From contig PXUB01000034.1 of the NCBI GenBank assembly GCA_003009755.1, forward strand, positions 1 through 47,530: a DNA stretch of 47,530 nt. The letters run 5' to 3'. Shown in pieces: positions 1 to 47,530 of the stretch (positions within the stretch are counted from its first letter, which is position 1; the number at the start of each line of letters is the position of its first letter). The notes beneath the pieces were generated by a model. It was not told the origin of the DNA. It did not search any database and saw nothing but the letters and a program-made list of their open reading frames with translations. Origin of the DNA: Thermoplasmatales archaeon SW_10_69_26 (lineage in GTDB: Archaea; Thermoplasmatota; SW-10-69-26). A program made the position numbers and the translations under genes.

Positions 1-264
1 GAGGTCGACGGCGACGACGCTTGCGGGAGCGGCGAGGGCGTTCCCGTCGGCGTCGGCCTGCTGAGGGCGGCCCTTCGGGCGGCGGCCTGAGCGGCCAATC
101 TCATCGTCGGCCTGCATCGAAAACCCGCAGGGGGTTTCCTGCTTCGGCCTCCTTGACCTTGACGCGCTCATTCGCACGAGCCCTCCGGGCTCGTACTTTC
201 GGGAGACCGTGCCCGGTCTCCCGAGACCGGCGCGAGAGCTCAAGCAAAACACGTCCGGCAGTCT
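1..264. repeat. Partial copy (left end outside the window) of the structured intergenic element at 13687-14194
   Basis: 1-24 matches 13776-13799 (23/24). 172-265 aligns with 14104-14195, sharing two hairpins and the terminal ccggcagtcta. Confidence 0.8.
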
Positions 265-462
265 AACCCCTCGGTCGGGGTATACGTTGGCCCGCCACCG
301 GTCACGGTGGTCGCGGCGGGACGCGCGAGACGTCCGCGCGAATCACGGGTCGAGAGGACGAGGCGAGGAGAGCAGGCGCCGCGGACGCCGACGCCCGTAC
401 GACCACGGCGCGAAGGGCGCCGCGGGGCGAGGCAGATGACCCCGGCCGCAGACCCAGCGCGC

Positions 463-3273
<2,811 letters not shown>

Positions 3274-3369
3274 TGTTGGGCCCGGATGCCAGGTCCCTTT
3301 CTTCAAGGTTGGCGAAGGCCACGGTCGAGGGTGGCCACCCCGGCCCCGATCCGGGTCGATCGACGACCG

Positions 3370-4734
3370 TCAGCGGGCGCGGGCCCGACCGGCGAGCGCG
3401 AGCGCGGCCATCAGCGACGCCAGCGTGACACCCATGCCGAGCGGGACGGCCGAGGGGCCCTCGCCGTCGGCGGAGGCCTCCTCGAGGTCCGCGCCGGTGG
3501 AGGCGTTGTCGGGGGGCGTGGTCGCGGTCCCCTCGACGACGGCTCGCGAGCTGTCGGGGTGGAACAGGGCCGCGGCGTGGCCGCGCAGCGGGTGCACGGC
3601 GTCGTGGACGAGCCCGTCCTCGGTGACGACGCCGGGCTCGATCGTGTGCTGCTCCATGAGGTCCTTGACCTCCTCCTCGTTCGGGAGCTCGTAGGCCTTC
3701 GCCAGATCCCCGGTCGTGTTGCCCTCGACGTACTTCTCGGATGGCAGCTCGACGGCCAGCTCGGCGCTTTTCTCCTTCGCCGTCGAGAACCGGTCGGCGT
3801 GCTGGTCGACGTACCGCGTGGCGGCGTCCATCACGACCCGTTGGATCTCGATCCGTCGCTCCGGCGTGTGGAACTCGTTGGGGTACTGGTCGACGCGCGT
3901 CTCGATCAACAGCCCGGCCACGTTGTGAAGGCCGTAGTGGTTGCGCAGGATGCCGGGGTCGGGGCCGCCGGCGATCTTGTCGACGCCCTCGTCGTTGACG
4001 GTGACCTCACCGTACTCGTTGACGCTGTAGCCCTCCTCCTCGACCTGAGGCCAGATGCCCTGGTACATCAGGTCACTCGCGGCGTCCAGCGTCGGGCCGC
4101 GCACGTTGCCGTGGATCGGGTACAGGGTCAACAGATCGTGGTCGTAGGTCCGCACGGGCACGGGGTTGCCGGGACCGAAACCGCCGTACTCGTGGTGGTC
4201 GAGCGCCACGTCGATGTCCCAGTCGTTGATGACGCGGTGCACGGCCTCGGCTTCGGGCGTCTCGAGGTCGATGTGGTCGCGGTTGATGTCGACGCCGTCG
4301 GCGTTGCCGCGCTGGAAGGCCTCGCTGCCGTCGGGGTTCACCATCGGCATCACGACGAGCACCTGGTCGTCGAGCCGATCGGTGACCGGTCCGCCGGCGG
4401 TGACGTTCTCCAGCAGACGGATCGCGGCCGGTGTGCCGGCCGGCTCGTTGCCGTGTTGCTGGGTCAGGATGAGCGTGACGGCGCGCTCCTCGCGCGGCGT
4501 CGTCGCGTTCGGATCGGCGACCTCGGCGACCTTGATCGGGCGATCCTCGGTCGAGGTGCCGACCTGGGTGACCTCGATCCAGGGATGCTCGTCGAACGTC
4601 GACAGCCGATCTTGCACCTCGTCGGGGCCGGGGAAGGCCTCCTCGTCCTGCGAGAGCTGAGCTCCCACGGTCCCGGCGATGCCGGACAAGAGGAGCGGTA
4701 CCACCAGCGCGAGCGCGAGCCGTCGACGTGCCAA
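3370..4734 (-). CDS. Secreted, C-terminally anchored M14 zinc carboxypeptidase
   Basis: HGNE zinc motif, NPDG..RGNADGVDINRD and DHHE. N-terminal signal peptide; C-terminal TM segment plus basic tail. TTG start at 4734 has GGAGG 7 nt upstream (the ORF track extends it to 4779). Confidence 0.88.
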   Translation of the reverse strand: MARRRLALALVVPLLLSGIAGTVGAQLSQDEEAFPGPDEVQDRLSTFDEHPWIEVTQVGTSTEDRPIKVAEVADPNATTPREERAVTLILTQQHGNEPAGTPAAIRLLENVTAGGPVTDRLDDQVLVVMPMVNPDGSEAFQRGNADGVDINRDHIDLETPEAEAVHRVINDWDIDVALDHHEYGGFGPGNPVPVRTYDHDLLTLYPIHGNVRGPTLDAASDLMYQGIWPQVEEEGYSVNEYGEVTVNDEGVDKIAGGPDPGILRNHYGLHNVAGLLIETRVDQYPNEFHTPERRIEIQRVVMDAATRYVDQHADRFSTAKEKSAELAVELPSEKYVEGNTTGDLAKAYELPNEEEVKDLMEQHTIEPGVVTEDGLVHDAVHPLRGHAAALFHPDSSRAVVEGTATTPPDNASTGADLEEASADGEGPSAVPLGMGVTLASLMAALALAGRARAR

Positions 4735-4796
4735 GCGTGGGCCTCCAACAGCGGCGACGACCTTCGCCCTTCTAAGCACTTCGGCGCATCAGTGGG

Positions 4797-5008
4797 TCAG
4801 TGGCGTCGCGCGATCCGCAGGAAGCTCACACCACGAGGACGAGCATGCCCACGATCGTCGCCGCAGCTCCGATCGCCGCCAGCGAGGCTACGATCCGTCG
4901 CGGCCACCGGCCGCGAACCTCCGCGTAGGCGATGCTGGCCAAGATCGCCAGCGGTGCCCCCACGACGATGAGGGCGGACAGCCAGGAGGACGGCGCACCA
5001 GCGGGCAC
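4797..5008 (-). pseudogene. Small two-TM membrane protein, possibly frameshifted at its C-terminus
   Basis: 60-aa hydrophobic ORF (4826-5008) stops at ..LVLVV*. A natural positive-inside tail (SFLRIARRH*) continues in another frame across gtggtgtgagc. Confidence 0.35.
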
Positions 5009-5380
5009 GTCGGGGACCAGACGGACCTGGGTTAAAAGGATTGTCTAGCTGTGGGGTGAACGGCGAACAGGGCATCACGCAACGATGCGGCTCTGCAGGA
5101 ACGCGCCTGGAGAGGACGGCGAGGGCTACGAGCACGCCAGCCGCGAGCTCGCGCGGACCTCTTCGACGCGATGGGGGTTGGCCGCCAGCGAGCCGAGCGT
5201 GGAACGGAAGGCCGGCAGGAGCGAGATCCTGACGGTTCATCCACGACCGTGATGAGGATCGGAGCCCATCAGTCAACGCACAAGAGGGAGCTGTAAGCAT
5301 CGACTCTCCTCTTGGAAGCGCGGGAGGCCCCACTGCCGGAGCGACAGAAGCTTCAAGGCGACCGAAAACATGCAAACGTA

Positions 5381-6601
5381 ATGGACACCCAGGGGTCCCT
5401 GCTGGCGGTTGTCCTTGTCCTGTCGATGCTTTTTCTCGTCAGCTCGGCCGCCGATGCCTCGTGGACACACCCCCGGGCGGATTCCGCCAATACGGGGGCC
5501 ACCGGGGCCACACACCCAGGCAACGGTTCGACGGCCTGGACGAAAGCCTTCGAGCACGAGATCATCGGATCCCCCGTCCCGGGGAACGGGAACGTCCTCC
5601 TCGCCGAAGCGGAAGTCCACGCTTTCGACACCGAGACGGGAGAAGAGGAATGGAGTTTCCGACCGACGTGGTCGAACTTCACCCTTCCACCCGGGTGGAT
5701 CGAGACTACCCCGGTCACCGACGGCGAGACCGTCCTGTTCTCGACGGCATATCCCTCGATCCACGCAATCGATGCCGAGACTGGGACCGAGCGATGGAGG
5801 GTGCAAACCGAGAACGTTCACCGGTCGCTCATCGTCTCCAACGGGACGATCTTCTCCGCTGCCGACCTGAACATCACAGCACACTCGTTGACCGACGGCG
5901 AGGACCAGTGGAGCTTCGACGTCGACAACCCGCTTCAGGGGCTGACCGTCGACGGTGACATCCTGTACGCGGTCTCCTCCAACCAGACGGAGGGGAGCGT
6001 TCACGCCCTCGATACCGACGATGGAGAGCGGTTTTGGTCTCAGCCCACGGAGGAAGCCGTGACGGCACGCCCTGCCATCGGAGAGGAAACCGTGTTGATC
6101 GGAGGAGGCTCGAAAGACGGTTTCGTTCGCGCCTACGAAAGGTCGGGAGGAGAGGAGCTCTGGAAGGCGAACACGTCAGGTGTGGTTCGATCGGTTTCCC
6201 TGGCCGACGGTCGTGTTCTTGCGACGGAGCAAACGGTCAACGATAGCCGTTTGGACCTTTCCGTGCTCTCGGTCGAGAGCGGGGAAAAGGCATGGTCCGC
6301 AGAGGGTGTCTCAGTGCACGTCTCCGTCGCGAACGAGATCGTGTATGTCGGCGGAAGCGATGTGCACGGATTGAGTCTCGAAACCGGCAAGATGGTTCGG
6401 TTCTTCTCGGGGGTTCGATCAGCCGAGACGGTTTCGGTGGGTTCCGGGCTCGTGTTCGCTACGACAGACACGGAACTCCATGCCCTCAACGGAGGTCAAG
6501 AGATTCACTCCTCGGCGGAGAATGAGACCGATGGTCCTGGCGTGGTAGCTGTCCTCTGTGTCGCGTGGTCAACGATCGTTGTTCGCCGGCGGGTTGTCTG
6601 A
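5381..6601 (+). CDS. PQQ-like (BamB-type) beta-propeller repeat protein, secreted and C-terminally anchored
   Basis: Signal peptide and W.HPRAD..NTG start. Repeated 'vHA.D.eTG.e.W' blades. C-terminal GPG-TM-RRR. ATG at 5381. Confidence 0.85.
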   Translation: MDTQGSLLAVVLVLSMLFLVSSAADASWTHPRADSANTGATGATHPGNGSTAWTKAFEHEIIGSPVPGNGNVLLAEAEVHAFDTETGEEEWSFRPTWSNFTLPPGWIETTPVTDGETVLFSTAYPSIHAIDAETGTERWRVQTENVHRSLIVSNGTIFSAADLNITAHSLTDGEDQWSFDVDNPLQGLTVDGDILYAVSSNQTEGSVHALDTDDGERFWSQPTEEAVTARPAIGEETVLIGGGSKDGFVRAYERSGGEELWKANTSGVVRSVSLADGRVLATEQTVNDSRLDLSVLSVESGEKAWSAEGVSVHVSVANEIVYVGGSDVHGLSLETGKMVRFFSGVRSAETVSVGSGLVFATTDTELHALNGGQEIHSSAENETDGPGVVAVLCVAWSTIVVRRRVV

Positions 6602-6782
6602 AACCGGCCGGGTCGACGCTTGGCTCCCACAGCGGATCTTTCGTTTCCTCAGGAGCTGCCTGGGAACCCAAAGCCCTCTCAGGGACCTCCTCAAGCGGAA
6701 CGAAGGGAACCAGGGGGACCTCGAGCAGGTCCACGCTCTCAGAGAGCGGGAGCGTGTCGCCATCCTGGCCTGGGCTTTGGCC

Positions 6783-7211
6783 TCACTTCGTCCGGTCTGC
6801 TTCGTCCAGCAAGCCCCCAGTGGTCACGGTGCGCACCGGGGCCTCGTCGGCGAGGGTGTTGTCGTGCGTCCAAAGCCTCCCGTCCACGGCGAGCACAGCC
6901 GCGATGTAGGGGGCGTCTTTGCGACCGGCTTTCCCCGCAAGCTCGAGCGCTTCCTCGCGTTCCTGCTCAATCGATGCCTCGGGGATGTCCACGATCCTGT
7001 CCCGGGTCTGACGAAGCAGCTCGTCCAGCGCGGCCGCGGGGAGGTTCGTTTTCTGGAGCAACCAGTCGTAGCGCCCGGCAACCTCCTCCCACAACCACGG
7101 AGGGCTGCGCAGGTCCAGTCCACGATCGAGGACGATCTCGCGCGTGGCGCCGTCGGCGATGAAGGCTGCGAACACGACGTTCGCGTCGACGACGATCGGG
7201 TCGGTGTCCAT
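6783..7211 (-). CDS. vapC: PIN-domain toxin (VapC-like ribonuclease)
   Basis: 142 aa with IVVDANV at the N-terminus and acidic PIN residues in KDAPY and LWTHD. Directly abuts the upstream small gene. Confidence 0.88.
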   Translation of the reverse strand: MDTDPIVVDANVVFAAFIADGATREIVLDRGLDLRSPPWLWEEVAGRYDWLLQKTNLPAAALDELLRQTRDRIVDIPEASIEQEREEALELAGKAGRKDAPYIAAVLAVDGRLWTHDNTLADEAPVRTVTTGGLLDEADRTK

Positions 7212-7433
7212 TCACCAACCTAGCCGGTCGAGGATGCTCTGCTTGGCCTCGTCGCCGGCCTCGATCGCGTCCTCCTGGGTGAGTTCGCTCCCGGCCAGCA
7301 ACTCGTCCCACATGTGGACCTCCCGGGCTTTCCGGCGGAAGGCCTCACGGGCAACGTGGCTCCAGTTGATGCCCGGGTGGTTCTTGATCACCTCGTAGGT
7401 CTCCTCGTCGAGGGACAGCGTCATGTTCGGCAT
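7212..7433 (-). CDS. vapB: Antitoxin, archaeal ribbon-helix-helix VapB-like
   Basis: 73 aa, MPNMTLSLDEETYEVIKNHPGINWSHVAREAFRRK (strand-helix-helix). Its stop codon is adjacent to the PIN gene ATG. Confidence 0.8.
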   Translation of the reverse strand: MPNMTLSLDEETYEVIKNHPGINWSHVAREAFRRKAREVHMWDELLAGSELTQEDAIEAGDEAKQSILDRLGW

Positions 7434-7435
7434 GT

Positions 7436-7466
7436 TAGCACATGGTTGTGTGCTACGCATATTTAT
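7436..7466 (-). promoter_or_regulatory. vapBC promoter: TATA box plus inverted-repeat operator
   Basis: ATAAATAT at 7466-7459 (minus strand). Perfect inverted repeat tagcaca-N6-tgtgcta at 7436-7455 lies between the TATA box and the ATG. Confidence 0.7.
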
Positions 7467-7487
7467 GTGTTACTCGGTCGGGCGGGA

Positions 7488-7988
7488 TCAGTCCCGTCTA
7501 CGATAGGCCTGGACTCCCCAGAGGAAGCGCGTATCGTCGAAGCCCCCGCTTCCCTGCAGCCCGGTCCAGAAGGGACACTCGGGGCAGTCTTGACCCTCGG
7601 GGAAGTCGATCTTCTCCTCATGCGGGCACCCGGTGACGCCCTGCGAGAGAACGAGCGTGTCCAAGCCCCAGTCGTCCATCGTGGCCTCGATGGTATGCTG
7701 GACGTCCGCGTCCTGGTGGGCTGCGTCCGCGTACCACTTCTCCATCCCGCCGGCGGCCTTCTCGTACCCGTCGATCCGGGTGAGCACCGCCTTGGTGGCC
7801 TGCGTGGGGTCGGGACCATAGTAGGTCAACGTGGCGAACGGTGGGTCGACGTTGGCCCGGTCGTTTTCGGCGATCCAGTCCGGGCTGGGCGGGGCGATGT
7901 CCAGTGGGTTCGCACCCCGTCGAGCCAGGCTGGTCAGCTCGGCGGCCTTCTGCTTGGCTGGCAGGTCTTCGTTGGGAAGCTCCACCAT
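7488..7988 (-). CDS. Hypothetical protein with C-terminal Cys/His metal-binding motif
   Basis: 166 aa. Contains ATLTYYGPD..ATKAV and GCPHEEKIDFPEGQDCPECPFW; coding-like acidic composition. Confidence 0.7.
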   Translation of the reverse strand: MVELPNEDLPAKQKAAELTSLARRGANPLDIAPPSPDWIAENDRANVDPPFATLTYYGPDPTQATKAVLTRIDGYEKAAGGMEKWYADAAHQDADVQHTIEATMDDWGLDTLVLSQGVTGCPHEEKIDFPEGQDCPECPFWTGLQGSGGFDDTRFLWGVQAYRRRD

Positions 7989-8119
7989 GAGCGGACAACC
8001 GCGCTTCCGGAGATGAAGCCTCGGGCGCAAACGGCGGGCCCGCGCGACTCTGCCCGGGGCTTCGGTCGACCGGAAGCGGTGCCGCAACGTTGAAACGGTC
8101 CCCGAAGCCTGCCCTGGCT

Positions 8120-9127
8120 ATGGGGAAGGTCGGCCGCAACGATCCCTGCCCGTGCGGGTCGGGGACCATGTACAAGAAGTGCTGTCTGCCCGAGGACCGG
8201 GCCCAGGGCATGGTGAAGGGCTCCAGCCCCGACGTCGAGGAGCGCATCTCTCGGATCCCGGACATCAACGAGATCGACCTGTCCACGGGTTCCCCCACGC
8301 CCTCCTCGCCCACGCGACGGTTCCCCGACGAGCTGGCCAAGCGGGTCGAGGCGGTCGACCGGTTGCTGGACGAGAAGGGCTTCCCCGGGCCCTGGGCCGA
8401 ACGCCAGGACGCGTTGACCGAGACCCAGGCGGCCTTCGAGCAAGCCTGTAGGGCTCGATGGGCGCAACGTGCCGGCGAGAAGGACCGGCTCGTGCAGGCC
8501 CGGGAGCGGTTGCTGGAAGCCGACGACGAGTCCCGCTTCACCAAGCGATACCAGGAGGGCTACCAGGAGCGCCGCGAGGCGCTGGCCAAGCCGCTCGAGG
8601 TGTTGACCGAGGCCGGTGAGGAGGGCATCCCCCACCTTGGCGTCCGCCTGAACGAGGACTCCTGGGCCAGCGTGCTGGCCATCGAGACGTTAGCCGAGAT
8701 GCCCTCGAGCCCTCTCAGAGATCGCGCGATCGTGGAGGCGTTGTTCACGCCCGGCGAGTGGCGCAACGACACCGCCACGCGCGCCAGCCAGGAGATGAAC
8801 CCGGAGGCCTCGTGGGCGGCGTTCGAGCACGTGGTCCACCAGGCCAGCAAGGACGGGGTGGAGCTGCAGCACTTCTTCTGGAGCGGGCTCTTGGAGGAGG
8901 AGCCGGCCACGTTGAGCCAGCCGTTGCGCCCGGGGCCGCGATTCGGGGACGCGATCGAACTGTTGTACGACGAAGGGCACCTCGCCGCGCTCAGCGACGG
9001 TCTCTTCCACGTGCTGGATCCCTCCCTGGACGGGGTCGAGTCCGTGGAGGCCTTCCTCGACGACGAGGGCGTGCAGGCCGCGATCGAGCACATCCGATCG
9101 ACCGAATCCCCGCGGATCGGGCACTGA
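8120..9127 (+). CDS. SEC-C motif-containing protein
   Basis: N-terminal KVGRNDPCPCGSGTMYKKCC is a canonical SEC-C zinc motif; the remainder looks helical. May be truncated at its 3' end. Confidence 0.82.
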   Translation: MGKVGRNDPCPCGSGTMYKKCCLPEDRAQGMVKGSSPDVEERISRIPDINEIDLSTGSPTPSSPTRRFPDELAKRVEAVDRLLDEKGFPGPWAERQDALTETQAAFEQACRARWAQRAGEKDRLVQARERLLEADDESRFTKRYQEGYQERREALAKPLEVLTEAGEEGIPHLGVRLNEDSWASVLAIETLAEMPSSPLRDRAIVEALFTPGEWRNDTATRASQEMNPEASWAAFEHVVHQASKDGVELQHFFWSGLLEEEPATLSQPLRPGPRFGDAIELLYDEGHLAALSDGLFHVLDPSLDGVESVEAFLDDEGVQAAIEHIRSTESPRIGH

Positions 9128-9761
9128 CTCCACATGGTGGAGGAGCTGTTGTCGATGGCGATTGGCTCCGCCAAAGCGGGCCCTAGATAATCCAGGCGCT
9201 CTCCGACCTCGCAGAGCTCATGGTCGAGGCCCTCGATCAGGTCCTTCAACGCTGGAGCCCCGCCGACGCAAGATACCCGATCGGGGAAGCTGGGTACAGC
9301 TTGCCGTGACTACGAATCCGGTACGGCCGTAGGATGTCCTCCTCAAACATTTCCGGACAAGCGTCCCGCGACCGCATTCTCGGTTCCTTGGGGGGGCCAC
9401 CTGGCTGCCGCCTGCCCGATCACACAGACATCTCCGAGAAAGCAGGCATCCCAAGACCGACCATCGGTGCCCAATTCTAAGACCGAACTCGCCGCCCGAT
9501 TATGGACCGGCGAGGACGAGTGGGGCCACGATCTGTCCCCCGAGACCGTGCAATGCCGTCGGTCGAGATCCCAACGGATCGAGGGCCCGTCGTCTTCCCG
9601 GGCAAGCACTGCCATCTCCGTCTCACCTCGGAACCCGCTGGAGGTCCTTCCCTCGCTGATCGGCTCGGTCGACCTCCAGATCCGAACGTCCCGCCTCGCT
9701 TCGTCGGTCTCGGCCGAACGTTGGATCTGCAGACGGCGCCCTCCAATCCAGCCGTCTGGAA

Positions 9762-9777
9762 ACGCGCCCGGCGGGAT
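9762..9777 (-). repeat. Copy of the tRNA-Arg 3' end (att-like)
   Basis: acgcgcccggcgggat is identical to 9988-10003. Confidence 0.7.
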
Positions 9778-9857
9778 CCGAGGACCGGCGTAACTGTGCG
9801 GTCTTCGGAGACGCCGGGCGCGCTCTCTGCAGCTGAAGGAATCGACAATTGCGCGAG

Positions 9858-9874
9858 CGCGCCCGGCGGGATTT
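9858..9874 (-). repeat. Copy of the tRNA-Arg 3' end (att-like)
   Basis: cgcgcccggcgggattt is identical to 9989-10005. Confidence 0.72.
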
Positions 9875-9988
9875 TCGGACGAACGGATCCTGCGGTGGAC
9901 ACCGTTCGTCCTCTCCCGAGACGCGACCGGTGTCCCCGCGTCTCGGGATGAACCAAGGTTCAAATCCGTCGGGCTTGGCTGCTATCGA

Positions 9989-10063
9989 CGCGCCCGGCGG
10001 GATTTGAACCCGCGCTCACCGGCTTAGGAGGCCGGTGCCATATCCGGACTTGGCCACGGGCGC
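9989..10063 (-). tRNA. tRNA-Arg(CCU)
   Basis: Reverse complement GCGCCCG TG GCCA AGTCCGGATA TGGC A CCGGC CTCCTAA GCCGG TGAGC GCGGG TTCAAAT CCCGC CGGGCGC G folds as a full cloverleaf. Anticodon CCT, A20, no encoded CCA. Confidence 0.96.
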
Positions 10064-10240
10064 AGAGCGTGGAACAGGCACCGGCCTCCGTGATATAAGG
10101 CCGGTGCCATCGAGAGGCTCCCCGAGCCTCGAGAGAGGACGGATCTGCGATCCGTCCGAATATCCGGACTTGGCCACGGGCGCAGAGCGTGGAGCAGGCA
10201 CCGGCCTCCGTGGTATAAGGCCGGTGCCATCGAGAGGCTC
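10040..10240. repeat. 81-bp direct duplication (120-bp period) of the tRNA promoter plus the first 24 nt of the tRNA
   Basis: 10040-10120 and 10160-10240 differ at 2 positions. Confidence 0.92.
10078..10108 (-). promoter_or_regulatory. tRNA TATA box (TTATAT) embedded in an inverted repeat
   Basis: TTATAT at 10098-10093 starts 35 nt before the mature 5' end and is flanked by GGCACCGGCCT/AGGCCGGTGCC. Confidence 0.65.
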
Positions 10241-10581
10241 TGTGATCGAGGCCCAAGCGAGGAATCCGCCGTGACGGATCGCGTTCGACGACCTATGCGC
10301 CGCTGCCGGGCCGTCGAGAGGGGCTGGGAGCGAGGGCGCTCGTCGGCACCCGCGCCCCAGCGAGGAACGTGACGGTCCGGGGTCCACGCTGTACCGCGGC
10401 CTCCCGCCCCGCCAAAAGTGGATGCTCGGACCTGTTGATACCTCTTGTTGTGGGCTTTTGACCTCGCAGTTGTGGAGGTTTCATTCCTGGCCGGCTCGCC
10501 GCCGCGGTCGGCTGTGTGGGCATCCCAAGGGTTTCCATCCGGGTCCCGTTTCCGCCTACGACGCTGGCTGAGGTGACCGTA

Positions 10582-10773
10582 ATGGCTCACACCTACACTT
10601 GCGACTACTGCGGCGAGGAGATCGATCGCGGAGACGATTCAGCCAACCTGCAGCTCCAGACGGTCGAGCAGGAGCCGACGTGGGAACGGCACTTCTGCTG
10701 CACCTCGCACCTCATCAACTGGATCAACGAGGATCCGACCGAGCTCGAACCCCACCTGGCCTTCGGCGACTAA
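10582..10773 (+). CDS. Small zinc-finger protein (CxxCG ... HFCC, TRASH/CPxCG-related)
   Basis: 63 aa MAHTYTCDYCGEEI...RHFCCTSHLINW, with a GAGGTGA Shine-Dalgarno at 10570-10576. Confidence 0.85.
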   Translation: MAHTYTCDYCGEEIDRGDDSANLQLQTVEQEPTWERHFCCTSHLINWINEDPTELEPHLAFGD

Positions 10774-10887
10774 GCCCCAGGCGGATCCGAACAACAGCAC
10801 GCCTCGGGCTCCGGGCACGTCTCGACGCGGACACCATCCTCCACGACGCACTCGCAATCCGCACATCCCGTGCGCACGTGAGATCAC

Positions 10888-11160
10888 CTATCCGCGGTAG
10901 AGGACGACGGTGTTGCCACGCACCTCGATCAGGTGCGCCTCCGTGCGCTCGGCGAGGTCCTCCCCGGCCTCCTCGGTGCCGGTCTCGGCTGCCGCCGATC
11001 GCAGCACCCGGACCTTGACGAGGTCGTCGCTGGCCAGCTGGCGGTCGACCTCCTCGACGAAGCCCTCCGAGAGGCCGGCTTTGCCGACCTGCAGCTCGGC
11101 CGACAGCTGCTGAGCTTCGCCGCGAAGCTCCTGGACCCGGTCCGTGGGCAGCTCGTCCAT
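10888..11160 (-). CDS. yhbY: YhbY family (CRM domain) RNA-binding protein
   Basis: LRGEAQQL..LQVGKAGLSEGFVEEV..L...DLVKVRVL ... IEVRGNTVVLYR. Confidence 0.92.
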   Translation of the reverse strand: MDELPTDRVQELRGEAQQLSAELQVGKAGLSEGFVEEVDRQLASDDLVKVRVLRSAAAETGTEEAGEDLAERTEAHLIEVRGNTVVLYRG

Positions 11161-11263
11161 CACGCCTCGCCAGCAGCCGCTCCCATGTGAACGTTCCCCC
11201 CTCGGCCCCGGTCACCACCGCTTGCGGACAACGCTGAAACCCTCGCCGACGACCGTCGTCGAC

Positions 11264-13167
11264 GTGCGCCGGCTGCTGCTTTTGGCTCTGTGCCTGACGC
11301 CGACCGCCAGCGGCCTCACCGTGGACCTGGCCGCCCCGAACGCGGCCCCGATCGAGTCGACGCCCTTCGCCGTCGACGTCGCGATCGAGGACGCCGGCGA
11401 ACCCGTCGAGATCAAGGCCTGGCTCGGCTCCGAGGATGCCCAAGCCTCCCGGACCTGGAACGGCACCAGCTTCCAGCGATCGGACTTCTACGCCCGCACC
11501 GTCGACCCCGAGGCCGGCAGCTGGCAGGGCCGGCTGTGGCTGCAAGCCAACCCCGACTCCAGCAACGCGGACGCGCTGGCGGCCGACGAGCTGACCGTCG
11601 GCGTGCGAGCCCGGACGAGCACCGACACCGCCGATGCCCTCGCCGACGTCCCCGGCCCCTGGCCGTGCCCGACCCCGAGCCCAGCCTCGACGTCTGCGGC
11701 CCCGAAGGGTGCTCGCCCGGCCTCGGCTGGAACCTGTCCCGTGCCAGCGAGACCGACGTCGAGCTCACCCAGCGACCGTCGAGCGATCGCGGCGGCGTGA
11801 TCGTGGCTGGCGACCGCGTCTGCCTGCTCCCACCGAGCCCCGAGGAGGGTCCCTGGCGGCTCGCGGTGGACCAGCTGGCCTCAACCGGTGCCTGCCGGCC
11901 CGCCGACCCCGGGTCCGCCGTGGCCGAGCTGTTCCACCTGGGGGAGGCGCTCGACAGGGCGCCCGAACGCCCGGGCCGGGGGGAGGTCGTCCGCGACCCC
12001 GTTGCGGGAGGATGGGCCCCATGGCGCCTGCCTCCCGGTGTGGACGCGCAGCCGGTCACGGCTCGGCGCGTCGAGGGCCACGTGAGCGTGTTCGGTACCC
12101 GGGAAGCCGGCTTGGTCACGCTCGCGGACGTGCTGGCCGAAGCCCAGCACCGCGTCACCGCGTCCACCTACCTGTTGACGAGCCCGGCCGTCGGGGACCT
12201 GCTCGCCCAGACGGCCCAGCGCGGCGTCGACGTGCACCTGTACCTCGAACCCGACCCGGTCGGCGGCCAACCCGCGGCCACGCCCCGCCTGATCGACCGT
12301 CTGGAACGGGCCGGCGTCCACGTGCACGAGGCCGAGGGGCCGACCGACGGGGGCCTCCAGCACGCCAAGATCGTCGTCGTCGACTCCGGGCTGGCGCTCG
12401 TCCTCACCGAGAACATGACCGAGCACGGCCTCCCCCGCGATGGCGAGGGCAACCGCGGCGTCGGGATCGGGCTCGCCAACGCTAGCCTGGCGGCCCGCCT
12501 GGAGGCGATCTTCCGTTCGCCGGGCGAAGGCCGGGAGATCCGACCCGACGGTTGGCGAGCGATCCAGGCGCCGGTCGCCGTCGTCACCGCGCCCGAGAAC
12601 GCCTGGCGGGCCTCCGGCGTGCCGGCCTGGATCGAGGACGCCGAGGGGTCGCTCGTGGGCGCGGTCCTGCGGGCCAACCCGCGCTGGGGACCGCGCTCGA
12701 ACGCCTGGCTGGACGCGATGGTCGACCACAGCCGCGGATCGTCGGTCGAGGTGACGCTCAGCGGCGTCCCCGAGGGCGCCGCCCGGTCGAACCGGGAGGC
12801 GATCGCCTACCTGGAAGCTCACCCGGACGCCAGCGACCTCGACGCTCGACTGTCCGATCCCCGCCAGGGGACCCTGCACGCGAAAGCGATCGCTACGCCC
12901 TCGGCCGCGCTCGTGGGATCGACGAACTGGGGGCTGGGCGGGGTGTTGCTCAACCGCGAGGTCAACCTGCTCGTCCACGACGGTCGCGTCGCCGAGGAGG
13001 TCCGCGAGGTCCTGCAGGGCCCCGAGCCCGGCGCCGGCCTCGGACCGGTCGGGCCCGCGCGGGAGGCGGTGCCCGCGCCCGGGATCCTCGGGGCCGCCCT
13101 CGCGGCGATCGTCGGCCTCAGCTGCCGCTTGACGCGATCGGGACCAGGCCGTGGACGTCGAAGGTGA
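11264..13167 (+). pseudogene. Secreted phospholipase D-like domain protein, split by a 1-bp frameshift near 11650
   Basis: Signal peptide and N-domain lie in the frame of 11144..11800. The PLD part (HAKIVVVD..TEN; HAKAIA..GSTNW..NREV) lies in the frame of 11290..13167. The frames join at a C-run gacgtccccggccc. Could be a sequencing error. Confidence 0.75.
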
Positions 13168-13633
13168 CGGTGCCGTTGCCGCGGGCGTCCATGCCGACCT
13201 GCCACTCGCCGGCCGTCGGGGTCGGGAAATCGAACCCGGCCTCGGCCGGTTGCGAGCGGGTGAGGTTGCGCTCCTCGCCGTCGGCGGTCACGACGTAGGT
13301 GCGGACCTCGCCCTCGGGGCTGTCCTCCGGCACCACGCCGCCGGGGTCGGGGTTGGAGAACTCGATCGAGAACGTGACCGTCACCTGGCGGGTGTCCGGC
13401 GGCACGCGGAAGCTCTGGTTCCACTGGGAGGCGACGTCGGACTCGTCCTCGACGGTGCGGTTCGGGTCCGCGACCCCGGCCGGCGTGAACGGGACGCGTT
13501 CGAGCAACAGCGTGCGGTCCTCGAACTCGTCCTGGGCCTCCAGGTCGTTGCGGAGCTGGTCGACGACGCTGCCGTCCAGGCAGCCGGTCAGGGCCGAGGC
13601 CAGAACCATCACGGCGACGAGCCGGACCCGCAT
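13118..13633 (-). CDS. Hypothetical lipoprotein (beta-sandwich)
   Basis: Lipobox ALTGC and acidic composition. TATA-like tttttta about 26 bp upstream of the ATG. Confidence 0.8.
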   Translation of the reverse strand: MRVRLVAVMVLASALTGCLDGSVVDQLRNDLEAQDEFEDRTLLLERVPFTPAGVADPNRTVEDESDVASQWNQSFRVPPDTRQVTVTFSIEFSNPDPGGVVPEDSPEGEVRTYVVTADGEERNLTRSQPAEAGFDFPTPTAGEWQVGMDARGNGTVTFDVHGLVPIASSGS

Positions 13634-13686
13634 ATAGCATTGAATGGCCAGCTCATCCTAAAAAAGGCCGTCGGAGAGGACGAGCG

Positions 13687-14194
13687 AGACTGCCGGCGAT
13701 GCTTGGGTTCGGCTCTCGCCGCCCTCAGGCGGTGAAAGCGCGGAGCCGAGACGACGGAAGGCCCACAGGCCTTTCGAGGTCGACGGCGACAACGCTTGCA
13801 ACAGGCGCACTTGTGGACCTTGCGTCGTCACCGGCCTGCGGGCGGCCTCGCCGTGAGGGGGGTCACGGAGACCGCTCTCCCTCGATTTGGTGAACATTTC
13901 CTGGCCAACCGCTCGTAGGGGGAGACCGTGGGACCGGAAATGTTCTGGTGCGCCGGTCTAAGGTGGGCCATCTTGCTGTACGAATCGGAGATGCGCAGCC
14001 GAGATCGGTCCGGACGGCGGACCGATGCTCGGCCGTTGTCGGCCCCCGTGAGATCTCACGAGAGGGTTGCCGTCCTCGGGCTCGGCGACCGTGCCACGCT
14101 CCCTCGCACGAGCCTTCCGGGCTCGTAGGTTCGGGAGACCGTACCTGGTCTCCCGAGACCCGCGAGAGCCTAAGCAAAACAAGACCGGCAGTCT
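13687..14194. mobile_element. MITE-like or structured-RNA repeat element with terminal inverted repeats
   Basis: agactgccgg (13687-13696) and ccggcagtct (14185-14194) form a perfect inverted repeat, extended by ggctctcgc/gcgagagcc. Many internal hairpins, no credible ORF, second copy at 1-264. Confidence 0.6.
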
Positions 14195-15992
14195 AGGAGA
14201 CGAGCTCGGGGTCGTAGTAGTACTCGCCCTCGCGCTTTTGCTCCTTGTCCTTCCGGGAGCCGGGCTTGTTGATGCGCGGGCGCTTGGTGTCGCGGTCCCG
14301 GCGGAAGGTGACGTCGACGTTCGCGAGGAACCGGTTCATGCCATCGCGCATGTCCATGGGGCCATGCGAGGTCCCCTCGACGCCGGGCTCGCCCTCGAAG
14401 ACCATCAGGCTGTCGGCGATCAGGTCGATGAGGTAGACGTCGTGGTCGACGACGAGCGCGCTCGTCGACCGCTGCTCCATGACCCGGCGCAGGGCCTTGG
14501 CGACGAGCATGCGCTGGTTGACGTCGAGGAAGGCGCTGGGCTCGTCGAGCAGGTACAGGTCGGCGTCCCGGCCCAGGCACAGGGCGCACGCGACGCGCTG
14601 CAGTTCGCCGCCGGAGAGGTCGTTGACGTCGGTGCTCAGCAGGTCGTCCAGCCCGAGCGGGCGGCCGACCTCGTGCTGGAAGAACGGGTCGTCCCAGGCG
14701 TCGGCCATCGTCGAGTAGAACATCGACTCGACGGTGCCGTCGAACTCCGCCTTCAGGTACTGCGGCTTGTAGCTGACCTGCACGTCGAGGTCCAGCGTGC
14801 CCTCGGTGGGGTCCTCGCCGCCGGCGAGCAGCTTGACGAGCGTCGTCTTCCCGATCCCGTTCGGACCGAGCACGCCGACGACCTCGCCCTCGTGCAGGGT
14901 CCCGCCGTCGGTGTGGAACCGGAACCCGTCGTCACCGTACTGCTTGGCGATCTCGCCGTAGGTGACGAGCTCGCCGCGCTCGAACCGCTTCCGCGGCGGG
15001 TGCGCGGTGAACTCGATCTCCTCCTCGCGGATTCGCACGTTCTCCTCCGGCAGGAACCCGTCGAGGTAGGCGTTGATCGACCCGCGCGTGCTGCGAGGCA
15101 GGCCCATGATGCCGTAGGCGGCCTGCTCGCCGTACAGGACGTGCACGACGTCGCTGACCAGGTCGAGGATCGCCAGGTCGTGCTCGACGACGAGCACCCG
15201 GCGGTCGGCCTCGTCCACGAGCTCGCGGATGAGACGCGCCGTCGTCGTGCGCTGCTCGACGTCGAGGTAGCTGGACGGCTCGTCGAACATGTACACGTCG
15301 GCGTCCTTGAGCGCGGTCGCGGCGATCGCGACGCGCTGCAGCTCGCCGCCGCTGAGGTTGCCCAGCTCGCTGTCCAGCGTGTGCTGGATCTGAAGCTGGT
15401 CGACCAGCTCGTCGAGCTTGCCCCGCTCGTCGACGCTGGCCAGCAGATCGCTGACGTTGCCGTCGACGACCTTCGGCATCTGGTCGACGTACTGCGGCTT
15501 CGTGGCGACCTCGATCTCGCCCTCGGCCACCTGAGCCAGGTAGTCGTGCAGCTCGGTGCCCGCGTACTCGTCCAGCACGTCCTCCCAGGAGGCCTCGGAG
15601 GCCCACTCCCCCAGGTTCGGGGTGCTTCGACCGTTGAGGAAGGACAGCGCGGTCGACTTGCCGATGCCGTTGGGGCCCAGCAGGCCGACGACCTGGCCCT
15701 GCTTGGGGACGGGCAGTCGGAACAGGCGGAAGGCGTTCTCGTCGTACTGGTGGACGAGATCCTCCTCAAGCTCGTCGGGCAGGTTGATGATGTCGATCGC
15801 GTCGAACGGGCACTTGTTGACGCAGATCCCGCACCCGATGCACAGCTCCTCGCTGATCACGGGCTGGTCGCCCGGTTCGTCGTGGTAGATCGTCTCCGGG
15901 ACGCCGGCCCGCACCTTGGGACAGTAGTTGATGCACTCGTAGTTGCACTTCTTCGGTTGGCATTTGTCCCGGTCGAGGACGGCGACGCGCAC
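14193..15992 (-). CDS. rli: Ribosome recycling ABC ATPase ABCE1/RLI
   Basis: N-terminal Fe-S domain (CQPKKCNYECINYCP, CIGCGICVNKCP). Two NBDs (GPNGIGKS/T, LSGGELQR, DEPS) and the TFRRD..RPRINK hinge. Confidence 0.98.
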   Translation of the reverse strand: MRVAVLDRDKCQPKKCNYECINYCPKVRAGVPETIYHDEPGDQPVISEELCIGCGICVNKCPFDAIDIINLPDELEEDLVHQYDENAFRLFRLPVPKQGQVVGLLGPNGIGKSTALSFLNGRSTPNLGEWASEASWEDVLDEYAGTELHDYLAQVAEGEIEVATKPQYVDQMPKVVDGNVSDLLASVDERGKLDELVDQLQIQHTLDSELGNLSGGELQRVAIAATALKDADVYMFDEPSSYLDVEQRTTTARLIRELVDEADRRVLVVEHDLAILDLVSDVVHVLYGEQAAYGIMGLPRSTRGSINAYLDGFLPEENVRIREEEIEFTAHPPRKRFERGELVTYGEIAKQYGDDGFRFHTDGGTLHEGEVVGVLGPNGIGKTTLVKLLAGGEDPTEGTLDLDVQVSYKPQYLKAEFDGTVESMFYSTMADAWDDPFFQHEVGRPLGLDDLLSTDVNDLSGGELQRVACALCLGRDADLYLLDEPSAFLDVNQRMLVAKALRRVMEQRSTSALVVDHDVYLIDLIADSLMVFEGEPGVEGTSHGPMDMRDGMNRFLANVDVTFRRDRDTKRPRINKPGSRKDKEQKREGEYYYDPELVS

Positions 15993-16134
15993 GACGGCGG
16001 CAGGTAGCCTCGGCCCCCTTTTAAGCCTTGGTCACGGTGGGCCAACGGCCCCATCCCCCGACGGGGACCAAGAGTGGAAGAGGCGACGTGCGCTCCCCGG
16101 CCGACCATCCCCCTCCCGCCGCCGAGCATCCCCC

Positions 16135-17436
16135 GTGCACAGGCGGACCCTCCTCGTGCTCGCCGTGCTCGCCCTGACCGTGGCTCCCGTCGTCGGCAGC
16201 CTCGTCGAGTTCTTCGACACAGACCGGTGGGGCCGGGAGGTCGAGCTGGCCGGCGGTGCCGAGGTCGAGGGCGATCCCACGAGGGACGACCGGATGCAGG
16301 CGCGGATCGAGGCCGAGGATCGACAGGCCGAGGTCACCGTGGACCGAACCCTCGCCGGCCTCGTCGACGAGTCGCCCCGAAGCCAGGCGATCCGGGAGGC
16401 CTCCCCAACCGGCCCGGCCCAGGCGCAGCTGCGGCTGGCCGCCGGGCCTGTCGAGCGGGCCGAGGCCGGTGACGTCTCCCCCGCCTTCGCTCTGCAGGCC
16501 CGCGTGAGCGTCGACGGAGACGAGGGGTTCGAGACCGCCTGGCTTCGCCTCGACGGGGACCGTTGGACCGAGCTCGAGCCGGCGGGCTGGGCCGGCGACC
16601 GGCGGGTCCTCCTCGGCGAGGTGGCTGCTCGCACGCTGCCAGCCGGCGAGACCACGCACGTGGACGTCGTGTTCGAGCGCGAGCCCGCGCCTGGTGCCCG
16701 TCACGTCGTGCAGGGGCCCGGCTTCGACGTGTTCGCCGACGCCGAGGGCCCGCCCGAGCCCACGCTCGCTATCGACGAGGGGACGATCCGGGTCGGCTCC
16801 GGTGCCGAGGAGGTGCACGCCCAAGCGCGGACCCCCGGCGAGGATTGGCGTCCCGTGCCCGTGCGGGAGGGATCGATCGATCCCGCCGGCGAGGGCCCGC
16901 TCGAGGTGCGGGCGCGCGGCGTCGACGCCGTGGGGAACACCGGCCCCTGGAGCCCGACCCACCGCGTCGAGACCGTCACCGAGCCCGACCCCGCGCCGAC
17001 GGTGGCCTTCCAGCTGAGGGCGCCCGACGAGGGCCAGACGATCGAGGGCGTCGCCGCCGTCGACTGGCGCCCCGCCGACCGGGCCCAGGTCGTCGCCGTC
17101 GAGGCTCACTCGGCCGAGCACGGCAACAGCACGATCTCCGAGGGCGCCAGCCAGCCGCCGGTCCGCTGGCGGACCGGCTTCGTGCCGGACGGCAAGTGGA
17201 CGCTGCACGTGCGAGCCCAGACGCCGCAGGGGCTCGTGTCCGAGCTGGTGACGGTGACCGTGGACAACCTCGAGCACGGGCCGGCCGGCGACGGGGCCGA
17301 CGACGACGGCCCGGCCCCCTCACGCGATCCGGTGCAACGCACGCGATCGCCGCTGTCGGCCGCGCTGGCCTCCGGCGCGGGAGCGCTCGCGCTGGTCGCG
17401 CTCGTCGGGCGGGCCTGGAAGCGAAGACCCAAGTAA
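16135..17436 (+). CDS. Hypothetical secreted, C-terminally anchored protein with Ig/FN3-like domains
   Basis: Signal MHRRTLLVLAVLAL (GTG at 16135). Contains VRARGVDAVGNTGPWS and VPDGKWTLHVRA..VTVDN. C-terminal TM plus KRRPK. Confidence 0.75.
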   Translation: MHRRTLLVLAVLALTVAPVVGSLVEFFDTDRWGREVELAGGAEVEGDPTRDDRMQARIEAEDRQAEVTVDRTLAGLVDESPRSQAIREASPTGPAQAQLRLAAGPVERAEAGDVSPAFALQARVSVDGDEGFETAWLRLDGDRWTELEPAGWAGDRRVLLGEVAARTLPAGETTHVDVVFEREPAPGARHVVQGPGFDVFADAEGPPEPTLAIDEGTIRVGSGAEEVHAQARTPGEDWRPVPVREGSIDPAGEGPLEVRARGVDAVGNTGPWSPTHRVETVTEPDPAPTVAFQLRAPDEGQTIEGVAAVDWRPADRAQVVAVEAHSAEHGNSTISEGASQPPVRWRTGFVPDGKWTLHVRAQTPQGLVSELVTVTVDNLEHGPAGDGADDDGPAPSRDPVQRTRSPLSAALASGAGALALVALVGRAWKRRPK

Positions 17437-17460
17437 GCCCTTCGTCGTGGGTCGGCGTTC

Positions 17461-18519
17461 ATGGCAGAGGCCCACAGCGAGCCCGACAACGGCCACGAGA
17501 TGCCCCACGACGGGGTCGAGGAGGACACCGAGGTCGGCGCGGCCATCGCCATGGGCGTCATCTTCGTCGGTACGATCGGGCTGGCGCTTCTCCTCGCCGA
17601 GCTGTTGCAGGGCCAGGTCCCGGCGGCCTTCGAGGATCCCCAGGACCCGACGAACCCCCTGCTGTACCTGGGCCTGGTCATCGCGTTCACCGCTGGCATC
17701 TTGCTCGTCGCCAAGCTCGACCTCGACTGGATCATCCAGGCCGTCGTGCTCGGCGCCGTCGCCTTGACGATGGTCTACCTCTACGAGCCGATCCTCGCTC
17801 TGATCCCCGGGCTCGGCGGGGCCCCGGCCTTCTCCCTCAGCCTGGCGCTGGGCGCCGGTCTGACCGCGCTGTTGTACTTCTACCCCGAGTGGTACGTCGT
17901 CGACGCGGCCGCGATCTCCGTCGGCGCCGGCGCCACCGGCCTGTTCGGGTTCTCGTTCGGCATCGTGCCCGCGCTCGTGCTCTTGATCGCGTTCGCCGTC
18001 TACGATGCCATCGCCGTCTACCGCACCGAGCACATGCTCGACCTCGCCGACAGCGTCGTCGGGCTCCGCCTGCCCGTCATGCTCGTCGTCCCCAAGGTCG
18101 CCGGCTACTCCTTCCGCGAGGAGATCGAGCAGGAGGACGTGCCCGGCGAGCCCGCCGAGACCGCCGAGGAGCCTCCCCGACCGACCGAGGACGAGGAGGC
18201 CACCGAGGCCGAGGGCCAGGACGCGCTGTTCATGGGGCTGGGCGACATCGTCATCCCCGGCGTCCTCGTCGTCTCCTCCCACGTCTTCCTCGGCGACTAC
18301 GCGGCCAGCCTCGACGCCGTGGTCGGCCTGTCGCCGGCCGTGTTCGTCGCCTTGACGACCCTCGTGGGAGCCACCGCCGGGTTCGCGGTCCTGATGCGCA
18401 GCGTGCTGAAGGGCAACCCGCACGCCGGGCTGCCCGCCCTCAACGGCGGCGCCCTGCTCGGCTTCCTGATCCCGGTCCTGTGGCTGTTCGGGACGGCGCC
18501 CTTGATCCCGCAGTTCTGA
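17461..18519 (+). CDS. Presenilin-family intramembrane aspartyl protease (PSH)
   Basis: Multi-TM protein with catalytic YD (AVYDAIAV), GLGD and a PAL-type motif (HAGLPALN). Confidence 0.95.
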   Translation: MAEAHSEPDNGHEMPHDGVEEDTEVGAAIAMGVIFVGTIGLALLLAELLQGQVPAAFEDPQDPTNPLLYLGLVIAFTAGILLVAKLDLDWIIQAVVLGAVALTMVYLYEPILALIPGLGGAPAFSLSLALGAGLTALLYFYPEWYVVDAAAISVGAGATGLFGFSFGIVPALVLLIAFAVYDAIAVYRTEHMLDLADSVVGLRLPVMLVVPKVAGYSFREEIEQEDVPGEPAETAEEPPRPTEDEEATEAEGQDALFMGLGDIVIPGVLVVSSHVFLGDYAASLDAVVGLSPAVFVALTTLVGATAGFAVLMRSVLKGNPHAGLPALNGGALLGFLIPVLWLFGTAPLIPQF

Positions 18520-18877
18520 GGTTCGGCTGATCGGTGTCTGTCCGCGACGGGGGTATCGATCCTGGGGAGATGATCCGAGAGGCAGGGGCAGCCCTGGCTT
18601 CGTTCGTGGAATGCATCACCCGGGGGACACCTCGACGGGCGGCGCGATCACTCTGCGATGGGCACCGAGAGGGCCCCTAGCCCGCCAGGAAACGCGGTTC
18701 GTCTAACCTCAGTCGGCCCCCTATTGTCCGTCAGCAGAGGTCACCCATCGCTGCCGCCGGGCTAGCCGCAACCGCCAGGGATCCAGCGCTCCGACGACGT
18801 GACACCGGCGGATGCCTACGCCGGAGGGCGCCTCCGCGCCGACGAAGCCTTATGCGGGGGCGCCGAGCTCGGTCTCC

Positions 18878-19660
18878 GTGTTCGACGCCCTCGACGAGGA
18901 TCCCCGCCTCGGCCTCGCGAACGACACGATCTGGGTGACGGGCGCCTCCAGCGGCATCGGCGAGCAAACCGCCCGCCTGCTGGGGTCGGCCGACGCCCGC
19001 GTCGTGCTCTCCGCCCGCAGCGAGGACCGGCTCGCCGAGCTGGCCGAGGAGGTCCGAGAGGCCGGCGGCCGAGCCCTGGCCGCCCCCGCCGACGTGACCG
19101 AAGCCGACGAGATCGACGCCGCGATTGCGCAAGCCCGCCAGTGGGCCGGCGCCATCGACCACGTGGCCCACGTCGCCGGCTACCCGCTCGACGAGCGCCT
19201 GTGGGACAGCCCGCTGCACGAGCTCGACTAGGCCGACTTCGACCGCGTGCGCGAGGTCGACCTCGAGGGCGCCTGGCGCGTGACCCAAGCCGCCTTGCCC
19301 GACGTCCGCGAGACCGGCGGCGCGATGGTCTACATCTCGTCCACGCCGGCGATCAGCGGCTACAAGGGCACACCCTACACCGAAGCCAAGGCCGCCGTGC
19401 TCGGCCTCATGCGCGACGTCGCCCGCGAGTACGGCGACGACGGCGTGCGCGCCAACGCGCTGGCGCTGGGCAACATCGGGACCGAGGCCACCGTCGAGCA
19501 CACCACCCACGACTACGACGAGCTGGCCCGCGAGGCCGCGCTGGGTCGCTGGGGCCAACCGGCCGAGGCCGCGGCCGCGATCGCCTGGTTCCTCTCGCCG
19601 ATGGCCAGCTTCGTCACCGGACAAACCCTGGTCGTCGACGGCGGGGCGGTGATGCGCTGA
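18878..19660 (+). pseudogene. SDR family oxidoreductase interrupted by an in-frame TAG at 19229-19231
   Basis: TGASSGIG Rossmann motif before the stop. YTEAK catalytic motif and VTGQTLVVDGG follow in the same frame (LHELD*ADFDRV). Confidence 0.85.
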
Positions 19661-20466
19661 TGACCGAGCTGCTCGTCGGCACCTGCGGCTGGTCCTACCC
19701 CGACTGGGTGGGCCCCTTCTACCCGCCCGGCACCGCCAGCGAGGACATGCTGGCCCGCTACGCCGAGGTGTTCGACACCGTCGAGGTCAACAGCTCCTTC
19801 TACGCCGTCCCACCCCGCGAACGCACGCGCCGCTGGGACCGGATCACGCCCGAGGACTTCGACTTCGCCGTGAAAGCCCCCCGTGATCTGACGCACGAGG
19901 CCCGCCTGGACCTGGACGAGGCCGACGACGTCGTCTCGGACTTCGTGACCGCCCTGCGCCCGCTGGGCCTCAAGGTCGGGGTCGTGCTCCTCCAGCTGCC
20001 CCCGTCCCTGACGGCCGACGAGGGCCGCCCGCGCCTGGAGCGGATCCTCGAGGAGGAGGCGATCCCGGCACCGATCGCCGTCGAGGCCCGCCACGAGAGC
20101 TGGAACCATCCCAGCACGTACAGCATGCTGGAGGGCCACGATACGACGTGGGTGTGGAGCGACAACGACCGCTGGTCGTCGCCCTCGGCCCGCACCTCCC
20201 CCGCGGCCTACCTGCGGTTCATCGGCGACCGCGAGACCGAGACCTTCGACGAGCTGCAGCGCGACCCGGAACCCCAGATCCAGCAACGCTGGGCCGACCT
20301 CGAGATGCAGACGGACGCCATCGATACGATCCGCGTCTACGCCAACAACCACTTCGCCGGGTTCGGCCCCGGCGCCGCCAACGCCTTCCTCCGCGTCGCC
20401 GGCCAGGAGCCCAGGGAGTGGGGCGCCGGCGAGCAGGGCGGCCAATCGCAGTTGGGCGAGTTCTGA
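19660..20466 (+). CDS. DUF72 domain-containing protein
   Basis: VGTCGWSYPDWVGPFYP, FDTVEVNSSFYAVP, FAVKAP, LLQLPPS, AVEARHESW and YANNHFAG. Coupled to the SDR gene by TGATG. Confidence 0.93.
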   Translation: MTELLVGTCGWSYPDWVGPFYPPGTASEDMLARYAEVFDTVEVNSSFYAVPPRERTRRWDRITPEDFDFAVKAPRDLTHEARLDLDEADDVVSDFVTALRPLGLKVGVVLLQLPPSLTADEGRPRLERILEEEAIPAPIAVEARHESWNHPSTYSMLEGHDTTWVWSDNDRWSSPSARTSPAAYLRFIGDRETETFDELQRDPEPQIQQRWADLEMQTDAIDTIRVYANNHFAGFGPGAANAFLRVAGQEPREWGAGEQGGQSQLGEF

Positions 20467-20552
20467 GGCGGCGGTCGGGCCCCGCCCGCGCCCGTCGGGC
20501 GTCGTCTGTCGATCGTCTACAGGGGAGGGTTGAAGGGACGTCGGACGGTTGC

Positions 20553-20750
20553 ATGTGCATGGTCTTGGGTCCCACGACAGGGAGCCGGGTCATTCTCGAT
20601 GGAGCTGATGTCTTCGACTTCGATAAGGATGGCAATCCGGGAGTGGGTGACGAGATCAACGCGTTCAAAGTCCAATACAACGTCACCGTCGACGGCGACG
20701 AAACCGACCGGGAAACCATCGAGATCCATGCTGGAGACGATTGTGAATAG
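20553..20750 (+). pseudogene. Short acidic ORF, probable gene remnant
   Basis: Protein-like acidic tail (DVFDFDKDGNPGVGDEI..YNVTVDGDETDRETIEI) ends 10 nt before the next ATG. No convincing N-terminus. Confidence 0.35.
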
Positions 20751-20760
20751 GCGGTAAATC

Positions 20761-22377
20761 ATGGGCGCGAAACCGTGGTTCACTCTTCTGCTCTGCGGAG
20801 TGTTGTTATCCAGCGGGTCGGTCTCTCTGCTTGGAACCCAAGCACCTCAGGAGCCACACGCCGAGTTGTCGAACTCCCACGCTGGCCAGGCAGGGGAGGG
20901 GGATGTGGAACCGGGCTCTGCGTACGCGGCCCAGCCTTCACCCTGCGAGGCGCGGGCCAAGCCGCCGGCTGGGCTCGGCGGCTGTCACGCCTGGCGGGCC
21001 TACGTGGACGGTCCGGCCAGCAGCCACGACGACCCGATCACGATCACCTACGACGGGGATCACGATCTCGTGATCGCCGTGGGGTCCACCCGGCCGCCTG
21101 ACGGTGGGCGCGAGCGGGTGGTGGGGGCCGATGATACGGAGGATGCGACGGCGGTGGCCTTCGATGCGGCGACCGGCGAAGAGGTCTGGCGTCACAAGCT
21201 GGACACGGCCGGCGAGCACGACGTGTTCGCCGACGTGGAGGCGGCCGCCGATACCGGGCCGGTCTATGTGACGGGGGCCACGACCGACGCCACCGGCACC
21301 CAGCACGGTCTCGTCCGCGCTCTCGACCCTGCCAGCGGTGAGCCTGTGTGGACGGACACCTTCGTCTCCCCCCACAGCGACAGCGACGGGTTCTTCGGGC
21401 TCGAAGACACCTACGCTTTCCGCACAGCGGTGACCTCGCAAGGGGAGCTTCTCGTCTCGGGGACCTACACCTCGGCCGACGGTGACAGTGATACGCACTT
21501 CCGGAGCTACGATCCGGCCAGCGGGGCGCTAGCGTGGAACCTCACCTATGAAGGTCATTCGAGTGAGAACGAGTACATCGAATGGCTCGACGTCGACGAC
21601 GGGGCCACCCGCGCCTGGGCTGGAGGACTGGATCGCCGCGGGCGGACCCTCCTCATGGATCTCGATCTCGAGAACCGGGAGGTCGACTGGTACCGTGCGA
21701 AGGGCAGCTACTACGGTGACCGGGGCTTTGCCCACTCCGAGACGCGCGAGGAGATGTACAGCCTCACGACGACGCGCGGGGACAAGGATTACCGGCTGAC
21801 GACGTACGAGGTCGCCACGGGGGACGGGTTGGGCTCGCTGACCACGGGTGTCCCCGAGGACGAACCCAATCGCGCGAGTGATCTGGCCTTCGCCGAAGAG
21901 GAAGGCCTCCTGATCGGGACAGGGAGGACCTTGCCTCCGGAGACCGCAGAGAGCGCCTGGACCGGCACGGTCGGCATCGACGCGGACACGGACGAGGTCG
22001 TTTGGCGAAACCGGGGAGAGGACAGCGCCACCGCTGCCTCCTTCCCCCGCGAGTTGGCCATAGCGCCTGGGGAGTCGTGTGCCGTCGTGGTCGGCAACGG
22101 TCAGAACCCTGTCTACCCCCGGATGCTTTCCATCACTTCGCTCGACATAGGCACGGGGGAACCGATCTTCGAGGCCGGGTACTCCGAGAACCCGTACTAT
22201 CCGCCGTTCGCCGTCGACACAGCCTTCGCCAGCGACGGAGATGCCATCTTCGTGCTCGCCTCCCAGTACCAGCTGACCGCCGATCTCCGGTTGGACAGCC
22301 CGAACAAGTTCACGCAGACGGATTGGCTGGTGCTCGGCTTCGACGATCCCTGTCGATCGCGGGGTCCGGTGGGGTGA
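20761..22377 (+). CDS. Secreted PQQ-like beta-propeller repeat protein
   Basis: Signal peptide. Blades include AFDAATGEEVW, ALDPASGEPVW, SYDPASGALAW and GIDADTDEVVW. Confidence 0.82.
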   Translation: MGAKPWFTLLLCGVLLSSGSVSLLGTQAPQEPHAELSNSHAGQAGEGDVEPGSAYAAQPSPCEARAKPPAGLGGCHAWRAYVDGPASSHDDPITITYDGDHDLVIAVGSTRPPDGGRERVVGADDTEDATAVAFDAATGEEVWRHKLDTAGEHDVFADVEAAADTGPVYVTGATTDATGTQHGLVRALDPASGEPVWTDTFVSPHSDSDGFFGLEDTYAFRTAVTSQGELLVSGTYTSADGDSDTHFRSYDPASGALAWNLTYEGHSSENEYIEWLDVDDGATRAWAGGLDRRGRTLLMDLDLENREVDWYRAKGSYYGDRGFAHSETREEMYSLTTTRGDKDYRLTTYEVATGDGLGSLTTGVPEDEPNRASDLAFAEEEGLLIGTGRTLPPETAESAWTGTVGIDADTDEVVWRNRGEDSATAASFPRELAIAPGESCAVVVGNGQNPVYPRMLSITSLDIGTGEPIFEAGYSENPYYPPFAVDTAFASDGDAIFVLASQYQLTADLRLDSPNKFTQTDWLVLGFDDPCRSRGPVG

Positions 22378-22550
22378 GGGTAGCCCCGCCGGTGGGGAAC
22401 GCCAGCACCAGCGACAGCGCGACCGGGATCGTCATCGTCCGCGACGTGGGATCTCGGAGCGACGAACTCGCTGGCAAAGGCAAACGGTGTGGCCCCTGCT
22501 GGTCAGCGCCGACGGGGACGGAAGGGGCCAAAAGACCCCTGGCTTCCCCC

Positions 22551-24335
22551 TCACCGCCAGGGCAGCCCGGTCTGGTGGTCGTGGGTGTCCTCGTAGGTCA
22601 GCGCGCTCCCGTCGTCGCCGCCCCAGTGGACCTCGATCGGCCCGGAGGGGCGCGGCAGCGGGCTGTCCTGTTCGAGCACGAGCTCGAGCTGGTGGCCCTC
22701 CTCGACCACCGTGTCGAGCGGGAACAGCTGCATCTCGACGTCCAGCTGCTCGCCGGGCGTGACCGGCTGGGGGTCGTCGCCGCCGGCGGCGTAGCGCAGG
22801 TTCATGTAGCCGTGGCCGATGCGCTTGCGCTCGCCGTCCTCGTCCACGTCGTAGAGGGAGGCCTCGAGGTTGCCGTCCGGCGAGGTGGGGGTGGCGGTGA
22901 AGTGGAACCGCGGCTCGCCGACGATGCGCTTGTCGGCGTCGAGGGGCTGGCTCGTCCACGTGAGCTGGCTGGTCGGCTCGGCGGGCGCCGTCGTCCCGGC
23001 CGGGGTGAACAGCGTGGCCGAGCCGTCCTCGGTCGTGTTCGTGGACAGCGAGCCGTCGCCGAGGTACAGGCTGTGGGTCTCGGCGTCCCTCGGCGGCCAG
23101 TCCTCGCTGGCGTGCCAGCCGCCCTCGTCGTCCTGGCTCCACACCGTCGGGCCGGTGTCGACGTCTTGGCCCTTGAGTTCGCTGTCGAACCAGCGCTTGA
23201 GGGTCTCCGCGAAGTCCCAGCGCACCGCATCGGGGTGCGGGCAGGCCCCGCAGTTCTCGACCTGGTCGGGGCGGTCGGGGTAGATGTGGCTCCACTGGCC
23301 GAACCACAGCTTGCGCTCGCCGTCGAGCTGCTCGAGATCGTCCCAGACGTGCGTGACCATGTCCGGGTGCACGTTCCAGTCCTGCAGGCCGTGCACGACG
23401 AACACGGAGCCGTCGTAGTTCTCGAGGACCTCGGGCTTGAACGAGCGCTCCTCCCAGTACCCGGTCGGGTCCTGGCCGCCGGTCGCGGTGCCGGAGGCGC
23501 CGTTGGCCAGGTGCTCCCCGACAGCCGGGCAGGCGCGCTCGGCCCAGACGGGGTCCGGGCGCTCGAGCCAGTTCGCGCCGTCGTAGTACAGCGGGCCGAG
23601 CATGCCGCCCTTGGCGACGCCGAAGGACCAGTAGGCGAAGTTCAGCCAGCCGGCGCGCGTCTCGGCGGTTCCGTTCATGAAGTGCAGCTCCTGGAAGGAC
23701 GGGATCCCGGCCAGGGGAACGATCGTCTTCAGGTTCTCGTTGCCCTGCGCGGCGGCCTCCCACGGCGTCGAGCCGTCGTAGGATTTCCCGATGAGGCCGA
23801 CGTCGCCGGTCGAGACGTCCAGCTCGGCGAGGAACGTGACGGCGTCGTCGACGGCGACCTGCTCGCGGGGCCCGAAGTAGTCCTCGCAGCCTCCGCTGTC
23901 GCCGGTGCCGGGCACGCTGACCATGGCGACGGCGTAGCCGTGGGGCACCAGGTTCTCGATGAGGAAGTTGTCCAGGCGGGCGTCGTCGGGGTTGTCGACG
24001 TCGCCCTCGAGCTCGCCGTAGTAGGGGCCGATGTCGGCCACGACGGGCACCTGCTCGTCGGGGCCCAGGTCGGCCGGTTTCACGATCCCGATCGAGACGT
24101 CGTCGCCGGCCGAGCTGGTGACCATCACCTGCTCGGGCTCACCGATCTCGTAGGTCCCGTCGTCCACCGTGGACGACCACTGGCCGCTCGTGTTCAACTC
24201 CGCGTCCGCCGGGTACTGGCTGGCCTTGCTGTTGGCTTCGCCGAGATCGTCGCCGACCTCCTCGGATCCGATCCCGATGCATCCGGCGAGGGCGATCAAG
24301 GCGCCGACCGCGAGCACGGCGACCGTCCGTCGCAT
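22551..24335 (-). CDS. CocE/NonD family hydrolase (S15 X-Pro dipeptidyl-peptidase-like) lipoprotein
   Basis: Lipobox LAGC, nucleophile GKSYDG, HGLQDWNV and GQWSH, plus a C-terminal jelly-roll. TATA ttaa about 26 bp upstream of ATG 24335. Confidence 0.92.
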   Translation of the reverse strand: MRRTVAVLAVGALIALAGCIGIGSEEVGDDLGEANSKASQYPADAELNTSGQWSSTVDDGTYEIGEPEQVMVTSSAGDDVSIGIVKPADLGPDEQVPVVADIGPYYGELEGDVDNPDDARLDNFLIENLVPHGYAVAMVSVPGTGDSGGCEDYFGPREQVAVDDAVTFLAELDVSTGDVGLIGKSYDGSTPWEAAAQGNENLKTIVPLAGIPSFQELHFMNGTAETRAGWLNFAYWSFGVAKGGMLGPLYYDGANWLERPDPVWAERACPAVGEHLANGASGTATGGQDPTGYWEERSFKPEVLENYDGSVFVVHGLQDWNVHPDMVTHVWDDLEQLDGERKLWFGQWSHIYPDRPDQVENCGACPHPDAVRWDFAETLKRWFDSELKGQDVDTGPTVWSQDDEGGWHASEDWPPRDAETHSLYLGDGSLSTNTTEDGSATLFTPAGTTAPAEPTSQLTWTSQPLDADKRIVGEPRFHFTATPTSPDGNLEASLYDVDEDGERKRIGHGYMNLRYAAGGDDPQPVTPGEQLDVEMQLFPLDTVVEEGHQLELVLEQDSPLPRPSGPIEVHWGGDDGSALTYEDTHDHQTGLPWR

Positions 24336-24466
24336 CGGACCCACCGAGGCCGCGGGAGGTTAAGGGGTTTGTGGGGAACCCGTTCACCGGGCCAACTCCC
24401 CGACTGGTCGTGGGGGTCGGGGACACGCAAGCGTTTATCCGCCGCCTGGGCGCTGTCGACCCGAGG

Positions 24467-25339
24467 ATGGTCAACGCTGGGGTGGCCCTGGCCCTCGTGC
24501 TGGCGCTCGTGGTACCCGTCGGCACGGCCCAGGCCGCACCGACGCAGGACACCCCGCTCGACTGGACCGAGGGTAGCTTCGAGGTCGGCCTGAAGGGAGC
24601 CGGCAAGGCCCTGATCCCCGAGGCCGTGGACGCCCCCGATCACGAGCGGCTGTCCGTCCCGGTCGATCCATGCCATCGCGAGCTGAGCCTGGGCCTCACC
24701 TACGAGCCCAGGAACGCCTCGGCCCGCGTGGCCGAGGAGGGCTACGCCGCCGAGGCCACGCTGCCCTACCGGTTCCAGGCCGGCCTGATCGCGCCCAACG
24801 GCACGGTGCTCCACCGGATCGTCGTCGACGAGCCGGACCCCTCGATCGCCTTCGGCACCGTCGAGGAGCCGGGCGAGCACACGCTCGAGCTCGAGCTGCT
24901 CGAAGGCGCCACGGTCGACTGGCGGGTGCGGATCCGCGGCTTCGCGGCGGCCGACGAGCCGACCTGCGATCTCTGGCTGAACGAGGTCGAAACGAACCCA
25001 GCCGCCGGCGGGGACTGGGTCGAGCTGTACAACGAGGGCTCGACGCCCGTCGACGTCTCCGGCTGGAGCCTGCAAGCCGAGGAGGGCTCGGCGGACCGGA
25101 CGTTGGCCGAGGGCACGGTGCTGGCGGCCGGCGAGCGCCGCCCGATCGATCTCGGCCCCACCACGCTGTCCCCCGCGGACGAGACGGTCACCTGGCTGGG
25201 ACCCCGAGGCTCGGTCTTCGAGACCACGCCGAGCCTCACCGACGCGGACGCCGACGATCGGACGTGGCAGAAGGCCGGTGACGGGCTCGGCGACTGGATC
25301 TTCGCGGACGGGACACCCGGCCAACCCAACGCCGGCTAG
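24467..25339 (+). CDS. Lamin tail domain-containing secreted protein
   Basis: Signal peptide. LWLNEVETNP..DWVELYNEGSTPVDVSGWSL ... TPGQPN is the LTD signature. Confidence 0.88.
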   Translation: MVNAGVALALVLALVVPVGTAQAAPTQDTPLDWTEGSFEVGLKGAGKALIPEAVDAPDHERLSVPVDPCHRELSLGLTYEPRNASARVAEEGYAAEATLPYRFQAGLIAPNGTVLHRIVVDEPDPSIAFGTVEEPGEHTLELELLEGATVDWRVRIRGFAAADEPTCDLWLNEVETNPAAGGDWVELYNEGSTPVDVSGWSLQAEEGSADRTLAEGTVLAAGERRPIDLGPTTLSPADETVTWLGPRGSVFETTPSLTDADADDRTWQKAGDGLGDWIFADGTPGQPNAG

Positions 25340-25830
25340 GCGGTCCCCGTCAGCGGCCGCTCTCGCGGAGGTGCCGTTCCCGTCCTCGGCGTGGTCGTTC
25401 CCCAGCGCTGGCTCGAGGTCCCCCGGCGCCAGCCGCCGCACGCCGGTCGTGACCGGTCCCCGAGCCCGTGTGACCAGCGCGCGGTGGCCTCGCCGTCGGT
25501 CCACCTCGCTTGGGTCGTCTTCCGGCACAGGCCGGCGGCGTTGCACGTCTCGATCCCGGCCACGGCGCCCGCGACGGGCTCCTCGTCCTCGTCGTGGACC
25601 GGCACTCGCGGTCACCTCGACCCCGTCGCTGCCGTGCTCGATCGGGTGGACGTGCATCGTCGGCTCGGTCAAGCCCACCGTCGCGCTCGTGGTGCCTGGC
25701 CTCCGTCGTCCGTGAGGGTCACCCGAGGATATACGCACCGCCGGCGTCGTCGGTGGGCTCGACGAGGTGACCGCTGGCCCCGTCGCCATCCCCCAGCGAC
25801 CAGGCGCAGGCCTCGATCGAGCCGTCCTCG
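25336..25830 (-). pseudogene. Decayed PKD plus 'MHV' beta-sandwich domains (relic resembling the subtilase tail)
   Basis: Fragments across several frames: WSLGDGDGASG.., VTLTDDGG, TTSATV..TMHVHPI and VPVHDEDEEPVAGA. Collinear with the C-terminus of 25900..27711. Confidence 0.55.
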
Positions 25831-25899
25831 TCGCCGCTGAAGGGAGGAAGATAAGAAGAGGAGAGGAGGGGACCGGCCCCTCTAGAACCGACGGACCCG

Positions 25900-27711
25900 C
25901 TACTTGGAGACCGTGATCGTGGTCCCGTCGCTGTCCCCGTCGGGGTCGTGGTTGTCCGAGGAGCTGTACGTCAGGTCGGCGTGGCTGACGTCCGTCACCG
26001 TGAAGTCGACCGGGCTCTCGCGGTTCCGGAAGCTCTCGGACACCGAGCACCACCCGTCGCTGGCGGTCGTGCACGAGGCCGTGCCGGTGGCACCCTTGTC
26101 GGTGGTGTAGTCGAAGGTGACGGTCGCGTCGCTGACAGCCGTGTGGTTGCTGTCGTGGATCAGGACGTCGACGACCGCGGTCCAGGAGCCGCCCTGGCCC
26201 CCGGAGCTGGCGTCGTCGAGGTCACCGACGTGCATCCCGCTGGCGCCGCTGTCGCTGCTGGAGACGCTGACGGTCTGCGTCTGGCTGTCGGTGGCGCCGT
26301 CGTCGTCGGTCACAGTCAGCGTGACGTCGTAGTCGCCGCCGCTGTCGTACGTGTGCGAGGTCGTCTCGCCCGTCCCCGTCGTGCCGTCGCCGAACTCCCA
26401 GTCGTAGCTGGTGATGTTGCCGTCGTCGTCCGACGAGCTGGACCCGTCGAAGTCGCACGTCAGGTCGGTGCACGTGTACGTGAAGTCGGCCGTCGGGCCG
26501 CTGTTCGAGCCGCCGCCTCCACCGCCACCGACGAGCGCGCCGGTGTTCAGCCGGCCGTCACCTTGGCGCTCGGCGATCAGGCCGAGATCGTCGGCGCTGG
26601 AGCCGAGCTCGGACTCCATCGTGGAGTGGCTGACGTCGCCGTTGGCGTCGATGTAGAGCCCGACCGCGCCGGCCACGTGCGGGGTGCTCATCGACGTGCC
26701 GGAGAGCTCGTGGTAGCCGGACGTCGTGCCGCCGTCGACGCTGAGGACGTTGTTCCCCGGACCGATGATGTCGGCCTCGGGGCCCTGGCTGCTGAACGAG
26801 CAGAAGTCGTCGTTGCTGTCCGAGCACGTGACGATGACGACCTTGGCCGGTCGCGAGGCCCACGGATCGGAGACGCAGTTGGTGCACGAGCCGTCGTTGC
26901 CGGCGGCGGCGACGTGGATGACGCCCTTGTCGTTGGCGTAGTCGATCGCGTCGAGCAGCGCCTGGTCGTCGCCGCCCCAGGAGTTGCTGGAGATGTGGGC
27001 ACCCTTGTCACCCAGGTCGGCCAACGCATCCGCGATACTGTTCGTGCCGGCGGAGCCGCAGCCGAAGAACCCGCTGTCGAAGATCTTGTGCATGATGATG
27101 CTGGACTCGCTCATGCCGGCGATCCCGACACCGTTGTTCGTCGTCGCAGCGGCGGTCCCGGCCGTGTGCGAGCCGTGGTAGTCGCACCCGCTGTGATCCT
27201 CGGGCGTGCCGTCGCTGTGGTAGTAGTCGTACCCGCTGACGCGGCTGTTAACGAAGTCCTCGTGGTCGACCGTGATCCCGCTGTCCAGCAGGCCCAGCTG
27301 GACGCTGGTGGATCCGAACGTGGTGTCCCAGGCGGACTCGGTGTTCGTGATCTGGGGGCCGTACTGGTTGCTGTACTGCCCGTCGTCCGGGGTCGCAGCG
27401 AGCTCGTAGTCGTACCGGTTCTCGTGCATGTAGCGCACGTCGTCGTCCGTCTTGACCTTGATCTCGAACGTCGAGGGGTTGTCCGGCGCGACGACGAAGA
27501 ACGTCAGCCGTTCGCTGACGTCGATGACCGGTTCACCCTGGTAGGTCTCCCGGTCCTCGGGGAGCTGATCGTGGAAGCCGACGACGTACTCCTTGTCGTC
27601 GTCGGCGTCCGTCTCCATCGGTGTCGCGTCCGTTGCCCCGACAGCCGCCATCGGCAGTCCGACGGCAAACATCGACAAAGCTACCGCTATGACAAGTGGC
27701 TTGTTTCGCAT
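25900..27711 (-). CDS. Secreted S8 subtilase with PKD and C-terminal beta-sandwich domain
   Basis: Triad LLDSG / YHGSHTAG / [12 protein letters not shown] and oxyanion AAAGN. PKD motif [16 protein letters not shown]. Confidence 0.95.
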   Translation of the reverse strand: MRNKPLVIAVALSMFAVGLPMAAVGATDATPMETDADDDKEYVVGFHDQLPEDRETYQGEPVIDVSERLTFFVVAPDNPSTFEIKVKTDDDVRYMHENRYDYELAATPDDGQYSNQYGPQITNTESAWDTTFGSTSVQLGLLDSGITVDHEDFVNSRVSGYDYYHSDGTPEDHSGCDYHGSHTAGTAAATTNNGVGIAGMSESSIIMHKIFDSGFFGCGSAGTNSIADALADLGDKGAHISSNSWGGDDQALLDAIDYANDKGVIHVAAAGNDGSCTNCVSDPWASRPAKVVIVTCSDSNDDFCSFSSQGPEADIIGPGNNVLSVDGGTTSGYHELSGTSMSTPHVAGAVGLYIDANGDVSHSTMESELGSSADDLGLIAERQGDGRLNTGALVGGGGGGGSNSGPTADFTYTCTDLTCDFDGSSSSDDDGNITSYDWEFGDGTTGTGETTSHTYDSGGDYDVTLTVTDDDGATDSQTQTVSVSSSDSGASGMHVGDLDDASSGGQGGSWTAVVDVLIHDSNHTAVSDATVTFDYTTDKGATGTASCTTASDGWCSVSESFRNRESPVDFTVTDVSHADLTYSSSDNHDPDGDSDGTTITVSK

Positions 27712-27973
27712 GGTGTCGTCTCCCTACCGTTCCTGCCGTCGCCTCCGTCGTCACTCCCGTGAGGCGACGGCCGACCACCCAAGCCAGGGAGTATCAATGG
27801 TAGGCTTCCCCGTGGTTCGGTATGACGCTTGACGGTACGTGGCGAGCTGGGCAAGGACACCAGCTGGCAGCTCTGGAAAACGGAGGAAAAGAGGGGAAGG
27901 CAGCCGCTCGCGCGGCCGCTAGGAGCGGGCCAGCTTGCCCGGACCCGCCCACCTCGGATCGGGGTTCGGGCCG

Positions 27974-29935
27974 CTATTCGCCCACGACCTCCACGTTGTC
28001 GACGTACCAGCCGGGGTAGTCGTTGTAGGCGTCGTCGATCGAGTCGAAGTAGTAGCGCAGCTGCAGGTCGCTGCTCGCCGAGCCGGAGATGTCGAAGCTG
28101 ACCTCGGTGTAGTCGCCGTTCGTGTGGTCACGGGAGTCCCACTGGGCGATCGTGCTCCAGCTCGAGCCGCCGTCGCTGCTGACCTGGACGCGCATCGTGT
28201 CGTACTCGGCGTCGTAGTTCTCCACCTCGAAGAAGTGGGCGAACTGCAACGTCACCGTCGAGTACCCGCTGGCGTCGATCGTCGGCGACTGAGCCCAGCC
28301 CTCGGCGGTGCCGGCGTCGTAATCGCAGTCGGGCGAGGCTCGGCTGAAGGCGAGCTGGTACTCGGGCGAGAACGGGCTCACGCAGTCCGAGGAGACCCGC
28401 CACAGGTCGTTGCTCATGCTGGACTTCGTCCAGCCGTCGGCCGAGCCGTCGTCGAAGTCCTCGGAGTAGACGGTGGTCGACCCGCTCGAGGACGAGACCG
28501 TCACGTCCTGGCTCGCCGAGTCCGTGGCGCCGTCGTCGTCGGTGACGGTGAGCGTCACGGTGTAGGTCCCGTCGCTATCGTAGGTGTGCGAGGTGGTCTC
28601 GCCCGTGCCCGCCGTGCCGTCGCCGAACTCCCAGTCGTAGCTGGCGATCGACCCGTCGTCGTCCGACGAGCTGGACCCGTCGAAGGTGCAATCGAGGTCG
28701 GTGCAGCTCGAGGTGAAGTCGGCCGTCGGCGGGCTGTTCGAGCCGCCGCTGGATCCGACGAGCACGCCGGTGTTCAGCCGACCGTCGCCCTGGCGGTTGG
28801 CGGACAGGCCGACGTCGTCGGCGCTCGTGGCCAGCTCGTCCTCCATGGTGGCGTGCGTGACGTCGCCGTTGGCGTCGATGTAGAGACCGACGGCGCCGCT
28901 GACGTGCGGGGTGCTCATCGAGGTGCCCGACTTCTCGGTGTAGCTGCTCGTCGAGCCACCGTCGACGCTGAGCACGTTGTTCCCCGGCCCCGCCAGATCG
29001 ACCTCGGGGCCCTGGCTGGAGAACGAGCAGAAGCCGTCGTTCTCGTCCGTGCAGGACACGATCACCGTCTTCGCCGGCCGCGAGGCCCACGGATCGCTCA
29101 CGCAGTCGGTGCAGGACCCGTCGTTGCCGGCCGCGGCGACGTGGATGACGCCCTTGTCGTTGGCGTAGTCGATCGCGTCGAGCAGCGCCTGATCGCTGCC
29201 GCCGCCCCACGAGTTGCTGGAGATGTGGGCACCCTTGTCGCCCAGGTCCTTGAGCGCCTGCGCGATGTCGCTGGTGCCGGCGGATCCGCAGCCGAAGTAC
29301 CCGCTGTCGAAGATCTTGTGCATGATGATGCTGGACTCGCTCATGCCGGCGATCCCGACACCGTTGTCCGTCGTGGCGGCCGCGGTCCCCGCCACGTGGC
29401 TCCCGTGGTAGCCGCAGGAGCTGGTGTCCTCGGGCGTGCCGTCGCTGTGGTAGTAGTCGTACCCGCTGACGCGATCGGCGGCGAAGTCCTCGTGGCCGTC
29501 CGCGATCCCGCTGTCGAGCACGCCCAGCTTCACAGCCGTGCTGCCGAGCGTGGTGTCCCAGGCGGACTCCGTGTTCGAGATCTGGGGACCGTACTGGTTG
29601 CTGTACTGCCCGTCGTCCGGGGTGTAGTGCAGCTCGTAGTCCCGGTGGTTCTCGTGCATGTAGCGTACGTCGTCGTCGGTCTTCACCTTCACCTCGAAGG
29701 TCGCCGGGTTGTCCGGGGCGACGACGAAGTACTCGAGATCGGCGTCGTGGAAGACGACCTCCTCGCCTTGGTACTCGTCGGTGTCCCGCGGCATCTGGTA
29801 GAACCCGACGACGTACTCATCGTCGTCGTCCTGGCCAGGCGTCAGGATGGGAACGTCGGCCGCTCCCGCCGCCGCCGTCGGCAGCCCGACGGCGAGCATC
29901 GACATGGCAATAGCTATCGCAAGCTGTTGGCGCAT
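27974..29935 (-). CDS. Secreted S8 subtilase with PKD and C-terminal jelly-roll (MAM/immune-inhibitor-A-like) domain
   Basis: Triad VLDSG / YHGSHVAG / [12 protein letters not shown] and a PKD domain. Tail [32 protein letters not shown] at 29935. Confidence 0.95.
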
Positions 29936-30194
29936 GATCGGATCGACTCTCCTGCCGTTGGGGGCCAAGCCCCCGTGAACCCCCCAATAGGGCCGGCGCC
30001 ACGGCGAACCATGGGTCCACGCATCAATGTTGGGGATCGACAGGCAAGGTTGCACGGGTCGCCGATCCGATCAGCGAGCGACGCTGACACCGTATGCCAA
30101 CCCAAGCGATCGGCGATGCCAGACAGCTGGTCGGGGCGGACCCGGGGTCGGTCGCGCGTGCGAGACCCGTCGGCCGCCCGCGGGCAAGCGCCCG

Positions 30195-31301
30195 TCACCG
30201 CCGCCGGCGGATCGCCACCCACAGCCCGGTCGCCAGCGCGATCGAGGCGAGGCCCAGCGGCCCGGGCGAGGCGTTGGCGGTCTGCGACTCGGCGTGGAAC
30301 GTCCACCGGGCGATCCCGGTGCCGCCGGCCGTGTTCGGCACCTCGATGCTGACCGAGTACTTGCGCGGATCGAGCGTGCCCTCGGGTCGATAGGTGATCG
30401 TCCCGTCCCCCACCTCGAAATTCGAGCGATCGACGCGCTCCTTGTCGAAGAACAGGCGCACGTCCTCCTCGACGATCGGCCAGCCCCGCTCGTCGTAGGA
30501 GGCCTCGATCAGGACGCTGTTGGCGGGCACCGTCCCGTTCGGCGCCGGCGTCACGGCTTCGACGAGCGGCTCGGGCGGCTCGGTGCTCTCCGCGGTCGTG
30601 ACCGTGATCGTCTCGCTCGTCGCGTTGTTGCCCGACCAGTCGGCGGCGTCGACGACCACCTCGTAGGTCGTGTTCGCATCCAGGCCCTGCACCGGGAACT
30701 GCTGCCAGGGGCCCGGACGGGCGGGGTAGGTCTGGATGATCTCGCCCTCCGTCGAGCGGACGAACAGCTCGGTGCGAGCGATCTCGCTCGTGTTCGTCGT
30801 CACGTCGAAGCCGATGTCGGTGCGGTTGCCGACGCTGACGATCTCGATCGTCGGCGAGGTCAGGTCGCGGGTGAGCGTGAGCTCGGCCTCGCGGCTCCCG
30901 TCCTCGCCGGTCCCGTTCAGGCCGAGGTCGTAGCGCCACCCGTCGTCGGTCTCGTTCAAGCTGAACACGTCGGCCGCGCGATCGACGTCGGTGACGCTGG
31001 GGGTCTGGATGAAGTGGTCACCGTCGACCAGGGGCACCAGCTGGCGGCCCTCCTCGATCGGGAAGCCGCGATCGATCTCCACGTGGGCGACGTGGTATTC
31101 CTCGGTCAGGTTCAGGGCCCAGGCGTACCGATCGGGCGCGTCCTGGTCCTCGCCGGTCACCAACCCGTCGGGGTCGGTGACCGACGTGTTGCCATCCTCG
31201 GCGATCGCGATCGTCACGTCCCCCTCGCTCGCCGCCGCCGTCCCCAGCCCCGCCAGGCCGAACACGACGACGGCGAGCACGACTCCCCATGCTCCTCGCA
31301 T
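30195..31301 (-). CDS. Fibronectin type III/Ig domain surface protein with C-terminal anchor
   Basis: Signal peptide, FN3 motif GLDANTTYEVVVDAADWSGN and tail SPGPLG-TM-RRRR. Confidence 0.82.
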   Translation of the reverse strand: MRGAWGVVLAVVVFGLAGLGTAAASEGDVTIAIAEDGNTSVTDPDGLVTGEDQDAPDRYAWALNLTEEYHVAHVEIDRGFPIEEGRQLVPLVDGDHFIQTPSVTDVDRAADVFSLNETDDGWRYDLGLNGTGEDGSREAELTLTRDLTSPTIEIVSVGNRTDIGFDVTTNTSEIARTELFVRSTEGEIIQTYPARPGPWQQFPVQGLDANTTYEVVVDAADWSGNNATSETITVTTAESTEPPEPLVEAVTPAPNGTVPANSVLIEASYDERGWPIVEEDVRLFFDKERVDRSNFEVGDGTITYRPEGTLDPRKYSVSIEVPNTAGGTGIARWTFHAESQTANASPGPLGLASIALATGLWVAIRRRR

Positions 31302-31428
31302 GCAGGGCCGAGCCGTGTCCGCCTCGAAAACCCTTCCCCGGCGCAGCCTCGCCTGGGGCCTGACCGCTGTCTGTAGTCCCGCGGTGGACAGGGCTATAAG
31401 CTGGCGGGCCACTCGGGGAGCCCGAGCG

Positions 31429-32547
31429 ATGCCGTTCCACCTCGACGACGAGCAGCAGATGATCCGACGGGTCGTCTCCGACCTCGTCGACAAGACCGTC
31501 CGCCCCCACGCCGAGGAGGTCGACCGCGAGCGCCGTCCCCCCGAGGAAGCCCTCGAAGGCCTGCGCGAGGTCGACCTCATGGGGATGCTTGCCTCCGCCG
31601 ATTACGGCGGCGGCGCCGACACGGTCACCTTCTGCGTCGCCGTCAAGGAGCTGGCCAAGGGCTGTGCCTCCACGGCCGCCCTCATGGGCCTGACGAACGC
31701 GCTCGCCACGCTGCCCGTCGACCTGCTCGGCACCGACGAGCAGAAGGAAACGTGGCTGGCCGAGCTGACCAGCGGCGCCAAGCTCGGCTCGTTCGCGTTG
31801 ACCGAACCCAACGCCGGCGCCGACGTCAGCTCGCTCGACACCAAGATCGTCGAGGACGGCGACGCCTGGACGCTGCGCGGCCAGAAGGCCTGGGTGCTCG
31901 GCGGACCGCTCGCCGACGTCCACCTCGTCGTCGCCCGCGGCCCCGAGGGCCCGACGACCGTGCTCGTCCCCGCCGACAGCGAGGGCGTCGAGACCGGGCC
32001 GCCCGAACGCCTGCTCGGCCTCCGCGGCGCCCAGACGAGCCCGCTGTACCTCGAAGAGGTCCCCGTCGGCGAGGACGAGGTGCTCGGCGACGCCGGCGAG
32101 GCGCTCCAGCAGCTCGCCGAACCGCTGCGCGTGTCCCGGTTGGCGATCGCCGCCTGCGCGACCGGCCTGCTCGAGGCCTCGCTGGCCGCCTCGCAGGACT
32201 ACGCCGACCAGCGCGAGCAGTTCGACGAACCGATCCGCAACTTCCAGGCGATCCAGAACCGCCTGGCCGGCGTGAAGACGGCCGCCTCGACCGCTCGCTC
32301 GCTCACGCTCAAGGCCGCCGACCGCCGCGACGAGGGCCAACCGTTCTCCTCGCAAGCCAGCGAGGCCAAGTGGCGAGCCACCGAGGACGCCCGCGAGCAC
32401 ACCCGCTCGGCGATCCGCCTGCACGGCGGCACCGGCTACATGCGCGAGGCCCACGTCGAGCGCTTCTACCGCGACGCGCGCACGCTCACGATCGTCGGTG
32501 GACCCAACCAGCTGCACCGCCAGCGCATCGTCGACCGGATGTACTGA
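31429..32547 (+). CDS. Acyl-CoA dehydrogenase family protein
   Basis: GTDEQKETWL, FALTEPNAGAD, LRGQKAWV, REQFDEPIRNFQAIQ and HGGTGYMRE..VERFYRDAR. Confidence 0.93.
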   Translation: MPFHLDDEQQMIRRVVSDLVDKTVRPHAEEVDRERRPPEEALEGLREVDLMGMLASADYGGGADTVTFCVAVKELAKGCASTAALMGLTNALATLPVDLLGTDEQKETWLAELTSGAKLGSFALTEPNAGADVSSLDTKIVEDGDAWTLRGQKAWVLGGPLADVHLVVARGPEGPTTVLVPADSEGVETGPPERLLGLRGAQTSPLYLEEVPVGEDEVLGDAGEALQQLAEPLRVSRLAIAACATGLLEASLAASQDYADQREQFDEPIRNFQAIQNRLAGVKTAASTARSLTLKAADRRDEGQPFSSQASEAKWRATEDAREHTRSAIRLHGGTGYMREAHVERFYRDARTLTIVGGPNQLHRQRIVDRMY

Positions 32548-32835
32548 CGGCCGGGACCCGGCTGTCTGGTTAAGCAGGGGCCGCGAAGGACACGAAGGAT
32601 CGCCAAGGCCACGAAGGGCCTGTGTACTCGCCGCCGGGCGGCGTTGTCACGGCAGCTGCTCGCCTTTGTGCCCTGGCGTCCCCTCGCGCACTTGGTGGTC
32701 CCCCCGTTTCTTATCGTTACAGCGCGGGCCGGGACCCGAGGAACGTTTATGCACACCTTGGGCCATCGACCCTAGGAGGCGCGAGGCTCGTCGCGGACGG
32801 CGAGGCTCGTCCACCCGTGCCTGGGAGGGCCCCAC

Positions 32836-35800
32836 GTGAGCCATCGATCTGCTTCGACCCCGAGCCTGTTCGGACCAGCTGCCAAGCTCTCCGAAACGAC
32901 CCTCGTCCCGCTGTTCCTGGCGATCGCCATGGTCGCCGGACCGTTGACCAGCGTGGCCCCCCTCGCGTCCGCCTCGACGGCTGACGCGGGCGGCGTGGAC
33001 GACGCGATCGACTGGGTCGACGCTTGGCTCGACGACCACGACGACGACGCCAACCTCGTCGACGACCGAGCCGAAGCCGAGGCCCAAACGCTGATCGACG
33101 AGGACCGGGGCGGGGCTCCCGTCGGTGTGCTCGTCACCTACGACCACTGGCCCGACGACCACGATCTCGACCGGCTCGTCGCCGAGCACGGCGCCAGCCA
33201 GACGTACGCCTTCGAGATCGTCCCGACCGTCCAAGCTCAGGTCCCCGCCTCCCAGGTCTCCCAGCTCGGACAGGTCCCGGGCGTCGTCGCGGTCGAGTAC
33301 GACTACCCGATCGAGCCCGTCCTCGACGTCAGCTCCCCCGCCTCGCAGGCGCAGGAGCCCGCCAGCACGGGCAGCGCGTACGCCGGCAAGACGGCCCAAG
33401 CCCTCGGCTACGATGGCTCCGACACCGTGGTCGCCGTCCTCGACTCGGGCGTCCAGGACCAGCACAGCGCCTTCGCCGACACGCGCTTCGTCACCGGCGC
33501 CGACGTCTCCTCGCCCGGCTCGACCGGCGACGGGACCGGCGATCCCGGCGACTGCACGAACCCGCCCGACGACAACGGCCACGGGACGCACGTCGCCAGC
33601 ACCGTGCTCGGCGAGACCGCCGAGTCCGACGGGACCCGCCTGCCGGGCACCGCGCCCGGCGCCGGTCTCGTGGACGTCCGCATCGCCGCCAGCGGCGCCT
33701 CGATCGGCGGCGCCCTGCGCGGGTTCGAGTTCGTCGAGCGGTGGAACGACGCGCTGCGCGAGGGCGACCCGCTGTGCCCGCTCGCCAACGCCGACGACCG
33801 GATCGACGTCGCCACGCTGAGCTTCGGCTCGCTGAGCCCCGCCGAGGGCGACGCCGGCAGCACCGGCGAGGCGATCGAGCGCCTCAACGAGCAGGGCGTG
33901 GCCGTCACCGTCGCCGCCGGCAACTGCGGCCCGCAGGGATCGGCCGGCTGCACGACGACCGACAGCGAGGAGACCGTCACCAGCCCCGCCAACGCCGAGG
34001 GCGCGATCACGGTCGCCAACTCCAACGACCGCGAGACGATCGATCGCGGCGACGACCAGGTCAGCGCCAGCAGCTCGCGCGGTCCGATCGCCGGCAGCGC
34101 CTCCGACGCCAGCGACCTCGAGGACCGGTTCCGCAAGCCCGAGATCGCCGCGCCCGGCACCCAGATCACGGCCGCCGGCCTCTCCCCCGGCACCGTCTCC
34201 ACGCTCAGCGGGACCAGCATGGCGACCCCGCACGTCGCCGGCATCGCAGCCACGCTCGTCGAAGCCGGGCGCGACGTCGCCGACCAGACCGGCGGCGAGA
34301 ACCTGATGCTCCCCGACGGCACCGCCTACAACGACGACAGCTACGACGCCGGCGCCAACCCGGTCGTGGATGCCATCATCCACGCCGCCGAGTACAAGAC
34401 CGACGGCGTCCCCCAGGACATGCGGGACAAGTGGGAGGGCCCCGGCGCCGACGACCTCCGCTGGAACAACGGCTACGGCTACGGGCACGTCGACGCCTTC
34501 AGCGCACTCTGCTGGGCCTGGCAGAACGTCCTCCAGCCCGGCGGCGCCGCTCCGACCGACACCGTCGAGTCCGCCTGCGGCCTCGACGACCCGCTCACGG
34601 TCGACCTCGGCGGACCCTACACCGTCGAAACCGAGCGTCTCGTCACCCTCACTGCCGACGCGACCGGCGGCCAGTCCCCCTACGAGTACGCCTGGGACAC
34701 CGACGACGACGGCGCCTTCGACGACCGCACCGGCGACGCCATCCAGGTCTCCTACCCGACGACCGGCGCCTTCACGGTGAGCGTCAAGGTCTTCGACGAC
34801 GCCGGCGCCTCCAGCCAGGACGCGACGACCGTCGTCGTCAGCGAGGACGCCGACGACGGCTCGGGCCTGATCGAGATCACCGAACCGGACCGCGACGAGA
34901 CGGTCGACCCCCAGCTCGTCGTCGAGGGGATCGCCGGCTCCGAGGGCAACAGCCCGCCCTCCGCGAGCTGGACCCACACCAGCGACGGACTCACCGTCAG
35001 CTTCGACGCCACCGGGTCCACCGACCCCGACGGCGACCCCCTCACCTACGAGTGGACCTTCGGCGACGATGCCACCGCGCGCGGCGCCACCCCCGACCAC
35101 ACCTACGCGACCGGCGGCGACTTCACGGTCTGCCTGACCGTCTCCGACGGCTCGCTCACCGACGAGAGCTGCCGACAGATCAGCCTCACACGCCAGGACC
35201 CCCTCTCGCTCGTCACCGACCCCAAGGGTGACGCCGCCGGGCCCGTCACCGGCTCCAACGTCGACGAGCTCGACATCACCGAGGTCTCCGCCATCCAGAA
35301 CGAGGATGGATCGTTCACGATGGTGCTCTCGGTCAACGACCTCCAGCAGGCCACCGTCCCCGCCACGGAAGGCGGCAACGGGGCCATCTGGCGGGTGACG
35401 TGGGACTTCCCCGGCACCGACGGCCACTTCGTCTCCTTCGAGACCGGCCTCGTCAACACGACGGACCCCGGCAGCGTCTACACCGACTGCAGCTACGGCG
35501 AGTGGGACGGCAACATCGCCCAGTCCCAGGGCACGGCCCCGTGCACCGTCGACTACGGTGCCCCCGCCGAGATCCACCTGACGTACCCGGCCAACGCGAT
35601 GGCCGAGAACGGGTACGCCGGCGACGAGCTCCTCTCCGGCGTCCAGGGCCTCAGCTACACCTACCAGGGCAGCCCCCCCGACGCCTCGGTCAGCGCCGGC
35701 CTGACGACCCAGGTCGACGACACCGCCTCCGGCACGTACGAGCTGACCGGGACGAACGCCGAGCTCGCCGAGATCGGGCTCGGCTCCCGCGCCGACGCCC

Positions 35801-38800
35801 GCCAGGCCCCCGAGGAACCGCCCGAGGACCCCGAGATCGTGGACGAGGGCGGTGACGTCAACGGCGACACCGTGCCCGCCAGCCAGATGGACATCCAAGC
35901 CGGCTGGTTCGACGCGGACGCCTCCCACCTCTACGTCGGCCTCGAGCTCGACGACATCCCCCAGAACACGAACACGACGGCCTTCACGAGCTACCGCGTC
36001 GGGTTCCAGCCGGACTACCAGGTCGAGGATCCGACCTGGGGCGGCACCGTGCCCGAGGACGCCACGCTGACCGAGCTGCGGACCTTCGCCGCCTTCAGCC
36101 CGCTCGCCTTCGACAACCTCACCGAACCCACCACTCGGCAGTCCCCCTCGTTCGAGCTCCAGCTCACCTACGAGCAGAACGGCCGGTCCTTCTTCGCCAC
36201 CGTCGGCGACATCGAGGAGGCCAGCATCGATCCCGAGACCGACATCGTCTGGTGGGCCGTCGACCGCGACCTGCTGCAGTCCCCGCCGCCCGACAGCCGC
36301 ATCGTCGAGACGACCGCCACGAGCGCGCCCGCCATCGATGGCCTGCTCACGTTCCAGGGCGCCACGGCCGACACCGCTGGCCCCGGTGATCCGTTCTCGT
36401 TCCCCAAGAGCGCCGACCAGATCCCGCCGACGGTCACCCTCGACGCCTCCCCCGTCAGCGGCTCGGCCCCCCTCGACGTGACCTTCCAGCCCGACACCGA
36501 CGCCGACGATGTCGCCTCCTGGACGATCCGCTACGGCGACGGCGCCTCCGAGTCCGGCACCGGCGGTCTCCCCGCCGAGCTCGGCCACGTCTACGACGCC
36601 GCGGGCGAGCACACCGCCACGCTCGAGGTCACCGACAGCAACGGCCAGACCGGCACCGCGAAGGCGACGGTCAACGTCACCCCGCCCGAGGGCCGCTCCG
36701 TCCGCGTGACGGCCGGCGACCTCGACCCCGTGTGGGCCAACTGCGAGGACGCCTGCAGCACCTGGACGGCGGCCCTCGACCTCGACGCGCTCGAGCCCGG
36801 CACCACCAGCCTCACCGCGACCCTCGTCGAGGACGGCGAGGTGCTCGGCCGCGACACCGTCGCCGTCGAGGTGACCCCCGACGACGGGCTCACGGTCCTC
36901 GCCCCCGAGGAGGACCAGCGCCTGCCGCCCGGCGACGTCCGCGTGCAGGGCGAGATCGACGACACCGATCGACCGCCGCGCGCGATGCTCGACGCCGAGC
37001 CCCAGCGCGGCTCCTCCCCGCTCGACGTCACCTTCGACCTCGACGGCGCCGACGACGAGGGCGTCGTCTCCTGGCGGCTGCTCACCGACGACGGCACCGT
37101 CATCGACGGGACCCAGCTCCCGATCGAGGCCGAGCACACCTACGACGAGCCCGGCAACTACACGGCCACCCTGCAGGTCACCGACACGGCCGGCCAGCGC
37201 GACACGAGGGCCGTCCCGATCGAGGTCGACGACGAGAACGAGGCCCCCGAGGCCCCGAACTCGCCCACGCCCGCGGACGGCTCCGGGGACGTCCCCCGAC
37301 CCCCGACGCTGAGCTGGGAGGCCAGCGACCCCGACGGTGACGAGCTCGTGTACGACGTCTACCTCGACACCTCCGCCCAGCCGGACACCCTCGTCCGCAC
37401 GGGCCTGGAGGACCCCTCGTTCGTCGCCACGGACCTCGAGCCCTCGACCACCTACCACTGGCAGGTCGTCGCCGACGACGGCCTCACCACGACCGAGGGC
37501 CCGGTCTGGAGCTTCACGACGGCGGCAGCCTCCGGGCTCGCCAACTCCCCGCAGACCGTCATCGCCTACATCGACAGCGGCGGGTTCCCCTACCACGAGC
37601 AGTTCCAACGCGCCGAGCACGACCAGCACCCCAGCGAGTACATCGAGGGCTACCCCGCCGACGCCCAGGCGCTGGACCTGTGCTTCTTCGACCAGGCGTC
37701 CGGCACGGTCGACCGCAGCAACTGCCCCGACTCCCCGACCGCGGCCGCCGAACAGGACGTCGACGAGTGGCGCAAGCTCGGCGTCACCGGCACCGGGCAG
37801 ACCGGGCCCGGCGAGGGCGATCTCGCCTACGTGCCCGGCACGAACGTGGTCGGCGCGATCAGCTTCGCCCACGACGGCGACGCCGACTACCCCACCCTCG
37901 ACGGTGACAAGGGCGACGGCGACGCCCACGGTACGTGGGTGGCCGGCTCGATCGCCGGCCAGACGACCGGCTCCTGCCCCGACTGCCTGATCGTCACGAT
38001 CGAAGCCGACAGCGTCTCGGCCATCGAATCCGGCTGGCAGTGGGCCGCCCAGCAACCCTGGATCGACGGCATCACGTCCAGCGTGTACGCCGGCATCTGC
38101 ACCCCGGTGGGGGTCTGCCAGAGCATCGACGGCTTCGCGACCTCGATCGCCAGCTCCACGCAGACGGCCGCCGAGAACGGCAAGCTCGTCTTCGAGGCCG
38201 CCGGCAACGGCGTCGGCGGCGCCGGCCTCGCCACCTCGACCACGGCGCCCGACTCGAACTTCGCGCCCTGGTCGATCTCCGTCGGCTGCTCCTCCGAGAG
38301 CGGCCACTCCTGCCTCTACAGCGACGAGCCCGCCCCGATCACCGCCACCGGCACACCTCGCCAGACCGCCGACCCGGGCACCTACGACGGCACCAACGAC
38401 CCGGTCGGGACGAGCTTCTCCTCGCCCAGCGCCGCCGGTGTCGCCGGCCAAGCGCTGGTGTCCCTGCGCGCCGAGCTCGGCGCGACGACCGAGGGCCCGG
38501 CCGCCGACGCGAACAACTCCCTCGTCGAACCCGCCAGCGACGCCACCCTCCCCGAGGACACGGCGCTCACCAACGGCGAGCTGACGAAGAAGGAGCTCGA
38601 GGAGGCCCTGTTCAAGACCGCCCGACGCGGCGTGCTGCCCTCGACGCCCGCCTGGATCGTACCCGTGGAGACCCCCGACTCGCCCGCCGGCTTCCTCAAG
38701 GGCGGCTACGGCGACGTCTACCGCGGCGCCTGGGGCGTCAACCACGAGTCCGCCTCCAGCTCGGACTCGACCGCCGGCGCCGTCTCCGCCACGCTCCTCG

Positions 38801-41800
38801 GCGAGACCGAGATGCCGAACCGGTACCTCGAGGAGACGTACTGGGAGGACGCCGTCGAACCGATGCAACGCCAGGTCCACGGCGAGGAGCCCGAGGAGCC
38901 CGACGACGACGCCTGGCCCACCGACGACGAGGCCAGCCCCGATGGCCTCGACGGCCACCAGGGCGGATCGTCCACCACCACGACCAGCTCCTCGGGGGAC
39001 CTCGCCCAGCCCGCGTCCACGCGGCCGCAGGGCGACCAGCCGACGCCCGACAACAGCCGGCTGTACCTGCACCACGACCAGACCGACGCCGAGAGCGTGA
39101 GCGACGGCGCCGACCTCTACATGAACACGATCCCCGACCCCGGAGACGGCTGCAGCGGCCCCGGCTGCCCCGACACCACGCCCTGGGGCGCCACCGGCGC
39201 CGGCACCAGCGGCGAACAGCAGACATACGAGATGGATCACCCCGAGCTGGCTGACACGCTGCTCCTCGACGAGGACGGCCAGATCACCGTCCACGTCGAA
39301 GCCACCGGCATCTTCGACAACCCGCCCACGCCGACCGAGGTCGACGTCACGCTCCAGGATGGCGACGGGCTCGTCGCCACCGGCCAAGCCGACCGCGAGA
39401 TCCCCGGCTCCGCCGACCACGCCACCTACGAGGCCACCCTCGACCCGGTGGCCTACACCATCGAGGACACGCTGACGCTATCGATCACGTGGGATGACCG
39501 GCAGTACAGCTTCCACGTCCAGAGCCACGGGGCCTCGTGGGTCGATCTCCCGCTCACGGGGAGCGCGGACGAGCTCGACTACGAGCAGGACAGCTTCTAC
39601 CTCGACGACCTCGACGCGAACATGGGCAACGGCGAGACGGTGCCGCTGACCCGCGACGAGGCCGACCTGCAGGGCGATCCCGACACCGGGACCACCTACC
39701 TGCGCGCCTACCGCAACGGGTTCACGTTCAACCTCGACAGCGGCCAAGACGACGCCGCAGCCGGCGAGAACGTGCTGCTCGGCAACGACGGCTCCGCCAC
39801 CCTGTGGGTCTGCACGGCGCCGGTCCTCTCCTACGGCGCGACCGAGTTCACCGTCGAGGTCGCACTCCAAGCCGGGGACACGCCGCTGGGCGGGGGCTCG
39901 GTCACCCAGACCTACGCCGGTGCGCACGACGGCTCCTCGCAGGCGATCACCGTTCCCTTGGACCTGCACGAGACGCTCGTGCCCGAGGACGAGCCGCTGA
40001 CCGGCTCGATCACCGTCGAGGGCGCCACGGGCTTCTACACCTCGAACATCGCCTTCTGCGGCGGCAGCGCTGACAAACCGTGGAGCCTCGACCTCCTCTC
40101 CGCCGAGCTGGGCACCCAGCTGCCCAGCACGGACCTCACCGAGGCCCCCGACGGCACCCTCGCGGGCGAGACCCCCCTCGAGGGCACCTACGAGGCCCCC
40201 GAGGACCCCGGCCTCCAGCAGACCACCTGGTACGCGACGAACTTCGACCAGTGGTCCGAGGGCGACGCCGAAGCCCAGAGCCCCGAGCTGCGGCTCGGCA
40301 CCGAGGGGCCCGGGCCCGGCAGCGGCGGACCGATCCTGCCGCCCGAGGAGGACGGCTACACGATCGAGCTCACCAGCGAGCAGCCGCTGCTCGACGAAGC
40401 CGACGAGATCCTCGACGAGGGCGCCGGCAGCGCCCAGTTCTGGGTCACCGCCGCCGGCGGCGCGACCGACGTCCGCGTGGACCTGACCGCCATGCTCGAG
40501 GGCTCCAACGGCGACCGTCGCGTGCTCGGGGAGGGCTCCGTCACCAAGCACGTCGTCCCGCCGTTCGGGACCGTGCGGACCCTCACCCACGAGCCCTTCC
40601 GCGTCGACTTCGAGCCCGCCGTCACCGACGTCGCGGACGACGAACGTCTCGTCCTCCGCGCGCAGGTCACCAACGTCGGTCCGGCCACGACCACGCAGGT
40701 CACCTGCGTGTGCGGCGGCGAGGAGCGCCCGATCACCGTCAGCCTGCCGACCGACGACGCCGTGACGCCGAGGGATCCCCAGGTCCGCGTGACCGTGGAC
40801 GAAGCCATCGACCGCCGCGTCCCGGCCGACAGCTCCCCATGGAGCACCACGATCGACACGACCGAGCTCCCGGACGGCGAGCACACCATCACCGCCACGC
40901 CCGAAGCGACCTACGGCGACGAGACCCGCCAAGGCACGCCCCAGGAGGCCACCTTCACCTCCGACAACGACCTCTCGAACGAGGCGCCAAGCGCCTCGCT
41001 CGCGGTCGACCCGCTCAGCGGGACCGCGCCGCTCGCCGTGACGGCCAACGCCGACGCCACCGACGACGACACGCCCCGCGATCAGCTCTCCTGGACGCTC
41101 ACCTGGGGCGACGGCTCCGCCCAGGAGTCCGGCACCGGCCTCCCGGCCGAACTCACCCACGAGTACGCCGACCCCGGCGAGTTCACGGTGACGCTCGAGG
41201 TCACCGACGACGAGGGCGAGACCGGCACCGCGACCGCGAGGGCCCAGGTCTTCGCCCCCGCCGAGGAGAAGGTGATCGTCACCCTCGGCAACGAGACGAT
41301 CGAAGCCCAGGCCGACGCCGACGACGGCTCGCTGGCCGCGTGGCACGCCGACATCCCCAGTGTCGACCGTGGCCTGCACGAGGTCACCGTCGAACACGTC
41401 GAAGAGAACGCGCAAGAGACGACCGTGTTCGCTCGCGAGCAGCTGCTTCTCCGCGTCGAACCCTCCGGCGTCCCCGAGACCGCCATCGAGGGCCCCGGCG
41501 AGGACACCCGCGTCCACGAGACGACCCCCATCGAGGGCCGCATCACCGGGTACACCGGCGAGGAGGAGCCGACGCGAACGAGCACGTCCCTGACGACCGA
41601 CAGCTCGCAGGCCGCCGTGGCGCCGATCGTCCAGGACGTCGTCGACGCGGGCGAGCCCGCGCCCAGCGTGCCCGAGCCCGTCACGACCGACGCGCTCGAG
41701 CCCGCGCTCGAGCACCTCGTCGACGTGGCCGGCGGCGACCCCGAGCGCGTCAGCGACGAGCTCGACCAGGCCACGATCCCCGAGGAGGCCGAGACGCCGC

Positions 41801-44800
41801 TCGCCAGCCTCGCCGAGGCCGTCGCGCAAGCCACGGAGATGCGCCGCGAGGCGATCGATCTCTCGACGACCGAGCTCGAGACCGTCGAGCTCACGCCGAC
41901 GCTGCTGGAAGCCGTCGACGTCGACCACGCCCAGCTCGTCGAGGCCCAGCTGCTCGTCGCCACCACCGTCGACGAGCACCGCGAGAGCCTGGAGCAGGTG
42001 CCCGCGGAGGCCGACGAGGACGACGCCCCCGCCTTCGAGATCGAGGGCATCGTCGCCTTCGACAACGAGGGCGACACGACCTACGAGCCCGGGCACTACT
42101 TCCTGAAGGTCGACACCGCCGGCCAGGACACGCACCGCGACACCGCCGGCGGCGCCTACGGTCTCACTCTGGACCGCGACGTCTCCGTCTCGATCGACAC
42201 CGACGGCGCCGACACCTACGACGGCGACTGGTCCGCGCCTGCCAGCTCCTCCTTCGAGACGTTCCAGGGAGCGGCCACGAACGTCGGGCTCGGCCTGCTC
42301 GCCGACACCGTCGGCGACGACAGCTACACCGTCACCGGCGACGTCGCCGAGGCGACCAGCGACAACGTCCAGCGCGCCGCCCAAGGCGCCGGCCAGGTCG
42401 CCTCGGTCGGCGTGCTCGCCGATCTCGCTGGCGAGGACACCTACGAGGCCACGCTCACCGGCATCGACGACAACGCTGCATCCACGATGCTGGCCTCCGC
42501 GCAAGGCGCCGTGCACGACACCGGCCGGATCAACCCCGGCTACACGCTGCTGTTCGACCGTGAAGGCGACGACGCCTACGAGGCCACCTTCGACGGCGAC
42601 GCCGCCTACCAGGGCGACGTGAACCCTGTCACGGTGCCGTCGGTCGCCGCGCTCGTCGACGGCGACGGCTCCGACGACTACAGCCGCCCCGTCAACGGCG
42701 ACTACCTCGCGCGCACGACCGCGCCCGACACCGCCGCCGGCGCCGCCCACTTCCTCGACACCGCGCCCGAGGACCCCTCCGTCCACGTCCGCGAGCCAGC
42801 CGCGGGCGACACGGTCCGCCAGACCGCCGACGTCACGGTCGAAGCCCGCGACCTCGACGATATGCTGGGCACCTCCGGCGCCCGCTTCGTGACGCAGGTC
42901 GAGGCCGAGATCGGCGACAAGGGCTTCGTCGACCTCACCCAGCAGGGCGACACCGACCGCTGGACCGGCACGCTCGACCTCGCCGGCGAGGACGGCGCCA
43001 CCGAGCTCACCGCGCGCGCCACGAACGTCGACGGGAGCACGGCGACGGACACGATCACCGTCGACGTCAACAACGACCTACCGCCGACGCTCGCCGTCGA
43101 CGAGACGATCACGCGCGCCAGCCCGACCGAGGATCCCGCCGTCAGCCTCGACCTCTCCGGCACCGAGGACCCCGAGGGCTCCACGCTGGCCTACACGATC
43201 GCCTGGGGAGACGGCAGCGAGACCACGCGCACCAGCCCGCACGACGTCAGCGACGTCTCGCACACCTACGACACCGGCGAGTACACGATCGCGGTCACCG
43301 TCGAGGACGAGGCCGGCAACGCCGACGAGGCCACGCTCGACGTCGACCTCTCGCCGCCCGCGTTCGCCAGCGTCACCCAGGAGGACGTCCAGGTCGCGAG
43401 CGCCAACTACACCGTCGACCTCGACGACGAGGGCACCCTCGACGCGAGCCTCGACGGCGCGGGCACCGTCGACGTCACCGAGCAACCCAGCGCCTTCGAG
43501 GTCAACGCCACCGAGCTCGACGCCGCGACGACCTACACGCTGACGCTCACCAGCGCCGACGACCTCGGCAACGAGGCCCAGACCACCGAGACGTTCACCA
43601 CCTCCGAGCCCGACAACGAGCCGCCGACGGTCGCCCTGGACCTCGACGCCACCACGGTCCCGACCGGCGGCACGGTCGAGGCCACCGTGACGGCCGAGGA
43701 CCCCGAGGACGGCGCCCTCTCCGAGGCGACGGTCACCTGGGACGATGGCACGCAAGAGACCGTCGCGCTGACGAACGGCGAGGGCCAGGCTCGGCACACC
43801 TACGACGAGCGCTGCGAGTGCACCGTGCACGCCCAAGCCACCGACAGCGACGGCGCCAGCGCCTCCGACAGCGTCGACCTCGTCGTCGACCACGCTCCCC
43901 AGGTCACGCTCACCGTGCCCGCCAGCCCCGCGCCCGAGACCGACGAGCACACGATCGAGCTCGACGTCACCGACGCCGACGACGATCCGATCCGAGCCGA
44001 TCTGCGGCTCGAGGGCGAACCCGTCACCCTGCGCGAGGCCGACCCCGCGGACAACACGACGGACGACGGCAAGCTGTTCACCGCCACCGTCGACCCCGAC
44101 GCCGGCACCGTCACCGCGAGCGCCGACGTCCACGACGGTCTCCGCACGACGACCGAGGAGACCAGCTACACGGTGAACGCCGCGCCGAACGTGACCGGCA
44201 CCCTGTCCCCCTGGAGCGGCACGCAGGACACCACGTTCACCTACGATGCCGCGACGAGCGACGCCGACGGCGACCCCGTGAGCCTCACCCTCCTCGTCGA
44301 CCACCGGGAGATCGAGCTCGGCCCCGACCGCACCGCGCAGCTCGACCTCGACGACGGCCAGCACCGCTTCGCCCTCCTCGCCACGGACGGCTTCGACGAG
44401 GTCCGCTGGCCCGGCCCCGGCGCCTGGGCCTTCGGCCCCGTCGTCGGCAACCTCTCGCAGGTCGAGATCTCCGCCGACGGCACGTTCGCGGATCCGACCG
44501 TGGCCCAGACCGACGGCGACCTCGACGACTGGACCCGCCAGCTCGGGGACGTCGGCCTCGCCGAGGACCAGGCCCACGAGGTCCACGTCCGCGGCGTGGA
44601 CGCTGACCACGGCCCCGGGCCCGCCGCCACCGTGAACCTGACGATGGACCAGCTCCCGACGCCCAGCATCGAGGTCCTCACCGCCACGCCCGTCCGCACG
44701 GGCACCAGCCTCGACCTGCAAGGCTCGGCCGAGCCCAGCACCCACGGCGACGACGTGCCCCCGGAGAACCTCGCCTGGAGCTTCGGCGACGGCGCCACCG

Positions 44801-47530
44801 CCACCGGCCCCGACGTCGACCACGCCTTCGCCGACGACGGCACCTACGACGTCACCCTGACCGCCACCGACACCGAGGGCCGCGACGGCGAGACGACGAC
44901 GCAGATCCAGGTGCTCAACCGCGCGCCCACGGTCTCGCTCGCCACCGACCCGAGCCCGGCCTACCAGAGGGATCCGACCACGATCGAGCTCGCGAGCGAG
45001 GACCCCGACGGCACCGTGGCCAGCGAGGCGATCCGCGTCTACAACGGCACGTCCACCGAGGACGAGCTGCTCGCCTCCGGCACGAGCCCGGTCGACGTCA
45101 CCTTCCCCGACGACGGCGCGTTCCTGATCGTCGGCGAGGCCACCGACGACGACGGTGACACGGCCACCACCGAGGTCACCCTGCACGTGCGCAACCGCGC
45201 CCCGCAGGCCGACCTGGCCGTCGAGCCGAGCCGGCAGTTCACCGGCGCGAACGCGACCCTCGACGCCTCGGCCACGACCGACCCCGACGGCGAACCCGTC
45301 GCGTACACCTTCGAGACCGGCGACGGCAACCGCACCCGGACGACGTCCCCGACCCTCGCGCACGCCTACACGCAGACCGACCGCTACCAGGCCGACCTCG
45401 CGGTCGAGGACGACGACGGCGCCACCGCCACGGCCGACACCGTCACCGTCGACGTCCACGCCTACCCGACCGTGCCCGACCAACACGTCGCCAAGGGCCG
45501 CAACCTGAGCTTCGCCGTCGAGACCGTCACGCCCGGCGAGGCCACGCCCGCCGCCCTCTCGATGCACGCCCCCGGGCTCCCCGAGGACGCGTCCTTCGAG
45601 GAGCACGGCGACGGCACCGGGACCTTCTCCTGGCAGACCACCGTCGACGACGCGGGCACCTACGAGGCCAACTTCACCGCCGACCTCGGCGAGACCGAGC
45701 AGACGCAGACCGTCGCGATCCAGGTCACCGCCGAGGAGCCTGCGGCCGTCAACGAACGCACCCGCCACGGGTACGACACGATCCAGGCCGCCATCGACGA
45801 CGCCCGAGCCGGCGACACGGTCCTCGTCGGCTCCGGCACCCACGCGGAGGAGGTCACCGTCGACCGACCCGGCCTGACCCTGTGCCCGGCCGACGCGGAC
45901 GACACCGGGTGCGCCGCGGACGCCACGCGGCCGACGCTGGCCTCCGACACCGGGCTCGGCGTGGCCGTCACCGCCGACGGCGTCCACGTCGAAGGCCTGG
46001 CCATCCGGCCCAGCGGCGCCGCGAGGGAGACCGTCGGCCTCGCCGCCGGCACCGACGCCGGCCCCGTCGACGGGCTCGTCCTCGAGAGCAACCGCATCCA
46101 ACCCGGCAGCGAGCTGCTCACCGACCTCGGCGGCACCGGCCTGGACATCGAGGCCACGAACGCCACGATCACCGCCAACGAGTTGCGCTCGTGGACCCAG
46201 GGCCTGAGCCTCGCCGCCGACGAGACACGGGTCACGGACAACACGGTCGAGGCCTCGACGCTGGGCTTGACCGTCACCGACGGCGACGCGATCACGCTCG
46301 CCGGCGACCGCGTCCACGCGGCCGACACCGCCTACCGCATCGAGGCCGCCAGCGACGTGCTCGTCGCGGACGCGCTCGTGACCGCGACGGCCACCGGTGT
46401 CGAGCTCGCCGCTGGCGAGGCCGGTGTGCAGCCGACCGACGTCACGGTGAACAACACGCGGCTGGAGACCACCACGGTCCCGCTGGCGTTGACCTGCAAC
46501 GACTGGGGTGCCTACCACCGCGGCGCGATCGAGGAGCGCATCCAGGACGCCGGTCAAAAGAACACCGTCGAGTTCCAGCCCTGGCAGGGCCCCAACCCGG
46601 ACGTCACGCTCGACAACGGCTGCCTCGTCGAGCCCGTGAGCGCGTTCGAGCACACGCCCGAGGGCCCGACCCGGCAAGACGAGGTCCGGTTCAACGAGAC
46701 CGCCCGCCCCGGCTCGGCGCCGATCCTCACCTACGAGTGGGACTTCGGCGACGGCACCACGAGCCGCATGGCCAACCCCACCCACTCCTACGACGAGCTG
46801 GGTAGCTTCGAGGTCGAGCTCACCGTGGAGGACGCCAACGGCATGCGGTCCACCACGACGCAGACCGTCGACGTGCGGAACCTCGCCCCCGGGCTGGACG
46901 CCCCGATCGCCGTCGAGAGCGCCCACGAGCAGGACCTGTCGGTCGACGTGAGCGCCAGCAGCGAGGAGGGTGACGCGGTCGAGCTGTCCGCCAGCGGCAC
47001 CCCGCTCGCCGAGGGGGCTACGTTCACCGTGGAGGATCAGGGGACCGCGGCCCCGGTCGCTACGTTCAACTGGACGGACATCGACGCGAGGGACCGCGGC
47101 ACCTACGTGCTCGAGGTCACCGCCAGCGACGAGCACGGCGCCGAGACCACCGACCAGGTCGAGGTCACGGTCACCGACGAGGCGCCCACCCTCGACCCGG
47201 TCGAGGATCCGACGACGCGGTTGGGTCACGAGGTCACGTTCACGGCGAACGCCACGGACGAGAACGGCGATCCGGTCGAGCTGACCGCCAGCGGCGTGCC
47301 CTCCAACGCGACGTTCACGGTCGAGAACCAGACCACCGCCGAGCCGACGGCCACGTTCGTCTGGACCCCGACCGGGGACAGCCAGGTCGGCGAGCACAAC
47401 ATCACGCTCGCCGCCGAGGCCGAGGGGCTGGCGGACACGCAGATGGTGACGGTCACCGTGGGTGAGGAGAACCAGCCGCCGGCGATCGCGATCGAGCGCG
47501 GGGGCTCGCCCGTGGGTGATACGGTGACGG
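32836..47530 (+). CDS. Giant secreted multidomain protein (at least 4,898 aa, runs off the window): two S8 protease domains, PKD/Ig/FN3 repeats, GxDxY repeats, parallel beta-helix
   Basis: Frame opens after TAG 32773-32775; GTG at 32836 has GGGAGG upstream. No stop found by reading, and no ORF-track entry terminates in this frame. S8 no.1: D33442 (VLDSG), H33580 (HGTHVAS), S34216 (GTSMATPHVAG). S8 no.2: D37573 (YIDSG), H37927 (HGTWVAG), S38413 (GTSFSSP). Confidence 0.93.
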   Translation, partial: MSHRSASTPSLFGPAAKLSETTLVPLFLAIAMVAGPLTSVAPLASASTADAGGVDDAIDWVDAWLDDHDDDANLVDDRAEAEAQTLIDEDRGGAPVGVLVTYDHWPDDHDLDRLVAEHGASQTYAFEIVPTVQAQVPASQVSQLGQVPGVVAVEYDYPIEPVLDVSSPASQAQEPASTGSAYAGKTAQALGYDGSDTVVAVLDSGVQDQHSAFADTRFVTGADVSSPGSTGDGTGDPGDCTNPPDDNGHGTHVASTVLGETAESDGTRLPGTAPGAGLVDVRIAASGASIGGALRGFEFVERWNDALREGDPLCPLANADDRIDVATLSFGSLSPAEGDAGSTGEAIERLNEQGVAVTVAAGNCGPQGSAGCTTTDSEETVTSPANAEGAITVANSNDRETIDRGDDQVSASSSRGPIAGSASDASDLEDRFRKPEIAAPGTQITAAGLSPGTVSTLSGTSMATPHVAGIAATLVEAGRDVADQTGGENLMLPDGTAYNDDSYDAGANPVVDAIIHAAEYKTDGVPQDMRDKWEGPGADDLRWNNGYGYGHVDAFSALCWAWQNVLQPGGAAPTDTVESACGLDDPLTVDLGGPYTVETERLVTLTADATGGQSPYEYAWDTDDDGAFDDRTGDAIQVSYPTTGAFTVSVKVFDDAGASSQDATTVVVSEDADDGSGLIEITEPDRDETVDPQLVVEGIAGSEGNSPPSASWTHTSDGLTVSFDATGSTDPDGDPLTYEWTFGDDATARGATPDHTYATGGDFTVCLTVSDGSLTDESCRQISLTRQDPLSLVTDPKGDAAGPVTGSNVDELDITEVSAIQNEDGSFTMVLSVNDLQQATVPATEGGNGAIWRVTWDFPGTDGHFVSFETGLVNTTDPGSVYTDCSYGEWDGNIAQSQGTAPCTVDYGAPAEIHLTYPANAMAENGYAGDELLSGVQGLSYTYQGSPPDASVSAGLTTQVDDTASGTYELTGTNAELAEIGLGSRADARQAPEEPPEDPEIVDEGGDVNGDTVPASQMDIQAGWFDADASHLYVGLELDDIPQNTNTTAFTSYRVGFQPDYQVEDPTWGGTVPEDATLTELRTFAAFSPLAFDNLTEPTTRQSPSFELQLTYEQNGRSFFATVGDIEEASIDPETDIVWWAVDRDLLQSPPPDSRIVETTATSAPAIDGLLTFQGATADTAGPGDPFSFPKSADQIPPTVTLDASPVSGSAPLDVTFQPDTDADDVASWTIRYGDGASESGTGGLPAELGHVYDAAGEHTATLEVTDSNGQTGTAKATVNVTPPEGRSVRVTAGDLDPVWANCEDACSTWTAALDLDALEPGTTSLTATLVEDGEVLGRDTVAVEVTPDDGLTVLAPEEDQRLPPGDVRVQGEIDDTDRPPRAMLDAEPQRGSSPLDVTFDLDGADDEGVVSWRLLTDDGTVIDGTQLPIEAEHTYDEPGNYTATLQVTDTAGQRDTRAVPIEVDDENEAPEAPNSPTPADGSGDVPRPPTLSWEASDPDGDELVYDVYLDTSAQPDTLVRTGLEDPSFVATDLEPSTTYHWQVVADDGLTTTEGPVWSFTTAAASGLANSPQTVIAYIDSGGFPYHEQFQRAEHDQHPSEYIEGYPADAQALDLCFFDQASGTVDRSNCPDSPTAAAEQDVDEWRKLGVTGTGQTGPGEGDLAYVPGTNVVGAISFAHDGDADYPTLDGDKGDGDAHGTWVAGSIAGQTTGSCPDCLIVTIEADSVSAIESGWQWAAQQPWIDGITSSVYAGICTPVGVCQSIDGFATSIASSTQTAAENGKLVFEAAGNGVGGAGLATSTTAPDSNFAPWSISVGCSSESGHSCLYSDEPAPITATGTPRQTADPGTYDGTNDPVGTSFSSPSAAGVAGQALVSLRAELGATTEGPAADANNSLVEPASDATLPEDTALTNGELTKKELEEALFKTARRGVLPSTPAWIVPVETPDSPAGFLKGGYGDVYRGAWGVNHESASSSDSTAGAVSATLLGETEMPNRYLEETYWEDAVEPMQRQVHGEEPEEPDDDAWPTDDEASPDGLDGHQGGSSTTTTSSSGDLAQPASTRPQGDQPTPDNSRLYLHHDQTDAESVSDGADLYMNTIPDPGDGCSGPGCPDTTPWGATGAGTSGEQQTYEMDHPELADTLLLDEDGQITVHVEATGIFDNPPTPTEVDVTLQDGDGLVATGQADREIPGSADHATYEATLDPVAYTIEDTLTLSITWDDRQYSFHVQSHGASWVDLPLTGSADELDYEQDSFYLDDLDANMGNGETVPLTRDEADLQGDPDTGTTYLRAYRNGFTFNLDSGQDDAAAGENVLLGNDGSATLWVCTAPVLSYGATEFTVEVALQAGDTPLGGGSVTQTYAGAHDGSSQAITVPLDLHETLVPEDEPLTGSITVEGATGFYTSNIAFCGGSADKPWSLDLLSAELGTQLPSTDLTEAPDGTLAGETPLEGTYEAPEDPGLQQTTWYATNFDQWSEGDAEAQSPELRLGTEGPGPGSGGPILPPEEDGYTIELTSEQPLLDEADEILDEGAGSAQFWVTAAGGATDVRVDLTAMLEGSNGDRRVLGEGSVTKHVVPPFGTVRTLTHEPFRVDFEPAVTDVADDERLVLRAQVTNVGPATTTQVTCVCGGEERPITVSLPTDDAVTPRDPQVRVTVDEAIDRRVPADSSPWSTTIDTTELPDGEHTITATPEATYGDETRQGTPQEATFTSDNDLSNEAPSASLAVDPLSGTAPLAVTANADATDDDTPRDQLSWTLTWGDGSAQESGTGLPAELTHEYADPGEFTVTLEVTDDEGETGTATARAQVFAPAEEKVIVTLGNETIEAQADADDGSLAAWHADIPSVDRGLHEVTVEHVEENAQETTVFAREQLLLRVEPSGVPETAIEGPGEDTRVHETTPIEGRITGYTGEEEPTRTSTSLTTDSSQAAVAPIVQDVVDAGEPAPSVPEPVTTDALEPALEHLVDVAGGDPERVSDELDQATIPEEAETPLASLAEAVAQATEMRREAIDLSTTELETVELTPTLLEAVDVDHAQLVEAQLLVATTVDEHRESLEQVPAEADEDDAPAFEIEGIVAFDNEGDTTYEPGHYFLKVDTAGQDTHRDTAGGAYGLTLDRDVSVSIDTDGADTYDGDWSAPASSSFETFQGAATNVGLGLLADTVGDDSYTVTGDVAEATSDNVQRAAQGAGQVASVGVLADLAGEDTYEATLTGIDDNAASTMLASAQGAVHDTGRINPGYTLLFDREGDDAYEATFDGDAAYQGDVNPVTVPSVAALVDGDGSDDYSRPVNGDYLARTTAPDTAAGAAHFLDTAPEDPSVHVREPAAGDTVRQTADVTVEARDLDDMLGTSGARFVTQVEAEIGDKGFVDLTQQGDTDRWTGTLDLAGEDGATELTARATNVDGSTATDTITVDVNNDLPPTLAVDETITRASPTEDPAVSLDLSGTEDPEGSTLAYTIAWGDGSETTRTSPHDVSDVSHTYDTGEYTIAVTVEDEAGNADEATLDVDLSPPAFASVTQEDVQVASANYTVDLDDEGTLDASLDGAGTVDVTEQPSAFEVNATELDAATTYTLTLTSADDLGNEAQTTETFTTSEPDNEPPTVALDLDATTVPTGGTVEATVTAEDPEDGALSEATVTWDDGTQETVALTNGEGQARHTYDERCECTVHAQATDSDGASASDSVDLVVDHAPQVTLTVPASPAPETDEHTIELDVTDADDDPIRADLRLEGEPVTLREADPADNTTDDGKLFTATVDPDAGTVTASADVHDGLRTTTEETSYTVNAAPNVTGTLSPWSGTQDTTFTYDAATSDADGDPVSLTLLVDHREIELGPDRTAQLDLDDGQHRFALLATDGFDEVRWPGPGAWAFGPVVGNLSQVEISADGTFADPTVAQTDGDLDDWTRQLGDVGLAEDQAHEVHVRGVDADHGPGPAATVNLTMDQLPTPSIEVLTATPVRTGTSLDLQGSAEPSTHGDDVPPENLAWSFGDGATATGPDVDHAFADDGTYDVTLTATDTEGRDGETTTQIQVLNRAPTVSLATDPSPAYQRDPTTIELASEDPDGTVASEAIRVYNGTSTEDELLASGTSPVDVTFPDDGAFLIVGEATDDDGDTATTEVTLHVRNRAPQADLAVEPSRQFTGANATLDASATTDPDGEPVAYTFETGDGNRTRTTSPTLAHAYTQTDRYQADLAVEDDDGATATADTVTVDVHAYPTVPDQHVAKGRNLSFAVETVTPGEATPAALSMHAPGLPEDASFEEHGDGTGTFSWQTTVDDAGTYEANFTADLGETEQTQTVAIQVTAEEPAAVNERTRHGYDTIQAAIDDARAGDTVLVGSGTHAEEVTVDRPGLTLCPADADDTGCAADATRPTLASDTGLGVAVTADGVHVEGLAIRPSGAARETVGLAAGTDAGPVDGLVLESNRIQPGSELLTDLGGTGLDIEATNATITANELRSWTQGLSLAADETRVTDNTVEASTLGLTVTDGDAITLAGDRVHAADTAYRIEAASDVLVADALVTATATGVELAAGEAGVQPTDVTVNNTRLETTTVPLALTCNDWGAYHRGAIEERIQDAGQKNTVEFQPWQGPNPDVTLDNGCLVEPVSAFEHTPEGPTRQDEVRFNETARPGSAPILTYEWDFGDGTTSRMANPTHSYDELGSFEVELTVEDANGMRSTTTQTVDVRNLAPGLDAPIAVESAHEQDLSVDVSASSEEGDAVELSASGTPLAEGATFTVEDQGTAAPVATFNWTDIDARDRGTYVLEVTASDEHGAETTDQVEVTVTDEAPTLDPVEDPTTRLGHEVTFTANATDENGDPVELTASGVPSNATFTVENQTTAEPTATFVWTPTGDSQVGEHNITLAAEAEGLADTQMVTVTVGEENQPPAIAIERGGSPVGDTVT

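Follow-up and report, generated by a model that had tools for sequence, protein, structure and literature searches.

The 508-base repeat at positions 13687-14194 raises the question of whether it is the gene of a structured RNA or a piece of mobile DNA. It is discrete, with pairing termini and many internal hairpins, and it lies in the 47,530-nucleotide stretch analysed here (the window), which is the entire contig C34 of a 2.82-Mb assembly in 49 contigs (G+C 69–70%, 95% complete). The initial annotation of the locus, made from the letters alone, considered both a strand-specific transcribed RNA family and a non-autonomous element. Our analysis indicates that the repeat is very probably a non-autonomous, gene-less MITE of the IS630/Tc1-mariner type, and that the family is new as a family and in this lineage, while the kind of mobile DNA is well known. 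The second reading of the initial annotation is supported by inverted-repeat ends, TA duplication within CTAG, an allele of the site that lacks the element, and an IS630 element sharing the outer termini. The sequences themselves show the ends and their TA flanks, a preference for CTAG, the placement of copies between genes, the single empty allele and the termini of the IS630 element. The features of the locus are as follows.

13688..14193, + strand: the MITE proper, GACTGCCGG ... CCGGCAGTC, in L1-to-R1 orientation on the + strand
13686..13687, no strand: left copy of the target duplication, degenerate (GA for TA); the left side reads CGAG and the right side CTAG
14194..14195, no strand: right TA copy of the target duplication; this CTAG is made up of C14193 (the last base of the element), TA and G14196 (flank)
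13688..13720, + strand: left terminal inverted repeat, L1 type, presumed transposase binding site; 40 such ends in the genome
14160..14193, - strand: right terminal inverted repeat, R1 type; 35 such ends in the genome
13756..13775, no strand: variable hairpin module GGAAGGCC-CACA-GGCCTTTC; the subfamilies have different stems here, related by compensatory changes
14108..14156, no strand: two terminal hairpins of the right half, absent as a block from several copies
1..263, + strand: second copy, right part only, with the R1 end at 231-263 and TA at 264-265; cut by the contig start
14193..15992, - strand: ABCE1 gene, with the domains Fer4_RLI, Fer4 and two ABC_tran
13118..13633, - strand: probable lipoprotein gene, a neighbour outside the element; the product starts with a lipobox-like LTGC and is without Pfam match

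The span 13687-14194 exceeds the MITE proper by a single base at each end, which belongs to the flanking TA. Most of what had been read from the letters around it holds: the termini pair, with AGACTGCCGG at the start and CCGGCAGTCT at the end, and the adjoining ~25 nt pair as well; the partial copy at 1-264 is real and truncated by the contig start; and the junction reads ctag here and ctaa at that other copy. The two copies have in common their last ~135 nt and a short stretch near the start of the truncated one. The right end does overlap the stop codon of ABCE1, an identity that the domains confirm, and this TAG (14193-14195, minus strand) consists of the duplicated TA and the terminal base of the element. 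On the other side, an A-run (13659-13665) precedes the probable lipoprotein gene, whose minus-strand ATG at 13633 is 26-32 nt away, and is a plausible TATA box of a leaderless transcript. It had been put forward as the divergent lipoprotein promoter; the run and the lipobox-like product are present in the sequence, and the promoter role is what we infer from them.

The + strand of the repeat folds as a closed multibranch structure with a chain of hairpins, including those listed in the initial annotation, and its minimum free energy (MFE) of -279.6 kcal/mol compares with -231.5 +/- 6.7 kcal/mol for 100 dinucleotide shuffles (z -7.23). The reverse complement reaches -267.7 kcal/mol with z -7.59 against its own shuffles, and the advantage of 12 kcal/mol on the + strand is equalled by the shuffles of that strand. 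The same symmetry is found in the family. In the 22 complete copies that remain of the 25 when the 1343-nt copy and two copies with N are set aside, G-U pairs make up 190 of 2744 pairs in the MFE folds of the L-to-R strand and 177 of 2741 in those of the other strand, and the summed MFE is -4137 and -4175 kcal/mol, respectively. An RNA selected on one strand should give an excess of G.T mismatches; when G-U pairs were forbidden in folding, the 1x1 helix mismatches were G.T in 15 cases and A.C in 23 (8 and 7 distinct contexts, respectively). The direction of the element relative to the abutting gene is the same in 11 cases and opposite in 14.

The + strand G-U bias proposed earlier started from two stem differences between this repeat and the copy at 1-264. 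Both are C-to-T changes private to the 13687-14194 copy: metagenome contigs have C at 14126, 14130 and 14146, the tabulated closing pair (alignment columns 90/95) is G-U in only 2 of 20 aligned right ends, and some other copies have at a neighbouring stem position an A.C that would be G.U on the opposite strand only. A comparison of the whole window with Rfam 15 at the gathering score matched tRNA alone and left the element without a match, and between 13600 and 14260 five matches at chance level were obtained at E up to 10, the best of them a 37-nt hairpin at E 0.096, so that no known RNA family was recovered. Of the 16 sequencing runs listed for this stretch, none is an RNA run that contains it. 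A strand-specific RNA reading of the repeat is not supported, and neither is the selection on a strand-specific single-stranded structure that had been deduced from it, as the reverse fold, the G-U and mismatch counts and the orientations are all symmetric.

BLAST of the element against its own genome gave 120 pieces, on most contigs. By searching for places where the 10-nt terminus leads into one of four ~35-nt end types, we found 98 ends with the ~35-nt inverted repeat in the 2.8-Mb genome (L1 40, R1 35, L2 10 and R2 13). They form 25 inward-facing complete pairs of 99-1343 nt, which have no conserved ORF; the two longest contain foreign inserts, and apart from the insert-bearing ones the copies measure 99-574 nt. 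Altogether the family occupies 86 regions and 18.6 kb, which is 0.66% of the genome. The terminal inverted repeats are imperfect (the L1 and R1 consensus sequences are identical at 29 of 36 positions), and one chimeric copy pairs an L1 with an R2 end. The end pattern TAGACTGCCGG-N14-22-TCTCGC has 66 matches in this genome and the reversed control pattern none; the same end pattern has no match in 20 relatives. A tRNA gene lies within 400 nt of a family end in 1 of 57 cases. Moreover, 24 of the 98 contig ends are located within 120 nt of a family region, and therefore the repeat broke the assembly there; for annotators of Thermoplasmatota genomes assembled from halite metagenomes, the family explains a quarter of the contig breaks. 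End-like sequences with AGAC.GCCGG, ~18 nt and TCTCG, and with other inner sequences, were also seen on contigs C1 (65333), C2 (44048), C3 (70879), C5 (9851) and C32 (8128-8208), and their form suggests that they could be more, older subfamilies of the same superfamily.

TA flanks 93 of the 98 family ends, and 82 ends lie in CTAG; the base outside the TA is C at 82 ends, T at 10 and A at 6, and the usual junction is C-TA-GACTGCC...GGCAGTC-TA-G. When the 25 MITEs are taken together with the IS element described below, TA is present on both sides in 23 of 26 elements and identical 4-mers on both sides in 8 of 26, while the 11 elements that deviate from C..G at the outer base include none with matching 4-mers. 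From the TA on both sides and the absence of matching 4-mers in these 11 it follows that the duplication is 2 bp (TA), with CTAG preferred. Elements of the IS630/Tc1-mariner group insert at TA and duplicate it, and their transposase binds the inverted repeats via two HTH motifs, as described in the part of PMC2170065 that deals with them. That the repeat might instead be a MITE of an IS family duplicating the 4 bp CTAG, for example of the IS5, IS1182 or IS1380 types, is hardly credible: CTAG on both sides of most copies would fit such a duplication by itself, as would the identical 4-mers, but the 11 informative elements all fail to match whereas TA is kept, the ..GAG and CTAG of the filled allele correspond to a single TTAG in the empty-site contig, and the sole genomic element with these termini encodes an IS630-family transposase.

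This empty site was found by comparing contigs of four halite-metagenome runs over 13300-14600. One 234-nt contig of low depth (5.2), from one of the four runs (X2), joins 13684 to 14194 via a single T, with 55 nt beyond the joint on its shorter side and 4 differing letters in 178 nt of flank. It skips 509 nt (13685-14193), in agreement with the MITE boundaries within 3 nt, and reads ...ACGAG-T-TA-GGAGACG..., with a single TA and no element. Therefore, a close relative carries the locus without the element, and the comparison of empty sites proposed in the initial annotation has yielded a presence/absence polymorphism, as expected of mobile DNA. In the filled allele the right side is TA and the left side a degenerate GA, preceded by a base that likewise differs from the empty contig; the duplication at this locus is consistent with the model but not intact. 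The stop codon of ABCE1 (minus strand) is TAA in the empty allele and TAG in the filled one, where the G is the terminal base of the element. Since filled and empty alleles exist in nature, the family could be used to tell strains apart in halite communities.

A transposase gene bounded by the same termini, which the initial annotation had suggested looking for, is present on contig C32. The element at 89546-90675 is 1130 bp long, has AGACTGCCGG at both ends, is flanked by CTAG and CTAA, and sits with its left end on the TAG stop of the upstream gene. Its orfA (175 aa) matches HTH_33, HTH_32, HTH_29 and HTH_23, and its orfB (254 aa) matches DDE_3; in the NCBIfam IS630 model the two match positions 9-133 and 136-292, respectively, and, as each is only half of a protein, neither quite reaches the cut-off set for the whole one. 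The orfB is in the -1 frame, and the overlap GAG CTG AAA AAA ACC TAG contains an A7 run, where a -1 shift would connect the two frames. IS630-family elements that use frameshifting or slippage are known, according to the relevant part of PMC5009743. In this genome the element is the sole copy by BLAST and tblastn and the sole DDE_3 match. The earlier remark that the window has no transposase therefore stands for the IS630 type, which is the type that the scan covered. In its DDE half the protein shares no more than 36% identity with plasmid-borne proteins annotated as IS630 family transposase, and among 40 relatives it has matches in only 3, at 31-35% identity.

The outer 10 nt of the C32 element are identical to those of the L1, R1 and L2 ends. 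In a comparison of the first 36 nt of the ends with 1000 shuffles, the similarity beyond position 10 is 20 of 26 to R2 (reached by 0 of 1000 shuffles) and 18 of 26 to L2 (4 of 1000), and it is weak for L1 (17 of 26; 46 of 1000) and R1 (15 of 26; 473 of 1000); the two ends of the C32 element itself are identical at 28 of 37 positions. Judging by these ends, the L2/R2 subfamily appears clearly tied to the C32 element, and the L1/R1 subfamily seems weakly tied to it, by the outer 10 nt, a weak inner similarity, shared interior modules and the one L1/R2 chimera. The cognate transposase of the L1/R1 copies, including that at 13687-14194, may be another than the C32 copy. It had been stated in advance that termini matching a known IS would make the repeat an ordinary MITE, and an IS630-family element does share the outer 10 nt, with a weak inner match for the L1/R1 type. 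A derivation of the interior from the C32 element was rejected, as BLAST found the terminal 10-12 nt and short chance words only; without interior similarity, the MITE did not arise from that IS by simple deletion. Likewise, the 1343-nt copy (contig C36) was rejected as an autonomous parent, since the ORF in its insert is IS6-family-like and not of the IS630 type. This copy (10815-12157) is split by an insert of ~770 bp, one mobile element inside another, and the 238-aa ORF of the insert matches the IS6-family transposase model NF033587 with E 9.7e-24, below the cut-off. A further copy of 670 nt, on contig C14 (16714-17383), has a middle part of ~330 nt that does not form hairpins and is unlike the other copies.

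An alignment of ten copies revealed one long architecture, which is best preserved in a 571-nt copy on contig C37 and from which the other copies lack blocks. Several deletion edges have a few bases in common, for example CTGGT or GCTC, and from the alignment the copies look like internal deletions of a long master. The 13687-14194 copy is without ~62 nt that the C37 copy and metagenome contigs have, and the 99-nt class consists of the two ends with ~30 nt between them (two copies are paired, and two more are indicated by BLAST pieces and by the ends recorded). Interior modules are common to subfamilies with different ends and also occur in 23 regions outside the detected ends, some of them beside decayed end-like sequences. 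The hairpin at 13756-13775 has at least three stem versions, with changes on both sides in 4 of its 10 pairs. In 28 of the 32 fetched left ends, whose relatedness inflates the test, 42 both-side cells were counted against 15.8 +/- 5.5 in 500 shuffles, none of which reached this value, and slid controls gave at most 13. The compensatory changes are linked into about three haplotypes, so the compensatory events were few. One position of this hairpin is G.U in 26 of the 28 copies. In the right half (14108-14156) there are two local hairpins with one compensatory position; the long-range pairs obtained by folding the right half alone were discarded as artificial, and only these two hairpins are meaningful. 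The hairpin potential is kept on both strands alike and does not single out RNA. Its retention is consistent with the replacement or correction of DNA palindromes as whole units, or with weak selection for the forming of hairpins.

With a crude GC3-based gene caller (1968 calls covering 78% of the genome), all 25 complete copies lie outside called genes, and 11 of the 24 copies having genes on both sides lie between convergent ones. The junction TA falls within the TAG stop of the abutting gene at 17 of 50 flanks, that is in 14 of 25 copies, and on both sides in 3 copies. CTAG occurs 999 times in the genome, against 7963 sites expected from base composition and 2858 from trinucleotides; of the 999, the TA belongs to a called stop codon at 186, and 79 are junctions of an element. 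The called stop codons are TGA in 1304 cases, TAG in 518 and TAA in 138. Avoidance of CTAG together with CTAG methylation has been described in haloarchaea, in the part of PMC7002104 devoted to it. The placement of the copies behind genes is explained by the CTAG target preference and purifying selection and requires no function, and the MITE reading accounts in this way for the long structured spacers directly behind TAG stop codons.

Considering the ends, the target site and the C32 element together, we assume the following course of events. The ~35-nt imperfect inverted ends would be bound by an IS630-family DDE transposase provided in trans, either from the C32 copy or from a lost or unassembled relative, which would cut the element out and paste it into a TA, preferably that of CTAG, with duplication of the TA. 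As CTAG is rare and many of the remaining sites are TAG stops, copies would accumulate directly behind genes, and as the element starts with G, the stop codon would be rebuilt as TAG. The hairpin-rich interior would be passenger DNA, and the size classes from 99 to 574 nt would have arisen mainly by internal deletions of a long master.

Against the MITE reading stand the weak inner similarity of the L1/R1 ends to the C32 element, the degenerate left TA, the single low-depth contig behind the empty site, the crude gene calls behind the position counts, and the covarying stems in one hairpin module, which plain passenger DNA does not predict. If the copies were genes for a family of strand-specific structured ncRNAs, with the closed multibranch fold as the functional form, the strong folding of the + strand, the compensatory changes in that hairpin and the G.U kept at one of its positions would be accounted for; but the opposite strand folds equally well, G-U pairs, summed energies and mismatches are balanced between the strands, the elements point either way relative to the abutting 3' end, Rfam holds nothing above chance level at the locus, and copies lose whole modules down to 99 nt while keeping their ends only. 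We therefore consider an ncRNA family very improbable, which removes a candidate novel RNA and gives one class of hairpin repeats in this genome a concrete mechanism instead. Slightly better, though still improbable, is the case for a MITE with co-opted hairpins, in which stable stem-loops at the ends of read-through transcripts would affect how the upstream mRNA is processed or how stable it is, a role proposed for Correia elements, or in which the hairpins would have their effect in the DNA itself. Bacterial MITE transcripts with long stem-loops influence adjacent mRNAs, as set out in the pertinent part of PMC2229807, more than half of the complete copies here stand directly behind a stop codon, and covariation keeps at least one hairpin. 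Against this, there is neither an orientation bias nor a strand bias, the CTAG target alone explains the position behind stop codons, the hairpin modules are freely lost, and the compensatory changes amount to about three linked haplotypes and thus to few events.

A more far-reaching idea, which we hold to be improbable but less so than the preceding ones, is that the hairpins are not mere passengers. The formation of DNA hairpins or cruciforms could itself be selected, because the stems covary without strand bias and the modules are common to subfamilies with different ends; if true, the selection could act, for example, on transposition efficiency or on survival of the excised element. Under the same idea the superfamily could seed the spacer hairpin cassettes of the lineage, and the G...C termini may be adapted to land on and rebuild TAG stops in a CTAG-depleted genome.

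Among known systems, the closest analogue of this MITE family is RUP with IS630-Spn1 in Streptococcus pneumoniae. As described in the section of PMC2229807 on it, RUP is likewise a non-coding multi-copy repeat whose inverted ends resemble those of an IS630-family element of the same genome, with insertion at TA, intergenic location and a proposed mobilisation in trans; it is 107 bp long and A+T-rich, with a 9-bp terminal inverted repeat (PMC2229807). Unlike RUP, the archaeal family has 70% G+C, ends of ~35 nt, lengths from 99 to 574 nt, a modular interior with multiple hairpins and at least four end subtypes. With IS630 of Shigella sonnei and ISY100 of Synechocystis it has in common the TA duplication and, reportedly, the preference for the TA in CTAG, which for IS630 is stated in the title of the work of Tenzen and Ohtsubo of 1991, listed among the references of PMC2170065; the C32 transposase has in common with theirs the N-terminal HTH motifs and the C-terminal DDE domain. 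Unlike these elements, the MITE has no gene, and the resident C32 element, whose DDE half is so distant from the plasmid-borne IS630 transposases found, would need a -1 shift at its A7 run. IS630 and ISY100 are known for cut-and-paste transposition without a hairpin intermediate, according to the part of PMC2170065 that treats their mechanism.

The Correia/NEMIS elements of Neisseria are also TA-flanked foldback MITEs, and their transcripts form long stem-loops; they are 107-155 bp long, and in the review's section on them no transposase is linked to them (PMC2229807). Studies have addressed how they act at the RNA level via RNase III, whereas the present family is known here from sequence alone. 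REP/BIME/REPIN and the IS200/IS605-derived PATEs are similar in being G+C-rich extragenic hairpins in mosaic arrays behind genes, but they are without terminal inverted repeats or target duplication and depend on a Y1 (HUH) transposase, whereas the MITE family has both features. A search for Y1_Tnp (PF01797) had no match in the 95%-complete assembly; with terminal inverted repeats and TA flanks present and no Y1 transposase found in the assembly, an identity with REP/RAYT or PATEs was rejected. The Sulfolobus MITE SM1 with ISC1048 was dropped as an IS630 parallel, as ISC1048 is filed under IS607 in the part of PMC3718332 that lists it.

A search of 40 relatives, many with incomplete genomes, found no copy of the MITE family; 5 of these relatives belong to the same taxonomic family, 15 to the same class and 20 to the same phylum. 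The exact L1-end pattern had only 2 matches among one genome each of 185,579 species, in an Isosphaeraceae genome and a Treponema MAG, and both were taken as chance; the L1 and R1 end patterns had no match each in a metagenome contig collection. The element itself was found in the halite metagenomes of two studies, where contig depths summed at the left end exceed those of the flanks by two orders of magnitude, a figure that is not a copy number. The family is a lineage-restricted expansion with only one candidate autonomous partner.

Two other repeats were observed in the window. The stretches 26261-27269 and 28494-29499, each of ~1 kb, are 82-86% identical and 2.2 kb apart, and are probably a tandem gene duplication. 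At about 32558-32715 (minus strand) there is a second, unrelated repeat of ~155 nt with about 40 genomic sites, which is very well conserved and gap-free and ends in CCCTGCTTAAC[CG]AGACAGCC[CG]G. It folds as one long imperfect hairpin with a z of only -2.05 and has no Rfam match at E up to 1. Many of its copies are followed on the same strand by a called gene, which begins 47-64 nt past the conserved end; the interval contains an A/T-rich box.

Follow-up and report, generated by a model that had tools for sequence, protein, structure and literature searches.

Halolysins, at 400–550 aa, are Tat substrates that carry a single S8 domain and a short C-terminal extension. A known case of two S8 domains within one chain is CspBA of Clostridioides difficile, in which the second half is a pseudoprotease and the halves are split by YabG (PMC7200643). 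Giant proteins with a protease at one end have been described from Nanohaloarchaeota: SPEARE proteins reach 8,553 aa, are mostly extracytoplasmic and combine an N-terminal serine protease with many adhesion domains; their defining features are at least one laminin-G domain in the outer part and, behind a C-terminal membrane helix, a type III restriction-enzyme part that lies in the cytoplasm and is the most conserved region (PMC6642349). In a UniProt survey, archaeal proteins of about 5,000 residues or more were found to be 'relatively few' and mostly of the laminin-G type, and its main text makes no mention of peptidases (PMC11573180). A literature search, with most subscription journals outside its coverage, returned no account of a giant archaeal protein that has two S8 domains. 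Here, we describe a gene for such a protein, located in a 47,530-nucleotide stretch of DNA (the window). Coordinates refer to the + strand unless stated otherwise.

A single reading frame of at least 4,898 codons

One open frame extends from a GTG start at 32836 to 47529 on the + strand, comprises 4,898 codons and is open at the 3' window edge (ORF listing including open ends). On translation, frame +1 contains no stop codon from 32836 to the end of the window; the other five frames of the same stretch contain 2 to 160 stops, and open runs in 200 mononucleotide shuffles did not exceed 776 codons. The GC3 of frame +1 is 0.89–0.985 in every 600-nt interval and 0.96 over the full stop-to-stop frame and, as it is high throughout, the antisense ORF at 32647..39420 (2,257 aa) is the shadow of a G+C-rich gene. 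The gene is real and uninterrupted and encodes a protein of at least 4,898 residues, its 3' end being cut by the end of the contig. The first-pass annotation had proposed a single giant frame, which the missing stops and a GC3 of at least 0.89 in all intervals bear out, and the in-frame stop between the S8 domains that it had named as counter-evidence is not present on translation. It had also called the gene hidden; the frame was indeed unlisted in the ORF track, but owing to the default omission of open-ended frames and not to biology.

The GTG at 32836 is taken as the probable start, being the first start codon past the stop at 32773-32775. A Shine-Dalgarno-like GGGAGGG (32823..32838, +), 6 nt upstream of this GTG, and a TATA-like box, TTTAT, at about 32747 (+) were read directly from the DNA. 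Intragenic DNA repeats are short and diverged, the longest family being 125 nt at 75% identity. An in-frame TAG in a dehydrogenase gene prompted the idea that TAG is a sense codon, which was rejected: the 4,898-codon frame contains zero TAG. The 32 cysteines form 16 neighbouring pairs, in line with the many paired cysteines noticed earlier. The composition of the protein (D+E 18.5%, K 0.5%), together with an ABCE1/RLI-type gene at 14193-15992 (Pfam), marks the host as an extreme halophile and an archaeon.

The window also encodes aconitase and acyl-CoA dehydrogenase (Pfam), a metabolism that points to a free-living organism. The surroundings of the giant gene are rich in peptidase genes, all on the opposite strand: tandem paralogous S8+PKD proteases (25900-27711 and 27974-30055, - strand), which are 27–30% identical to the first S8 domain of the giant protein, an S15 peptidase (22551-24344) and an M14 peptidase (3370-4779), all assigned by Pfam.

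Two subtilase domains of different descent

The N-terminus (aa 1–47, 32836..32976) resembles a signal peptide with a hydrophobic core at aa 21–46, the segment ending in PLASA. This core is the only place in the whole protein, to aa 4898, where the Kyte-Doolittle 19-residue mean exceeds 1.6, and because the sole hydrophobic segment is N-terminal, the protein is predicted to be exported and not to span the membrane as far as aa 4898. A twin-arginine motif was not seen on inspection of the N-terminal sequence. A propeptide-like region follows at about aa 100–190 (33133..33405), where phmmer alignments run into the precursors of Tk-subtilisin (starting at query residue 119, chain residue 26) and Tk-SP (query 145, chain 96); a Pfam match is absent here even at E<=5. 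Of the signal and propeptide claimed at first, the signal-like hydrophobic segment thus stands, and the propeptide is only partly supported, by the alignment to the Tk-subtilisin pro-region.

The first S8 domain (S8 no.1, aa 194–550, 33415..34485) is a classical subtilase. It matches Pfam Peptidase_S8 (PF00082) with 143.9 bits (cut-off 21.8) and 112 PDB sequences at E<=1e-3, the best being 3afg (Tk-SP, 4.6e-18), with Tk-subtilisin at about 1e-16. The predicted triad D203 (VLDSG), H249 (HGTH) and S461 (GTSMATP) and the oxyanion residue N363 (AAGN) lie in motifs that align with the same motifs of 3afg. By profile and motifs, S8 no.1 belongs to peptidase family S8.

The second domain (S8 no.2, aa 1563–2040, 37522..38955) is a divergent subtilase with a C-terminal extension. 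Its PF00082 match is weak (30.6 bits against the cut-off of 21.8, in the scanned segment aa 1651–1950), and a PDB sequence search gave a single match (E=3.1e-6). Its predicted triad comprises D1580, H1698 and S1860, with N1791 as the oxyanion residue. These Asp, His, Asn and Ser residues lie in canonical motifs in 20/20 aligned sequences; across 69 sequences of the S8 no.2 type, His, Asn and Ser are invariant in all and Asp is at least 90% conserved. The AF2 model is confident (pLDDT 92.1, pTM 0.93) and, when it was used as a Foldseek query, the top 50 structures listed were almost all of the subtilisin fold with a probability of 1.00, the target-normalised TM against single-domain subtilases being 0.45–0.69. 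Taken together, profile, motifs and the predicted fold place S8 no.2 in family S8 as well. The clade is small, with 395 representatives among 1.84 billion (E<=1e-3), and largely missed by current annotation: 9 of the 20 closest relatives lack a Pfam S8 match at E<=1e-4, and named members are called only 'PKD domain-containing protein'.

S8 no.2 sits straight behind an fn3-like module and, as the first-pass annotation had suspected, it has no recognisable propeptide of its own. In stand-alone proteins of this type (400–700 aa), the match starts at residue 22–42, and in P0024 it begins directly behind the signal peptide; the lack of an own propeptide is, as read from these sequences, a trait of the whole clade. 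Its members seem to fold without one. Folding without a propeptide is unusual among subtilases, which makes the clade of interest for enzymology and for the use of salt-stable proteases.

The similarity between the two S8 domains is limited to the active-site motifs (E >1). A recent duplication of one S8 domain was considered and rejected, as there is no likeness outside these motifs. By sequence, the two domains are mutually unrelated and both look active; each has a complete triad (D203/H249/S461 and D1580/H1698/S1860), which the first-pass annotation had reported for the second. From 159 family proteins, 48 were scanned (the first 20 by score and 28 of the rest above 800 aa), and one of these, P0018 (1,891 aa), has a second S8 domain; this count rests on Pfam, as a local phmmer search with S8 no.1 missed the first S8 domain of P0018. 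The suggestion of an undescribed architecture was therefore overstated: the core without S8 no.1 occurs in proteins of 2,226–3,643 aa, and P0018 and CspBA also have two S8 domains. As judged from these comparisons, the two-S8 giant design is rare but not unique.

Accessory modules along the chain

The remainder of the chain was assigned mainly by a Pfam domain scan of 32 overlapping 300-aa segments and of the whole protein, the latter giving 10 PKD stretches. Two PKD domains (aa 594–668 and 706–779, 34615..35172; Pfam PKD, PKD_4 and K319L-like_PKD) follow S8 no.1 and precede two D.xGD...DI repeats (aa 786–1195, 35191..36420). In an Atlas feature search, the top three clusters for these repeats were PF09985 Glucodextran_C (0.94–0.95, 186–192 shared features), a lead only, so that they are possibly Glucodextran_C-like binding modules. 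The repeat region is conserved in P0007, P0009 and P0010; a Pfam match is absent even at E<=5, as is a PDB sequence match. Hence, the repeats themselves are found where a pair of beta-sandwiches had been proposed, but without a Pfam model. Next, a PKD domain, an Ig-like stretch, a second PKD domain and an fn3-like module (aa 1196–1562, 36421..37521) lead up to S8 no.2, with PKD_4 at aa 1206–1281 and 1380–1459; the fn3-like module at about aa 1491–1547 scores 22.9 bits, under the cut-off of 25.

S8 no.2 is followed by three putative sandwich or jelly-roll-like modules (aa 2041–2640, 38956..40755), which are conserved together with it in the large relatives (37–41% identity to P0007–P0010). The AF2 model is all-beta, as the proposal of three sandwich repeats had implied, but mediocre (pLDDT 66.8, pTM 0.37). 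Foldseek gave low TM values (0.06–0.26) to C1q/TNF-like, CBM22, reelin and Cry-domain jelly rolls; neither a Pfam match to the three modules nor an Atlas family for aa 2040–2640 was found. A weak Big_7 Ig-like domain and a PKD domain (aa 2715–2804, within 40756..41592; Pfam) come next. Beyond these lie an acidic Ala/Glu/Val/Leu-rich, Pro-containing linker, defined by composition (aa 2920–3063, 41593..42024) and missing from the collinear relatives (BLAST), and six 'hhh-D-x-x-G-x-D-x-Y' repeats (aa 3064–3312, 42025..42771). The helical linker and GxDxY repeats of the first-pass annotation are discernible by eye, but neither has a Pfam match at E<=5 or a PDB sequence match.

The Ig/PKD stalk (aa 3313–4298, 42772..45729) contains PKD, weak Big_7 and Big_13 and one He_PIG domain according to Pfam. 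It leads to a predicted right-handed beta-helix of the NosD/CASH type (aa 4313–4600, 45772..46635), with a Pfam NosD score of 23.8 bits against a cut-off of 23.6, a weak NCBIfam NosD_copper_fam match (33.4 bits, cut-off 300) and no match in a PDB sequence search. The open-ended tail (46651..47529) contains PKD, Big_9 and He_PIG domains (Pfam). The Ig/PKD rods, the beta-helix and the open 3' end, recorded as '3open' for the frame, are accordingly as first described. At E<=5, Pfam gave nothing for seven of the nine unassigned segments, the other two yielding a chance-level BAT match and NosD.

Relatives with other heads and a shared tail

The closest collinear proteins, P0007–P0010, are 2,226–3,643 aa long. 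BLAST aligns P0007, P0009 and P0010 over about aa 585–2911 (39–42% identity) and P0008–P0010 over about aa 3861–4297 (35–38%), and the collinearity with P0009 and P0010 skips about aa 2912–3860. The collinear core of P0007–P0010 covers about aa 585–2927 and 3861–4297 at 35–42% identity; its parts are the two D.xGD repeats, a domain of the S8 no.2 type, three sandwich modules and rods of PKD and He_PIG domains. Unlike the giant protein, these four are not halophilic (D+E 8–11%), and the acidic linker, the GxDxY block and the beta-helix are missing from them, as is part of the stalk. The family core thus appears to consist of PKD, two Glucodextran_C-like repeats, PKD/Ig/fn3, a propeptide-less S8, three sandwiches and PKD/Ig/He_PIG rods, to which the acidic linker, the GxDxY block, more PKD rods and the NosD-type beta-helix would be additions here. 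P0007, P0009 and P0010 also differ in having a BNR-like head in place of S8 no.1; P0008 begins inside the fn3-like region. The head of P0009 scores 29.6 bits with Pfam BNR_2, under the cut-off of 31.4, and Asp-box-like motifs are seen in the alignment consensus of the relatives' head. In P0060, an S8 no.2-type domain is paired with a caspase domain. P0008 and P0012 are Candidatus Thermoplasmatota MAG proteins, the former named 'PKD domain-containing protein'; to our knowledge, no member of the P0007–P0010 family has been studied. On balance, we lean slightly towards the view that the protein belongs to an archaeal family of very large surface enzymes and has had its head exchanged.

The tail (46651..47529) is 80–100% identical, in 40-residue blocks, to the end of P0156, a paralogue-like protein with precomputed PF13229 Beta_helix and PF05048 annotations, and the contig ends at the exact residue where P0156 ends. 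As both stop at the same residue, the contig break is probably a shared repeat, and this coincidence, together with the identity of the last ~300 residues, means that a mis-join may lie within them. Among the best 80 of 499 confirmed matches (604 stretches matched) of the last 599 residues to a collection of genome contigs, there was no near-identical locus; the best identity was 61%, in short PKD pieces. A full-length counterpart is absent among proteins of 2,693–8,572 aa, the four matches all being via PKD/Ig repeats. A fragment of 998 aa, P0006, on another contig (18.5 kb) is 99% identical and covers aa 922–1919; it starts at an internal Met and ends where the frame in the window continues, which may reflect a frame interrupted in that other assembly or a piece that was cut. 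Two contigs ending at the same residue suggest that short-read assemblies systematically cut genes like this short and conceal them, and the exchange of a subtilase for a BNR head, along with a tail common to two genes, hints at how giant surface proteins evolve.

Proposed function and alternative readings

We hypothesize, with slightly better than even confidence, that the cell exports the protein as a multi-enzyme protease/adhesin with which it feeds on proteins. The chain would be exported by Sec and held by its missing C-terminal part, or shed. The Ig-like rods would place both proteases tens of nanometres off the cell, the sandwich and beta-helix modules, whose matches are weak, may bind polymers or the surfaces of other cells, and the two proteases, with different pockets, would cut proteins for uptake beside the neighbouring S8, S15 and M14 peptidases.

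An unlikely alternative, though the best of those considered, is that the chain is a polyprotein cut after export, by its own or a neighbouring S8 peptidase, into the classical protease, S8 no.2 with its sandwiches, and the rods, in which case its size would be a delivery device and not the working state. As a rule, subtilases cleave off their own propeptide, and S8 no.1 is preceded by a propeptide-like stretch. Domains of the S8 no.2 type also occur on their own, in proteins of 400–700 aa, and the acidic Pro-containing linker might be where the chain is cut. In CspBA, cleavage separates the two halves (PMC7200643), and a giant SPEARE protein turned up in distinct size fractions (PMC6642349). 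However, a cleavage site cannot be read from the sequence, the linkers between modules are short, like those of rod-like surface proteins, and the order of the core is kept over more than 2,000 residues in the relatives, which suggests a single working piece.

Less probable still is a contact-dependent weapon or cell-cell device of the SPEARE or polymorphic-toxin kind, with an effector on the missing C-terminus and an S8 domain as the peptidase that releases it or cuts the host surface. Subtilisin is listed as one of the proteases that process Sec-exported polymorphic toxins (PMC3482391), SPEARE proteins combine a serine protease and adhesion domains with C-terminal nuclease parts (PMC6642349), and the variable head of the relatives, the tail in common with P0156 and the joining of an S8 no.2-type domain to a caspase domain in P0060 would also suit a weapon. 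Yet the C-termini of P0008 and P0010 are, by eye, ordinary beta-sandwiches, and a C-terminal family was not reported for them. RHS and filamentous-haemagglutinin (FilH) stalk repeats were not found by Pfam, the stalk consisting of PKD, Big and He_PIG domains, nor was laminin-G at E<=0.01 in the whole protein and the 32 segments. Moreover, polymorphic toxins are generally absent from archaea save certain methanoarchaea and haloarchaea (PMC3482391), and aconitase and acyl-CoA dehydrogenase in the window indicate a free-living metabolism, unlike that of SPEARE hosts.

A joint reading, to which we give similarly little weight, is that heads (subtilase, BNR propeller or caspase) are recombined like cassettes onto a constant core around an unrecognised clade of propeptide-less subtilases, that different genes of one genome have a near-identical tail in common, and that the two-protease version, in this halophile, reaches out to nearby cells, sticks to their proteinaceous surface layer and degrades it. 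If true, the protein would parallel the SPEARE proteins of Nanohaloarchaeota in a host that lives freely. The host may conceivably be a halophile within Thermoplasmatota (Haloplasmatales) and not a haloarchaeon, which would agree with signals of the Sec type and with the relatives from Thermoplasmatota.

It is very improbable that S8 no.2 acts as a binding module, or as a pseudo-enzyme like CspA and CspC, and leaves the cutting to S8 no.1 alone: its strong divergence (the single PDB match at E=3.1e-6), the missing propeptide and the lack of Pfam S8 matches in nearly half of its closest relatives would fit, but its Asp, His, Asn and Ser are canonical throughout the aligned sequences, His, Asn and Ser being invariant in 69/69 where pseudoproteases usually lose such residues, and the model is confidently subtilisin-like. 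Least probable is an assembly artefact or dead gene, that is, a chimera of paralogous surface-protein genes joined via PKD/He_PIG repeats or an unexpressed pseudogene: the common end point and near-identical tails of the contig and P0156 suggest that repeats troubled the assembly, and P0006 is merely a piece on an 18.5-kb contig, but a chimera would seldom leave 4,898 codons in one open frame, the coding signal is uniform, repeats within the gene are short and diverged, three independent relatives confirm the order of about aa 600–2900 and the 99%-identical fragment that of aa 922–1919, and outside support is missing only at the junctions at about aa 550–600 and aa 4298–4313.

Comparison with known systems

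A comparison with halolysins, made at first, does not fit: in either case extreme halophiles secrete a subtilase with an acidic surface, but here an RR motif was not seen, the architecture is wholly other, and the structures closest to S8 no.1 are the Thermococcus enzymes. S8 no.1 aligns best, including part of the pro-region, with Tk-SP and Tk-subtilisin of Thermococcus kodakarensis (3afg, 2z2z) and with pyrolysin-like archaeal subtilases. However, Tk-SP and Tk-subtilisin comprise 400–540 residues with one catalytic domain, whereas S8 no.1 caps a chain at least 4,898 residues long.

As in the giant protein, the two subtilase domains of CspBA are translated as one polypeptide (PMC7200643). CspBA is intracellular or spore-borne, measures about 1,100 aa and has a prodomain on each half; here, neither predicted triad has lost a residue, about 1,000 residues separate the domains and export is predicted. 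S8 no.2 lacks the prodomain of the CspBA type and has an intact triad, and the NCBIfam germ_prot_CspBA model gives only a weak local match to S8 no.1 (36.8 bits, cut-off 1250).

By description, the protein can be likened to the SPEARE proteins, which are also giant halophilic-archaeal proteins that combine a serine protease with adhesion modules; in contrast, SPEARE hosts are small-genome symbionts and the window of the giant gene encodes central metabolism. The protein would add a protease-bearing type, in a halophile, to the archaeal proteins of about 5,000 residues.

The open frame

The giant protein is encoded on the + strand by a frame of 4,898 codons with a GTG start (32836..47529), recovered from an ORF listing that included open-ended frames. 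Its translation contains no stop codon as far as the window end, while the remaining five frames of the same stretch have 2 to 160 stops each, and the longest open run in 200 mononucleotide shuffles of the stretch was 776 codons. Third-position G+C is 0.96 overall (stop to stop) and at least 0.89 in every 600-nt window, exceeding second-position G+C by at least 0.33 in all of them. The stop-free frame and the uniformly high third-position G+C thus mark 32836..47529 (+) as the coding frame, and the claim of a single giant open frame of at least 4,898 aa, made in the first-pass annotation, stands. The frame had also been called hidden; it is real, but it was missed because the default ORF listing skips frames running off the sequence end. 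The gene has a G+C content of 72%, and a GGGAGGG stretch 6 nt 5' of the GTG together with a TTTAT box ~90 nt upstream makes the start at 32836 plausible. Three long antisense frames on the − strand, 32647-39420 (2,257 aa), 39478-42786 (1,102 aa) and 43078-47397 (1,439 aa), were rejected as genes, being shadows of a gene with 96% third-position G+C.

Domain organization of the giant protein

Pfam searches with the entire protein and with 32 overlapping 300-residue windows, together with NCBIfam, bore out nearly all items of the domain order proposed earlier. The signal-like N-terminus (aa 1-47) contains the sole hydrophobic segment of the chain (aa 21-46), in keeping with the proposed signal, whereas the propeptide-like stretch behind it (aa about 100-190) aligns in part to the Tk-subtilisin pro-region and has no Pfam match. 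Next come S8 no.1, a classical subtilase (aa 194-550; Pfam 143.9 bits), two Pfam PKD domains (aa 594-668 and 706-779) and two D.xGD..DI repeats (aa 786-1195), which match neither Pfam nor PDB sequences and for which the Atlas gave a lead to Glucodextran_C (0.94-0.95). A PKD domain, an unassigned Ig-like piece, a further PKD domain and a sub-threshold fn3 (aa 1196-1562; Pfam) lead to the divergent subtilase S8 no.2 (aa 1563-2040). This is followed by three all-beta modules (aa 2041-2640), whose predicted model (pLDDT 66.8) gave low-TM jelly-roll matches only, an Ig-like piece and PKD (aa 2641-2919; Pfam), an acidic Ala/Glu/Val/Leu-rich linker recognized by composition only (aa 2920-3063) and six copies of a D-x-x-G-x-D-x-Y repeat seen by eye (aa 3064-3312), with no match in Pfam or PDB sequences. 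The remainder consists of a PKD/Ig/He_PIG stalk (aa 3313-4298; Pfam), a NosD-type beta-helix (aa 4313-4600; Pfam 23.8 bits, cut-off 23.6) and PKD, Big_9 and He_PIG modules extending up to the last codon (aa 4606-4898; Pfam). Ten PKD stretches are recognized by Pfam, and the cysteines, described earlier as many and paired, are 32 in number and form 16 neighbouring pairs.

The two subtilase domains

In S8 no.1, D203, H249, N363 and S461 each lie within the canonical motif, and among proteins of solved structure it matches Tk-SP best (3afg, E=4.6e-18), followed by Tk-subtilisin (about 1e-16). Checked against the family S8 criteria, S8 no.1 agrees with both of the two examined and S8 no.2 with all three. 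S8 no.1 is just 27-30% identical to the two neighbouring S8 genes and was rejected as a close copy of them.

S8 no.2 reaches just 30.6 bits in Pfam and has one match among PDB sequences (E=3.1e-6), and a HMMER search, exhaustive over 1.84 billion cluster representatives, returned no more than 395 relatives at E<=1e-3, a number that falls to 228 at E<=1e-10 and to 21 at E<=1e-30. By these measures it stands far from ordinary subtilases. Nevertheless, the full triad proposed earlier for a divergent second S8 is present (D1580, H1698 and S1860, with N1791); Asp, His, Asn and Ser are kept in 20/20 aligned sequences, and across the 69 sequences of a larger alignment His, Asn and Ser never vary and Asp conservation is 90% or higher. 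The AlphaFold2 model built from the latter alignment is confident (pLDDT 92.1, pTM 0.93) and retrieved subtilisin-fold proteins with a Foldseek probability of 1.00 almost throughout the matches listed; the target-normalized TM values of 0.45-0.69 against single-domain subtilases reflect extensive insertions in S8 no.2 and the helical extension at its C-terminus. Similarity between S8 no.1 and S8 no.2 is confined to active-site motifs, with E above 1, and a recent duplication was rejected, as nothing is common outside these motifs.

The lack of an obvious own propeptide in S8 no.2, noted in the first-pass annotation, was confirmed and recurs in stand-alone proteins of this type (P0024, P0026, P0030 and P0033), where the match begins at residue 22-42 and, in P0024, directly behind the signal peptide. 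Hence, the absence is a trait of the clade and not a defect of the giant-protein copy. Pfam sees no S8 at E<=1e-4 in 9/20 of the closest S8 no.2 relatives, which explains why their public names say 'PKD' only.

Relatives and family architecture

No counterpart to the whole giant chain was found among proteins of 2,693-8,572 aa, the four hits all arising via PKD/Ig repeats. The S8 no.2 search did yield large collinear relatives, namely P0007 (2,545 aa, aligned to aa 640-2706 at 42% identity), P0009 (3,643 aa, aa 640-2854, 39%), P0010 (3,589 aa, aa 585-2911, 40%) and P0008 (2,226 aa, aa 1504-2927, 40%); the last three share a second block at about aa 3861-4297 (34-38%), which P0007 does not. P0008 and another relative, P0012, carry the public name 'PKD domain-containing protein [Candidatus Thermoplasmatota archaeon]'. 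D+E amounts to 18.5% in the giant protein versus 8-11% in the large collinear relatives, which on this composition are not halophilic. An S8 is absent from the first ~450-500 residues of P0007, P0009 and P0010; the P0009 head shows BNR_2 at 29.6 bits, below the Pfam cut-off of 31.4, and Asp-box-like motifs appear in the alignment consensus for the head of the collinear relatives. Given the collinear cores with non-S8, BNR-like heads, the family consists of a constant core around the odd subtilase and a variable enzymatic head, which in the giant protein is the classical subtilase.

Pfam was run on 48 of the 159 relatives, made up of the 20 top-scoring ones and 28 others longer than 800 aa, and two S8 domains were found in one of these 48 (1/20 and 0/28, respectively). 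In this protein, P0018 (1,891 aa), an S8 no.2-type domain is accompanied by a classical S8, and in P0060 (1,496 aa) an S8 no.2-type domain is joined with a caspase (Peptidase_C14) domain (Pfam). The odd subtilase thus recurs beside second proteases.

Gene integrity and the missing 3' end

The translation has no in-frame stop between the two S8 domains, a defect named earlier as possible grounds for rejecting the architecture, and the gene contains no long DNA repeats (longest family 125 nt, 75% identity) and three tandem arrays of about two short units each. A 998-aa fragment from a different contig matches aa 922-1919 at 99% identity and spans the fn3-to-S8 no.2 junction; it starts at an internal Met and stops where the window frame continues, so that the frame in its assembly may be broken or cut. 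The junctions S8 no.1/first PKD (about aa 550-600) and He_PIG/beta-helix (about aa 4298-4313) are without outside support.

P0156 (1,230 aa), a protein that has beta-helix repeats and a separate signal peptide and is not encoded anywhere in the window, aligns through its last 573 residues to aa 4313-4898, identity climbing from ~30% in the beta-helix to 80-100% over the last ~300 residues. P0156 and the window frame (contig end 47530) terminate at the identical residue. That two contigs stop at one and the same point within a nearly identical stretch looks like an assembly break at an unresolved repeat common to two genes, and the giant gene very probably continues past the contig with a tail common to at least one further gene. 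The tails of the two genes have perhaps undergone gene conversion. P0207 (1,814 aa), a halophilic relative of the tail, has ~740 residues beyond the equivalent end point, which suggests that the complete giant protein would be well over 5,000 residues long.

Host and genomic neighbourhood

The window (G+C 70%) also encodes aconitase, an ABCE1/RLI-type ATPase, a presenilin-type signal-peptide peptidase, an acyl-CoA dehydrogenase and two PQQ-type propellers; its sole tRNA is tRNA-Arg (CCT) at 9987-10064 (−). The ABCE1/RLI-type gene is of a kind known only from archaea and eukaryotes. Gene content, G+C and extreme acidity together point to a free-living 'salt-in' halophilic archaeon as the likely host. 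The signals on all three S8 proteins of the window are Sec-like, not twin-arginine-like. Thermoplasmatota relatives and Sec-like signals would fit a host in the Haloplasmatales, a halophilic order within Thermoplasmatota (10.1101/2023.07.03.547478), and gene transfer into a haloarchaeon fits them as well.

The 47-kb window is a peptidase-rich neighbourhood: besides the giant gene it contains an M14 carboxypeptidase (3370-4779, −), an S15 X-Pro dipeptidyl-peptidase (22551-24344, −) and two tandem S8+PKD protease genes (25900-27711 and 27974-30055, −), all by Pfam, making three subtilase genes. The tandem proteases are closely similar, with propeptide-like N-terminal regions in both and an additional Reelin-subrepeat-like module at the C-terminus of the second. 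A short-chain dehydrogenase gene (18803-19660, +) carries a single in-frame TAG (19229-19231) that splits it into two halves, matching positions 2-90 and 100-190 of Pfam adh_short; pseudogene formation, a sequencing error and read-through could each explain this. TAG as a general sense codon was rejected, since the giant frame is free of it. Also, frames 30195-31580 (−), with no clear Pfam family, and 30991-32547 (+) overlap on opposite strands, both with good third-position G+C. The latter is the acyl-CoA dehydrogenase, and as its Pfam match begins only at residue 153, the actual start probably lies near 31400.

Proposed function and alternatives

The chain has one N-terminal export signal, is then without a membrane segment up to the window end and contains rod-forming Ig-like modules, and its core is conserved in large proteins, two of them named as Thermoplasmatota MAG proteins. 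On balance, we lean towards an exported, rod-spaced, surface-binding two-protease chain that cuts proteins for uptake. After Sec export, it would be attached to the cell through the missing C-terminal part, or shed; the PKD/Ig rods would hold the enzymes at a distance from the cell, modules of the sandwich, Glucodextran_C-like and beta-helix types may grip polymers or foreign cell surfaces, and both proteases would cleave proteins for uptake, consistent with the neighbouring peptidases.

That the chain is instead a self-processed polyprotein seems unlikely, although CspBA is described as split between its two S8 halves (PMC7200643) and a SPEARE protein as occurring in separate size fractions (PMC6642349). 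Distinctly improbable is a contact-dependent weapon with a C-terminal effector beyond the contig end: subtilisin is reported as one of the proteases that process Sec-exported polymorphic toxins, but the same source gives these toxins as generally absent from archaea save certain methanoarchaea and haloarchaea (PMC3482391), and the C-termini of the collinear relatives resemble plain beta-sandwiches by eye. Both subtilase domains have complete, conserved catalytic residues, and an inactive S8 no.2 is very improbable. The gene is intact, and an assembly chimera or dead gene is the least probable reading.

Comparison with known systems

Halolysins, named as a contrast in the first-pass annotation, carry a twin-arginine signal; none was seen in the giant protein, which does not fit this group. 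In CspBA-type proteins a prodomain precedes the second S8, which is catalytically dead in the type member, in contrast to S8 no.2, which lacks a prodomain and has its triad intact. SPEARE proteins have laminin-G and polymorphic toxins characteristic RHS/FilH repeats, neither of which was found by Pfam in the giant protein up to the window end. A SPEARE-type nuclease part or a toxin C-terminus would lie past the contig end. In a survey of proteins of at least 5,000 aa, few are archaeal and these mostly have laminin-G, and the words 'peptidase' and 'subtilisin' are absent from its main text (PMC11573180). A literature search with most subscription journals outside its scope returned no published account of a giant archaeal protein carrying two S8 domains. 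The architecture had been proposed as possibly undescribed; this stands for such a giant archaeal protein in that search, but the collinear core occurs in relatives and the double S8 in P0018. The significance is limited by the incomplete gene and by a function that we only infer. Each of the main peculiarities is moderately surprising, namely the size, the pair of intact proteases, the unrecognized clade without propeptides, and the pattern of swapped heads and a shared tail. In its putative working the giant protein is likened to large cell-surface subtilases, and in scale to giant archaeal surface proteins.
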